From Antedon mediterranea (Eukaryota > Animalia > Echinodermata): DNA of 64,000 nucleotides. Below, in pieces: positions 1 through 64,000 of the stretch; the first letter of the stretch is position 1, and each line of letters opens with the position of its first letter. The position numbers were made by a program, and so were the translations under genes. The DNA is taken from the NCBI RefSeq assembly GCF_964355755.1, contig NC_092679.1, positions 5,672,201-5,736,200 of the forward strand, given 5' to 3'. The notes under the pieces were generated by a model. The model worked only from the letters and a program-made list of their open reading frames with translations. It had not been told where the DNA came from and did not search any database.

Positions 1-349
1 AGTTGGCTAGGCTAGGGTGACCGATCTTTTTATAGTGATTGGCTATACTGGGCTAGGTTACCAGTCTATTTATTTGGGAAGTTGGCTAGGCTAGGGTGAC
101 CAGTCTTTTTATAGTCGTTAGCTATACTAGGCTAGGTTACCAGTCTCTTTATTTGGGAAGTTGGCTAGGCTAGGGTGACCAGTCTTTTTATAGTCGTTAG
201 CTATACTAGGCTAGGTTACCAGTCTCTTTATTTGGGAAGTTGGCTAGGCTAGGATGACCAGTCTTTTTATAGTGATTGGCTATACTAGGCTAGGTTACCA
301 GTCTATTTATTTGGGAAGTTGGCTAGGCTAGGGTGACCAGTCCTTTTAT
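1..349. repeat. 79-bp minisatellite (two related ~40-bp subunits), resumes at 1421-1495
   Basis: agttggctaggctag recurs at 1, 80, 159, 238 and 317; the array continues after the inserted element. Confidence 0.9.
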
Positions 350-1420
350 GGGTGTCACGAAAGCTCAGACCCCCTAAGACCTAAGATCACGAAAGCCAAG
401 ACCCAACACCTAAGATTACAAATACTAAGATATACTACAGCTTAAAAACAATACTTGTTTATCCATACATAATTTTAAACACAGTAGGTTTCATTTATTA
501 CCATAAATATAATTTAATACTACCGCAAAACATAGATAAACTCACATTATTTTCGCCCGTTGAGTAAATGTATATTTTTTCTTTACAACAAACAAACTTG
601 ATGGGTTGTTTGTTGGTATATATTTACTCCATTGTGTTGGTTCAGAGGATGTTTTTCTTACGCACCTGCCTTTCTTGTATTTTGACTCCAAATTTGTTGA
701 ATAACTTTATCCTGAATACCACACTTTAAAATTAGGACTTATAAGTACTTTCAGAAGGAGAAACACATAATAACAAATAAATAAATCCTTTAAATTGATG
801 ATTTTACAGACGTGTTTCTTTGTATACTGTAATGTAACTCCTCGAGCTCCTCATGCTCAAGACAATGTTTTTGTTTCTATGGAGCGCCAAAAGAGCAACA
901 ATAATAGTACAAGTATAAAAACAGAAAGAAAACGAAACAAACAAACTTATCATGATTTTTAAATTAAAATTTATTTGCCAGTATTTATTTCTTCGTACTT
1001 GCATGATTATACTATTATCATTACAATTTTAATTTTACATTGTTCCATCCACACTGTAGATGGACTCCACAGAGTTTTCAGCCCTCTATATAATTTTTGC
1101 TCTTTTGACGTTCCATAGAAACAAAAACATTGAACATGGCCCATGGGGTAGTGCCTACTGTACTGTAGGCTAGTCATTTTGTGTGCGAGAAAAACGTCTG
1201 TAAAATCATCAATTTAAAAATGTATTTGTTACTTTTTATGTGATTCTTTTTCATGAAAGTGCCAATTCTAAGGTGTGGTATTCAGAATAAATGTTGGGAG
1301 TTAAAATACAAGGCAGGTGCGAAAGATAAATATTTGTAATCTTAGGTGTTGGGTCTTAGCTTTCGTGATCTTAGGTCTTAGGGGGTCTGAGCTTTCGTGG
1401 TCTGAGCTTTCGTGACACCC
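350..1420. mobile_element. Non-autonomous MULE-like TIR element with internal foldback
   Basis: Termini GGGTGTCACGAAAGCTCAGAC / GTCTGAGCTTTCGTGACACCC; 10-bp TSD gtccttttat at 340-349 and 1421-1430; internal inverted repeat ~660-915 vs ~1090-1320; no transposase ORF. Confidence 0.8.
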
Positions 1421-1649
1421 GTCCTTTTATAGTCGTTAGCTATACTAGGCTAGGTTACCAGTCTCTTTATTTGGGGAGTTGGCTAGGCTAGGGTTAAAAA
1501 ACAAGTACAACATTTAAGGTTTATTTTATTATTTTACATACTATTACAGTCAAATTTCTTTTCTTTCCATTTAGCATACATACCTTGATTAAAAATTATT
1601 AAAAATAATAAATAAAAATGTATATATATATTCCAATTTGTCCCAATAC

Positions 1650-1844
1650 CTGCTGTAATAGGCTGCCCTCGCTTGTCCTCATTTCCTTTTCCATGCCATG
1701 TGACTTCAGCCGTTTCCTTACCATTTTCACCAAATATGACCCAAGCATGGTCCTCTGATAGAGCTAAGTGAACATCATCAAAACCAAGTACCTGGCAAGC
1801 TGCAACCACGGCAAACGCAACCCCAAAACAATCTAACCGATTAC
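1650..1844 (-). CDS. MEN1: Menin, second coding exon (gene continues beyond left edge)
   Basis: [60 protein letters not shown] matches menin; acceptor ttgtag at 1850-1845, phase 1 joins previous exon; donor position uncertain (CAG|gtattg at 1650/1649). Confidence 0.93.
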
Positions 1845-3343
1845 CTACAAGTAACAAAATTGAAGACTTATCGACAAACTTCCACAATACAAGCAAAATT
1901 ATGCAGTGTAAAAACAATACTCTATATTATTATTACTCTATATTACCTACAATAAGTAACAAACAAAATTGAAGTCATTTGGAATTTGTTATTTATGTAA
2001 ATATATTTTATATGAGAATTTTCAATAAAGTCAATCAATCAATTAAACTAGTAGTTAATATAATAAAAAAAATAATAACACATTAAAACATTGTTATTCA
2101 TGCATTTGAACAACATTTCACATGAACAAGGTAATGTTATTAAAATATGAATTAGCATTATGACATCCATTAGAAATGTTTCCACCGTTCACTGATTTTT
2201 AAAACGTTTCATCCAGCAATGTTTTATAATTATACAGCAACCTGTATTTATATCTTTTTATCAGTTATGGTCAATACACTGATCGCTATTAAATCTTCCA
2301 AAATGTATAAAATCTACTCCATTTTAAGATGAAGGGATTATGTCAAGATAATTTACTTTAGATACTGCAGTAATTCCATTTTTAATAATAACATATGATT
2401 TTATGGTTTGTTTCAAAGAAGTTTATGAGGCAGTCGTCACTGCAGTAGCAGTGTGTGTAATGATTAGCGCAAAAAAGCCTGAATTTGTAATTGTAGTATA
2501 GTAAAATAAAATGTATTTACTGCAGTAACTGTAGGAGAAAATAATTTTTACAGCATATCTAAGAAGATCTACTGGAAAAAGGAATGTAAAATAACCAATG
2601 AACTATCTTTTTAATATAACATACTAAAATTAAACTTCATAGACAAATTTAACATGGACAACCATCTTGCCCATTGTGACATACAGCTGTATTTAACATT
2701 TACAGTTACTTTTGTGAAAGAACCTCGCAGTTTAATAAATTCTTTCTCAATTAAATACCACTTATAAATTATGGGGAAATTCTTGAATATTGATGTGAAT
2801 GATATACTTTGTATTTAATTTATGGAAATATTACATGTATTAGTGTGACACTGATTACTTGTTTGGAACTTCTAGCAAAACTCAGTCAGTTTGCAAAATT
2901 ATTTTGGACAGAAAACAACATAAAGTAGAATGCATATTTACCTAAAATCCATATTAGGCCTATATTAAATATAGTAAATAATCCCCTCTTTATTTACTGA
3001 TTACCCACAGGCAATAGAATATTAAACTAGTTTATCAAATGCATCCTCATTCAATAGCAACAGTATGAATAGCAATGAACTATAATAAACTTGGAAAAGA
3101 GCAATGTGACTCGGATTCCATGAAAAGGGAAATTCCCTAGATGATGTCATCATCCAATAAGAATAGAAACTAGTACGTAAACAATGAGCTTTTAAAATAA
3201 GCTAGATAATATTAAAATTTCATATTTAATAATACAAATTTAAAACAAATTTTCAACAAACACTTCTTTGGAATCACTGATGGTATCTAGAAATACTAAA
3301 TAGCAGTGCGTTTTATATTTGAATTTGTTATTATTTACAACAT

Positions 3344-3640
3344 ACTGGGCGACCTCTTCAGTCAAAGACTGGTCTCTCAGAGGCCCAGTTATGATCAGTG
3401 GCTGTGTGTGTACTAGCACACCAGGGTAACCTCAAACTCGTCTCCAAAGATGTACTAGGTTCTTTAAAGTTCACATGAGCTAGATGTGTACACTGGACCT
3501 ACGGTTTATAGTTCTTATCCAAGAAGACTTGTTGTACCACCAGAACCATGGAGCTAGTGAGCACTCGAACCCTTGCCGATGTTATGGCATGTGGCATGGC
3601 ATATGTAATTACGGTTCCACTGTCTTAACCACTGGGCCAG
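3344..3640 (-). mobile_element. tRNA-derived SINE, MetaSINE-like core; related copies ~15340-15620 (+), ~42155-42353 (-), 3' fragment ~13587-13650 (+)
   Basis: Minus strand A box TGGCCCAGTGG and B box GGTTCGAGTGC, then core gataagaactataaaccgtaggtcc...actttaaagaacctagtacatc shared with the 15340 and 42155 copies. Meta-domain resemblance is from memory. Confidence 0.65.
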
Positions 3641-6383
3641 TTTCTATCAGTATCACTAGTGAATTATTCAAGTATCATTTTCTGGTGGCCAAGTCCTAAA
3701 GTTCTTTCTTTCTCATATAACAACTTCACTACTGTATATGTGGGAAGAGAAATTTAAACAAGTTCAAAATGCCCTCTATCTAACCAACAGATTTTAAAAT
3801 TATAAGTATTTAATATTACATGTTTTATACAGAGTTTTTTTGCCAAAAAAAATGTTTATATCGAATGATTATCGAATATACTTATAGCCACTGTGAAACC
3901 TTGCACTCATCTCTATAATGTTGTAAATTGCATACGGTAAATGAAAAAAAAACTAAATGTTACGAAATCCAATCTAAAGAACTGAAAACGTTGAAAGAAA
4001 TGTTTAATTTACGACACTATGTTCTTAATGTGCCAACTAAAGATTATGTGCTTCTTTGCAGCAATTCCCAGGGTGACCGATTAAGATTTGCAAGGCAATA
4101 CAATGTACCTGGATTTCATCTGCATAAATAGTGAGTTTACGAATTACAGATATCACAATAGCTATTTGGCATTGTACGATGTTCATAAAATCTTATTATA
4201 AAATTTAGTAAGTATTTATTATCCTCCAAAAACATAAAAAAATGAAGATTAAAAGAATAAATCAGATTTTGACCAATAGGACATTTTGTAGTTTTTTAAA
4301 AAGTTAAATCACTTCCACAGAAAAAAAAACCTGAAAAATAATATTATTTTTTATTCATTTTATTTAATTAATAAATAATAGTATATTTATTTTTCTTTGG
4401 AAAAGTGAGTACTTTATCAAAAACTACAAACAAATTGATTGCTCTTTACTTTTTTTTTTAGGTTTTAGAAATTATCTATCAATTTATGGAAATAAATATT
4501 TTATAACAATTTTTAGGCAGAATTGTCATTTTGTTCAGTTTGTTTTTTGTGCAGTTATGTTTTCGTATAGCAAGCAATGTCATATTATAATTAGCGTCGT
4601 AACAGCAAAGTGTTCAGATTTGCTTTAAAACTAACACTTTCATTTGAAACTGAAGTGTCTGGTATGTAAGCGAAAATTTGATTGGTTAAGTCAAATCGTT
4701 GATGCATGACTTTAGTATCGTAAGCGTCGTTCTTGTAACTTGAGCTGTCGTAACAAACGAAAGATCAGTGTCGTAAGAGATGGCATCAACTAATCTTTTC
4801 CTCGTTCAGACCAATGGAGTTCAGTTGTACACCGCGTACAATACGAAAGCAAAACTCTGTAGGTCTGAACAGGCCCTTAATTACAGAACCTTTCAATACC
4901 ACTAACAACTTAAAATCTAAGCCAGTATTAACCTTTAATTTAGCTAAATTATTTCGTTAGATAAGAGTCCTTGATCTTGGAAAAGGTTGATGCATAATTG
5001 GTTGTTGCATCATCATAATTCTTAGTACTAATGAGTCAGTCAAAGAGTAATTAGAAGTGACCTTCATCACCATTATCAAGTCTAAAAAATCTATTACTAA
5101 TTCAACATAACCAGCAGTGTTTACAATGCCCACTGAAAATTATTCCATCTTTTTTTAATTAGCATGTGCTTGAGTTGAGAAACTCATACAGTATTATTAC
5201 AGCTTCAAAGATGTTTTAAGATTGTTACCAAAAAATGAAAAATAAAGAAAGAAAATCAGACTTCGAATAGGCTATTTTGTAATTTATTTTATTTATTTAC
5301 TTTTGTTTTTAAAAAAAAACACCAAAATAATATTTTTGCTGAAAATTATTATATTTAACCAATACTACATTGACTTCCTTGTTTTTTTATTATGATTTTT
5401 AAGGTAATACTTTTTTTCGATCCAATTTTTGGTCAAAGTGAATAACTTTCTTACCCCAATTGTCAAATAGGAATTCTGATGTTTCCTAAGACTATGTAAG
5501 AGCTAATTTAAAGGCTCCCTAAAGTTAAAAATAATTATAATTTGAACATTTACTGTATGAGCTGCTCTTTACCAAAGAAGGTGTCACGGTGCTTTAAAAG
5601 AATTAGAAGAAATATTAAAAAGAATACATATTAGTATTATTATTCATCAGAATAGATGATATAATATAATAATGATAAATAATCTCATTAATCCTAGAGC
5701 AATAATTGAGTCACAAACCAGAGAATGTTATGGTTGTTCACTGATGTGTTTAATTTGTTTGTGGAAGTTAACTATTATTATCATCAATGTAAATAACAGA
5801 TTTGTTATGATTCACGATGTTGATTAATAATGTTTAAATGTGGCAGAAAAAAAACACAAACGAGAGGTTTGATAATCAAATTTGTAGTGTATGCTATTTT
5901 AAAAAATAAAAAATATTCTTATATTTCTTGACACAATATCTGCAACATACAGTAATTGTGATATTGCCTCAATTTGGTTAGATGCCTGATTGATACAGTA
6001 ATAATGGTTTATATTATTATTTCATGTTGGAATTCAGTGAAATACCAGAGTAACTAATAATCAAGGCCTAGTTTTTTTATTTTTTAGCGATGACATTATA
6101 ACAAATTTAGCCTACTATCAGTTAAAGAGGTCATGACAGATTTAATTGGAAATGTGTTCTAGAGGGAGTGCTTTACTCTGTTAAATCTGTATGGAGAAGG
6201 TCAACGTAAACAAATGCATGTTTATTACATTTGATTCATGTTGAGTAATACCACTGCAAGGTGTGACTATTATCAGTCATGGTTAGTAGTGATGATTCAG
6301 TAGCAGATAAAGAAAACCAATCAAAAGAAAATTCTGTCATTACTTATGGTTACTTTGATGCGGTTAAATTTGGGAGGTTTTAA

Positions 6384-7426
6384 CACTTTGACTGCCAAAC
6401 ACGAAGATCTTCGTTTTTGGAAACACAACGCTTGACTGCCAAACACGAAGATCTTCGTTTTTCGCGTTTTTTTACGAAATCCGGTAGGTAGGTTAATTAT
6501 TGGTATATACTATAAATATGAACACTAAATTCGGTCTGGACCGTGAATGTTTTACCTTTTGAAAGTAACTAATCTGGTTACGAACGATTGTCAAAATGGT
6601 ACCTGTCGAAATAACATACACCGCGCATCACAGTAGCGCGTACAGCGATGGTTTGGCGCATTGTGTATCGGTCGCGCGCTAGCTATGCCGCCGAAGCATT
6701 ACAAAGGTTTATGTGGATTGGCATGTTTGTTTGTTATCTGAATAAAAAATAATGGATGAATTTTCAATAAGAAGTCTTTAATTTTATTATTGTATGTATA
6801 CCCTAATTGTTTTGGTGTTTCACTGTAAGTGGCCGAATTTCACGCAACAAACTTGTTTAGAAATGGTATGAATATTATCATCAGTTTACTAGCTAGGCTA
6901 GTAGTACTAGGCTATAGCCTAGGCCTAGTCGTAAAACGGTTCCGGACCAACTTTAGGCCTAGTTAACTGGGCCTGGTGTCTTTACTATGTGGATTTTGGC
7001 GAAACATTGATGTAAGATTTATGATTTATAAAATGTAATACATTTTTCGATAGTGATAACTTGTTTTTATAGGCCTACCGGTGCCGTGTAAGTAACTTTT
7101 TCGTTGTTTGTTGATCTCACCGGGCGATATTTTCATATTGTGATGTCTTGCACAAAATCGCGAATATCTCGACTTTCTTGCGCGAAACTACGAAAAACTC
7201 AAAAAGTGCGTTACTTTCATTTTACTATTACGATTTATATATTGCGATTTGAAAATCGTTCTTGGTACCATTGTAAAGCTAAAATCTTTATGATTATTTT
7301 AGTCTAAATTACATGTAAATCAGATCACATACATAGTTTCAATCAGCTTTAATAAAAACATCGAATTGGGCTATAAACGCTGGCGGTGGCAGTTTCTAAA
7401 TGGAAAAACCTCTGGCAGTCAAAGTG
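6384..7426 (+). mobile_element. Non-autonomous piggyBac-like element
   Basis: TIR CACTTTGACTGCCA / TGGCAGTCAAAGTG flanked by TTAA at 6380-6383 and 7427-7430; second copy in opposite orientation at ~58395-59646. Confidence 0.85.
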
Positions 7427-7464
7427 TTAATACATCTACAGTGCAATACCATAAATATTTCTAA

Positions 7465-7643
7465 AGCTTGGTTCCCACTAGAACGTAACGCAAGGACGTA
7501 AACGCAACGCAAGCGCTTTAACCAATGACAAGCAAAGTTATAGACAGTTAGCAATCACAAGCAAATAAGCCATCGCTTGTGATTGGTCAATTCACTTGCG
7601 TTGCGTTACGTCCTTGTGTTGCGTCGCTAGTGGGAACCACGCT
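7465..7643. mobile_element. PIF/Harbinger-type (Tourist-like) palindromic MITE
   Basis: AGCTTGGTTCCCACTAG ... CTAGTGGGAACCACGCT with TAA on both sides; an end fragment also lies at ~42900-42930. Confidence 0.75.
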
Positions 7644-7645
7644 TA

Positions 7646-8060
7646 ATAGTAACCCATACTCTAATAGTAACCCCGCTTCTAATAGTAACCCACCTTATAA
7701 GTCAATCTATAATAATAACCCACTACTTTAATAGCAAACCAAGGGGGTTACTATTAGAGTCACAAAAACTTATGATGCAGCAGATTTTGAAAATAAGGAG
7801 ATATTGCTTGTTGATCTCGCGAGTGAGGAGAAATGAGTGTTTTTGAGTTTATAAAATAAAGTTATTTAAGTTAAAAGAGTTTTATTATTTTGCTATGAGT
7901 TGCTGACCGGAAAAGTTGGGGGTGGGTTACTATTTTCAGGTGCCTAATTTAAGATTAGTAATACTAATAATAGTAACCCACTACTCTAATAGTGACCTCC
8001 CTTCTAATAGTAACCCACCCTAAAAAAACAATCAAAGAATAATAACCCAGGGTTACGGTA
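7646..8060. repeat. aatagtaaccc-rich direct/inverted repeat block, probable DNA-transposon remnant
   Basis: Many ctaatagtaaccc copies plus inverse gggttactatt; ends in gggttacggta. Confidence 0.5.
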
Positions 8061-8816
8061 AATTATTTTGATTTTTATTTTATTTTATCGAAACCAACAG
8101 CGATAATTACCGCCACTAACAGGTTTGATACAAACAAAGCCAGGACTGTTTAAAGCACCTTGATTGGTCCTAACATTGATCAAGGGCTTCTCTCGTCCAG
8201 TGCCCACCTTGACTGGGCTTAGCATCCAGTATAGCTAAAATCAATGCTAAAATTGTTTTGACACTGGACGGGCCAAGGACTTGAACTACTAATTTCACCC
8301 CTTCATTTCCCCTGCTTGTGCTACAGTACCAAATCTTTGAAAATATATCCTGTAAATGCAGCACTTCCCCGTATGGAAATATAAGTGACCGGGAAGGGGT
8401 TCAACTACATTTTGATATTTTTGTTAGCAATCCTCTGTTTGAAAAATCCTGGATCCACCCGTGGATAATTACATTCGTTCAAAAGTCCAGAATTACAAAC
8501 AAAACGATAATCAAAACACAAATACAAATTCTTTGCCACACAGGTTCGATCGAAAGTCCCCATTCCCTTTTTCAAGCTCTAGACCATGTTATTTATTTTG
8601 CCGTGGCTAGGGATACCAAACCGTATCTTTTTCTTTGGCTGCTTCCGGCAATTGCAACCTAAAAAAAAATTCCTTTAGACAATGGTAAGTAAAAGAAAAA
8701 ATTATAAATAACTGGCGAATATCCTTCGAAAATCATGGCATCAACACCGTTAGGTTCCCTAGTCACACCGTTCGACCATGTAGTTGCTGCTGACTTCCAG
8801 AATATCATTGCCATAA

Positions 8817-9154
8817 TGCACTTGTCAATTGTATGACCCACTATACGACCCCCGGGAGAGGTGCGTCATTTGTCCGATGTGCGTCATACTTTTGAATACC
8901 ATGACGCACCTGTGCGTCAAAAAGGTGACTTACCTTTAGGTGACCATGACGCACCCATTTTGACGCACTGTGACCATGTTGTTTATGATATGGTGGGTGG
9001 TAAAGTGACGGACATTGACACACCTTGTTCATTGATGTGACGTACCATCTAGGTTTTTTGACGCACCCCTGCGTCAGTAATTATTTGTAAATGACGCACC
9101 CATGACGCACCTCTCCCGGGGGTCGTATAGTGAGTCATACAATTGACAAGTGCA
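8817..9154. mobile_element. PIF/Harbinger-type MITE (copy 1)
   Basis: TIR TGCACTTGTCAATTGTATGACCCACTATACGACCCCCGGG; TAA TSD at 8814-8816 and 9155-9157; near-identical copy at 59010-59337. Confidence 0.88.
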
Positions 9155-9430
9155 TAACTACATCTACGCTTACATAGCACCCTCTATAATTACTGTACCT
9201 TTTGTTTTTAGAAGTATGGTAGCGTACCTCTAGACACAACATTATTTTCATAACAAAAATTGCAATTTTGCGCTTACAAATTCACTGCTTTTCATGCAAT
9301 TATTATTATTATTATTTGTCTGCCCTTAGTTAGTGCATTAAATATAGTGCAACTGAGTTTGTAGTAGGGAACCATATTAATACATTAAGTCGGATGAATA
9401 GCCACACAGCGTTTATATAGCCATACCTAC

Positions 9431-9854
9431 CTGTCAAATAGCTGTATAATGACTGTAAATGTGCCTTATCTTTATAATGTCCACGACATAATGAGCTCCA
9501 AACTACATCTGATATTTTCTTCACCATTTCTCTTGTAGCAAAATTCGATTTGTGCTCGCTGAGATCAACAGAGCCTTTGATTTGCGATTCAAACTTTGCA
9601 AGAAAGGCCTCAACATACGACATTTGTACTACCGGGAAAATAGGCTCAAGCGTGCGAGACTCATTCATGCCTTCCATCACCGTATTGGCGCGATTACTCG
9701 TCAGGCCATTCTCCACGATGCCTGCTACTAAAGACAGCATTGCTAGGTTTGGTTCATGACCATCTGTAGTTAGTTCTAAACGAAATAATTCAACAACAGA
9801 CTGTATGTCTTGTAATGGAAATAAACGTTTCGCTGCGTCCCGAAATCCCGCCAT
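9431..9854 (-). CDS. MEN1: Menin, first coding exon
   Basis: MAGFRDAAKRLFPL...EPNLAMLSLVAGIVEN...VKKISDVVWSSL...YKDKAHLQSLYSYLTG matches the menin N-terminus; ATG at 9854; donor ACAG|gtaggt at 9431, phase 1. Confidence 0.95.
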
Positions 9855-10233
9855 CTTTGGCTTAGCTCTTTGCATCTCGAAGTAAACAACAAGACGTGAT
9901 CAGTCGTCCAAAACAAACACAGCAACAACCAGCAGCAGTGAGTGTTGCTGTTGTTGATGATATGGTCAAATTGATAGTTATTCGGTGAAATATCGCATCA
10001 ATAACCAACATATAGTCACGATTTCTGTTGACTCACTTTCGAAAGATGACAAATAGCAATTACCTTTTTTATTTGCCGTTAACAATAAGTGAGAAATAGC
10101 GTAATTTCTACATGCATCCACGTGCGTCATCCATTGGGTCAATGAACTTTTCGTTCGTTGTGAAGGAATTCCAGAGGGAGTCCTTTATCAGGAGATAAAA
10201 ACACATGTTTATTCGAACGCTCTTTTTTTTCAG
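9845..10233. promoter_or_regulatory. Probable bidirectional promoter between MEN1 and the 10488 gene
   Basis: Divergent genes ~630 bp apart; CpG-richer than flanks; YY1-like AAGATGGCGG overlaps the MEN1 ATG on the minus strand. Confidence 0.5.
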
Positions 10234-10487
10234 ATCAGGATAGTACAGGTATTTTGTTTTATTATACACTGTATAATAACACAGTAACCATTATTTGCCA
10301 ACCTGTAGTTTTATCTAGCTTGTGGTTTTAAACAAGACATTTCTGGGGAATTTCTGATGATGCTGGTTTTTTTTGCTTTATATAAATCAGAGAGTTAATA
10401 TTTAATTACAACTCTATCTTTAGAAATTATCTTTGTTTACTTTTTCTGTGTGATTTTAATTTCAGAATACAGGTGGTGGTGATATGA

Positions 10488-10931
10488 ATGATGGCAATGC
10501 TAACTGGGAAAGCCCTTCTATGTTTCCTTGAAGATGGGTCTCACTTTCAAAGAATACTCATTTCTGAAAAACAAGAACAATTTGGCCTTTCAGGAAAGCC
10601 AATTATTCCACCCGAGGGAAGCTACCACGAATGTTGTTTCGATGATATACCACATTTCTTCAGCATAAAAATTATCAAACATTCAACCAATGAGATTGTG
10701 GTAATCAAACATGTGATGAAAACAGGTGGTGATAACTGTTCACTGCAGAATGAACAATTTGATTTTCACACAGATGAGCTGTTAGTAGGCTCAAAAGCTG
10801 AAACTGCAATAACACAGTATTTTAATCCTGGACTTAAAGGAAGACAGTGTTATGTATGTGTTGGAAATATTTCAATAACATTGGGACCAAATCAATTTAC
10901 TGGATATGTACTTGATGATGATGGTTTCTGA
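10488..10931 (+). CDS. Uncharacterised ~147-aa protein, single coding exon
   Basis: Non-repetitive globular-looking ORF; polypyrimidine+cag acceptor at 10465; candidate 15-nt 5'UTR exon 10234-10248 (cag|...|gtattt); AATAAA ~22 nt after the stop. Confidence 0.72.
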   Translation: MMAMLTGKALLCFLEDGSHFQRILISEKQEQFGLSGKPIIPPEGSYHECCFDDIPHFFSIKIIKHSTNEIVVIKHVMKTGGDNCSLQNEQFDFHTDELLVGSKAETAITQYFNPGLKGRQCYVCVGNISITLGPNQFTGYVLDDDGF

Positions 10932-11221
10932 AGAAACTACTGTACCTACATTAATAAATCAATCATTTTATTTGGTGTATTTTAAAAGGAAATCCATACC
11001 CAATTAGAAAATGGCAACTAAATTTATTTTGAAAATAAAAAGTCAAGATGCAAAATAATTGTTGAGGCAACTACAGTAATTGTTAGTATAATTCTGTGTG
11101 AATAATAAGGTGATCAGAATTAGCTTTTCACAATTCAAGCAAAGGACAAGTATGACATTCTTGTTTATTATTACTACTACAGCATTTTCTGGCAATTTTG
11201 TCTTCTGGCAATCTTCATATA

Positions 11222-11495
11222 CCTTGATGAATATTTATATTATCTTGATGAATATTTATATTATCTTGATGAATATTTATAAATATTTAAATTATCTTAA
11301 TGAATATTTATATTATCTTGATAAATATTTATATTATCTTGATGAATTTTTATATTATCTTGAACATTTATATTATCTTGATGAACATTTATATTATCTT
11401 GATGAATATTTATATTATCTTGATGAATATTTATATTATCTTGATGAATATTTATATTATCTTGATGAATATATTTATATATCTTGATGAATATT
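11222..11495. repeat. 21-bp minisatellite (ttatattatcttgatgaatat)n
   Basis: About 13 tandem units between the convergent 10488 gene and SMIM12. Confidence 0.95.
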
Positions 11496-11558
11496 CATAT
11501 CATGATCCATTTATTACTGTATAAAAAGATAGAAATTGAGATAGTTTTTTTAAATTTG

Positions 11559-11825
11559 TTAAGTTGGCCTATTTCGATTCAATATAGTCCTAGGTATCTC
11601 TTTCTTTGCTTTTAGGCTGTCGACTTGAATGGCTTCTTCTTCATCTATATGCTTAAGCAAACGATCTTCTCTTTCTTCTACAATACTAGTCTCTCTATAT
11701 GCTTGCTGTCGACCTCCGCGTACTAAGTTCTCAAAATTGTAACCAATCACTCCAATGATTACAGCAGCAGGAAACGTAACATACGGTGCATACGTCCGTA
11801 AACCTGCAAGAATCACTGGCCACAT
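11559..11825 (-). CDS. SMIM12: Small integral membrane protein 12
   Basis: MWPV...RTYAPYVTFPAAVIIGVIGYNFE...SIVEEREDRLL...QVDSLK...ILNRNRP matches SMIM12; splice acceptor just upstream of the ATG (11836-11837). Confidence 0.95.
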   Translation of the reverse strand: MWPVILAGLRTYAPYVTFPAAVIIGVIGYNFENLVRGGRQQAYRETSIVEEREDRLLKHIDEEEAIQVDSLKAKKEIPRTILNRNRPT

Positions 11826-13401
11826 TGTTTAACTTCTATTAATAAAAATACAAAAGAAAAATTAGAATGTAAAAATAATTTAGCATACCGTAAACTGTTA
11901 GTAGTTTGGCAATAAAAAAGATGGATATATATATCCTTAAATATTCAATTTTACTTAAATATTTATTGATTGTACCAACATCAACAATGAAAAGTAAAAA
12001 TAAAATACATTGATTTAGACTTTGTTTGCATACTAAAGTCCTACATATCATCATCATGGGTATCCATCCTAGCTTCTACACTACTAGGCCTATAGACTAT
12101 AGTAATAATACAGTTCCACATGCCTCCCCTCCTAGTACTACAGTACTATAGTAGGCCTACTCCTACCAGACCAGACTAAAACCGCTAAAACTAGGCCCTG
12201 CCGCCCTCTCCAACTAATAATAAGCCTTATCACTGCATCAGTATATTAATAAGCCATAACATTATAATTGGCCCTCTAGCCAAAATGTAACAATAATCAT
12301 TACTATTTTTGAGTTTATTTCATGTACAACACATACAGCACATATTAAGAATAATAAAGATCAAATTTAGTGTTAAAACTACCATATAAATGCTTTAAAA
12401 TAGCTTTGGACAAACTTTCTTCTTTCTTCTTCTCGTGCATTTCTTGTTCGGATATTTACGCCCTCTATAATCCGATTGCGAAGCCCCTCTGACCGCCGCG
12501 GATTCTAAATACATTTTAATTGGCGCTGCGTTTCAGCAAGTAGATATTCTATCCAATGAATGAAGGCGTTTTAAAAAGCTTTATTGTTTATGTTTTTACC
12601 TGGCGGCCATTTCAATTTGAAGCTGATTCAATCGAAATCTGCAGTAAGAATATAGTATAGGCCTAGGCCTACTACGTTTTACCTTTTGATGATCTATGGT
12701 AATTATATAGCCTAGGCCTACCATTCATGGCTGGATCCCCATTCATAATATTGGGGTTTTTTTTCGCGCATAACAATAGCATTGTCTTGGCTAGGCCTGT
12801 CTGTGACCTCACTCAGAGTTCAGCAGCCAGGCCCACCCAACCCAGTCATTATCATGATTGATTGATGATGATGCCTGGCTGGCTGGCCGGGTGGTTTTTA
12901 GGGCTATCTAGGCCTATAATTATATAGTATAGGCCTAGAGCCCTGACAACGTTGCAGACCCTGTATAGGCGCCTAGCTACAGCCTGGCTAGGCCAGTGAA
13001 TAATTTCGCCAGTGTAGCATAGCAAAAAGCTATACAAAACAACCTTCTTGCTACACATTTCTACAATTGTGTAGCAAAATATACTATAGAAAACTATGTT
13101 TCTCGACTCAAAAATCAGTTTTATTAGCAATATTGCTAAACAAAATTTTAAGATGAAATGTTTCCCTGTAGGCTACTAAGGGTTAGGCTAGTCTAGGCCT
13201 GCATCAGACTTTTTTTGTTTAAAAATTCTTTGCTATTTAATAATATTATTAATTCCTACAGTTTAAAAGAGAGCAACAACCAATGTGTTTTTTATATAAA
13301 AACGTAGGCCTATTGATTCATTTTCTTTTTTTATATAGGCCTAGTTGCGTGAACTACAGTGTGATATGAATGAATGATATATATATATAAATAAAAGAGC
13401 A

Positions 13402-16400
13402 ATGTCAAGCAGTGAATCTGAAAGTTATTATCAACCCCATGTGGGACTGCATCATATCCTACCAACCCCACCAAGAAGAAGACAAAGAGTTTCCTCATCA
13501 TCATCAGTTGGCGGTGATAGAGTTGAAAAGCTTACCTCAACTTTAAGGGTACACATTTATCTTGTCTGGACTTTTGTATCAGTGCTTTACTGGGACCTCT
13601 GCGAGAGAAGTCTTTGACTGAAGAGGTCCCCAGTATAAAGACAAAATAAATAAAATAGGACAGCGAGTGATACTGCAGCTCAGCTGGGTATTCCTGTAGC
13701 TAATAAATTAATGTAAAATGTAATGTTTGATTTATATAGACTAGTGCTTGTACAATCAAAAGATTGTCCCAAAGCGCTGAGAAAAAAAACAGAAAGAAAT
13801 TACAAAGAAAAAAGTTGGGTTTTTAAGAGTATTATGATGAATGTTATATAAAGTTGAGTTGTATGAAAAACAACTGACTAAAGTTTAACAAGCACCACAC
13901 AGATTATATTACATAATTTGTTTTGTAATTTTTAATTTGTTTGTTTTTTCTTTAGGATACAGATAGAAATTTGTATTCTGTTGATCATATGTTAAACACA
14001 TACAGAGGATCCTCAAATCAACAGCTGTCTGCAATTAACAGGGTAAGCAGTGATTTCCATTATTAACAATTTGTTTTAAAAAGTTCAATTCAAAAGTAAT
14101 ACTGTGACTTAAAAAATAAATGTTTAAAGGAGATATCAGAAAGCAGGACTTTGACAGTCATGCTCACAAAAGATGCATTCATTATATTTCACTTCATTAC
14201 ATTTTTACAAGATGACATCATACACACATTTCATAGAATTATTCTCTTACACTTGACTGATTTCTTCTGTAGTTGAGGGATAGTCTGTCAAAAACAACAA
14301 AACAGCTTAGAGATGAAAGATTAGCAGCAGCAGCTGAAACAAGGGGAAGTAGGGGACCAATGCGATCAAGTGATCTGGAGGATGATCAAAGGAGATACCA
14401 GCCTACTACACCTCTCAGGGATTATAAGGTTGGTGGCTCCATATTATGATTTTGTTTAAAATAGATAGCCGCATGATGGGAAGGAATCAATCCGGGACCA
14501 GTGAAATGTAATGTCACTGAAGTGTCTGAACCATTGATTGCAACTACATAAAACTAACTTAATTTATTTTTAATTGAGCTGTACTTACATATGAAGATTT
14601 CTCATCTGTTTTGCAGAATCCTGGCACATCCAGTCACAGAAAGCAAAGGAAAAGACCATCAGTGAGATTTGATGAGGACCTTGATGAGGTTAGTGATAGT
14701 TAAAAGAATTACCCTTTAGATTTAAAAGTGATACTTTTCTTAAGATGCAGCTTATGGTTGCATTGTATGTTAAATCTGTACATTTGTGTAATTCATAATA
14801 ATAATACAGTATTGTATATAGTAGTTCGTTCTTATATAGGTCATATACTCTCAATGCGCTGTACATAAACTATAAAAAACGATAGCAATACTGTAATTTC
14901 AAATTAATGAAAAGCTCGTCTCTCTCTCTCTCTCTCTTCCACTATATGTAGATGTATGTCCTAGTCGTCTTAGGAACTACTAGTAGACATTGACCTTAAT
15001 TATGTATAAAGGGCTGTAATAAACAGTTATTTCTTCTTTATTTGTCCAAGATTCATGAAATACACCAGACTGTGAGAGATCTTAGTTCTGATCAGCATCG
15101 ACTTGGGCGAGAGTTGAACGAGGAAGTACAAAGACGTTTACAAAGTGAAACAGAACACAAAAGAAATCTAGAGAGTCTTTCCAGTAGTTTTAGGCACACT
15201 CTAAAAGAAGAATCGGTATGTAACTAACTATGGATATACTCTTTGTTAGCATAAATGATTAAATCATTTTAAAATTAAATTATCAACCATATTTGTTAGT
15301 CAAGTGGCAGGGGCGCCATCAAAACCATAGCTTTACCATCGGCACAGGTTAAGTCACTCCTCAACCATTGTTTTGGTGGTTGAACAATATTTCTCGGATA
15401 AGGACTTAAAACTGGAGGTCCAGTTTACACATCTGGTTCGTGTACACTATAAAGAACCCAGTACATCATTCAGCCCTGACGAACAGGCACTGTTTGTTGG
15501 CAGCACTCGATACGAAGGGACCCTTAGGGGAGTAGAAAGTTGTGGTATATTTCGTCCACACCTATGCACAATTCAGCCCAGTAGGCTGCAAGTATAAGGT
15601 TATTCCCCCATTTACATAATATTGATATAAGATTTCTTTTTGTAAAAACCAAACGTTCTGTAAGTTTGCTTATAATTTTTTGGTTTTTACTAAAAGAATT
15701 CTTTGTTATATCTATTGTAAAACTAGAGGAAATTTTTCCAGCATATATTGATCCTTTTTAATTTTAATCCATTGTAGTCATCAGACCGAGTGGAGAAACG
15801 GTTACGAGATATACAGGATGAACTAAGGCAGGACAGATTGAGGAAGGAACATAAGGATAGACCTATTAACAGAGGAGATGCCATGTCTTTACAGCTTAGA
15901 GAGGTATGGTTGAATGAATAGTGTAAAGGTCAGAGGGTAATCTACACAGGTATCCTGTATTTTTGCAGCTAAGAAGTTAAACAAAACATAGCAGCTTAAA
16001 TGTATCTATTTTAAATGACGAAGTTTGTATGTGAAAAGTAATGGATGATTTTGTTGTTGAATTTAAAAAAGACAAATTCTATATCCTAGGCCATTCAAAC
16101 TCAACGATCTGTACAAAAAGAGGAGGACAATGAGACCAGTAAACGATTTCTGCAGAATGAGAGTCAGCGGCAGAAGCTGGGCTTAGAATTGGATGAAACT
16201 AAGCAGAAATTGAACCAAACGCAGGGAGTTAATACAGCATTGAAAGAACAAATTAATACCCTGCAATTACAGCTAGACAAAGCCGACCAAGAGAGAAACC
16301 AGTTAGGAACAAAACTTAAATCATTCATGGAAGCTGCTGAAGATGAGAGTCGACATTCAGCGAGAGGACGCAGGAATATAGGTACAGTTCTCAATTGAAT

Positions 16401-19400
16401 GAACTTTAATTTTTGCTATTAAGGTGATTGGCCAAGTGGTTAATAGTTCATGTTGCATATAGCCTGCTCGATCTATCCATCTGCCCACAAAATTATCGTA
16501 TTGTTAATATGCATAATAATGTAGTGCTAAAAAATGTATCATAATCATGCAAAATTATTATTATTATTGTGAGGATTAATAATTGTTGTCTTCATTCTAT
16601 CCATGTATGTCTACCTGCCCGATAAATGGTTCTTCCTTTCCTCATTTTTATCCAATCCCTCTGCCAGTCCCTGACTCCACCCCTTCATCCCCTATAGGTC
16701 ATGAAGAGATTGATAGAGATAGCTACGAACGACTAAGAATGGAGAAAGAAATTGACAAGCTCAGATTAGAAATGGCACAAACAACTGGAGCTAAGGACAT
16801 CGAGGAATGTAAAAGAGAGTTAAAGAGGACACAACGTCAACGAGACCAACTTGCTGAAAATCTTGAGGTAAAAAGAAAATATCTTCTGAAGTCAATCAGA
16901 ATAGGCACATACACAAGGTACATGAACTAAATCTTGAGTTACTTTTATTCCACTCATTGTAGTGGCATGCCTAATTTGAGACAGAAGCAGTTGGCCTACT
17001 GTTTGGCACAATCAAGCTATTTGTTGTTTGTATTTGCCGAAAATAATAAAAGTTGATGAGTAATTCAATGTTTGTTTTTATTAGACTTACAATCGAGAGT
17101 TAGAAGCAAAAGAAAAGCATCTACGAAAGATATTAACACAATTAAGAGACATATCTGATCGTTACGATGACAGCGAACGTCAACGAATGGTTGTCCTTAC
17201 ACAGTTTGAGGAGCTTCAGAGTCGGTTACATGATGTGATGCGAGAAAAGGATTCAAACTCCGGAAAAATTAAAGATTCAGAGAAATTATTAGAACAATCG
17301 GAAAAACGGAGAGAGGATTTTAAAGTCAGAGCCCAAGAGGCTATCAGACAGTGAGTACTATTTCGTGTATGTTTACCTGGACTAACCTAATGTGTACACC
17401 CCTTGGTTTAATGTGGTATCAATCATAAAAAATACACTAATGCGTTAATTAATGCATACAAATATTTAATCCATGGTCCTCGATTTCTTTTTAGATTTTC
17501 CATATTTTGATGCTTTTTAAGTGATACCGTGTATGTTGCTTTCAAAAAGATCTCCAGTCATATTCTGAGGGAAGGTTGACTAAAGAACCTTCTCTGTAAT
17601 AAATTTATTTCTTGGATATTTACCAGTACTAAACTTTCTGTACACTTCTGTGTTGTGAAATTAAAGAGCCCCCTCTATAATTCATTAATAACTTTAATTA
17701 AACAGGTGGAAAAACAAAAGCAAAAACCTTGAGAGAGAAAACAATCAATACAGGCACTCTACAGAGCAGATGAAACAGCAGAAAGAATCACTATTGAAAG
17801 AGAATGAGACACTGAGGACACAGAATACAACAGCAGTACAGAGGATGGAAAACATACACAGAGAAATGAATTCTATACTGGTATGTATTAAGGGACCATG
17901 TCAACATTATTCTGCTGCAGTTACTGCAGTAACTGCATTTTTTAAGATAAAGATGAGTGCTGTGCTCTATACACAGAATGATCTACATTTTTCTGCTGCA
18001 GTTACTGCACTAACTACATTTTTTAAGATAAAGATGAGTGCTGTGCTCTATACACAGAATGATCTACATTTTTCTGCTGCAGTTACTGCACTAACTACAT
18101 TTTTTAAGATAAAGATGAGTGCTGTGCTCTATACACAGAGGTACATTTGTAAAATACATATATTTATATACACATATACTATATTTTGTTTGATAGGAAA
18201 AACGGGCAGAGCAAGATGAACAAGTTAGGTTGAAGGATGTTAAAATAAGTGAGATGACATCTGTTCAACTGGACTTGGATAGAGAACTTAAAGAAACAAG
18301 AAGTTTTCTTGATAAGGTAATTCCACCTGTTTCTTGCTGTTATTTTGCTTTAAAGCACTAAACACATCCATCCAATAATAAGTTACTGTATAACCTGTTT
18401 GACCAGAGCTGTTAGGTGATCAATGTGTATTTGTTCATTTTATTTAAAAACATGATTATCATAAGAATTAATTATTCACTTTATTACTTATTCACTTTAA
18501 TACCTGTTCACTTTAATACTTATTCACTTTTAATATTTATACACCTTAATACTAATTCACATTAATGCGTATTCACTTTAACACTTATTAACTTTAATAC
18601 TTATTCACTTTAATATGTATTAACTTTAAACTTTATTCACTTTAAACTTTATTCACTTTAATACTTATTCGCTTTAATACCTATTCACTTTAATAATTTT
18701 TCACATTAATCAGTTCTGCTTTAATACTTATTATTCACTTTAATACCTATTCACTTTAATATGTATCAACTTTTATACTTACTCACTTTAATACTTATTC
18801 ACGTTTATTTTAAATCAATACGCTCATCAAAATCTGTTATCACATTTAAAACTAAACTCAAAACTCATCTCTTCAGAGAAGCATAATCGCACGCTACTAC
18901 TTGCACAGATCTTGGAAAACACAGCGCTTTGAAACCTTTGTCTCTTGCGCTTTATAAATGTTATTTATTATTATTATTATTATCAATACAGCTTGATGGT
19001 GAACTTCAAACACAACAAGCACGGCAATCAGCCCTAATGGAAGAAAAGATGCGATTAGAGGACGAGTTAACCAACATTCGGTCTGACTTCACCCAGGCAC
19101 AAAAACAGATCAGTAGGCAACATGTAAGAATGTTTATAATGTTTAACTCAAGTCATTTTGAGAAACCAATACATTTTTGGAAATTGGAAAAAAGGTCAAG
19201 AAACCTGAAAATAAATACCTAACTGTTATACTATCAGTCTCTTTAAAACTGTCTCTCTGCTGGTTCTGACAGAGTTTAAAAAAATATGTATTAAATATGA
19301 TAAAAGATAATATCAAATGATCAAAAACAGGTTGAGATTCGAGAACTTAGTTTACAGAAAGCTGAATATGGTGGAAAGTTATCAGAAGAGATTTCAAAAC

Positions 19401-22400
19401 GACAAGAGTTTGAAGGTAAAATTAGATCAGTACAACATGAGGAAGAAATGGCAAGGGAAAAATTAGCAAATCTATCTCAGCAGCTCAAAGAGGTAAATTG
19501 TACATTGTATAACATTGTAAATTAAGTACCAAATGCGAAAGTGGAACTAATGCACTGTTACACACTGTAAATATACATATACAGTGAGGTGCTGCAATGC
19601 AAGGTGCATGCTTGTCACCCGTGTTACTGCTGCTCTAGACAAATTAGTCTTATCTGGATTGATGTTAGTAAGATAGAAACTTTACCTGTTAATGATTATT
19701 TAAATAATTCTTGAAACTTCTAACTTCGACAGGAACGTAGTCTGCATGCAGAAAATGTAAAGGCATTTCAAGAAGACTTGCAAGATGCAAAGGTAAATTC
19801 ATATATGTATATAAATATTAGTAGTATAAACACACTTTTTTTCCTAGGGTATTGTTGATGTAGTATCATGGAAAATTGGCTGGGACGAAAGTGATAGAGT
19901 TCACTGTTGGAGTCCCCCGCTTCTGTGTGATTGGTTGTAGTGTAAAATCCGGAATAAATTGTATTGAATTATTTCTCCATGGTAGTATTAAGAAGGCAAT
20001 CTTAATTGTGTACTTAACACTAGCTCAAGGCAATTCATAAGCTAATTAAGTTAAACATCTTTATTCACCTGGTCTTCTGGCACCTATGATTTATATGACC
20101 CTTTTAATGTGTGATAATGTTATGTAACACCAAGAATATTAAATAATCTGATATTCAGAACAAAGCGATTGCTTCCATATTTAAATATTTGTTTTACAAT
20201 AATAATTTACTAAAGTGGCTATTGGTACTTTTTACAATATTGATTTACTAATTGTAGCTATTGGTACTTTTTACAATATTCATTTACTATTGTGGCTATT
20301 GGTACTTTTTACAATATTCATTTACTAATTGTAGCTATTGGTACTTTTTACAATATTCATTTACTATTGTAGCTATTGGTACTTTTTACAATATTCATTT
20401 ACTATTGTGGCTATTGGTACTTTTTTTAGAGCCATGAGGAAAGAAGAATTCAAGAATTGGTAATAAAAATGCGAAAAGATCGAGCTGATACTGATGCTGA
20501 AATTCAAGCTTTTAAGGTTTGTTCCGTCATTATAAAATAAAAATTTGTCCAATGTTTTATCATTTTGATTGTAATGTATTTGTGTAGAGATACTACTGTT
20601 TTAGACCAATGTTTAGCAAGAGAGACACCCTTGATTCCTCTGTGGCACTTAGGCAAACATAGGCCTACACAAAAGTAAGCTGATGCTATCCCAGAAAAAA
20701 TCCCCCAAAAAATACCAAGAGCGCTATAAAGGTATAACTATTCAATGTCTCTTGTCCTTAATTAGATTGAGTTGAAAGAAGAGCAATCGATCAGCCAATC
20801 GGCCAAGAAACAATTGGATAAAAGTAAATTAATAATCGATGATCTGACAGAGAAACTGTCTAAAGCAGAAGATGAGAACAACAAGCTTAAAATGCATTAT
20901 GATCGAATGAGGCAACGATACGAGGAGCAGGCACAGCTTACCCAACTTGGAGAAAGCAGGTAGTGAGTTCTTGTACAATAATTAAGGATGTAGGGAATGG
21001 GTTTCTGTTTAGTGCAAGATTCTGTAATTGATTTTGAGATGATAATAAATTTATATTTATTCTGATACAAAGTGTTTATTTTTTATAACTACAGACTAAC
21101 AAAGTTAGAACGGCGCTACCAAGATCTCCAAGACAAATCCCGAGACCAGTCTGTAGATTATGACAGCGCCCTCAGTAGCATTGGCAATGATATTGACACT
21201 GTTGTTCACATCTTGTCTAAAGATGTCGGTGACCCTTATGCCACGATCCAATCACCAAAGAAAGATTTCAAATTCCAGCCACAAAAATGGCTAACAAGTT
21301 ATAGGGTTGGTTGTACATTTTATGTTATTTTATTTTTAACAAACAAAAGTTAAGTAAGAAAATAAATATTTTATAAGTGGTCTATCAAGGTGAAGCTGGA
21401 TCCCTCATTGGTACCTTTATTTCAACGTGAAATGAGGTGAATGAAATCCATAAGACATGATGTTAAATATAATAAACAAATATAAATAAAATATATTAAT
21501 AATGTGACTGCCATCAGTTCAGCACCTACCCAGAAAGGAATTACTAACCAATTTAATTGCATGTTAAAGGGGTTGCGTTAAAAAAAATATAACCATTTTG
21601 ACAAAGTAAATTATTTTTCAGAACAAACTACGTTGGGTAAATGACGAGTTAAAACAGCAGCTGAAGAATGAGAAGCATTTAAGGCAAGATCTGAACCACA
21701 GCAGAGGAGACATTGATGAAGCGGTGAAAACATTACGTGAAGAAAAAGAAGTTTTTAACTTAGAGATTGACCGCCATTCAAAGGCTTTGGATGAGTTACG
21801 ACTAGAACGAAAAAGTAAGTTAAACCATTTAATTTAGTTTATGATTGATGGAATCTAATTTGGAATTCATTATATATCTTCTTATATTGCAACAGTCAAA
21901 ATATGGTTTAATCATTTATGTATTTTTTATGATTTTCCTAATAACAACAAAATCTAAATCGGTTAAATATCAATCTTAGATGCTTCAATCAAACCATGGT
22001 TTAAAGCTCCGGTACAGGCATGAATTTTAAATATAATATTTGGTCAATTGTACATAAATCAAATATTTGTAACAGAAATCGAGACAAAAAAACATGACTT
22101 TCCCTTAATATGGTCAAATACAAAATTTTGCAAAATTCTTCCATAAAAACCAGGAAGACTTTTTTTCAGTAGTTAGGTAGTTAACCTAATGTAATAACAT
22201 GTCTGATGACTCCCTAGACGGTGAAAAAAGATGAAAATAAAAATCTGAAATTGAATAAAAATATCAGAAATGTAATATTCAAGTTATATTACCTATATTT
22301 AGTCATCTGATAACATTTTTTACCACACCGTTTATTTTTCATAGCTTTTTAAAATGCCTCTCTATTTACAAAATTTGTGTACAAAAGAATAGAGATTTTA

Positions 22401-23991
22401 CTGTGTAATTTGAACTGATAAGAAAGTGCTTATTTTCAACAAGCTCGTGTAACACAAATAAAATCCAAAAAATTATGAAACATAGGGGAAACTAAAGATC
22501 AATAATTATTGGAATGTATGATCAATAGAAATCTTTTGCCCGCACCTGGCCTTTAGAGCATTTTTTTATAACACTTCTTTCTACTTGATACTCACATAGA
22601 ACTTGAGCACGACAACTTAAGAAAAACTGAGATGATGCAGTCATTGGAAAAGCAGGTTGTCTCACTGGAAAATCACATAGGAAAAGTATGGATATCACCT
22701 ACAATGTGTATAAATGCATTGAGATACTCAAAGCATATCATAAGAAAACATTAAGCAGTGACTAACAGGATAAAAATAAGCTAGTGAAGTTTGTCTTTTT
22801 ATGTGTCTTTAATACTGTTTGATTAATATCAGTTTATATGTACACTATGAAATAATTGCTATTATTTTCTTCTAAATAAATTTTTAAATAAAATCTTTCT
22901 ACTAAAAAAGAGTTAATCTTTTTTTTTAGAATACTAGCATTCCAATGAGAAGTAGTGAATTGCTACCCGAGAGGGACTCTGTATCATTTAAATCAATAGA
23001 CGATGAAAATAACCAAATTAAAGTAAGTTATACATAAACCAATATATTTATGATGTTTTTAACTACCACTCCTGAAAGTGCCAATAAAATTAATCTAGAC
23101 ATTTTGTTACAATATTAAGTATTTATCTGTTATTTTAGGTATTACATAATGAGCGTGATATAATTAATGAACGCTACCAAAAGTATCGAAGTACAGTAGA
23201 TTCATTGCAACAACAGCTGGAAAATGCCAAATTATCAACTCAACATCAGTATCAATCTCCAGATGCCAGTGTAGAACCACTGCAAAATGCGAGAAAACCA
23301 ACCCGTAAACGTCGTGTCCAGATTAGTAACTCGCCTCCAGTGAGGTACGACGCTAGTCAAGAATCAATGCATGAATTTGATGACAGTTTATCATTTATTC
23401 AACCACTCAAAGGTATGTCAATAAAAAGGATAGGTGTTTTTTGTTTCAATCGATTTTGACTCCAGACAGCGTCATATTTACAAGGTCTATCGGGTCAAAA
23501 ATTTTCGTCTAGGCCCTAGCGCAGAGATGTAAATTTACATCATCGTGCTAGCCTCCCGCATAGATGGAACTTTTTGTACCGATTGAACTTGTAAATATGG
23601 CGCCCTCTGGAGTTATCAAAGTTGTTTATTGCGTATCATAAATATAAAAGTGATTGTTAATGTTTGAATCCATAAACTTATATAAATATGCATACAAATT
23701 ATTAATTTATTAAAATGTTAAAGTTATAACTAGCCTCTTTGACTATTGATATTCATATTATTATTCAACATATTAAGTTATCTTACCTGCATGTGTTCAA
23801 GCCAAATAATCTCATACCTTTCGCATATAAATCCATTCAATATGATTCCTTTATTTTGTTCCTTAGGAAGGAGATCAAAGTCGTCTCTGAAAAGCAAAAG
23901 AGGAAATCATGAGACCAGACAACACACTCCAGAACCATTGGATATGTCTGATGGAGAGTTTATGAAGAGGTTCATTCCAGACACCCCATGA
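13402..23991 (+). CDS. CEP128: Centrosomal protein of 128 kDa, 22 coding exons, ~1130 aa
   Basis: N-terminus VEKLTSTLR|DTDRNLYSVDHMLNTYR...AINR|LRDSL matches CEP128, then long coiled coil. Phase-consistent exons: 13402-13548, 13956-14042, 14273-14428, 14617-14688, 15051-15215, 15778-15903, 16090-16381, 16698-16867, 17085-17350, 17706-17880, 18197-18316, 18992-19123, 19331-19492, 19733-19792, 20430-20516, 20766-20959, 21095-21305, 21622-21814, 22600-22685, 22930-23022, 23139-23412, 23867-23991. Confidence 0.9.
17908..18139. repeat. 81-bp intronic tandem repeat x~3
   Basis: tctgctgcagttactgca...gtgctctatacacaga repeated three times. Confidence 0.92.
18470..18810. repeat. ~17-bp intronic minisatellite (ttattcactttaatac)n
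   Basis: About 20 degenerate tandem units. Confidence 0.9.
20195..20427. repeat. ~38-39-bp intronic minisatellite abutting a CEP128 acceptor
   Basis: gctattggtactttttacaatattcatttacta units x~6. Confidence 0.9.
23460..23612. mobile_element. Short hairpin MITE-like element in last CEP128 intron
   Basis: ctccagacagcgtcatatttacaag ... cttgtaaatatggcgccctctggag imperfect inverted repeat. Confidence 0.5.
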
Positions 23992-26075
23992 GATACTATG
24001 CAATGTTTTAATTTCATTATACACTATGCAAGTCTGGTTTAATAATATTACTGGAGAGAATCTAATACCCCTAACACCACCACCACCGAGCTTAGAATAA
24101 ACCTGTGTCATGTCTGGATAAATTTCCATTTTACATCTGATTCATTAACCTGGGAATGACACGGATTGCATGCATCTACACTGCAAAATACAACCCGTGT
24201 AAATGTTATAGATTTATCGAAATATCGCCCTCTAATGCATGAAGAGACACTCTAGTAACGGTCTGCTCATTAATATACCTCCATGACTCCTCCTTTTGTC
24301 ATGGCAATACAAACAAATTTAGACTACTCATGAGGAATAATATTTCTGTAAATACAAATGAAAAACAAATAATCATACGTTTTATTTATATAAACAAATT
24401 AATAAACAAAATCTTTTCTTTTTATATAAATTAAATACAATAATGAGCGAGGATAGAAACCAACTGGGTGAATATATGCAGGACTGTTTACGTTCGCGAA
24501 CATGCAAGTACACGGGTTCGTCCCGGGTTGACTTGATGTTGAATGTTTAATTGTATAGGTAACTGTTTGTTTAAAAGATTTTACACTGTAATTCAGTGTA
24601 GTTATAACTTTATTAGAATATGTAAATGCAATGTGTACATAATGATATTTAAGGTATGTACAGTCATAATTCTATATGGTTTTTTTAATATTTGTAAAAA
24701 CAGATATTGATATTTTTATTGACTTCTGTAAATTTTCTGGTGCTAACTAATATTGAGCTGATTGCTGTGTTGTATTTACTCTGTTTTATATTGTGCCACT
24801 CAATTGAATTTCTTTTCAATAAAAACCAGTACTAGCATTCTCAAATGTATTTCATATCTGTTTCATTTGTAAATGTATTGTGTAGAAAACATCGGGCCTG
24901 TTTAGCAAGAGAAAAACAACAAGAGTGCTAACTAAACCATATAACTCTTCAATTACAATATATTAGTGCAGACATTTTAAAGACCACAGTTTAGAAAGCC
25001 TTTTAGGCCTAACATACTTATAAAGCAAGACATAGGCAGTAACCTATACACTTGTGGACTCACTTGGTTGTTACAAACATCTTTTGTATTATCTTTGTGG
25101 CACTCCATGAAACATAAGCCCTGTGTCAAACACATCTCTAGGCTGTAGTTACCCCAACAAATATTTGCAAAGAGTGCTAAATGATGCCTAACTGAATTGT
25201 AATGAAATTTGTAAATAATAACTGTAATCAGGCCTATTTTAGGGAGACCAAGGTTTAGCAAGATGAGTTTTGTAGGTCCCGTGTACTTTATGCTTGTGAA
25301 CTGAGACTCCATTGATTTGTTTGTGTCTGTCGGGTAAACACAGGCCTGCGGCCTGCCTAACACAAACACTTAGCTGGGGGCCTCCCCAAAAACCAAAATA
25401 AAGTGTGCTTAGCATCGTCGATTGAAAGAGAGGCCTAGCTAATATATTAGATAGTTATTAATTAAATCTATCCATGCCTGAGTTCGGGTTGAGATATACT
25501 GTAAAATAATTTGCTAATTGCTTTTCAGGAGTCAGTTCCTAAACAGTATTTTACTCACATTGTTTGGCCTTGAATAGTAGGCCTACATGCTCCCATCGAT
25601 GCCGACTAAGTCTACAGTTATCGTCTGACTTCCGCGAAAACAATCCAATGATCTGATTGGTCAAAAGTCGGCCTTCTTTGTTGGACGAAATTGAAAAAAA
25701 AGTACAACAACGATCATTATTTTAGTGTGATCGTTTGTGAGCATGCTTTGTAGTCTGTCCTTTTTAGATAACCTATCGATTTAAATGTAACCAAATGTAT
25801 TATTTTATTTTATCTTATGGTATTTCTTAGCCATATATTGGCTGTATAGCAATAACTGACCTCGTCTATATTTCCGGTTTACCTAGGAAAGACACTCGCA
25901 AGGTATAGGCCTACTATTAATTTCACCTTGCTGCTACGCAGAAATGATAATCTCAGATGTTTTTAAATGACCAGTAGAGCCTCCGTTTCCTGATTGAATG
26001 GAATAGGGAGACGGACGTGTGATATCTACAAGGCCTGAAGTACCTGGTGGTTCGTCAATTTGGCCGATAGGCCTA

Positions 26076-26416
26076 TGTTGAGCCGTGAAATGTGCACATT
26101 TGTGCTAACAACCACATTTGTGCAAACATGGCACCCTCAAATGTGCAAACAACCACATTTGTGTAAACATGGCACCCTCAAATAATGTGAAATAGATCAG
26201 TTTTGACGTTAATGTACAAACAAAATTCTAAAAATGTTAAAATAAAACATATTACACAATGTTGTGCAGATTCAAATTGCCCAACGATATTTTTGCGCTA
26301 TTTTAATAGATTTGCACATTTGAGGGTGCCATCTTTGTACACAATGTGGTTGTTTGCACATTTGAGGGAAACATGTTTGCACAAATGTGACTTTTTGCAC
26401 ATTTAACAGCTCAACA
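26076..26416. mobile_element. TGT..ACA MITE-like element with aaatgtgcaaac subrepeats (counterpart ~31376-31778)
   Basis: TGTTGAGCCGTGAAATGTGCA / TGCACATTTAACAGCTCAACA inverted termini; no clear TSD. Confidence 0.55.
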
Positions 26417-27392
26417 CGGCACAATAGTTATTTCTTCCTGGACTCCAATACCAATAAAAAATACATGAATTAAATATATCAGCACAATTTAGACTACCTT
26501 TAATTTTAAAAACAAGGTATTAAGAACAAGATTTGAGAGTTATTTTGTTAGCCTAATTGTTTTAATGAATAATCTATAGGCTAACACCGACGTATGCAAA
26601 ATGTGTACTTGTCGGGAGTGTGACAAATGTTTGATGCGCTACTGCTTTATTGCGGCGAAGTTTCAATCATGATTCTGTAAGAAAAATAAATGGAAGAAAA
26701 TTTTCGGATAATCGGCTTCAAAGTTAATTCAAATAATAATACGAGCATAAACTTATCGGGAGTCACCAACTTCCTGTTGTTAGGCTAGGATTAATAATCG
26801 ATTGGGATTCATTTCCTTTTGGTCGGTGGGAACAACCATTACTCCGTAGAACAATTACAGCCCGACAGTCTTCATAGGACGACTGCAGCGTACACCTAAC
26901 AGGTAAGATTACAACTTTGTTTTTGTTGAAATATTAATTTTCAAACAAATGACTGCAAAGTATATTATTTAACGAATCAAGCAACGTATTGGAGGTGGGA
27001 GACACCAGGGAGATGTAATATAAATATCTCTGGAGACACTGGCAATTTGCAACACAAAATAAAATTGGAAAAAAAGCAACAACAAAAAACAAACTTTAAT
27101 TAAGGTTCTAACAGAAAAGTCAATTGCTGCTTTATTTCAGATGCTTCATTAAACTAAATAAAATTGGAAAGTATTTTAAGTTATTTAGCGCTCCACAATA
27201 AAAAAAAAAGGGGGAGGGGTGTCTGTACTACACCATCCTAATAACAACGAATAGCCTAATCATGACCTCTACTACACTTAAACATTGCATAAATTCATCC
27301 ACAATGAATAAAATTATCTAATGGTTTTAAACTTTGCTTCGAGTCGGAAACAAATATAAGTGAACTTAATTTCTTTAATTTTCTTGCAGACT

Positions 27393-29913
27393 ATGGCTGT
27401 TCTTAGGTTTTTTTGTTTCGCGCTCATTCTGAGTCTTTGTTTCGGCAGAGCTATGACGAATGAAACGGAGAATATAATTAAAAATATTCGAGCATTGATT
27501 TATAAGGCACTCTACGATAATGTTCTTGAGAAGACCGGAGGACCAAATGAGCTGAATACCCTTGTACTCCTAGATCCCAGTATTCCTTTGAACAAGGAAG
27601 ACATTGGACACACACCAGATCCATCAACGCCACCAGATTTGTCAGAGTTCAATAATCTACTTCCTACTAAACTGTTAATTAACAACCTGAACTACAAAAA
27701 TGCACCTATAATCCAAAAGAATGGCGTTGCACAAGTCTACAAAAAAATATTAGACAAAATGATCGTTGAAAAACCAAAGTTAAATAACATTGAACAGAAC
27801 AGATACAACGAAGCGGAGATTTTGACTAACGAACGCGTTTCTGGTTCGGTGATTGGACGTACAAGTAATGAAGACGTAACTAAATTGGAAGTTTATCGCC
27901 ATTTTCGGTCAATTTACTTCAATGCCAAAGAAACCAAGGAAAAGGAGATTTATGAAAAGAAAAATACACTGAGTTCAATGGAATATCGAAATTGGTACAT
28001 GTACAATTATAGAAAATTAAAAGATAACGAAAAATCTGCTCTACAAGATTGGGTGATTAAAGGCTACAAGAAGATCATCAGTGAAGCGCTGGAGATCATT
28101 GATGACGTTGATGAAATTTCTATACTAGAGATAGACGATGCAAAGAATGAATACGAGGCCGCTATTTACGAAAACGAAAACGAATTGAGCTTTAAGAACA
28201 TAATCAAAGATAAGATTAAATATGATGTTGAATATTCCCCAACAAATTGGAACGACCATCTATATGATCAAATGTAAGTTTTGTTTTTTAAGATAAGTAT
28301 ATTTTCTATCATGCCTGATATTTTATTTCATTGATTTTGCAACCGATTATAGGTACTCTTATCACTGGTAGGCCTGCATTACTAGCAAATCCCACAAACA
28401 ATTATTTTCTTAATCATTTTTAATATTATGATTTGTTTACAGACATGCTCCGACACCAACTTCTTCTCAATATCTAAACATGATTGTTGATCTGAAAGAG
28501 TATTCAATCGTACTACAGGCTATCGCCAACGCTCACGCATCAGACGCAGTCGAAGCGCAAGACAATATCAATACAGACGAAGCGACTGTGAAAGCTCAAG
28601 AAGATGCACTAGTAATACAGGTTGCTGAGTTGATAAAGCAGCTTGACGATTGCAATGAATTAAATATGAATTGCTTAAGCGTCGATGCACTCGCTGAAAA
28701 ACAGAAGAACGATACACTTAAGTGGGAAGAAAATCAGACACAACTCGATGAATACAAACTAATTCTAAAGAACGCCAACAGTATCAAAACGGCGGTTGAT
28801 AATCTTATCATAAAGATTGGAGATAAAATAATCAAGTATGAAGAGGATTACGAAAATGAAAAGATTATTGAGTTAGAAACGGACAATGATTTGTTAAATA
28901 ATCATGACTTCCCTGAGGAGGAATGGGAAACCTTCTATTTTAATTCCCAAATTGAGCTGAGAAATATTAACAACGAAATTGGAAGAATTGCGGAATTCAA
29001 ACCAGCAAAAATTAACAAAGAATTTAAGGAGATTATTGAAAAACGTGGCTCTAAGACTCTAAAATTAGAAATCAGAATGCATTACAGAGGTGTTGGTATC
29101 TATAGGCCTTGGTTTAACGAAGAAATATTTAAGAACGATAACATCAAACTTGTAAGTTGCCGTTAATATATTTCTCTTGAATTTTTTTTATTTTTTATCA
29201 ACATGTTGAAGGAAAGAATGGAACGTATATCTCAACACCTTTAAAGCCATTTTAGTCTTACCTACTTATCGTTATTTTTGCTATTGAATTGTAAATTCTG
29301 AAGTCTATTTTAATATCAGGCAGGGGAATTTCACTATTCTTGACAAAAAAAGTGATCTTTTAAAGGGAAACTTTGTGTGGGTCCTGAATGTCCCTTAATA
29401 TTTGTTTACTATAGTTTTACGGGTTTTTTCATGTAACTTAAAAAATTATATTTATGTTTTTATTATCTGATTTAGAATGACAAAACATTGGTATCACCTG
29501 GCTACAAAGACGACCTGATTAATGAATTAAAAAAGAAAACAAACAACAACAACGACAAAGAAGATCTGTACAAATTCCCTCTTTATCCGACGGGCCTCCT
29601 CATTGCCAAAGACATCAAGATGAAAATCCGTGGTTTAAATGAGAAAGTGGGCAAGGAGTTGATCGAGAATTCCTACAACGCCGATCAAATCGGCATCGAT
29701 CCTCCAGAAATTATTGCTGATGATAACAATGACAACGATAACAATGCAATCCACCACTATGGAGAAATATTCGGGTTTACGTACAATAACCGTGATACCA
29801 ATGCAGTTCGCTATAGAGTGAGACAGGACTACAATGACGTCGACATAGAATTACTCGAGCCACATATTATAGGTCAGTACTGTGACATCATGAAGAAATT
29901 CCCTAAAAAATGA
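27393..29913 (+). CDS. Uncharacterised secreted protein, copy A (~675 aa, 3 coding exons)
   Basis: Exons 27393-28273, 28443-29151, 29476-29913 join in frame with GT-AG; signal peptide MAVLRFFCFALILSLCFG; 5'UTR donor cag|gtaaga at ~26902; AATAAA ~30066. Confidence 0.9.
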
Positions 29914-30125
29914 GGACCTTTTAGTTTTTGTATGTAGTAAATACTTGTAGTACATGTAGATTTTAATCCTTAAAGGGCGTACACGTGTAAATCCAAACTT
30001 ACCACTAGACATACCTGTATAGAGAAGAAGACTTCTGATACAATTTTGTTACACATTGGAATACAAATAAATTCTTGAATTGAATCTAGTATTGTATTAA
30101 CAAATTAAGTATGAAATTTTTAAAA

Positions 30126-30270
30126 GTAATAGTTGACGCGAATTAGTAATAGTTGACGCGAATTAGTAGTTGACGCTAATGTAGTAGTTCACGCTAATTA
30201 GTAGTATTTGACGCTAATTAGTAGTAGTTGACGTTAATTAGTAGTAGTTTAAGCGAGTAAGTAGTAGTTT
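30126..30270. repeat. ~20-bp tandem repeat (gtaatagttgacgcgaatta)n; counterpart 35648-35760
   Basis: Tandem units downstream of each duplicated gene. Confidence 0.85.
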
Positions 30271-30506
30271 TATACTTTAATATTGTGACTCTGAATATAG
30301 TAGGCCTACAAATGTAAAACAGTTTTTAAAGAGTTCCAAATCAACATGTTGAAACATTTAATAAATTGTTTTTCCAAAAATCTTTGTTTACACTAGTGTT
30401 CCTCTTGTTTAAAACCTTACCATTATTTTGTACATTGAAGGAACTGAGTGTATAAAGCAAAATGAAGTGTGCTTAGCATCGTCGAATGAAAGTTGGAGGC
30501 CTAGCT

Positions 30507-30750
30507 TTTTTTTTTATAAACCATATTTAATGAGAGTGATCCATCCAGCTATTGCTGATCATCAGGGACCCTCAGAGGTTCACAAGACAAACATATACAA
30601 GATGCTTTACATAAACAAAGTCTTAATACAAATCTTTGGGAGTGGAGTTGTAATTTGGTCCTTTGAAAAAATACTGACATGTGACGGGACTTGAACCCAG
30701 GACCCTTGGAGTGGTAGCCAAGCATCATAACCACCAAGCCACAACTCCAA
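30507..30750 (-). mobile_element. tRNA-derived SINE present only in duplication unit B
   Basis: Minus strand A box TGGCTTGGTGG, B box GGTTCAAGTCC, poly-A tail (T-run at ~30506-30515); absent at the equivalent site ~25440 in unit A. Confidence 0.75.
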
Positions 30751-32922
30751 TTAGATAGTTATTAATTAAATCTATCCTTGTCTGAGTTCTGGTTGAGGTA
30801 TACTGTAAAATAATTTACTGATTTGCAGGAGGCAGTTCATAAACAGTATTTTACTCACATTGTTTGGCCTCCAATAGTAGGCCTACATGCTCTCCTCGAT
30901 AAGTCTACAGTTATCGTCTGACTTCCGCGAAAACAATCCAATGATCTGATTGGTCAAAAGTCGGCCTACTTTGACGCATTTGGAAGATAAAACAATACAA
31001 CGCCGACAATTATTTTAGTGTGAACGTTTGTGAGCATGCTTTGAAGTCTGTCCTTTAAATAACCTATCGGTTTAAATGTAACCAAATTTATAGTTTTAAT
31101 TCATTTTTATGATATTTCTTAGCCATTTATTATATTTGCTGTAGCTATAACTGACCTCGTCTATATTTCCGGTTTACTATAGGAAAGACACTCGCAAGGT
31201 ATACAATTAATTTCACCTTTTTATAAGTTGATGCTACGCAGAAATGATAATCTCAGATGTTTTTCAATGACCAGTAAAGCCTCCGTTTCCTGATTGACTG
31301 GGATAGGGAGACGGACGTGTGATATCTTCAAGGCCTGAAATACCTGTTTGTTGTACATTTTGGCCCGCAGGCTTATCTTGAGCCGTGAAGTGTGCACATT
31401 TGTGCAAACAACTACATTTGTGTAAACATGTTGCTCTGAAATGTGCAAACAACCACATTTGTGCAAACATGGCACCCTCAAATGTGCAAGTTTGTAAACA
31501 TGTATTTAATCCACTAATGTGCAAACATCACGCCGTTAAATGTGAAAAAGATCAGTTTTAACGTTAAATGTGCAAACAAAATACTACAAAATGTGCAAAT
31601 TATTTTCTTTAACAAAATTAATGAATTAACAGGAAAATAATATAGATGAAGTAGGTAGGCCTTGTGGATGAGTATGGTGTAATCCAGGCGAACGAATGTA
31701 ATGCGTGACGTTTGCACATTAGTGAATTATACAGATTTTCACATTTGATGGTGTCATGTTTGCTCATTCAGGGCAACAGTGTAATATTTTTAATAAAATA
31801 ATATAAAATCTGTTTTGTGAATTTCCTTTAAAACAAGAGGACAATGATAAGGAACTATTTCAACGGTATGGAAGTCATCATCATCTCCAGCAAACAGCGA
31901 CCATGTGTCAGTCCTGCATTCCCGGGACATGATAGTGTTTTTTCTTTTTTCAAAACGATTATGTCAACCTCTATTAATAATTAAATATGTAAGTGGCTAT
32001 ATCTTTAAATCATTGACAGATTGAGCCTGTTCTTTCGTTAGTCTTATTGTTTAAATGAATGTTATAATCTAGGCCTATAAGCAAAATGTGTACTTGTCGG
32101 GAGTGCGAAAAATGTTTGATGCGCTACTGCTTTATTGCGGCGAAATTTCAATCATGATTCTGTAAGGAAAATGAATGGGAAAACTACTTCCCTGGAAGAA
32201 AATGTTTGGATAATCGGCTTCAAAGTTAATTCAAACAATAATACGAACATGAGAATAAAAAGGAGTCACCAACTTCCTGTTGTTAGGCTAAGATTAATAA
32301 TCGATTGGGAATTATTTCCTTTTGGTCGGGAGGGAACAACCATTACTCCGTGGAACAATTACAGCCCGACAGTCTTCATAGAACGACTGGCCAGCTAACA
32401 GCTAACAGGTAAGATTACAACTTTGTTTTTGTTAAAATATTAATTTTCAAACAAATGACTGCAAAGTATTTTATTTAACGAATCAAGCAACGTATTAGAG
32501 GTTGATATCGAAGAGTAAACATTCGAATTTCATGTCGACCCGTTTTGAATGTTTGTGGAGGGAGACACCGGCATTTTGCAACACAAAATAAAATTGGAAA
32601 AAAGCAACAATAAAAAAAAACAAATTTAAACAGAGTTCTAACAAAAAAGTCAATTGCTGCTTTATTTCAGCTGCTTGATTAACTAAACAAAATTGGAAAG
32701 TATTATCAAGTTATTTAACGCCCCACAATAAAAAAAAAAGTGGGGCGGTGGATGTCTGTACAACACCATCCTAATAACAACCATTAATCATGGTCTCTAC
32801 TACACTTAAACATTGCATAAATAATGCACCCAAAATGAATAAAATTATCTAATGGTTTTAAAGTTTCCTTCGAGTTGAAAAAATATAAATGAACTTACTT
32901 TTCTTTAATTTTCGTGCAGACT

Positions 32923-35438
32923 ATGGCTGTCCTTAGGTTTTTTTGTTTCGCGCTTATTCTGAGTCTTTGTTTCGGCAGAACTATGGCGAATGAAACGGAG
33001 AATATAATTAAAAATATTCGAGCATTGATTTATAAGGCACTCTACGATAATGTTCTTGAGAAGACCGGAGGACCAAATGAGTTGAATACCCTTGTACTCC
33101 TAGATCCAAGTGTTCCTTTGAACAAGGAAGACATTGGACACACACCAGATCCATCAACGCCACCAGATTTGTCAGAGTTCAATAATCTACTTCCTACAAA
33201 ACTTTTAATTAATCATCTGAACTACAAAAATGGACATATAATCCAAAAGAATGGCGTTGCACAAGTTTACAAAAATATACTCGACAAAATGATCGTTGAA
33301 AAACCAAAGTTAAATAACATTGAACAGAATAGTTACAACGAAGCGGAGACTTTGACTAACGAACGCGTTTCTGGTTCGGTGATTGGACGTACAAGTAATG
33401 AAGACGTAACAAAATTGGAAGTTTATCGCCATTTTCGATCAATTTACTTCAATGCCAAAGAAACCAAGGAGAAAGAGATATATGAAAAGAAAAATACACT
33501 GAATTCAATGGAATATCGAAATTGGTACAAGTACAATTATAGAAAATTAAAAGATAACGAAAAATCTGCTCTACAAGATTGGGTAATTAAAGGCTACAAG
33601 AAGATCATAAGTGAAGCGCTGGAGATCATTGATGACGTTGATGAAATTTCTATACTAGAGATAGACGATGCAAAGAATGAATACGAGGCCGCTATTTACA
33701 AAAACGAAAACGCATTGAGCTTAAAGAACATAATCAAAGATGAGATTAAATATGATGTTGAATATTCCCCAACAAATTGGAACGACCATCTTTATGATCA
33801 AATGTAAGTTTTGTTTTTAAGACAAGTATATTCTCTATCATGCCTGATATTTTATTCCATTGATTTTGCAACCGATTCTCGGTACTCTAATCACTGGTAG
33901 GCCTACATTAACTAGCAAATCCCACAAACAATTATTTTTAATGTTATGATTTGTTTACAGACATGCTCCGACACCAACTTCTTCTCAATATCTAAACATG
34001 ATTGTTGATCTGAAAGAATATTCAATCGTACTACAGGCTATCGCCAACGCTCACGCATCAGACGCAATCGAAGCGCAAGACAATATAAATACAGACGAAG
34101 CGACTGTGAAGGCTCAAGAAGATGCACTAGTAATACAGGTTGCTGAGTTGATAAAGCAGCTTGACGATTGCAATGAATTAAATATGAATTGCTTAAGCGT
34201 CGATGCACTCGCTGAAAAACAGAAGAACGATACAATCAAGTGGGAAGAAAATCAGACACAACTCGATGAATACAAACTAATTCTAAAGAACGCCATCAGT
34301 ATCAAAACGGCGGTTGATAATCTTATCATAAAGATTGGAGATAAAATAACCAAGTATGAAGAGGATTACGAAAATGAAAAGATAATTGAGTTAGAAACGG
34401 ACAATGATTTGTTAAATAATCATGACTTCCCTGAGGAGGAATGGGAAACCTTCTACTTCAATTCCCAAATTGAGCTGAGAAATATTAACAACGAAATTGG
34501 AAGAGTTGCGGAATTCAAACCAGCAGTATTCAATATCGATAGTCCTCATAACGTACTTGATGTGATTGTTCGGAGAAATGAGAATCTAGAATATGAAATC
34601 AGAATGCATTACAGAGGTGTTGGTATCTATAGGCCTTGGTTTAACGAAGAAATATTTAAGAACGATAACATCAAATTTGTAAGTTGCCGTTAATATATTT
34701 CTCTTGAATTTTTCAAGTTTTTTTTTATCAGCATGTTAAGAAAAGAATGGAACGTAGGCCTATATCTCAACACTTAAAGCCATTTTAGTCTGAACTACTT
34801 ATCGTTATTTTAGCTATTGTATCTTGTAAATTCTGAAGTCTATTTTAATATCAGGCAGGAGAATTTCTTGACAAAAAAAATTGATCTTTTAAAGGGAAAC
34901 TTTGTGTGGGTCCTGAGAATGTCCCTTAATATTTGTTTACTGTGGTTTTACGGGTTTTTTCATGTAACTTAAAAAATTATATTTATGTTTTTATTTTCTG
35001 ATTTAGAATGACAACACATTGGTATCACCTGGCTACAAAGACGACCTGATTAACGAATTAAAAAAGAAAACAAACAACAACAAAGAAGATCTGTACAAAT
35101 TCCCTCTTTATCCGACGGGCCTCCTCATTGCCAAAGATATCAAGATAAAAATCCGTAATTTGGATGAGAAAGCGGGCAAGGAGTTGATCAAGAATTCCTA
35201 CAACGCTGATCAAATCGGCATCGATCCTCCAGAAATTGTTGCTGATGATAACAATGACAACGATAACAATGCAATCCACCACTATGGAAAAATATTCGGG
35301 TTTACGTACAATAACCGTGATACCAATGCAGTTCGCTATAGAGTGAGACAGGACTACAATGACGTCGACATAGAATTACTCGAGCCACATATTATTGGTC
35401 AGTACTGTGACATCATGAAGAAATTCCCTAAAAAATGA
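32923..35438 (+). CDS. Uncharacterised secreted protein, copy B (~676 aa, 3 coding exons)
   Basis: Exons 32923-33803, 33961-34678, 35007-35438 join in frame; same intron positions and phases as copy A; intact ORF. Confidence 0.9.
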
Positions 35439-36761
35439 GGACCTTTTAGTTTTTCTATGTAGTAAATACTTGTAGTACAGTAGATTTTAATCCTTAAAAT
35501 ACACGTGTAAACTTTTAATCCAAACTTACCACTGGATATACCTGAATAGAGAAGAAGACAGATTTCTGATATAATTTTGTTACACATTGGAATACAAATA
35601 ATTCATGAATTGAATCTAGTATTGTATTGAGTATGAAATTGTTAAAAGTAATAGTTGACGCGAATTAGTAATAGTTGACGCGAATTAGTAGTAGTAGTTG
35701 ACGCGAATTAGTAGTAGTTGACGCTAATTAGTAGTAGTTTAAGCGAATAAGTAGTAGTTTTATACTTTGATATTGTGACTCTAAATATAGTACAAATGTA
35801 AAACAGTTTTTAAAGAGTTCCAAATCAACATGTTGAAACATTTAATAAATCGTTTTTTTCAATAATCTTTGTTTACACTCTTGTTTAAGACTTCACCATT
35901 ATTTTGTACATTGAAGGAACTTACTGAGTGTATAAAGCTACTATATAAAAAATATAACAAGTAAAGAATCCATACAAAATGAATATTATAAATAAATATC
36001 TGCTACAAAATACCTACAACTAAGATTATCAAACAGAAAGCACCGATATATGAAGACTGGCAACTAACTACTACTGTTCTCAAATATTAAAAGACCATGT
36101 CAAAATTATTCTACTTTTTGCTTAATTTTTAATTATTCAGCGAGTTTGGGAGTGACCGCATCTTTGAAAGAAATTATATACATAACATCTTTTTTTACAG
36201 TATAGTTGTTTCTGCAGTACAATAATTTTGACATGATGACTAACTCAATTCCATTTTGCATTGAGATGTATCAACATTAATTGATCTTTACAAACAATCA
36301 AAATTCATTTTGGATGGACAACTTAATTTTAAGCTGTCTTGCAGCTGAGAGTTGTACATAATATATTCAAATGTTCAACATTTTTTCCATAAAAATGTTA
36401 ACTGTGTGTCAGTGGAATTATCACTGCTTCATAGTCTAATGGAAGTCAACCTCTAAGGCAGAAAAGCTTGACCTCTGGCTCTGACCTCAAAACCAAAATT
36501 CACCCCTATCAACAGTTTAAAAAACAAATGACCACATGATTTCTAGCCCTACACTAATACATATATATAATTTTCTACCATATAGTTCTACCGTTAAGAT
36601 GTGCATCTCTCTACGGCCAAACCTTCCTACAACCTTGTGCCTATTATATCACAACCATGTAATGCGATGTATAAGTTCATACAACATTCCAGAATGTTTC
36701 TGAAATGGAAGTATTTAACACACAACCTTTGTGAAGAAAGAAGAGTGAATCTTCGGTAACA

Positions 36762-39700
36762 TCACTTCTTGTCGTTGACACTCCGTCGTGGTGACCTCCT
36801 TGGCGACGTTGAAAGAAGAGGATTTGCTGAAGCTATTCGGACTGTCTTTTTCTGAGTGGGTTTGTGAAGAGGCTTCATTTTTGGTGGGGGTCGAAATTTA
36901 GGTAAGCGAACAGATTTTGTTTTTGTATTATGAGTTTCATTCTGAAAGACACAAAATTATGAGAAATAAAACAAAACTATTTTTTACAAATTATAAAACT
37001 ATGTATATTTGAAAATGATAAAGGGTACAGTTACGCAAAATGATACGAGCACTGTTTTGGAAAATAAGGTTAGAGCCAAAGACACGAACAATGAAAGTGA
37101 TATCATACAAATTTTAGAGGGCAGTATCTACCTTGTTATAGAATGTAAATTCCGAACATGATACAAATCTCAAATCCTTCTAAAAACATCTGCTCAATTG
37201 TCATATTACCAAAATTACCAGAAAGGGGTTAGTCAAGGAAGCTATCACAACACAGGTTGGTATGTAAGCATGTGCCTGTGTTTATGATCTATTGTTATGG
37301 CTATAATGTTATGGCAATAAAAAACTTTTAATTAATGTAAATATCAAGATGGAGAATATTCAAAATCAATAGAACCGTACCGTGGTGGTAATCGCTGGAG
37401 CATGAACACTGATCATGTGAACAAGCATCTTTTTCAAACGACCAGTACACTTTCTGTCAACGTCATCTTCAAGCAAAACCCCGTACCTTCGCTTATATTC
37501 ACGTCGAATTAACACAAGATCAATCTAAATGAAATAATAAAATTAAATTCATATTTTTTTTAAGTGAAATTTAAACAATTATGTAAAAAAAAACATAATA
37601 TGAAATAATTTTGCATACATGCATTTTGCCTGTGGCATTATAAGGCAAAATGATTTCATGCTATTGATCCCATAAAAAAAAAAATTAATAAAATGTGAAA
37701 ATGTGTGTAGTTGGGCGCTTTCTTGTAGATGCTTTAATTGTAGAACGTAATTATTTATTAATTTTTTTCTTTCTGTGCTCTGTTCTGGGTTGACCAACTA
37801 GCATAGGTGTTTAGCACCTGTTTGGTCTTTCCTTGCCTTTTATAATTGTTTTGTCTTCTTTGTAATGTATATGACAGAAATTGAATAAATACAATAAATA
37901 AATAATAAAATAAAAGGTGAATAAAGAAAATCTCAATATGCTATTCGGAAGTGCAGAAATCATCTTCTGGGTGTAATAGTCATTCCAATTACCTCTGCTC
38001 TTGTTGTGATAATTCTCAAGACAGTCAAATTATCACCTTTCTTCAAACTGCTGTGTAGAACATCCACAAAATACTGGACACAGTTATCAAAACATTTCAC
38101 TGGAATAAATAAGATCAAGTTAGTTAAGTTGAAGATGCTCTCCAGGAGGAATGCCATCCTGAGATGAGTAGCAGTAATTAGTCTTGTTTATTTTATTTCA
38201 TTTATATGTAATGTTTACTTTCTATGGACCAGAGATTCCGAAAAAAAAAAAGGTTGAATGAAATAACAACAATTATTAGAAATCCTAATACACTGGCGAA
38301 TGGTTTGTCTATCACTGTATATCATCTGTCAATTTACTGAAATATTTACTACTCTGCATCCTAAATTCGAAACACACTTATATGTCCTCGTCTCCCACCT
38401 AACCTAGATAAAAGTTATTTAATTTTATAATAATATAATAATAAAAACAGTTTCTTTAAATTGTATTTGTTGAATGGTGAAGATATTTCATAAGTTAAAA
38501 GATTGACTGAATCTTTCAACTCATAAAGTATATTCTCCATATTTAACTCCTGAACTTTTATTATTTGTATAATCATCTTACCTAATGTTAACATCATAAC
38601 TTTCATATCAGCTGCTAGAACATTCTGTAGTTCACGCTTAAGATTTTGTCCAGATTTCTAAATCAAACATTAAAATAAACATTAATTTCAAGTTCTTCTG
38701 TGGATAATATAAAACAGATATTGACTGCTTAGAGGTTAAATATTTACATAGGCTATGTAATATAAAACAATATTACATAGCCTATGTAAATACGCTAATG
38801 TGATTGGTTGAAACTGCATCACATGATTACCGCTGCGAGGATCGTAAATCGTATATATCCTCGAGAACGATGATATTGACTGTGTAATTTTCGCGTAATT
38901 ATCGTGTCCCCTGTCATTAAACATATAGATTCTCGAGTACGATGATATTGACTGTGTAATTTTCGTGTGCCAACACTAGCGTTGCCGATAAATAAACAAA
39001 AGTCATCTACTCGATCTTGAACTCGGGTGGAATTGTCACTCCATCGCAAGACAACGCTTCAACCGCTGCGCCACGGAAGTTGCTTGAAGAAATTAATCAT
39101 CTAAACTATTTAAACTATGCATACATAGCGCCCTCATTTGTTATAAGTCCACCCTAAATGTGATGAAACACCGTTTGTGATTGGTCAATACTCACGGTAG
39201 TAACCTAGTAACTAGTACGCGCTGAACATCCGGTGATTCGGCTCCTCGAAGATCGAGAAGAAGACGAATTGTTTATTCGGCCTACCTGATTATAATATTA
39301 TTATTTTTAATAGGCTTATTGATGGAAATTCTTCTGTTAATTTAAACGACCTAGGCCTAAGTGAATATTTTATTGCCAAGGAATCATTAATTAGTAATTA
39401 TCTGTATATTATTCTTCGCAAGGTAAGGTGTCTAGGCAGGCTTGTTTAAATACAATACAAATACTAGGATAGGAGGCCTAGCCTAGCTTCACCCAACCCA
39501 GCAGACTTGTTCTTGGCTATATAATATAACAGATATTGCCTTTTATATCGGTTAAATATAAGATTTGACATCCCCTCGGGAATGATATTAAGTTCTCGGG
39601 AAATATATATTCCCTCGAACTTAATATCATTCCCTCAGGGATGTCAAATCTTATATTTAACCTCTAAGCAGTCAATATCTGTATAGTATTGAATCTCAAA

Positions 39701-42700
39701 GTTGTATTTTAAAACCTTGTTCTTACCTGTGTGTATCTCTGGAAAACACTACCAATGTGTTCAAAGCTTTTATTTTCCATTAAATTAAGCAGCTGTCCTT
39801 CCACATTCCAGCGGCTGTCTCCAGCATCTATAAGGTAATCCACATCACTCTCCACTTCCTCTTCGTCCACTGACCCTGTCTCTCTCCTTGCTCCCTGTGA
39901 ATAAAAGAATGCAAAACATATAGGCCTAGAAGATATTATAACATAATCATCCATCCCCATGATCAAAGAGAATAACTGGTGTTTCTCAACGATTGCTCAA
40001 AAGAGTATCCAGATAGTCCAGTTAACTTATTTTTATTGCATGGCCTATGGGGTAACAATGAATCACTTCTTCTTGGAATTTCAAATATAAACATTTCACA
40101 TGCAGTTTCAATTTTGTTTAAAAAATGTTTACCAATTTGAAGAAACAATAAGCAAATACTTTTTAGTACACCAAGTGGTTTACCTTGGCTAAAGCTAGCA
40201 TCATCTTCATTGAATCTCCACTAAAATTGTCTTTAATGCCATCCTCAATAGTTTGATCAAATTCCATTTTGTAGGCATCCTTAATGAGGCTGATGGCCTG
40301 TAGGTACATGTAGAAGTATAAACAATGTAATGAATTGAATTGAATAAACTTGATAGGTGAACACATTAAACAACTAACTGCATATATAGAATCTCACCCT
40401 ATTCTGGGAAGTGAATACGTTACTGTGAAATGAACAAGGGGGAAATATACAAAAAAAGAAACACTGTACACTACTTAACTCCTATTCAGGGAATGTCCCT
40501 TGGTTGTGTCCCAAAGGTGTCCCCTTAATATGATTATTATTATATACACAATTGTTTTGTCACACACAATGCATAGACAGCTGGAGAATACACAATATAC
40601 AAAAGTAACTATAGTCTCAGATTATTACAGTAAAGTTTCTGTTTCATTACCATGATTACTTTTTATTATCAATCAAAAGAAAATCTGTACCTACCTTATT
40701 ATTTCGTGTACATAAGATTTCAACCATAGTTGTATAAGAATGGGTCTGAGGATAAAATGAGCATTTTTAGAATGTAGTAAACATTTAAAATAGACTATGT
40801 TGTTTTCCTCAGCATTCCCCATTTTACAACAAATCAACAAATTAAGAATTGTAATACTGGTAATTTCTTGTTATATAAAAAATGTCTTTTGCAAGTTTTT
40901 TCAGTTTATGGAATGGGTGTAGTTAAACACAACTTTTGTGTTTAAACATGTACAGAAAACTTACCAATAAGGCATGATTTAGGCACAAAGCATCATACGT
41001 CTGTCGTTCTTTAAGTAACGCATCAAAAATTGCATCATAATCTTCGCCTAACTTCGTTCTTAATTCAGTTTCAAGGTCCTAAAAGATAACAATTATACAC
41101 TTATAATGTCCATATTATAAGCCTACAAATCATTTTTTTTTCTAACGTGCTATTATGACCATATTGGCTTAATTGACAAGTTCCATAAAGCATCAGAATA
41201 TATTCTGCAACTTTACATGATCATGCTTGATTGTAAAAGTGATGACGTACAGTGGCATAAAAAATGTCTTATGATCATTAAAAATATTCAATTTCTTGAT
41301 ACTTACTAGTTTGTACTGAGCTTGGAACTTGACTTTTGTTTGGTGGCGCTGTGCATATGTCCGACGAACCAGTGCCTCTATCAGGTTTTTCTGTGTTTGC
41401 CCTTGAAAAATGAAAGATAAACAAATTGAAATAAATATTTCAACGACGTCTAAAACATAAATTCACTTGCAATGTAATATGCATCCCCATAAATTGGTAA
41501 TAGAAAATCATTGTAGAGGTTTTACAAATACATATGTACTGTAATACATAGTGGATATGTTGCTTTGCATTAAGTATGTTTAAACAAATCCAACAGCAAA
41601 CATTTTGTATATAAACATGAATTCACATACCTAGACCCTTTATTACCCTAAATAATTTAGTGGAATCTTCACCATCATCATATTCTTTTGGTTTACTAAA
41701 TTCCTTTTTCTGAAATTAAAACAATACATATAATATAATATTCAAATTTAATGATAATAAACTGAAATTTTTAATATAGCCAACAATTTGTACTCCTTTC
41801 CTAAATTAAATTTACCTTTTTTTTCTCCTGTTCCTTTTTTCTAAGGTTACCAATGGTTGGTAGTTTTGTTGGCTGTTTCTTTAACATTCTTTTTTCTGGA
41901 GAAGGTTTAATACTTTCTTGTTGCTATGGAAATAAATAATACGTTTAAAGGTATGCTATTCATTGTTTAAATAACACCTTAATAGCTAACCAAGGCCATT
42001 GGCTTCTAGTGTCACTAAACCTGATGGATGCACTGGACAACCTGTAGAACCAAGGTGAACCCTATTATAACTGAATTATTACATGTTTTTATTTATTTAT
42101 TGAACTTCTCACTAACTTACTGTTAGTGAAGGATCGGGATCAACAGGTGGTAAACAGTGGCTGTGTGTGACAGTGGCTGTTTGTGACAGTGGCCGTGTTT
42201 TGTGTGGACTAGTACACCGGGGTAACACCCTACTCGTCTGAAAAGATATACTAGGTTTTTTAAAGTGAGCTGTGTGTACACGATTTAGTGTCCTTATCTG
42301 AGAAGACTCGTTCTACCACCGGAACCATGGAGCGAGTGAGCCTCGAACCCTTGTAGTTTATGTCTTCAATTCACTTTTCTTCTTCTTGTGTAGTAATAAA
42401 ATAATAATCTCTCCCGTTTAGGCATGACAACCTTATTAGTTAATTAAAAACAGTTATTCAAATAATTATTAATTTCAACCTACCACTTCTTCCTCTTGTT
42501 TATCCCCAGTGTCATCTTCATTTGAAATCTTCAGACCTTCAAAACCTCTAGTATCTATCTCATACGATTTTGTTTCTTGTGTTTTTTGCGATAGGTAATA
42601 CTCATGCATCAGATACTCATCCTCCTATGATAATCAAAAGTTTAAATAACTCAAGTTTACAAAACAAGTTGAATATACCTTTCAAACTTATTAAGCTTGT

Positions 42701-45700
42701 TCACCACTAGAAAAAAAATTCTATCACAACACAACTGACTAGGCAACATAAGAAAATCTTCTTCTATCAATCTTGCATCCCCTCTTATGACATGTTGAGT
42801 CATCACTTTTACAACATACACAAAGCAGAAAATGATGTTCATTTGCCATTTGTGACATGCAAGTATGTTTTTACAGCACTTCGCATTGATACGTTACGGC
42901 ATTGCGTTCCTAGTGGAAACCAAGCTTAAAGTGTAAAATAAAAAAGGTCATATACCCATTTATCTGAATCATAGACGCCATTAACATTGTTTAATCGTCT
43001 CTGTATTTTAGAATTCTGTTGTGCTATTTTCTCTTGTTCTCGTTCCATAAATGGGCCATTTAAACTAGAAATTAAAGAAAAAAACAATAACAATATAAAA
43101 ATATGGAATACGCCTCATTATGAATAAAAAAATGTCCATTTCATTGTTCTGTGTGTTGTATGTACTATACAGTGTAATGAAGTTTATAAATTATGTTACC
43201 TTTTTGGTTCATAATCCCAATTCCAATTGTCTAGATGACCATTTGACCGAAGCACATTGGTCAGTTTTGCTAACAGAATACGATTTTCATAATCTATTAC
43301 AGCTTGTCTTTGTTCCTCAGCCTAAAAATAAATGAATTTTAGCTTTTAAAACAAAATAAATTTAACTTTTAAAAAAGTTAGTAATAGGTAGAGTAGGCCT
43401 AAATTGAAATACAAGTTGATTGATATAAAAGGCAATAATATAATAGTAAAGAGAATAACAGCATTTTGGATAAAGTCTGTCAAACACTTATATGAAGAGA
43501 ATCTAAGTCTAGTTCGGTTTTCTTATGTTTCTTTCGCTTCTCTGTAGGTCAGGTTCGCAAAAATGACAATGCCAACATCCGAAATTTTTTTATTTGTTAA
43601 CAAACATGGAATACAGTGAGATGGCCCTTTTTAGGTTAACCATGTTTTACAATATAAATTTTTTAATATATGTTACCTGTATTTTCTTCATATTAATTTG
43701 CATGTGGTAAAATGTTTTGGGTTTTTTTGTGTCTAATCCATGTTTCATACGGTTCATCTAAAATGAAAAAAGAAAGTAAATTTAAACCATTCAATCTTAT
43801 TCATTAAAAAATCACAACTCTGTCAATTTAAAGATGTACTGTACTGTCCTCCAAAAACATGAAAAACAAAGTTTAATAATAATAATGAATAGTTTATTTT
43901 GTAGTTTTAATAAAGTTAATCACTTCCGTAGAAAAAAACAAAATAAAATAATGTTTTCACTTATAAAATGACAAATACTGTAAATGGTTAAATTCAACCA
44001 AAAACCCATTGGCTGGCAGCCAATTTGACAATTTTTTGCTTTAAATTATAGTTTTTTCAGGTAAATACATTTTTTTTTTATCCAAGTTTTGGTCAAAGTG
44101 GATAACTATTATGTTACATTAAAATGGCATATTCAACAACAACAAAATTTAAAAACTATTTTTCAGGGGGACAATACATCTTTAAAAGATTATTTTCACT
44201 GGAGAAATATCTGAAAGAGAAGAAGAATTATTTTTTTAGGGGGACAATACATCTTTAAAAACTTTAATAAAACATGAAGTTTGTTAATAAGACCATATTG
44301 GAGATGACAATATACTAAATAGATGTCAAATTGGCTAATGAATACAATATTGCCTGTGTTGATATTAGTAATTATTTTTATTTCGAGCAATTCCAAATTT
44401 GTTTTTATATTATTTCAATTAATAAGGAGTGGCTACAGTATGTGTCTTCAAAAGATCGTTCTCATCAACAACGTATACCTGAGATATTATTAGGATTTAG
44501 CGAATCTGAGCCACTGGTTGTCATAGAAATACAAAACAATCCCTTTTAGTCAAACACTATTAATGAAATCAATGTTATCTTGTACAATATTGGCAAAGAA
44601 TGTTTGATTAGCTAATGAGATTTCAAGACCGTATTTTAGAGAGGCATTCTTAAGTGTTTTGGCTTTCATAAAGATGTATTGTCCCCCAAAAACATTAACA
44701 ATGAAGAATTTATTTAAAAAAAATCAAACTTTGAATATTCTGTATGTCATTTAGCAGTTTTAATAAAGTTATTCATTACTATAGAAGAAAAAAATGAATA
44801 ACTATAATGTAGTGACATTATAATGGCATATTGAAAAACAAAATTATAATTGCTTTTTTTTCAGGCAGGAGGTGGGGGGGGGGGGAGGGGTGGGATATAC
44901 TGTAATATAGTGTTGTGTTGAGGTACTAATGAAGGACTCTTACTCGCTTAACTGTCGTAACACATATTGTTTATTCAGTATAATACTTCAGTACAATATA
45001 CAACTATAAGTATAGATAAGGAACGGAGGATCAGTGATGCTGTCGGTGAGGTGTGAAGTGTGTAGGTCTGCTTCTGAAGAAGTGGCTGTGAGGTGTGTGC
45101 TCCGTGAGGTGGCTGTAAGGTGTGTGCTCCGTGAGGTGGCTGTAAGGTGTGTGCTCCGTGAGGTGGCTGTAAGGTGTGTCTGGGCTCTTCTGAAACTTGG
45201 GGGTATATTGGCTTCGGTTCATTTGCATATGTCACAACGTCATCTGTGAGGGTAACGATTGGTCCTAAGTTGGTCCAGGGGTGTTTAGTTAGAAGTGATT
45301 AACGGTATAATAAGGTATTTCTATGATGGATGACACTGTCAAATCTGTACTTAAATAGTGTCAATCTCTCCTGGTTTAACGATGGAAGTACGTGTTTTCT
45401 TTAGGGATTCTATTATGGTTATTAAACATCTGGACAAACTCTCCTCTGGACTTTCTGGGTCAAGTTTGTGAACTTATTTGAATTCTGATACAAAGGTCAA
45501 TTTCTTAATTATAAAAGTATATCATTATATTACAATACCTTGAAAAAATTAATAAATATTCTACAGTATCTTTAATTCATTTCATTTGAATACATACAAG
45601 ACATATTAAACTATTTTATTTCAGTACAAATCTTGGAATCAATACTTTTTAACCATGGATGGAACTAATTCCTCTACCCTCTTACTCAAATGAAGAAAAC

Positions 45701-46155
45701 AGATGTGTTTGCAAATGTACATTTCAAAGCAGGGTTAGAATTGAATGGTCAAATAGTCTAAATATATTTTAATACAAGGATTTCATTAAAAATGTCCATT
45801 GATATCAATAAATCAATGGCATAACATTAATTGGTACAATATTTTTAAAACTATAGCATTTACACATCAATTGATAAAAAAAACTTGGATTGTGAGCATG
45901 GATTATTAGACTAATTTCCATGGTGTGTGAGAAAGAAGATAAAAATAAAAAACGAAAATCAAAACGATAAGTCTACCATTAAGAACATACAAAAAACATG
46001 TAATTTCATTTGCAAATTACAAAAGATAAAAAGTTGGGACATGTAGGCCTACTTACCTTTTGTAAGTGGAGTTTATAAGCTCTGTCATTCCATTTCTTTT
46101 GAAGTCGATTACTACAAGCAGGAAAAGCAGGTACTGTTCGAGGCATGCTGAGCAT
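36762..46155 (-). CDS. CFAP97D/Hemingway (KIAA1430)-domain + annexin-core fusion protein, 16 exons, ~595 aa
   Basis: Phase-consistent exons 46057-46155, 43677-43757, 43200-43321, 42956-43064, 42484-42624, 41816-41923, 41631-41709, 41307-41401, 40965-41078, 40695-40745, 40184-40297, 39727-39894, 38582-38657, 37993-38099, 37381-37524, 36762-36941. N-terminal LQRKW...LDTKKPKTFYHMQINMKKIQAEEQRQAVIDYENRILLAKL...SLN is CFAP97D-like; C-terminal IKGLG...VEILCTR...LRIITTRAEIDL...YKRRYG is annexin-like. Confidence 0.85.
38706..39690. mobile_element. Non-autonomous TIR element with internal hairpin and tRNA-like fragment
   Basis: acagatattgactgcttagaggttaaatat (~38714-38743) inverted at ~39653-39683; hairpin ~39549-39662; A/B-box-like segment on minus strand ~39015-39078. 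Confidence 0.6.
43832..44181. mobile_element. Kolobok-like MITE (TTAA TSD); relatives at ~4220-4450, ~5205-5470, ~44670-44860, ~50830-51050
   Basis: TTAA|AGATGTA..TGTCC ... GGACAATACATCT|TTAA; shared internal motifs such as aaatcagacttt and tttggtcaaagtg. Confidence 0.55.
45079..45180. repeat. 30-bp tandem repeat x~3 in intron 1 of the fusion gene
   Basis: gaggtggctgtaaggtgtgtgctccgt units. Confidence 0.9.
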
Positions 46156-46751
46156 GTTTAGAGGTAGAATTATTAGGCCTAGACTATTATAATTCTTAGA
46201 CTATCTGCCCCAAGAAAGTCACTGACTAGCGGCTAGTACTCAGGGTGAAGGTCTCCTATTATCTACTTCTAACGAGTAACGTCCTCGTCGGGATTTTTGA
46301 CAAAATCGCGTTAGTTGAATTTCGATCACTAAATTTCATTAAAATATTCACACGATGTTCGAGATGTTTGTCGAATTTACTCCGTTATCACAGTACAGCG
46401 AAACAATTGTTACTACAAACAAACCAAAGTATTATGTTCCAACTCGCGACTCAAAAGATGTGATAAACAAACTAATAAAAGTAAGCATGCGCGTCATGGA
46501 AACCATTCAATCAGCATTCAATAGACTTACGGTAAATCCAGACGTCGTAAAAGTGGGTTAACTCGTGCAAAGCCAGTTTTGGGAAAAAGTTTTACATTTT
46601 TAATATATACGCAAAAAAGCAGTATAGTATTGAAAATGTCGATTAGATTGAGGATTTGCATGTCAGTTTAAACCCATTTTTTCCTCAACTGGGATAGTTC
46701 CTTTGTATAGTCTCCATCTTCTTGTAGGAGTAGGCTATAGTATACAAATAA

Positions 46752-46895
46752 TGAATGTTTATGATGAGTGTGATGGTACAAATAATGGCATGAGGAAGGT
46801 TATACATCAACGAGGCGACAACCGAGTTGATATATAACCTTACATCATTCACCAAATGCCATTATTTGTACCATTACACGAATATATAAAACATA
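46752..46895. repeat. Imperfect hairpin / MITE remnant
   Basis: atggtacaaataatggcat..aaggttata vs tataacctt..atgccattatttgtaccat. Confidence 0.55.
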
Positions 46896-47183
46896 AATGC
46901 ATATAAATGCACCTACTAGCCTAATTCTAACAATGTCTTGTAGAGATGTTCCCATTAATCAAAATCCTAAAAACGAATTAGATTAGATATATATCGCTCC
47001 AAAAATGTCCTTCCATATCGATACCAGTCATATCATTAACAATAACATTTGCGACAAAAGTACAAAATAGGTGGCGCTGTTGTATTTCAAAAGCAACAGT
47101 ATACAAAAAATATTTTCCAAACACGAACAGATTTTTTTTTGTACACGAAAAAAAGTACTATTAAACAATCATTTAATAGTGCA

Positions 47184-48525
47184 TGTTATAATCGTTAATG
47201 TAGAAAACGCCAGCTAATGTCGAAACAACCGTTAATGTAGAACAACCCACCGCTTATGTAGTAAAACCTCCAGCTTATGTAGAAACACCAACAGCTTATG
47301 TAGTAAATAAAAATCAACACCAGCTAATGTAGAAACAGTCAACAGCTTATGTAGTAACGAAAATTGCCTCCCAGCTTATGTAGTTACTATCGCCAGCTAA
47401 TGTAGAAAATGTTATATATTTTACAAAAATGTCTCATTTATGTGCAAGCATCGATCTTTACTTAGCTATCAGTCTTTCCACCTCTCGTAAGCAACCAACT
47501 TTCTAAAACGACCACACATCTCCTTAGTAGTGGCAACCATCTCTGTTAAGGGACCGCTTCTCATAATCGACCACCTCTCGTAAGGGATTACCTCCTCTCA
47601 TAAGGGACCACTTCTCATAACCGACCACCTCTCGTAAGCGACCACCTCTCTTAAGGACCACACCTTTCGTAAATGACCACCTCTTTTAAGGGACCACGAC
47701 CTCTTTCTCTCTATTAAAGGACCGCTTCTCATAATCGTCAGTGACGACTCTTTTAAAGGACCACCTCTCTTAACGACCCCACCTCTTGTAAGTGACGACC
47801 TCTTATAAAGGACAACCACCTCTATTAAGGGACTGCTTCTCATAATCGACCATCTTCCATCACAATGACCTCTCGAAAGTGACCACCTCTATTGCGACGA
47901 CCAGTGTCTCTGTTAAGGGACCGCTTCTTATCATTGACCACTTCCGAGAGGTGGTCGATTATGATAAATGGTCCCTTAAAAGAGACGGTGGTCATTCAAT
48001 AGAGGTGATCACTTACGAGAGGTGGTCTATTATAAGCAGTGGTCCCTTAATAATAGAAACGGTGGACGTTCAACAGAGGTGGTCACTTACCAGAGGTCGT
48101 TGTGACGGGAGATAGTCGATTATGAGAAGCGGTCCTTTAATAGAGAGAAAGAGATCGTGGTCCCTTAAAAGAGGTGGTCATTTACGAGAGGTGTGGTCGT
48201 TAAAAGAGGTGGTCGCTTACGAGAGGTGGAAAGACTGATAGCTAAGTAAAGATCGATGCTTGCACATGAATTATAGACATTTTTGTAAAATATATAACAT
48301 TTTCTACATTAGCTGGCGATAGTAACTACATAAGCTGGGAGGCAATTTTCGTTACTACATAAGCTGTTGACTGTTTCTACATTAGCTGGTGTTGATTTTT
48401 ATTTACTACATAAGCTGTTGGTGTTTCTACATAAGCTGGAGGTTTTACTACATAAGCGGTGGATTGTTCTACATTAACGGTTGTTTCGACATTAGCTGGC
48501 GTTTTCTACATTAGCGGTTGTAACA
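47184..48525. mobile_element. 1.34-kb foldback element with TGT..ACA termini and 5-bp TSD (Ginger-like, non-autonomous)
   Basis: GTGCA at 47179-47183 and 48526-48530; outer ~300-bp arms nearly perfect inverted repeats; inner arms built of gaccacctctc/aagggacc subrepeats; centre ~47942. Confidence 0.8.
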
Positions 48526-49503
48526 GTGCATACTATTGCATGCCAATTGACCCACAATCAAATGACAGGAATTTATTTAGGTGTTATATATTAGGTACTG
48601 TTATATATCTTAAGGGAACACTCACACATCATTTTTATTGTTTTGGATAGTTTATGTGTTGTGCACATACTTGTGTAGCAGTCTATCTATGACATCACGT
48701 GCTACGTCTAAACTTTAAACCGTAGTTTTCTATTCGTAAAATGCGATGCCAACTCATTATTTTACTTACTATTCTCTTCAATATCTAGTAGAGAAAATTA
48801 TAAATATATACATATCGTGATATTTGTTGGGTTACTCAAAACATCGGGAGTAATCTCAATTTAGCAGGTGATGATTCGGAATATCGGCAGTGGCATAACG
48901 CACAGGCCTGAGGTCCTTCAACGCTGGAGGTCTCCAACGTTTTTAGCCTTTCCGGCATATTTTAATGCCCGTTCTTTTCCTCCGGGCACTGCTCATGGTC
49001 CCATTAAGCCCTGGGGACCCTGGGTTTTAGCCAGTAAGCGCTCATATCTTAACTAATATAATTAAAATTTTTTTTTTTATTTTTGATTTTATGTACTTTC
49101 ACTATTACATATTTATATTTTAGTCTACTCTGTAGCAATGTTAGTACGTATACTTATAGGTATACGGGGGTCACGACTTAAAGTTCAGTGAACTTACTGT
49201 GACCTATAAATGTAAATTATATATATATATATATATATATAAGTGAGTGGCAAAAATAAATAAACGAAACGAAATAGCTGAATATCGGGTAACTCCTGTA
49301 ATTATTTCTAAAACGTGATGTTGTACAAAAAGGACTGTCATTGCTATTTCACGTCATATTTATCTCTCCCATTTTAACAATATTTTAAACAGTAGGCGTG
49401 GCATGTCAAGTGTTGACGTCTTCTTTTCATTCAAAATTCTGTTCATGTTGCATCATCCACTTGATTAAATTTGCCGTTTTTTTTCTTCTTGTAAAATAAT
49501 ATA

Positions 49504-49718
49504 CCGTATTTATTTGAATAAACGCCACATGCACGTATACACAATATTGTATTTCTATTGTAGAATTCTACAATTTAACAAACATTTTGAATTTTTACTT
49601 TATTTTATCAGTTTTTGGTAGAGTATTAATTAATTACGGCCAAGTAAATAAACCTCCCTTGAATAAACGCCCTCTACAGAACAATAAACGCATGTGGTAT
49701 TTATTCAAATAAATACGG
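49504..49718. mobile_element. Tc1/pogo-type MITE (TA TSD)
   Basis: TA|CCGTATTTATTTGAATAAA ... TTTATTCAAATAAATACGG|TA. Confidence 0.8.
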
Positions 49719-51210
49719 TATGTAATAGTTTGATCCAACTAAAAACAAACAACAGACAACTATGTATTACGCTTGATTATATTTCGATAACAAATGTGAG
49801 CTTTTAAAGAGATAAAATTAAGATTCATTAAGGGAGAACAACCTATATTAACCTTGTTTCACCACCAAACTGTGATTGTCATTTTGTCATTAAAGATGGT
49901 GTACATCCTTTTCATGATTCAAAATCATTTACAATCTGGAAAGCACACTATATGCCATACCAGTACAATATACATTTTATTTCTCCCATATATTAATATT
50001 CATTTTAGGAAATATAACAACTAATCTTTTATATTACCAATAGGCTTTTAATTTAAAAAAAACAAAACTGGAAAAGGAAGACAGGTTAGTTATAATAGTT
50101 AACAATTTTAACAAAACAAAAGTTAGTAATAGTATGAACTAGAACTAGATGTCTTAATTGTGTTACTACAGTAAACTAAACTGAAATGCCAAAACAAAAA
50201 ATCTATTTTTGGTATCGGTTAATACAGTGTTCCTATGTAACAAATTATTTCACTTTGTAAATTTATTTTGGCCTATAGACAAAGAAGCAAAGAATTATAA
50301 AACAAAACATTATTCAAGCCACATCGCTCACAAGAATCTGCACAAAATCAAAACATTGACATTTTTAGAGTTGTTTACACCTTGTAATTATACATTGAAT
50401 TTAAGCCAATATGATTTGTATTGATTTAGTGGTTAACTAAAAGCTAACAAAATGCTTGATTACACCAAGAGGGCAGCAGATAAGTAAGACCTTTCTGGAT
50501 AGTACACTATAGATTTACAAATCCCAGCTCAATTTTGTGTTTATCACAATTTCTATCATTAATATTATTACATAACTTTTTTTAATTTGTTGTTAAAAAG
50601 TAAAAAGGATAATAAACCGCTTGAATAATAAATCTATTTACTATTTGGAATCAAACTGTATTTACATAAAGCATGTTTATGATTAATAAGCAATGTTTCT
50701 GGAGTACTTTCATGAGTTGTCCAGTTTGTTGTCCGTGAATAAAAGGGTTTCTAAGATGTACCATTAGATTCTAAAAGACAAAAAGGACACTGAATAATTA
50801 ATCAATATTATGTTAAATATAATGTTGAAAAAAAAACCCACAACAAATGAAAATAAATAAAAATCAGACTTTAAATAAGCCATTTTACAGATCTTGCTTA
50901 TAAAAAGATCAATAAATAGTTAAATTTAACCAAAATTCATTATCCAACCAAACAATTTGGCTATTTTAAATACAATTACATTGTACAATTTAGTATTAAT
51001 TTATGCGACATTAAAATGGCAGATTCAACAAAAAATAAAGACATTAATTAAATGTGGGATCAAAAGAATTAGTCTAAAAAGACTGAAGTTTTTCTACTTA
51101 ATTTCACAGTCCATATAATAATACTCCCTCCTATTACTTTTGTATACCTTTCTAGTGTTTATTTTGTTAATTCAAGTGTAATGTGTACGTACCTTTATCA
51201 AATACATCAC

Positions 51211-54200
51211 CTAAAGAGTTTTACAATAGCCTTTGAATATGTCATAAGTCAGTTCTGAACCATCGTTGCACTGAATTATATTACTTGCAAGGTTTGGCAA
51301 TTTACTTCCTATGCCACTTGATGATGATGCATACACCATCTTGGTTCTCATGTTTGCCTTGTCATCATCAACCCTACAACAAAAATGCCATGTTTTAGTA
51401 TTAGAGCATGTCTTTAACACAACATTTTTTTAACCTTTGTGATGTAGAAAATGGCCACGACACACCAGATACAGTATGTACACTCGAAACATCCTCCCCA
51501 ATTTCAGGATTTGAGTATGATAGAATTTGAGACTAGGCCTCCACCACCACACAATTTTTTTTAGAATTGCAGAAGTGTAAATTACAGGCACCACGAAAAG
51601 TATAAAGTGCAGTCACACACAGTTTGATTTTGGTCCCAGAGCACTGTATATTCGTGCTGCAGATGAGAGAGCTCTCTATAGGAAGAAAAAGTAATTACGT
51701 CACGCTTCCGACTGCACTGGGGCCAAACAAAGCTTGGTCGGCCATCTTGTCCTATTCTAATACATTGATTTAACACCGCTTTTTCGTACATCCTGATAAA
51801 TTTTGTTTTTACATAATTTAGAGTTGTTCATCTTGCTTTATTTTACTATGTTAGTACAGTAGAACCTGTGTTTTACGTACCCTGATTTTACGTTCCCTTG
51901 ATTTTACGTACGCTTAAAATAACCGATGACGTCATCATTTTCTTACATTGAGGGCGCAATTTAACAACAAGAAAGCTGTGGCTGTGTGTGTTAGGAATTC
52001 TGCTGTGTGTTTGAGACAAGCTACGCACGTGCATTTAACCAGCGACTGTTTTTATTGATAGAAAATACAAGAACATTGATATTTTACATTTTATTTAAAC
52101 ATCTCACAGCCTGTATATACAGTACTGTACTTTTCTAGTTAGGCCTCACATCTTGCTAGGCCTGCTAGCCTGGCCTGAATAGTCTAGGCAAGGCCTAGCT
52201 AGTGACAACCTGCATGCTGTTCAGTAAAGTAGACAAACAGGGTAGCCTTTATAGCTACGATCTCTACGTATTTGGGGTCAATTTAAGGTCAACCTTGATT
52301 TTACGAATCCTTTGTTTTACGTACGCCTTTCGGTCCCGTACCGTACGTAAAATGGAGGTTCTACTGTACTGTAGTGTTGAATATTTTGCTTGGCCCAGTG
52401 CAGTCGGCAGCCAGGAAATGTGACGTCACACTTTTTCTCCCTATATTGTATCGACATATTTTTGTACTCCTTTGTCAGTCTCTTTTTGCAATGCAAAACC
52501 ATATTCACATAGGCTAGTGGAAAACAAGCTTGAAGCTATATTTAATAATAATAATAATAAAATCTTTATTTTTGCAACGGAAAAAAACTCGTTCACCAGA
52601 AAGATTCTTCCACAAGGCCGTATAACATTGTACATAACACACAAAGTATTGTAATAAAGAATTAAAATCAAGGTTAAAGTCCTGTTCCCTACATTTTTGT
52701 AGATCTAATTTAACGGTACAAACTACATGTAATGTAAAAATAAATACTATATGGTCCTATTGCGATAACTTTTTTCGTCTTTGGTTAAAAATGTGAAAAA
52801 TAAGTAAATTCTAATCATTTTAGCGACCCGCTATAAATCCCAACATGTATTGCGCGCAGATGAATATTTTAGGATTTCTTCTGTGATTCATCTACTTTCG
52901 ATCGATTGTGAAGGCCAAAATAAATGGAAGAATTGTAACTTTTCAGCGAAAATACTAGGATTTTCCCCCAATTCATATTACGGATTCTGGAAAAAACAGA
53001 AAAAAAATTACTGCGACAACTAGAAAATGTCAGGATAGGTCTATAATTAATAGCTACAGTAGCATACAATGTCTGTACTTTACTGTTGTTTACCAGCTAG
53101 GCCTACAAAACTAAGCCTACCTAGGCTAGGCCTAAAGACCGTCCACGAGAGGACATTCACCACGAGCTACTTAGGTAGTGCATTGATTCTCTCTTTATCT
53201 AAGAAGGGAATAACCTGAGAAGGTCCCCGGTTCGAGCCCTGGCGAAACCTATTTTTCTTAAACTTATGGTGAAATATACTGTATACGTAATATGATATAC
53301 CGGTAGAGTATATCTCTACTCGGGGTACCGGAGTCTAGGACTCTCATCTTTTCCTCTTCCATCCGGACACTATTGAGTAAAAAGTGCGACTTATAAAGTA
53401 CTACTCCTCCCTCATTCGTTGTAGTATTGAGCTGGGATTTGACATGAATATATTACAGGGGCATGTCCTCAAATCTATAGAGCCGGATTTTTTAATTTTA
53501 AACCGGATGCAGCCATATCACATCTCGAAGATGGTATTTGGAATGTGTGACGTTACATCCGGTCTTATGACGTCATTACAGCTTCTTTTGCTGTACCCCA
53601 AGTATCACACATTCGTGCTATATTTTATATTTATCTGTTTTTTTATCGTACTAATATTTGCCAATTTCTATTGTTATTTTATTATGAATGGACAAATAAA
53701 GCATTTCAGTATATATTCACACTTTTTCATTCTGAACAGATAGATAGTGCTGTTTTCTTAAATATGGGAAATTATATAAAGAATTGAATGGCAGTTCTTT
53801 TTTGTTTGTTATAATTGTGCTTACCATCTAATCAAGAAAGATTTTGAACGTTTACTTCCATCATCCAAAACACAGTTGTAAATCATAAAGGCAGCTGGCT
53901 CAGCTGTGAGGATTTCCTTTATTCTTGTAAACGCTGCCCTGGGTGTTTCATCTTTAACTTGGCATGAATGTACAACTATCTTTTCCTCGCAATCTTTGTG
54001 AAACTGTTGGTAAATTGCATCATCATCTTCAATTGGGGCTGTTGAAATTCTTTCAGAGTCTACATACACTAATTGACCCTTTTCTATTCGAGCAAGGATA
54101 TACAAATACTTTTTTAAAGCCACATTGTCGGAAGCTAATTTTTTAAACCTTTCTTCGACTGCAACACCTGACTGTAAAATAAAAAAAATTGGTAAGTAAA

Positions 54201-57200
54201 TGTGAATATTTAAATACAGTAACAGTAAAGTAATAAAAACTAGAACAGTATCTAGGTTTCTATATTTCTTCCACAAAATGTATATTGCTAGCTAATAATT
54301 TTGTATCAATATTATAATTTATAAAAATAAAATTAAAAGCCTAAAAGTAACCACTTGGGACCAGGTTACAGTATCTGTACCTGATACAACAACATGCACA
54401 CGTTGCTAGAATAGTACTACTAGTAGTGTAGGAAATTGACCCGTCATCCTATGGCCTGAACAAAATTTGTATTAAATACTGCATACAGTAGTGATAAATG
54501 TATGTCTATTTTATATAATGCACTTGTCAATTGCATGACCCACTATACAACCCTTGAGAGAGGTGCATCATTTATAATAATTATAAATGCAGGGATGCGT
54601 CATGGTACGTCACATACCGTATATTTCGGTGTATAAGTCGCACTTTTGACACACAAATTTGACCTCTAAATTAAGGGTGCGTCTTATACACCGAACATAA
54701 ATGCCTCACCACACAGAGTGTACATATCGTCACCTCGTTGGCTAGGCCTTAGTAGGCTAGGCCTAGCTACAGTGTACTAACGTAACGGCAACCTGCTTCT
54801 GCCTAGTTTTCAAGGCATTTTAGCGTGATGTTATACTAAATATGATGAAAAGATTTGTTTATTATGGAGCTGTTTTAAGCGCTCCGATAAAATTTCATTT
54901 GTAAACGTTTACGATCGATTGGAATAGTATTTATTTATAGTTATTCGCACGATCGCCGACCGCCGTACGCACGATCGCCGACCGCCGTACCCCCAGCGCA
55001 AGCCCTTCTTGGCGGCCACATGTTGTACGGTATTCGACTAGTATATTCTCCAGGTGATTATAGCGTGGACCTAGCGTACACACTTCTCGGATACATAGAT
55101 ACTAATCGAATACGATTGTCCGTGAAAACGTGCGCCCTCTCGAAATGATCGAGCGAGGCTAGCCCACACACGTGCGTGTTACACACTGTACTCGGTCATG
55201 CACTCGATGTTGCGGGTGCGAAACTCATGAATAACAAGTTAGAAACAACTTGTTGAGGCTGGGCGCGGCCGAGCCTAGGTAAGAAAAAACCTAAATAAAG
55301 GACGTCGTTGTAGATATAACAAAATATATTATTACAATAATATTGATTACAATTTAAAAAAAACATTGTTTTGATGAAATATAAGGTGCGTCTTATACAT
55401 AGACGATATAAAAAATACCGATATTTTACTCTCAGTTAGGGGGTGCGTCTTATACACAGGTGCGACTTATACACCGAAATATACGGTAATTAATAAACAA
55501 TGGTGTGTCAATGTCCGTCACTTTACCACCCACCATATCATGAACAACATGGTACATTGTTCTTTAAAATGTGTGCATCTTGGTCATCTTGGTTACAAAT
55601 AGTAACTTTTTGACGCAGGGGTGCATCATGGTATTCATAATGTATGACACACAGACAAATGACACACTCATACATTCTAATTTTTTTAAACAAAACATAA
55701 TTGTGTGAGAAAAACATAAAAGTAGATATCCCAATGAAGCAGTTTTCCGTTATGGTGATTCGAACGAATGCTCGTGAAAATTCAAAAAGTGACTTATTTT
55801 CCAAACTTTAAAAAAAAATCTATGCTGTGCAAGTTATTCTGGTTGTGCGTACAATTGGCTGAATATTCTGTATGCGCAAGTGCTATGCCTATTAGTAGTT
55901 CCAGTACAGTCAAATTGCTATATTGGCAAACGGCGCTCTATACTATTAGTACTGCAGCCAATTGTACGCACAACCAGAATAACTTACACAGCATGGATTT
56001 TTTTTTTACCAATGTTGAGTTTGGAATGTGTCAAACATATTGTTCAAATGTAAAAATAAATTAGACAACAATATCATCTTCATTTTTGTACTTATTTTGA
56101 TTGTTTTGAACAACAAATTAAGCATTAACTAATGATTTTTAAACACCATACTCAATAGCGCGCGCAGTCAGACTCAAGAAATTGGATCATTTACTATTTG
56201 TGGTCCACAACCACACCAACAAGCGGTACGCATATTCTCCATATACGCGGCCTAGCGCTACACTATTTTGACCAAGAAAAGACTACATATACAGTACAGG
56301 ACAGAATTATTGCAAAAATCCCAACGCATTCAACACGTTGTCGTTGCGTTGTGTTTGTGTTGCGTTGAACGGCTTTCAACGTTTAGTTGTTTATTCAACG
56401 AAAGTCATTATCAGCATGTCAAGTAAACAATTAGTTATTTCAACGCTAGCTGCTGCAGCGCTAGACTGGCCGATTGCACGCCTGAACGATCAGTAACAAC
56501 AACAGGCAAAATACCTATCGGCAGTCACTACCAGATATTTTAATATAAATAAAATATATATGAAGCTTAGATATATTTTTAAGTATTGAACGGACAGTTA
56601 CCAAATAAAACACACAGTGATATTTCCCAGTGTTTAGTGAAGGAAAACATCGAATAATAAGGTCGATGCCAAGTCTAACAGTTAACACTGTACTGTAAGC
56701 CTTCCGGGGGAAAACACGATCTCACGTCGTAAAATCAAACAACGTGGAAATTACTGACATCAACACACGAGGCCGCCACCCTGGTTTCCTCAAGAAAAAC
56801 ACCACGTGTGTTATGACGTATTTAACGATCGTTAATGACGACGAAGTAATTAATTTTATTTAGGCCTACATTTTTTAGCTGTTCGAGATTCAAGAGATAA
56901 AGTTAAAATATTGTTTCTCTATTTTGGTTTTTATTTTATAATTGTCCCATTGTTTGTTGTAATGTAATTTGAAAGAACTAAAAAAGTTGACGTGTCCGAC
57001 ACCCATGAACCAATTTAAATCTTTATAAATCGAACAACATTACATTTTTAAGTACAACAAGCGTTTTGAATACGTTAACAATAGAGCGTGTTGAATGTGT
57101 TGAACCCGTTGACCGTTCATTGACGACGTTAAACAATTGAATCCCATAGCGTTGAACGCGTTGAAAACGTTGCGCGTTTTGAAAAGCATCACACTGTAAA

Positions 57201-60021
57201 ACTGATTAAAATGTTGGCTGTTCGCTCGCATATTCTCGCAACTCCATCCCATTCATACAGTTTCAGGAGGAGGCCAATATAATTATATTAAGAAACAATA
57301 GTATGTTAAAGAGAAAACGCCTAAACCTCGCCTGTAATAATATATTGTCTTGCATCAGAATAAAGTGGTTCTTTATTCTGAATTGTTTGGTTATTCAAAT
57401 ATTTGTGGGTTACACCTTGGCGTGAATAATATGGTATGGCACAGGTTTTGATTTTAAAGAAAACGCCTAACATTGCCTATTGTCATCAAATTGGTCATTC
57501 CTATTTCTTGGTTATTATATTTAACGCTTTTCTCTGCATGGGTTACGTTAGGCATCACAATAATTAATTTATAATATAATACATGATAATGATATATTTA
57601 TGGATAATAATAAAAACTAAACGATTTTTTCCCTTTTAATTACGCGTTATTTCATAATGAATGAACTCTTCACCTTTCGATCAGTTCGTCCCTCACGTCA
57701 CGAAAAGCATGCGTGAAAAAGACGACGACCATGCTGGATCGCTATGTTGGTGGTGTATTGTTGCCTTCCATGGCGGCGGGTGTAGGCTACGTTGTTTTTA
57801 TAAATAATCGAGAAAAATGTAGTACAGTACTGCGAAGTTTTTAGTTTGGAAATAATTAATTACGATGTGACCTAGCCTCCAAGATTCACCGCCGCCTTAA
57901 CTTTGGTATTTAATACTCCAGTTAATATAGGCACACAGTAATTGAGGACATGACCACTACTTTTAACTGCGATGGCAGACGCGGCTCATATACACACGGG
58001 GCCTACTCGTTAGTAGTAGGCCTAGCCTAGTGTAATATATTAAGCTAGGTTTCCGCGGAAAAATACACATTATGTTTGTTTTCTTAAATATTTGTAATAC
58101 TGTATTTTATACTATTACTACTACTACTAATACACACTGGCAATCTGTAAATACCATACGAATCCGATTGTTCGTTATTTCAACGCAAACTCAACGCAAC
58201 ACATTGTGTTGGTTGAATAAACAGTTCAACGAACTCAACACTTTCAACGCCAACGGACAACGCAGTTTCAACGCGTTGTCAACACTTTAACAATGCGTTG
58301 AATGCGTTCAAAATCTGCAATAATTCTGTCCGGTACTGTAGTAGCATATTTAAAATTTATTTCAAAACTTTAAGCATGTATTAATTAACAGAGATTTTTC
58401 CAGTTAGAAACTGCCACCGCCAGCGTTTTTAGTCCAATTTGATGTTTTTATTTACCGTAAGCTGATTGAAACTATGTATTGTATGTGATTTGATTTATAT
58501 GTCATTTAGACTAAAATAATCATAAAGATTTTAGCTTTACAATGGTACCAAGAACGATTTTCAAATCGCAATATGTAAATCGTAATAGTAAAATTTTCGT
58601 AGTTTCGGGCCAGAAAGTAGAGATATTCGCGATTTTGTGCAAGACATCACAATATGAAAATATCGCCCGGTGAGATCAACAAACAACGAAAAGTTACTTA
58701 CATGGCACCGATAGGCCTATAAAAACAAGTTATCGCTATCGAAAAATGTTTTACATTTTATAAATCATAAATCTAACATCAATGTTTCGCCAAAATCCAC
58801 ATAGTAAAAACACCAGGCCTAAAGTTGGTCTGGAACCGTTTTACGACTAGGCCTTATAAATGATGCCCTGAATACTGTATCTCCAAACAAGTTTGTTGCG
58901 CGAAACTTGGTCACTTACAGTGTAACACCAAAACAATTAGGGTATACATACAATAATAAAATTAAAGACTTCATATTGAAAATTACTCCATTATTTTTTA
59001 TTCAAATAATGCACTTGTCAATTGTATGACCCACTATACGACCCCCGGGAGAGGTGCGTCATTTGTCCTATGTGCGTCATACTTTTGAATACCATGACGC
59101 ACCCATGCGTCAAAAAGGTGACTTACCTTTAGGTGACCATGACGCACCCATTTTGACGCACTGTGACCATGTTGTTTATGATATGGTGGGTAGTAAAGTG
59201 ACGGACATTGACACACCTTGTTCATTGATGTGACGTACCATCTAGGTTTTTTGACGTCAGTAATTATTTGTAAATGACGCACCCATGACGCACCTCTCCC
59301 GGGGGTCGTATAGTGGGTCATACAATTGACAAGTGCATAACAAACAAACATGCCAATCCACAAACCCTTTGTAATGCTTTGGCGGCATAGCTAGCGCGCA
59401 ACCGATACACAATGCGCCAAGCCATCGCTCTACTGTGATGCGCGGTGTATGTTATTTCGACAGGTACCATTTTGACAGTCGTTCGTAACCAGATTAGTTA
59501 CTTTCAAATAGTAAAATATTGACGGTCCAGACCGAATATAATAGTGTCCATATTTATACTAGGGCCTATACCAATAATTAACCTATCTACCCGATTTCGT
59601 AATAAAACGCGAAACACGAACATCTTCGTGTTTGGCAGTCAAAGTGTTAACCAATATTTACTATCAAGTTTCATACAATTTTGTTGCCAATATTTTTAAT
59701 TATTTACTAAAATCTTCTAGTATTTGAGCTATTGAGTAGGCAGTGTGTCCATTCATGCATTAAAATGGCCTCAATATATGTCGACATTAAATACCATTTG
59801 TAGTCTGGTGGAAGTTAGGCCTAGGCTAGCTCGGCCTAGGCTACAGTACTTTTTACTTCCGCATAAGGTGTGGGGGAATCATCTATTACATTCCGAGACC
59901 CGGACATTATTATTCGGAGCCATTATTGTTTCTGCTCTTACACATTCAATGTTATCTTATATGTAGGCCTAACTTATAACTTTCTAAATAAAGCATATCT
60001 AATATTTATTCTTACCGACAT
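51211..60021 (-). CDS. ADF/cofilin family actin-depolymerising factor, 3 coding exons, ~171 aa
   Basis: Exons 60016-60021 (ATG TCG|gtaag), 53825-54171, 51211-51373 give MSSGVAV...KKYLYIL...SKSFLIRWVDDDKANMRTKMVYASS...IQCNDGSELTY, the ADF-H signature. Confidence 0.88.
51857..52366. mobile_element. Tigger/pogo-type MITE (TA TSD)
   Basis: TA|CAGTAGAACCTGTGTTTTACGTAC ... GTACGTAAAATGGAGGTTCTACTG|TA. Confidence 0.8.
54617..55486. mobile_element. pogo-type non-autonomous element nested in a decayed copy of the 8817 Harbinger MITE (~54519-55640)
   Basis: TA|CCGTATATTTCGGTGTATAAGTCGCAC ... GTGCGACTTATACACCGAAATATACGG|TA; flanks match the MITE family (tgcacttgtcaattg; gtgtcaatgtccgtcacttta). Confidence 0.82.
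55810..56008. repeat. ~200-bp hairpin with ~50-bp arms
   Basis: atgctgtgcaagttattctggttgtgcgtacaattggctg vs cagccaattgtacgcacaaccagaataacttacacagcat. Confidence 0.75.
56297..58333. mobile_element. ~2-kb non-autonomous TIR element (TA TSD) with caacgc/gcgttg subterminal repeats
   Basis: TA|CAGGACAGAATTATTGCA ... TGCAATAATTCTGTCCGG|TA; no transposase ORF. Confidence 0.7.
58395..59646 (-). mobile_element. Second piggyBac-like copy (one end truncated), interrupted by a Harbinger MITE
   Basis: Reverse complement of 6384-7426; ends TGGCAGTCAAAGTG|TTAA at 59646-59650. Confidence 0.85.
59010..59337. mobile_element. PIF/Harbinger-type MITE (copy 2)
   Basis: Near-identical to 8817-9154; TAA TSD at 59007-59009 and 59338-59340. 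Confidence 0.88.
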
Positions 60022-60789
60022 TGTGATTGATAGCAAAAATTCTAGGTACAACAAAAAAAGACTTTAACAACCGTTCTCTAACCGACGAACAACCACCAAA
60101 GAATGCGCACCGTCCAGATAGTCGATGACGCCGATTCAATATGCTAATCATCAACTATGGCTTCAAGTAATCGATATAGCTATTGGACAGAGTTTCCAGG
60201 AAGCAAATATTTATTTGGGATTTAACCAATCAATATTGGTTTTACAGATGGTACGATGTTGGGCGTGTGACAATGACATCATCTATAGCCTAGTCTAATT
60301 TTTGAAGATTTAGACTTAATCATAAAGATTTTTGTTATAAAAAACAAAATTGTATTATTTGTATTACATCTTATAATTCTTTATACACTAGATACGTTTG
60401 TTTCATTATTTACGTTAAAAATATTACCTTCTCTGTACCACGTGATAAATTATGGCGCCAACGTATTACCTTATTTGGAAGTCTTCTCTTAACAGGGAAA
60501 CACATGTTCCATATAAGGATAATGTTTAGCGATGGGGTGGGGCGTGAGTTACGGACGGCAGTACGGATTGGAGAACACATGATTAATATCAATGATTGTA
60601 ACTTTGCTAACTAAAACCTACTCCCCATCCATGGTAAATAAATAAATAGAAGACCAACCTTTACACACCACATAAAATACCATAAAATATAGGGACTCCC
60701 GGACTCATCTGAAGTGAACAAGCAACGTCAGTGTAGACCGCACCAACAAAAAAATGATGTAGCCTACAATTGTTTCTTTCGTGGGGTGC

Positions 60790-61398
60790 AGGTCAAGTCG
60801 GCCCTAAACCGTCTCGGCTAAAGTCAAGTCGGCCCCACGTCAAGTCGGCCCCAAGTCAACTCGGCCTCAAGTCAACTCGGCCTCACGTCAACTCGGCCAA
60901 AAACTAATCGGTCAACTCGGCCACAATAAAGTATGGAACGCAAAAAGTGCTTAATATTATTATGATTCTTACTATCCACGCTTAAAATAAAATGAAGAAA
61001 TAAAAAAACTAATATAATTAAATAATATATAAAAAAATGAACTCATTCATTGCCGATATGAATATAAGTACCCGCGTGTTACAAAAACACGTGCAGGTAC
61101 CGCATTTTAGTAAATCGAAGACGGAGGCCTACGTTCCACCATTTGGCCATAGAAAAAATGGGTTCTAGGACACCTACCCCCTAGACAGTTACCCCCCGGA
61201 TATTTACCACCCGGACAACTACCCCCTTAGGACAACTATCCCCCGGACAACTACCCCCCGGACAACTACCCCCTTAGGACAACTACCCCCTTAGGACAAC
61301 AACCCCCCGGACAACTACCCCCGGACAACTACCCCCTTAGGACAACTACCCCCTTAGGATAACTACCCCCCGGTCAACTACCCCCCCCCCCCCCCCCC
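60790..61398. repeat. Two short-period arrays (gtcaactcggcc ~60790-60925; ggacaactaccccc ~61165-61398), probably transposon subterminal repeats
   Basis: 16-18-bp tandem units. Confidence 0.75.
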
Positions 61399-61451
61399 AA
61401 TCCAAAAGTAGACAAACGGTTTCTGTAAAAATGAAATCATCTGTTTTTAAC

Positions 61452-61784
61452 GGGTGTTTCGAAACTAGAGACCCGAGACCAGAGACCTGACACGAGACCC
61501 AATACGAAAAGGGAGACCTATATTTGGGTCTCCCTTTTCGTATATTAGGGTCTCCCTTTTCGTATAGTGTGGTCTCTCTTTTCGTATAGTGGGGTCTCCC
61601 TTTTCGTATATTTGGGTCTCCCTTTTCGTATATTTAGGTCTCCCTTTTCGTATATTAGGGTCTCTCTTTTCGTATAGTGGGGTCTCCCTTTTCGTACGTG
61701 GGTCTCTCTTTTCGTATATTTAGGTCTCCCTTTTCGTATTGGGTCTCGGGTCTCTGGTCTCGGGTCTCTAGTTTCGAAACACCC
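61452..61784. mobile_element. MULE-like MITE with 9-bp TSD
   Basis: GGGTGTTTCGAAACTAGAGACCCGAGACC termini; gtttttaac at 61443-61451 and 61785-61793; internal tctcccttttcgtata array. Confidence 0.85.
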
Positions 61785-62199
61785 GTTTTTAACCGATTAT
61801 TCTGTTTAACAGCACGCTAGACCCTAGATGTGCTAGATTTAAAGTACCGTATTTATTGACAAAACGGCCTGGGCTGTTTATTGTTTAGGTGGTTTTTAGG
61901 TGGACATTTATTGGAAGAAAGTTGTTTATTCAATGGGAGGGGGTATAATCTAATGGAAATAGACGCCGATTATTAATTCCATATGATGTTTCATGGGAGT
62001 GACATGATCACCGTTTATTTGAGGGGAATTTATTTAAAGATCGCCGTTTATTCGGTGAGTGAACATTGAGGTCAAATATCAAAAGTGATATTATTCTTCA
62101 AGTGTACAAAAATACATAGGCCTATATGACAAATTTGAGACAAAAATTAATTCTTTTAAGACCAGTGGTTATCGAAGCATTGTCCTGACGCAAACATTA

Positions 62200-63010
62200 T
62201 TATTATTATTAGCGAACCCAGTCTTTACAGTAAATACAGGGAGTACTATATAATACGTTCGACTATCCTATGATCATGTGTGACAATCTTCAGTTTAAAC
62301 CAGGCTATATACTCTAGTAGCTAGATCAACTTTCGTATGCACTTTGAGGTCCAGAGAATTTGACTTCAGAAATTGGTTTAGGGTGGTCAAACAATCATTT
62401 TTGGCTTGGTTACACATTTTGAAAATGTGGCGAAAGGTCAAAAGGTCAGGGTCAAAGGTTATAAAATCAAACACCATTATGTCCTTAAATCTCGACAACC
62501 ACTGGTCACAGCGAGGTAATTTTGGTCTTAAATTAATCAGAAGGTATACATTTATATTCAGTCTAATGAAACATTTTAGTCGAAAATGACCGGAAATGCC
62601 ATTTCTGACCTTTGACCCATAAACCAGGGCATGTCTGTATCTCCGTAACTATTGGCCGTAGTGACTTGAATTTGGGCTCAAATTGTTCGAAATATACATT
62701 TAGTTATTTGTTACACATTTTGAAAAATGTTACAAAAGGTCAAAGGGTCAAGGTCAAGGGTTATTTGAACAAATAAAAAAAGGTACTTGTATCTCGGCAA
62801 CCACTGGTCGCAGCAAGACAATTTTGGTCTCAAAATGTTCAGAAGGCATGCATTTATATTCCATCTAATGGGGCATTTTAGTCAAAAATGATCAGAAATG
62901 CCATTTCTGACCTTTGACCCACATACCAGGGCATCTTCATATCTCTGTAAGTACAGGTCGTAGAAACTTAAATTTGGTATCAAATTGTTCGAAATATACA
63001 TATTTACATT
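62200..63010. repeat. ~300-bp tandem repeat x~2 rich in AGGTCA/TGACCT, possibly within a Helentron-like non-autonomous element
   Basis: gttacacattttgaaaa at 62409 and 62710; gaaatgccatttctgacctttgaccc twice. Confidence 0.6.
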
Positions 63011-64000
63011 CATTGTAATAGAAAATGTGGTTAAAAGATGAACAGAAATACTATTACTAATGTTTCAAACAAAAAACATATCTACACAACTTATCATTAG
63101 ACAGTAATGTTATGCAATAACTGATACTTTAAATTGTTTTAATTTCAAGTTATTGCTGTCCCCGAGGACATTTTGATAGAAACGTTAAGCTCAACAGTTC
63201 TTTTCAGAATGCTAGAAGTAACTTGCCATATGTATCCGATTAAACGCTCCAGGCATTTATTGTTCAAAAGGCTTTTTAGGGGGAAAGGAGGCATCTTTAT
63301 TTGGGGTATAATATGGTAACATGTATAATCAAATAAATACCACCTAGATGTAAAAAAATACTGCACAATTAATATCAAAAAGTGATAAAATTATGTCAAA
63401 ATGCTTGGTAAATTGTAGATTATGGTAGTTAATGAAATGTGTTGACGTGATACAATTATTCTGTAAATGTATGTGGCGGGGCGTTTATTCCACATGGTGT
63501 TCTATTGGAGGGAATGGTGGCGTTTATTTGAAGGAATACTCTAATTTTAATTTTTGTATTTCGTTTCTCAACTGATAAAAGGTACTTTACATGATTCGTT
63601 TTCCTCTTTATGCTTTTTAACGAAATGTTTCTGTCTTTTAAAATAAAAGTGATAGATTCCATTAAATGGATCTTCTCCTCCAGGTGCCAGTATAATGATA
63701 TAAAACAATGACACATCATTATCCTGACACGATTGCACTCATAATGGATCTTCGTTCTATCATCTATTTGTTTGTAACTACAATTTGACAACAATCTTTT
63801 GCATAGTTTTAAATGCCAATACATAGTTTCATTACTATTGTACAATATGTCCAGCTTTCCTGAAAACACCCTTGTGTATTGTAGTACAGTGTTGTAGTAT
63901 GATTTTATCATGATAAACTTCTGATGCTTTTATTGTCAATGCATTCAGTACCTAAAACATGTCAAAGTTTCTAGTGGTATTGATAATAAATCTCCAGAAA

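Follow-up and report, generated by a model that had tools for sequence, protein, structure and literature searches.

A tandemly duplicated feather-star gene encodes a hairpin-degenerate member of an unnamed family with a predicted pore-former-like core

Main finding

A 64,000-nucleotide stretch of the Antedon mediterranea genome (contig NC_092679.1; hereafter the window, whose positions are used throughout) carries two spliced copies of a gene whose product, P0001, belongs on sequence profiles to an unnamed family found in bacteria, fungi and sponges, whose intact members probably form large membrane pores. Both segments that would pierce a membrane are degenerate in P0001, which thus probably assists or regulates an intact sister protein, P0002, encoded elsewhere in the same genome. 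The explanation that we favour, while giving it somewhat less than an even chance, is that P0001 would be secreted and would serve P0002 as a partner or regulator that does not itself insert, rather than being the pore.

Gene structure and the tandem locus

The two copies are intact and lie in tandem on the forward strand, with products of 675 aa (copy 1) and 676 aa (copy 2) that are identical at 628/672 aligned residues (93.5%). The copy 1 product is identical to P0001, an 'uncharacterized' protein of this species at NCBI. The tandem units (25928..30460 for copy 1 and 31228..35940 for copy 2, bounds approximate) were delimited by sequence together with repeat families D8-D19, whose spacing at the locus is 5300-5531 nt. 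Copy 1 begins with a 5′ non-coding exon (26830..26902, start approximate; donor cag/gtaagat), placed by its equivalent in copy 2. Exon 2 (27390..28273, ATG at 27393, coding 27393-28273) ends at a phase-2 intron and encodes a predicted signal peptide (~residues 1-20), an N-terminal strand (55-65) and a helical domain, while exon 3 (28443..29151) ends at a phase-0 intron and encodes a coiled-coil hairpin (residues 301-440) and core strands 456-465 and 499-514. Exon 4 (29476..29913, with the stop codon) adds core strands 566-582 and 643-668. Copy 2 has the same organization, with a 5′ non-coding exon at 32336..32408 (start approximate), exon 2 at 32920..33803 (ATG at 32923, coding 32923-33803), exon 3 at 33961..34678 and exon 4 at 35007..35438. 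A menin gene is also present in the window.

The copy 1 coding exons (881, 709 and 438 nt) are separated by GT..AG introns and join into 675 aa with no internal stop. Among the runs searched for spliced contigs, none of which is recorded as RNA, contigs of X5 (from organism A) and of X9 (from a relative, organism B) have both coding introns precisely removed. The X9 contig additionally contains the 5′ non-coding exon, the equivalent donor being joined to the acceptor before the ATG (GT..AG joint, 32405(+3) to 32917(+3)); this contig is of copy-1 type at the cassette described below, and the pieces listed included no spliced counterpart of copy-2 type. The exon joins and the tandem second copy thus bear out the duplication and the spliced 675-aa protein proposed by the sequence-only reading. 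A pseudogene was rejected on the intact frames and a pN/pS of 0.24, and bacterial contamination on the GT-AG introns, the spliced contigs and the menin gene. That the copies are falsely duplicated alleles was also considered and keeps a residual probability; both versions occur in run X1.

The protein has a hydrophobic N-terminus (Kyte-Doolittle means over 15 residues peak at 2.44, at residue 3, and are at most 1.11 beyond residue 30), as proposed for its predicted signal peptide. The eight motifs occur in the order claimed, at residues 216, 229, 281, 455, 513, 564, 626 and 659, and the described cysteine pair is found as Cys364/Cys371 at the turn of the predicted 301-440 helical hairpin. The hypervariable cassette is equally real, since 14 of the 44 substitutions between the copies are concentrated in residues 476-500, and it does sit in the first hairpin. 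Comparison of the copies places it at 29008..29067 (residues 483-502) in copy 1, with the alternative version at ~34526-34594 in copy 2 exon 3. Its pS (0.55 vs 0.08 elsewhere) points to a likely specificity site.

An unnamed family across kingdoms

Profiles built without P0001 recover it with E-values of 4e-47 (A7; residues 34-674), 1e-43 (A3) and 4e-4 (A5, made of four bacterial proteins only), and its reversed sequence scores below 0 bits against them. In addition, phmmer aligns P0001 with P0002 at 24% identity over residues 29-598 (E 9e-24), and the homology is colinear across the N-terminal and C-terminal domains. The suspected kinship with hypothetical bacterial and fungal proteins is thus real and runs end to end, and P0001 is, by these profiles, a member of the unnamed family of P0002, P0005, P0010 and P0011. 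Members occur in the second Antedon gene (P0002), the sponge Ephydatia, fungi and scattered bacteria, in a patchy, operonic and plasmid-borne distribution, and one Atlas cluster alone contains 1,353 of them. The family has a helical N-terminal domain of ~220 residues, and the coiled-coil insert is found in animal, fungal and some bacterial members.

Named families and known structures gave little. Pfam and NCBIfam returned no match for the exons or P0001 and nothing meaningful for 16 homologues or 36 alignment members, PADLOC returned no match, and PDB sequence searches gave coiled-coil noise or no match. The Atlas search with P0001 (a poor model) gave no usable feature match, viral contigs held no homologue, the initial scan of genome contigs found no match, and the literature searched described no family member with a tested function.

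Degenerate hairpins in P0001

Typical members have two Ser/Thr/Gly-rich segments of ~50 residues between strands of a predicted central sheet, with tight lengths (mostly 50 or 54 aa for hairpin 1, and 46-50 aa for hairpin 2). In P0001, hairpin 1 (28942..29070, 43 aa) has an S+T+G fraction of 0.12 vs 0.30-0.50 in typical members (n=27) and a charged fraction of 0.37, and hairpin 2 (29632..29841, 70 aa, between core strands 566-582 and 643-668) has 0.11 vs 0.22-0.60 (n=25), with prolines and an acidic Asp/Asn-rich insert. Both are poorer in these residues than every typical member measured, and 30-37% of their residues are charged. Lacking the two Ser/Thr/Gly-rich ~50-residue hairpins, P0001 represents a degenerate subtype, and its paralogue P0002 is intact (0.50 and 0.53). 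The hairpin-like segments proposed before the RPW and PHIIG motifs therefore hold for the family and not for P0001, which retains the core motifs flanking both. Intact and degenerate copies also stand head to head at an intron-bearing locus, L006.

Predicted fold and known pore-formers

AlphaFold2 models of a bacterial member (L021a; pLDDT 81, pTM 0.72) and of P0001 (pLDDT 74, pTM 0.59) both display the order strand-insert-strand, strand-insert-strand with low-confidence inserts. The predicted arrangement is a central sheet in the order strand-hairpin-strand, strand-hairpin-strand. As described in PMC11952106, the core of MACPF and CDC proteins is a twisted sheet with two bundles that form hairpins, where gasdermins have loops. 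A MACPF/CDC/gasdermin-like topology is thus a candidate for the family, on weak profile and feature matches. The nearest named Atlas clusters of P0002 are Thiol_cytolysin (0.82) and MACPF (0.81), both below 0.9 and leads only. Porin_4 is weakly matched by 5/10 core sequences (best E 4e-4). With hhalign, the core is colinear with five CDC-family sequences over 99-124 columns (P 0.07-0.12), the third core strand falling on the CDC YGR strand; block-shuffled controls reached the score in 2/60 cases and the length in 0/60, and the overall match to CDC (probability 0.5-1%, P 0.05-0.37) is not significant. The corresponding match to MACPF is a 37-column compositional one to a single hairpin, with a reversed control nearly equal.

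None of the Pfam models PF01289 (Thiol_cytolysin; P0001 and 36 members), PF01823 (MACPF; P0001 and members) and PF04598 (gasdermin, also without a match in PADLOC) was matched, and gasdermin was above cut-off in 0/341 genomes scanned. The YGR and GG motifs, named as CDC motifs in PMC11169675, are absent, the aligned position reading Arg-Asn in most of the family and Lys-Asp in P0001, with no Tyr-Gly. Foldseek searches of PDB and of viral models, like three runs of VIA-align, gave lists made up of coiled coils, with no pore-former among the matches listed. These matches trace to helical regions 124-243 and 295-447 of the full-length models, and lists swamped in this way do not exclude a pore-former.

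Compared with the two-component CDC-like toxins of Bacteroidota (CDCL-L/CDCL-S; PMC11169675, PMC11952106), the family is alike in its two-hairpin core (with the weak colinear match across hairpin 1 and the next two strands), its operonic paralogue pairs and the extra C-terminal domain often carried by one partner. It differs in lacking a Thiol_cytolysin match and a conserved YGR, in its helical N-terminal domain and coiled-coil insert, in partners with lost or altered hairpins, and in animal members with signal peptides and introns. The likeness to MACPF/perforin and the complement MAC lies in secreted animal proteins, a predicted sheet with two flanking segments and unequal paralogues that could co-assemble, whereas the family lacks EGF, TSP1 and LDLRA modules. 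Gasdermins and pyroptolysins (bioRxiv 10.64898/2026.10.05.756811) share with it loop-like or disordered hairpin regions (in the intact-member model) and an occurrence in bacteria, fungi and animals, but the family has no C-terminal inhibitory or CDC domain-4 module. Moreover, its core is C-terminal, not N-terminal as in gasdermins, and its animal members are predicted to be secreted, not cytosolic.

A proposed partner of the intact paralogue

We propose that intact members would form edge-to-edge oligomers and insert both hairpins as a beta-barrel, like CDC, MACPF and gasdermin proteins. P0001, which keeps the core motifs, would co-assemble or bind the target without piercing the membrane, and could serve P0002 as a surface-binding platform, nucleator or brake, with the cassette in the former hairpin 1 acting as a specificity loop at the surface that the copies keep distinct. 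Bacterial neighbours offer an analogy: in the insert-less subgroup, 8/10 loci have an adjacent same-strand paralogue (one merely a fragment), and in those measured hairpin 1 has either shrunk to 18-39 aa or grown to 93 aa. One of the paralogues ends in a PLAT-like domain (E 1.6e-4, narrowly below cut-off). These usually altered neighbours recall the two-component CDC-like toxins. Against the partner reading, P0001 lacks the extra C-terminal domain of bacterial partners, P0002 is encoded on another contig (the longest contigs measure 41.4 vs 25.0 Mb), and an adjacent paralogue occurs in 0/4 loci (short flanks) of the insert-bearing subgroup, which is nearer the animal and fungal members. The lack of a structural match to any pore-former and the non-significant CDC match also count against it. 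Complex prediction with the C-terminal cores of P0002 and P0001 scored 0.00, made without alignments and with an uncertain partner fold, and speaks neither for nor against a pairing.

Alternative explanations

Pore-family folds have been co-opted for non-lytic roles, as in astrotactin, BRINP and Torso-like. P0001 could likewise be a secreted, acidic, glycosylated ligand-binding, adhesive or matrix protein of a beta-pore family, acting independently of P0002, which we regard as unlikely though worth serious weight. It has the longest branch of the animal set (2.27 changes per column), two degenerate hairpins, a net charge of -31 and three N-glycosylation sequons, and it is unlinked to P0002 and without an extra binding domain; on the other side, the core motifs around both hairpins are retained, and degenerate partners recur beside intact members in bacteria and at L006. 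The sequence-only reading had seen in P0001 a pore-forming effector of MACPF/CDC or gasdermin type, of which the two hairpin-like segments flanking a predicted sheet and the weak CDC and MACPF leads stand for the family, while the effector role is not supported for P0001 itself because both its hairpins are degenerate. An autonomous effector, its helical segments refolding into membrane hairpins like MACPF/CDC bundles, would be consistent with the AlphaFold helices in both segments (466-494 and 586-601), with lengths of 43 and 70 aa that suffice to span a membrane, and with the aromatic and Gly residues persisting at 626-633, and CDC hairpins are not necessarily Ser/Thr-rich. Nevertheless, the lowest S+T+G of the measured members, the charged residues, the prolines and Asp/Asn run in hairpin 2, the break with the tight family lengths and the free replacement of half of hairpin 1 between copies make it improbable.

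It is also improbable, if slightly less so, that the family forms no pores at all and that its Ser/Thr-rich segments serve a filament or coat protein as arms for polymerisation or strand exchange, the resemblance to CDC, MACPF and gasdermin being superficial. The missing Pfam, NCBIfam, PADLOC and PDB sequence or fold matches and the modest CDC profile P values would fit this idea, but the conserved length and expected order of the two hairpins, the colinear CDC register, the porin-like strands and a distribution typical of conflict systems argue for a pore-former.

Introns and origin

The intron 1 donor has the same place and phase in 12/12 distinct intron-bearing homologues, and that of intron 2 in 10/11, including the named Ephydatia gene. 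Both coding introns of P0001 thus coincide in position and phase with those of sponge-type homologues (chance about 3e-6), so that a recent acquisition from a microbe is unlikely, and the suggested microbial transfer followed by intron gain is not supported. The three coding exons have the lengths described, but since intron-bearing homologues have long exons too, this feature belongs to the family and does not point to recent transfer. In quick trees, the best placements put P0001 with animal rows (SH-aLRT 79-89), although placements among microbes survive AU tests (p 0.165, 0.167, 0.268). Orthology of P0001 to the sponge-type degenerate clade was not recovered and was rejected, so its degeneracy would be independent.

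Two origins remain: ancient descent within animals, followed by loss in many lineages, or transfer from one animal to another. Passage of an intron-bearing copy from a sponge-like animal to a crinoid ancestor, in place of sponge-bilaterian common descent, concerns the origin only and is rather unlikely. It would spare the many losses required by vertical descent, and a search of 1.84 billion representatives gave 17 matches with no named animal besides Antedon and Ephydatia. However, neither Antedon protein nests inside the sponge-type clade (SH-aLRT 81-82), identity to the nearest rows is low (about 35-38% for P0002 and 25% for P0001), and the searches are insensitive. Indeed, word-indexed searches with P0001, A2 and P0002 returned the query alone and missed known homologues, and thus say nothing about absence.

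Significance

Altogether, because of the shared introns, what looked like a transfer from microbe to animal becomes a choice between ancient inheritance with massive loss and transfer between animals. It is possible, if rather doubtful, that the family adds to MACPF, CDC and gasdermin a fourth, undescribed branch of giant beta-pore proteins, present in bacteria, fungi and sponges, secreted in animals, working as a complement-like two-component system and having survived, or passed between animals, in a bilaterian, where the feather star would keep a hairpin-degenerate subunit with a swappable cassette for targeting or control. If the fold holds, a single animal would contain both an intact and a degenerate member of an unnamed cross-kingdom large-pore family, and a pore system for innate immunity or defence in early animals would become open to direct testing.

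The duplicated gene and its surroundings

The window contains two tandem units with a spacing of about 5.5 kb, each with three coding exons, GT-AG introns and an open frame. The products have 675 and 676 aa (628 of 672 aligned residues identical), thus bearing out the duplicated gene proposed by a sequence-only reading, and the copy 1 product exactly matches the database entry 'uncharacterized protein [Antedon mediterranea]' (hereafter P0001). The motifs, hydrophobic N-terminus and Cys pair described in that reading were all found in P0001, whose architecture, judged by hydrophobicity, is of the secreted type. Both introns are precisely absent from contigs of the sequencing runs X5 (organism A) and X9 (the related organism B), the X9 contig additionally carrying a 5′ non-coding exon; neither run is recorded as RNA, and the exact GT-AG joins indicate transcripts. 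The spliced pieces, among those listed, are of the copy-1 type.

Outside residues 483-502, the two copies show pS 0.081 and pN 0.020 (pN/pS 0.24). Inside this segment, a hypervariable cassette within hairpin 1, pS is 0.55 and pN 0.54, with just 11.5 synonymous sites and poor alignability, suggesting that the cassette is either far older than the remaining divergence or a replaced segment. The flanks were probably homogenised around a protected divergent cassette. An X6 contig (organism B, depth 29.6) spans the copy-2 cassette without the gaps of X5 and X9, a hint that organisms A and B each carry both cassettes. Note that at 33082-33742 in run X1, contig depth is about 16 for copy-1-type letters and about 8 for copy-2-type ones, a roughly twofold difference, and X6 likewise has two variants at depth about 45 and 28; these contig depths, which are not copy numbers, hint at a hemizygous or unequal copy number.

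Upstream of the units lie menin (MEN1) exons on the minus strand (1534-1926 and 9330-9899; Pfam E 2e-40 and 2e-35), and a plus-strand multi-exon coiled-coil protein gene (about 16090-24000; no family above cut-off) ends just before them. Downstream, short exon-like ORFs of a gene on the opposite, minus strand (about 36700-41500 and 53821-54291) include a 156-aa ORF without a match in Pfam. A ~1-kb element with internal inverted repeats, present in two copies of opposite orientation that are 92-98% alike (about 6430-7414 and 58389-59642; 8813-9063 and 59006-59256), is likely a non-autonomous DNA transposon, and a palindromic element at 47184-48525 (251-nt arms, 98% complementary, nested inverted repeats) is likely a MITE or foldback element. 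A high-copy repeat whose contig depth runs into the thousands lies in the inter-unit spacer (about 30500-30750). Each unit opens with another high-copy repeat, a short inverted-repeat element (about 26100-26400 and 31400-31620), which may have promoted the duplication.

Family members in animals, fungi and bacteria

Searching 1.84 billion representatives with phmmer retrieved 17 proteins, query included, among them P0002 (a second Antedon protein, encoded on a different contig) and proteins of the sponge Ephydatia muelleri, the fungi Thelephora and Fusarium, a Marinifilaceae bacterium and the cyanobacterium Moorena. More members were found on plasmids (3 records) and GTDB contigs (3 loci), and in genome samples of Bacteroidota (3 of 401) and Cyanobacteria (5 of 401), each count including the seed genome. 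Kinship to hypothetical bacterial and fungal proteins, proposed in the sequence-only reading, was confirmed, since family profiles built without P0001 recognised it at E 4e-47; a four-protein bacterial profile gave E 4e-4 with both domains covered, and reversed P0001 had no score. In the ESM Atlas, P0002 lies at 0.95 to an unnamed cluster of bacteria and ascomycetes (1,353 members), none of its 30 matches there carries a common Pfam family, and no fitting family was found in Pfam, NCBIfam or PADLOC. The literature searched yielded no account of the P0001 family or its accessions, which subscription papers, patents and supplements, beyond its scope, could contain.

As for individual members, the plasmid-borne ones (L017, 6004-8460; L019, 1742-6790 and 10662-11532) differ in their neighbours: one adjoins an OmpA-family gene and restriction-modification genes, and the other lies in a radical SAM cluster with TIR-domain genes nearby. 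In the Ephydatia models P0005/P0020, the C-terminal ~170 residues fail to align with the last exon of the family and have the look of a repeat-derived exon joined in error.

Shared introns and the origin of the gene

A metagenome scan identified 16 loci, with interrupted genes in L001-L013 and uninterrupted ones in L014-L016; the interrupted genes are labelled sponge-type after the named Ephydatia protein, with which they cluster in trees. Once duplicates were removed (L003, L008, L010 and exon 1 of L011), a phase-2 donor followed the Trp of the P.NW motif in all 12 sponge-type genes (by 7 codons in ten, 8 in one and 10 in one), and a phase-0 donor followed the Trp of RPW in 10 of 11 (by 13 codons in seven and 14 in three); the donors were placed by consensus where tblastn matches break, not from transcripts. 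The window gene has its phase-2 donor 8 codons past the first Trp and its phase-0 donor 13 codons past the second, and an Ephydatia genomic fragment equals the spliced protein until exactly 13 residues past the RPW Trp, then diverges. For a pair of introns placed at random, the probability of falling at these sites is about 3e-6; splice-site preference would raise it, though scarcely to a plausible level. The shared introns therefore argue strongly against a microbe-to-crinoid transfer with later intron gain, which the sequence-only reading considered possible. The gene may still go back to microbes at an earlier date, before animals radiated. Intron-bearing members also stand head to head within about 200-300 nt at L002, L004 and L006; the plus-strand gene of L004 lacks intron 2, and L006 includes the beginning of a third copy.

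The phylogeny proposed as a check gave a divided answer: all animal rows, P0001 included, fell together with modest support (SH-aLRT 89, 83, 79), and AU tests gave no rejection when P0001 was moved to either bacterial group or to the fungi (p 0.165-0.268), so the trees alone decide nothing. One tree left out 4 of 43 rows and the tree with AU tests 12 more. P0001 forms a very long branch nearest to P0002, both being outside the sponge-type clade. We consider vertical descent with wide loss fairly probable, an animal-to-animal transfer rather unlikely, and any other route quite improbable.

Hairpins, predicted fold and possible role

Two hairpin segments between predicted core strands are Ser/Thr/Gly-rich in typical members, hairpin 1 having 47-67 aa (mostly 50 or 54) and an S+T+G fraction of 0.30-0.50 (n=27), and hairpin 2 a fraction of 0.22-0.60 (n=25), both ranges excluding rows marked divergent beforehand. 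P0002 fits the typical pattern; P0001 has 43 aa, S+T+G 0.12 and 37% charged residues in hairpin 1, and 70 aa, S+T+G 0.11 and an acidic insert in hairpin 2. Degenerate versions recur in the family: in the bacterial subgroup that lacks the insert, 8 of 10 loci have an adjacent paralogue, vs 0 of 4 in the insert-bearing one; in the bacterial partners that were measured, hairpins are shortened or otherwise altered, and some partners bear C-terminal extensions, of which one is PLAT-like; and L006 combines intact and degenerate intron-bearing genes, head to head. At the bacterial locus L021, the C-terminal extension of a hairpin-less partner (about 6210-6687) has no Pfam match and presumably resembles an aegerolysin or actinoporin-type beta-sandwich.

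The AlphaFold2 model of the intact bacterial member L021a (36 rows, pLDDT 81, pTM 0.72) runs from an N-terminal strand through a helical domain, strand 285-290, a disordered insert, strands 339-350 and 388-402 and a second insert to strands ending at 466; that of P0001 (51 rows, pLDDT 74, pTM 0.59) repeats this order with a coiled-coil hairpin at 301-440. In the structural check proposed earlier, this order, judged from secondary structure alone, is that described for MACPF/CDC and gasdermin cores in PMC11952106; six structure searches listed only coiled coils or noise among their matches, the fold thus being a prediction. Three leads, each weak, are mutually consistent: Atlas neighbours of P0002 (Thiol_cytolysin 0.82, MACPF 0.81), a colinear hhalign match to five CDC-family sequences (99-124 columns, P 0.07-0.12, a score reached by 2 of 60 shuffles) in a CDC register expected beforehand from motifs, and the presence of porin-like strands in 5 of the 10 cores. 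By profile and motif, P0001 falls outside CDC, MACPF and gasdermin alike, and its family differs from pyroptolysin, a gasdermin-CDC chimera according to its preprint (bioRxiv 10.64898/2026.10.05.756811). The family likely adopts a beta-pore fold, a family without pore-forming activity being improbable.

Regarding P0001 itself, the autonomous pore of the sequence-only reading has both degenerate hairpins against it and appears slightly more improbable still. A non-lytic role independent of P0002 would suit such hairpins, and the pairing of intact and degenerate genes at other loci speaks for a joint one; we hold independence to be doubtful. According to PMC11169675, CDC-like toxins have a single large subunit that serves as anchor and brings in about 30 small ones, and the way of working that we propose for P0001 and P0002 would be analogous to such two-component or complement-type systems. 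Intact members would oligomerise and then insert their two hairpins, and P0001, with its core kept, would insert poorly. We tentatively suggest that P0001 may be a non-inserting binder of a target or of the growing ring that nucleates or limits P0002 pores, with the cassette as its specificity loop.

Follow-up and report, generated by a model that had tools for sequence, protein, structure and literature searches.

A CFAP97D-type domain and a four-repeat annexin core are encoded by one gene in Antedon mediterranea, on the minus strand of the 64,000-nt stretch of DNA analysed here (the window). Similarity searches indicate that this fusion is ancient and widespread in marine invertebrates and is not peculiar to the Antedon genome. 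Motif comparison adds a new finding: type II calcium sites have been lost from the annexin core that adjoins the ciliary domain. The fusion is present in databases, yet apparently undescribed: no published description of a CFAP97-annexin fusion was found in the mostly open-access literature that was covered, older annexin surveys being outside that scope. We consider it quite possible, short of probable, that in motile cilia or flagella the protein joins the doublets to the membrane, as a tether that works without calcium.

The initial annotation described 16 exons splicing in one frame between 46155 and 36762, and this was borne out when the exons were joined by coordinate (Table 1). All 15 introns are GT-AG and measure 106 to 2,299 nt, their phases are consistent and add up, and the coding length of 1,788 nt yields 595 residues with a single terminal stop. 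The frame of the earlier peptide stood, but residue 20 is Lys and had been given as Arg; likewise, the start coordinate was that of the first Met (46155), whereas the peptide began at the second (46146). In the 5' leader, an in-frame stop precedes the ATG, and a single further ATG lies upstream at 46339. With exon 3 as query, we arrived at a RefSeq model from the same species, XP_071962436.1, which is identical to ours; it is complete, including the N-terminal domain, and its name, 'annexin A13-like', reflects the annexin half only. Regarding exon 10, two RefSeq isoforms of Anneissia differ by exactly its 17 residues, and the Branchiostoma model is without the same stretch. Conserved skipping of this exon, which would cut into repeat II, is possible; the exon is present in the transcript contig described below.

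Table 1. Features of the CFAP97D-annexin gene, numbered by position in the window
Feature	Positions	Strand	Residues and content	Basis
5' leader	46156..46364	-	at least 209 nt	RNA-like contig extends to 46364
Exon 1	46057..46155	-	1-33, N-terminal helix of CFAP97D-type domain	splice model, contig
Exon 2	43677..43757	-	34-60, Hmw_CFAP97	Pfam, X1 joints
Exon 3	43200..43321	-	61-100, Hmw_CFAP97 core helix	X1 joints, solved relatives
Exon 4	42956..43064	-	101-137, Hmw_CFAP97 second helix	X1 joints
Exon 5	42484..42624	-	138-184, family-conserved helix past Pfam domain, then acidic first part of linker	X1 joints, alignment
Exon 6	41816..41923	-	185-220, basic half of linker; junction of the gene's two halves	joint 41923/42484 in X1, charge count
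Exon 7	41631..41709	-	221-246, start of annexin repeat I	X1 joints, alignment
Exon 8	41307..41401	-	247-278, repeat I	X1 joints
Exon 9	40965..41078	-	279-316, end of repeat I (Lys287 at acidic cap position), start of repeat II	X1 joints
Exon 10	40695..40745	-	317-333, repeat II loop and helix; 51 nt, phase 0-0	X1 joints
Exon 11	40184..40297	-	334-371, end of repeat II (Asn357 at cap)	X1 joints
Exon 12	39727..39894	-	372-427, repeat III, Trp400 in loop	X1 contig
Exon 13	38582..38657	-	428-452, end of repeat III (Val440 at cap)	X1 loose end and length arithmetic
Exon 14	37993..38099	-	453-488, repeat IV, shortened loop	length arithmetic
Exon 15	37381..37524	-	489-536, end of repeat IV (Lys513 at cap)	X1 contig
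Exon 16, coding part	36762..36941	-	537-595, basic proline-rich tail, stop codon	X1 contig, alignment
3' untranslated region	36058..36761	-	at least 700 nt	X1 contig runs to 36058

Transcript evidence comes from run X1, in which a single 2,701-nt contig (depth 25) spans 46364 to 36058 in spliced form and carries all 16 exons. X1 was taken as RNA since this contig is spliced; none of the five listed runs is on record as RNA. Eleven of the 15 introns are seen directly in X1, either as joints or as adjacent contig pieces: ten joints (introns 2 to 11) agree with the model to the base, and intron 15 is shown by adjacent pieces. Introns 1, 12, 13 and 14 come from exact length arithmetic on the contig, introns 1 and 12 being marked by loose ends as well. 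At a stricter setting, X1 has zero depth in nine of 30 bins, all of them intronic, and the DNA-type runs X2 and X4 continue unspliced across the introns they cover. At the two junctions that the initial annotation had singled out, 42484/41923 and 41816/41709, the model is exact, with joints in X1 that skip 560 and 106 nt.

The initial annotation had itself raised the alternative of two genes; this was looked at, and one X1 contig joins both halves. Given this contig and the conservation of the fusion, two separate genes are very unlikely. In particular, that annotation or assembly joined two neighbouring genes is largely refuted, and we regard it as extremely improbable. It draws some support from the transcript evidence being an assembled contig from one study rather than long reads; in addition, amphioxus has a 322-aa gene model of its own for the distal core, and some multi-core models may be merged. 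Against this, the contig has uniform depth and holds all exons in frame, the two introns in the linker are short, as just given (560 and 106 nt), and the same domain order recurs in 23 genera.

High-copy repeats lie in the introns of the gene at 37500-39900, 41900-42700 and 43500-45500, where contig depth is very high in all three runs; they include a short tandem repeat near 45090-45170. Elsewhere in the window, exons of a Menin gene (Pfam PF05053) occupy 1534-9899 on the minus strand, and a tandem 4-kb duplication with 90% identity occupies 26539-30458 and 32029-35938 on the plus strand. Each copy holds three long AT-rich coding blocks of about 305, 245 and 145 codons, the first of which has a signal-peptide-like opening. 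No Pfam, NCBIfam or PDB match was found for the first copy; the second stops just short of the 3' end of the fusion gene, on the opposite strand. An open frame at 53821-54291 (minus strand) presumably resembles ADF/cofilin and has no Pfam match.

The Pfam scan finds both parts that the initial annotation had read from the exons, that is, a CFAP97D-like domain in exons 1-5 followed by four annexin repeats. Hmw_CFAP97 (PF13879) covers residues 30-125 at 65.9 bits (cut-off 25.6) and profile positions 1-99 of 100, and Annexin is matched in four stretches, above cut-off, at 138 bits; NCBIfam has no match. Exon 1 matches a fish CFAP97D2 repeat by tblastn (E=0.001). Residues 229-525 align to solved annexins, and the part ahead of the core comprises 228 residues. 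The linker had been called charged, and the charge count agrees, with an acidic part followed by a basic part; the tail has 17 basic and two acidic residues. Within the window, tblastn with six queries found neither a further annexin core nor a further CFAP97 domain.

In the AlphaFold model built from 19 sequences, the N-terminal domain forms separate helices, the linker (155-202) and the tail have low confidence, and the annexin core is confident, with pLDDT about 80-94 across most of 231-529. The predicted core matches annexin A2 (2HYU) with a Foldseek TM of 0.90 and an rmsd of 2.3 A. A first model from five sequences, in which repeat I was misfolded, has been superseded; neither model gives a confident relative placement of the domains (pTM 0.53). 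In the tail encoded by exon 16, a basic proline-rich motif and then an Asn-Pro-hydrophobic motif are conserved in most of the 13 orthologues aligned from bilaterians, where they follow the first core, and the Amphiura tail continues as several basic repeats. The conserved tail motif could provide an additional contact with microtubules.

Among solved structures, exon 3 comes closest to chain 4T of 8SNB (231 aa), CFAP97D1 and a KIAA1430 homologue, and the nearest relatives of the N-terminal domain (8SNB 4T, 9V10, 8OTZ and 9E2G) are axonemal chains. The top atlas cluster for this domain is CFAP97D1 (0.92), and a stand-alone paralogue exists. The initial annotation had pointed to sperm flagella or motile cilia; no support for sperm specificity was found, as the 8SNB relative, from what we take to be a sea-urchin sperm doublet, is a stand-alone CFAP97-domain chain and not the fusion.

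A type II calcium site consists of a G-x-G-T loop and a D/E cap 38 residues on (PMC4863580, in excerpt), and sites were counted here under a relaxed definition of two glycines plus an acidic cap. The Antedon core has none of the four, with Lys, Asn, Val and Lys at the cap positions (Table 1), so that ordinary calcium-bridged membrane binding of the annexin type is not expected. Among 24 proximal cores, meaning those that adjoin the N-terminal domain (several from partial models), 12 of 96 sites are kept (0, 9, 3 and 0 in repeats I to IV), compared with 136 of 172 in 43 ordinary-size annexins from the same search. Repeats I and IV are each intact in none of the 24, whereas they are intact in 31 and 34 of the 43, respectively. 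The repeat IV cap is Lys or Arg in 16/24 proximal cores versus 1/43 ordinary annexins, and the repeat III loop carries Trp or Phe in 24/24 versus 19/43. Eight of the nine inner conserved charged residues of the core remain; since they remain while the calcium motifs are lost, the fold appears to have been kept and the surface changed. In several molluscs, a brachiopod and cnidarians, two to four sites are retained in the distal cores; in Styela and Branchiostoma, the distal cores have no site left.

A profile search of 1.84 billion representatives, together with word searches, found the same domain order widely. Both domains exceed the Pfam cut-offs in one chain in 23 proteins (4/4, then 16/51 selected long matches, then 3/3 further ones). 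The architecture search across Metazoa proposed earlier thus returned the fusion in 23 genera, one of them named only via a cluster mate: Oscarella; Nematostella, Stylophora and Acropora; Haliotis, Mytilus, Mya, Batillaria, Solemya and Plakobranchus; Lingula; Ridgeia and Capitella; Tubulanus; Ptychodera and Saccoglossus; Styela; and Antedon, Anneissia, Apostichopus, Holothuria, Amphiura and Strongylocentrotus. We take these to represent nine phyla, which range from a sponge and cnidarians through molluscs, annelids and echinoderms to a tunicate. In a partial Branchiostoma model, the N-terminal domain was detected by local profile. The domain combination had been called unfamiliar, which holds for the literature covered, but the proteins are widespread and already in RefSeq and UniProt with both Pfam domains precomputed, under names such as A13-like, A6-like, A7-like, myosin-9-like and DNA ligase 1.

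Among the 189 proteins collected, with the search taken to its best 150 representatives, all those with both the N-terminal domain and a core belong to the groups just listed; no fusion from a vertebrate, arthropod or nematode occurs, the fish match being a stand-alone CFAP97D2. Within this set, loss of the fusion in these three groups is suggested. The sponge case is one gene model, and its N-terminal domain resembles stand-alone CFAP97D2 more closely, at 43-46% to three fish repeats versus 26-41% to the fusions. In the ESM Atlas, no cluster with both domains was found among clusters of 50 or more members. Two other architectures were observed in passing: seven proteins, one of them from a land snail, represent another type of annexin fusion, in which the N-terminal domain is Fn3-associated, and a cfap97d2 model of the flatfish Solea has six tandem Hmw_CFAP97 repeats.

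The number of cores varies among the fusion proteins. Those found in echinoderms and hemichordates have one core and no distal core; the number rises to two or three in many lophotrochozoans and in the tunicate, and to three to five in cnidarians. The Antedon tail aligns with the inter-core linker of two-core forms. The simplest reading is that one old fusion was followed by core duplication and that the distal core was lost in ambulacrarians. In the trees, all of them quick runs, bilaterian first cores form a clade that follows animal relationships (SH-aLRT 100, 20 rows), and one branch separates all fusion cores from 41 ordinary annexins (SH-aLRT 93, with four partial cores left out). The Antedon core groups with the fusion cores and not with the sampled ordinary annexins, which are mostly unnamed and include no named A13, an annexin with a short N-terminus. 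Two short proteins nest among the distal fusion cores. The N-terminal domains of 19 cnidarian and bilaterian fusions form a group (SH-aLRT 96, with one outgroup species only) that excludes the sponge protein and the CFAP97D2 repeats of fish. First cores and cnidarian tandem copies lie on one side of a branch (SH-aLRT 83), and without the sponge this grouping is not rejected by the AU test (p=0.65), although it was chosen after seeing the tree, long branches may attract, and the AU-test trees left out 18 fusion cores and 28 of the 43 ordinary annexins. A clade of first cores only, which excluded the cnidarian tandem first-core copies, was rejected by the AU test (p=0.001).

Little is established about which molecules attach the membrane of motile cilia to the doublets along the shaft. 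As a tether, the protein would bind ciliary doublets through its CFAP97D-type domain and link them to the membrane without calcium through its calcium-dead annexin core; calcium control would be added by a further core, distal and with intact sites, in molluscs, a brachiopod and cnidarians. The N-terminal part of an annexin leaves the core on the face opposite the membrane, which suits a tether; the doublet-to-membrane distance behind the linker argument is an assumed value. The axonemal solved relatives, an N-terminal domain intact in every fusion protein aligned, the preserved core fold and the retained repeat III aromatic, whose counterpart in annexin A5 enters the bilayer, also speak for it. 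From the CFAP97 side, excerpts describe CFAP97D1 as a MAP on the outer doublet surface (PMC13406575, PMC11779644) that is required for axoneme integrity (PMC7444823), and a fly orthologue that localises to cilia (PMC10425847). From the annexin side, the flagellar annexins of diplomonads may serve as a precedent by analogy: many have few intact sites, and they are placed at flagella, around the outer doublets and at the membrane (PMC4863580, in excerpt).

Several results count against the tether. Loss of the four calcium sites removes the textbook route of membrane binding, and the docking site in 8SNB is filled by a 231-aa stand-alone chain without the fusion. According to the excerpts of PMC3982993, assembly requires Hemingway, and mature flagella lack it. 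A promoter scan of 46100-46900 found no X-box and seven forkhead-like sites versus about four expected, which is unremarkable; for the Antedon protein, no record of localisation, tissue expression, lipid binding or proteomics was found.

Another conceivable, though unlikely, role is that of a ciliary protein whose calcium-dead core is a protein-binding scaffold, parking a partner such as a kinase, an EF-hand protein or tubulin tails on the doublet. The loss of all four calcium motifs, the exchange of acidic caps for basic residues and the conserved basic proline motif after the core would fit such a scaffold, as would the mammalian TSSK6-CFAP97D1-EFCAB3 module on the doublet (excerpts of PMC13066092) and the interaction of alpha-14 giardin with tubulin (excerpts of PMC4863580). 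However, the repeat III loop aromatic is kept in every proximal core, and the calcium sites retained in distal cores of relatives point to a membrane-facing protein. The record of Hemingway, together with the stand-alone paralogue being the nearest solved doublet chain, would favour an assembly factor that, in ciliogenesis or spermiogenesis, couples axoneme growth to the delivery of membrane or vesicles and is no longer present once the organelle is mature; as the N-terminal domain belongs with CFAP97D1/D2, a type made up of stable components of the doublet, we find this rather improbable. A role outside cilia, for example in linking cytoplasmic microtubules to membranes or vesicles, would agree with the lack of direct ciliary evidence for the fusion, the negative promoter scan and an RNA-like run of unstated tissue. 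Yet the fusion occurs in groups with ciliated larvae or epithelia, and we regard such a role as very doubtful. The CFAP97-domain proteins characterised in the excerpts of PMC7444823, PMC3982993 and PMC10425847 are likewise all ciliary.

On a wider view, which we put forward tentatively and judge to be on the unlikely side, the fusion proteins would constitute an unrecognised annexin subfamily. A doublet-binding domain and a calcium-dead core, joined in many lineages by a second core competent for calcium, would have been fused at or near the origin of animals into an axoneme-membrane link, calcium-regulated in some groups, retained by marine invertebrates and lost in vertebrates and ecdysozoans. 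This link possibly accounts for the unexplained 'Annexin A' signal that larvae of sea anemones and sea urchins show in their apical organs and ciliary bands. For the Nematostella apical organ, excerpts of PMC4300403 report three models of annexins and, separately, a gene with a KIAA1430 domain; for the sea urchin, they report an annexin named Sp-Anxa7 in the apical organ and ciliary band. The three Nematostella models could be pieces of the five-core fusion gene; no mapping of their identifiers was found in the text or two supplements of PMC9481973. The fusion protein has the anatomy of a doublet-to-membrane link, and its orthologues in sea urchin, Nematostella, mussel and tunicate are tractable. 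The fusion also defines an old annexin lineage, hidden under wrong names, whose members run in a natural series from calcium-dead proteins with one core to those with several.

Among known systems, CFAP97D1 and CFAP97D2, fly CG14551 and the 8SNB chain share with the fusion PF13879, its N-terminal position, its extent of about 160 residues and three or four separate helices, but they are short stand-alone proteins (solved chains of 164-231 aa), to which Antedon adds the annexin core. Drosophila Hemingway and human CFAP97 (KIAA1430) share the domain family and ciliary context, whereas their domain is C-terminal and no annexin is reported in the excerpts of PMC3982993; the fusion is closer to the D1/D2 branch. 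Canonical annexins (A13, A7, A11 and A6, after which databases name the fusion) have in common with it the four-repeat core, the fold and the inner salt-bridge residues, and the Antedon protein differs from them in having no intact type II site, a long N-terminal part and a C-terminal tail; annexin A6 resembles the two-core forms in architecture only. The best functional analogues are the alpha-giardins and Spironucleus annexins, with eroded calcium loops and locations at flagella, doublets and membrane, although they belong to an unrelated lineage and, in the excerpts of PMC4863580, have mostly short N-termini and no reported CFAP97 domain.
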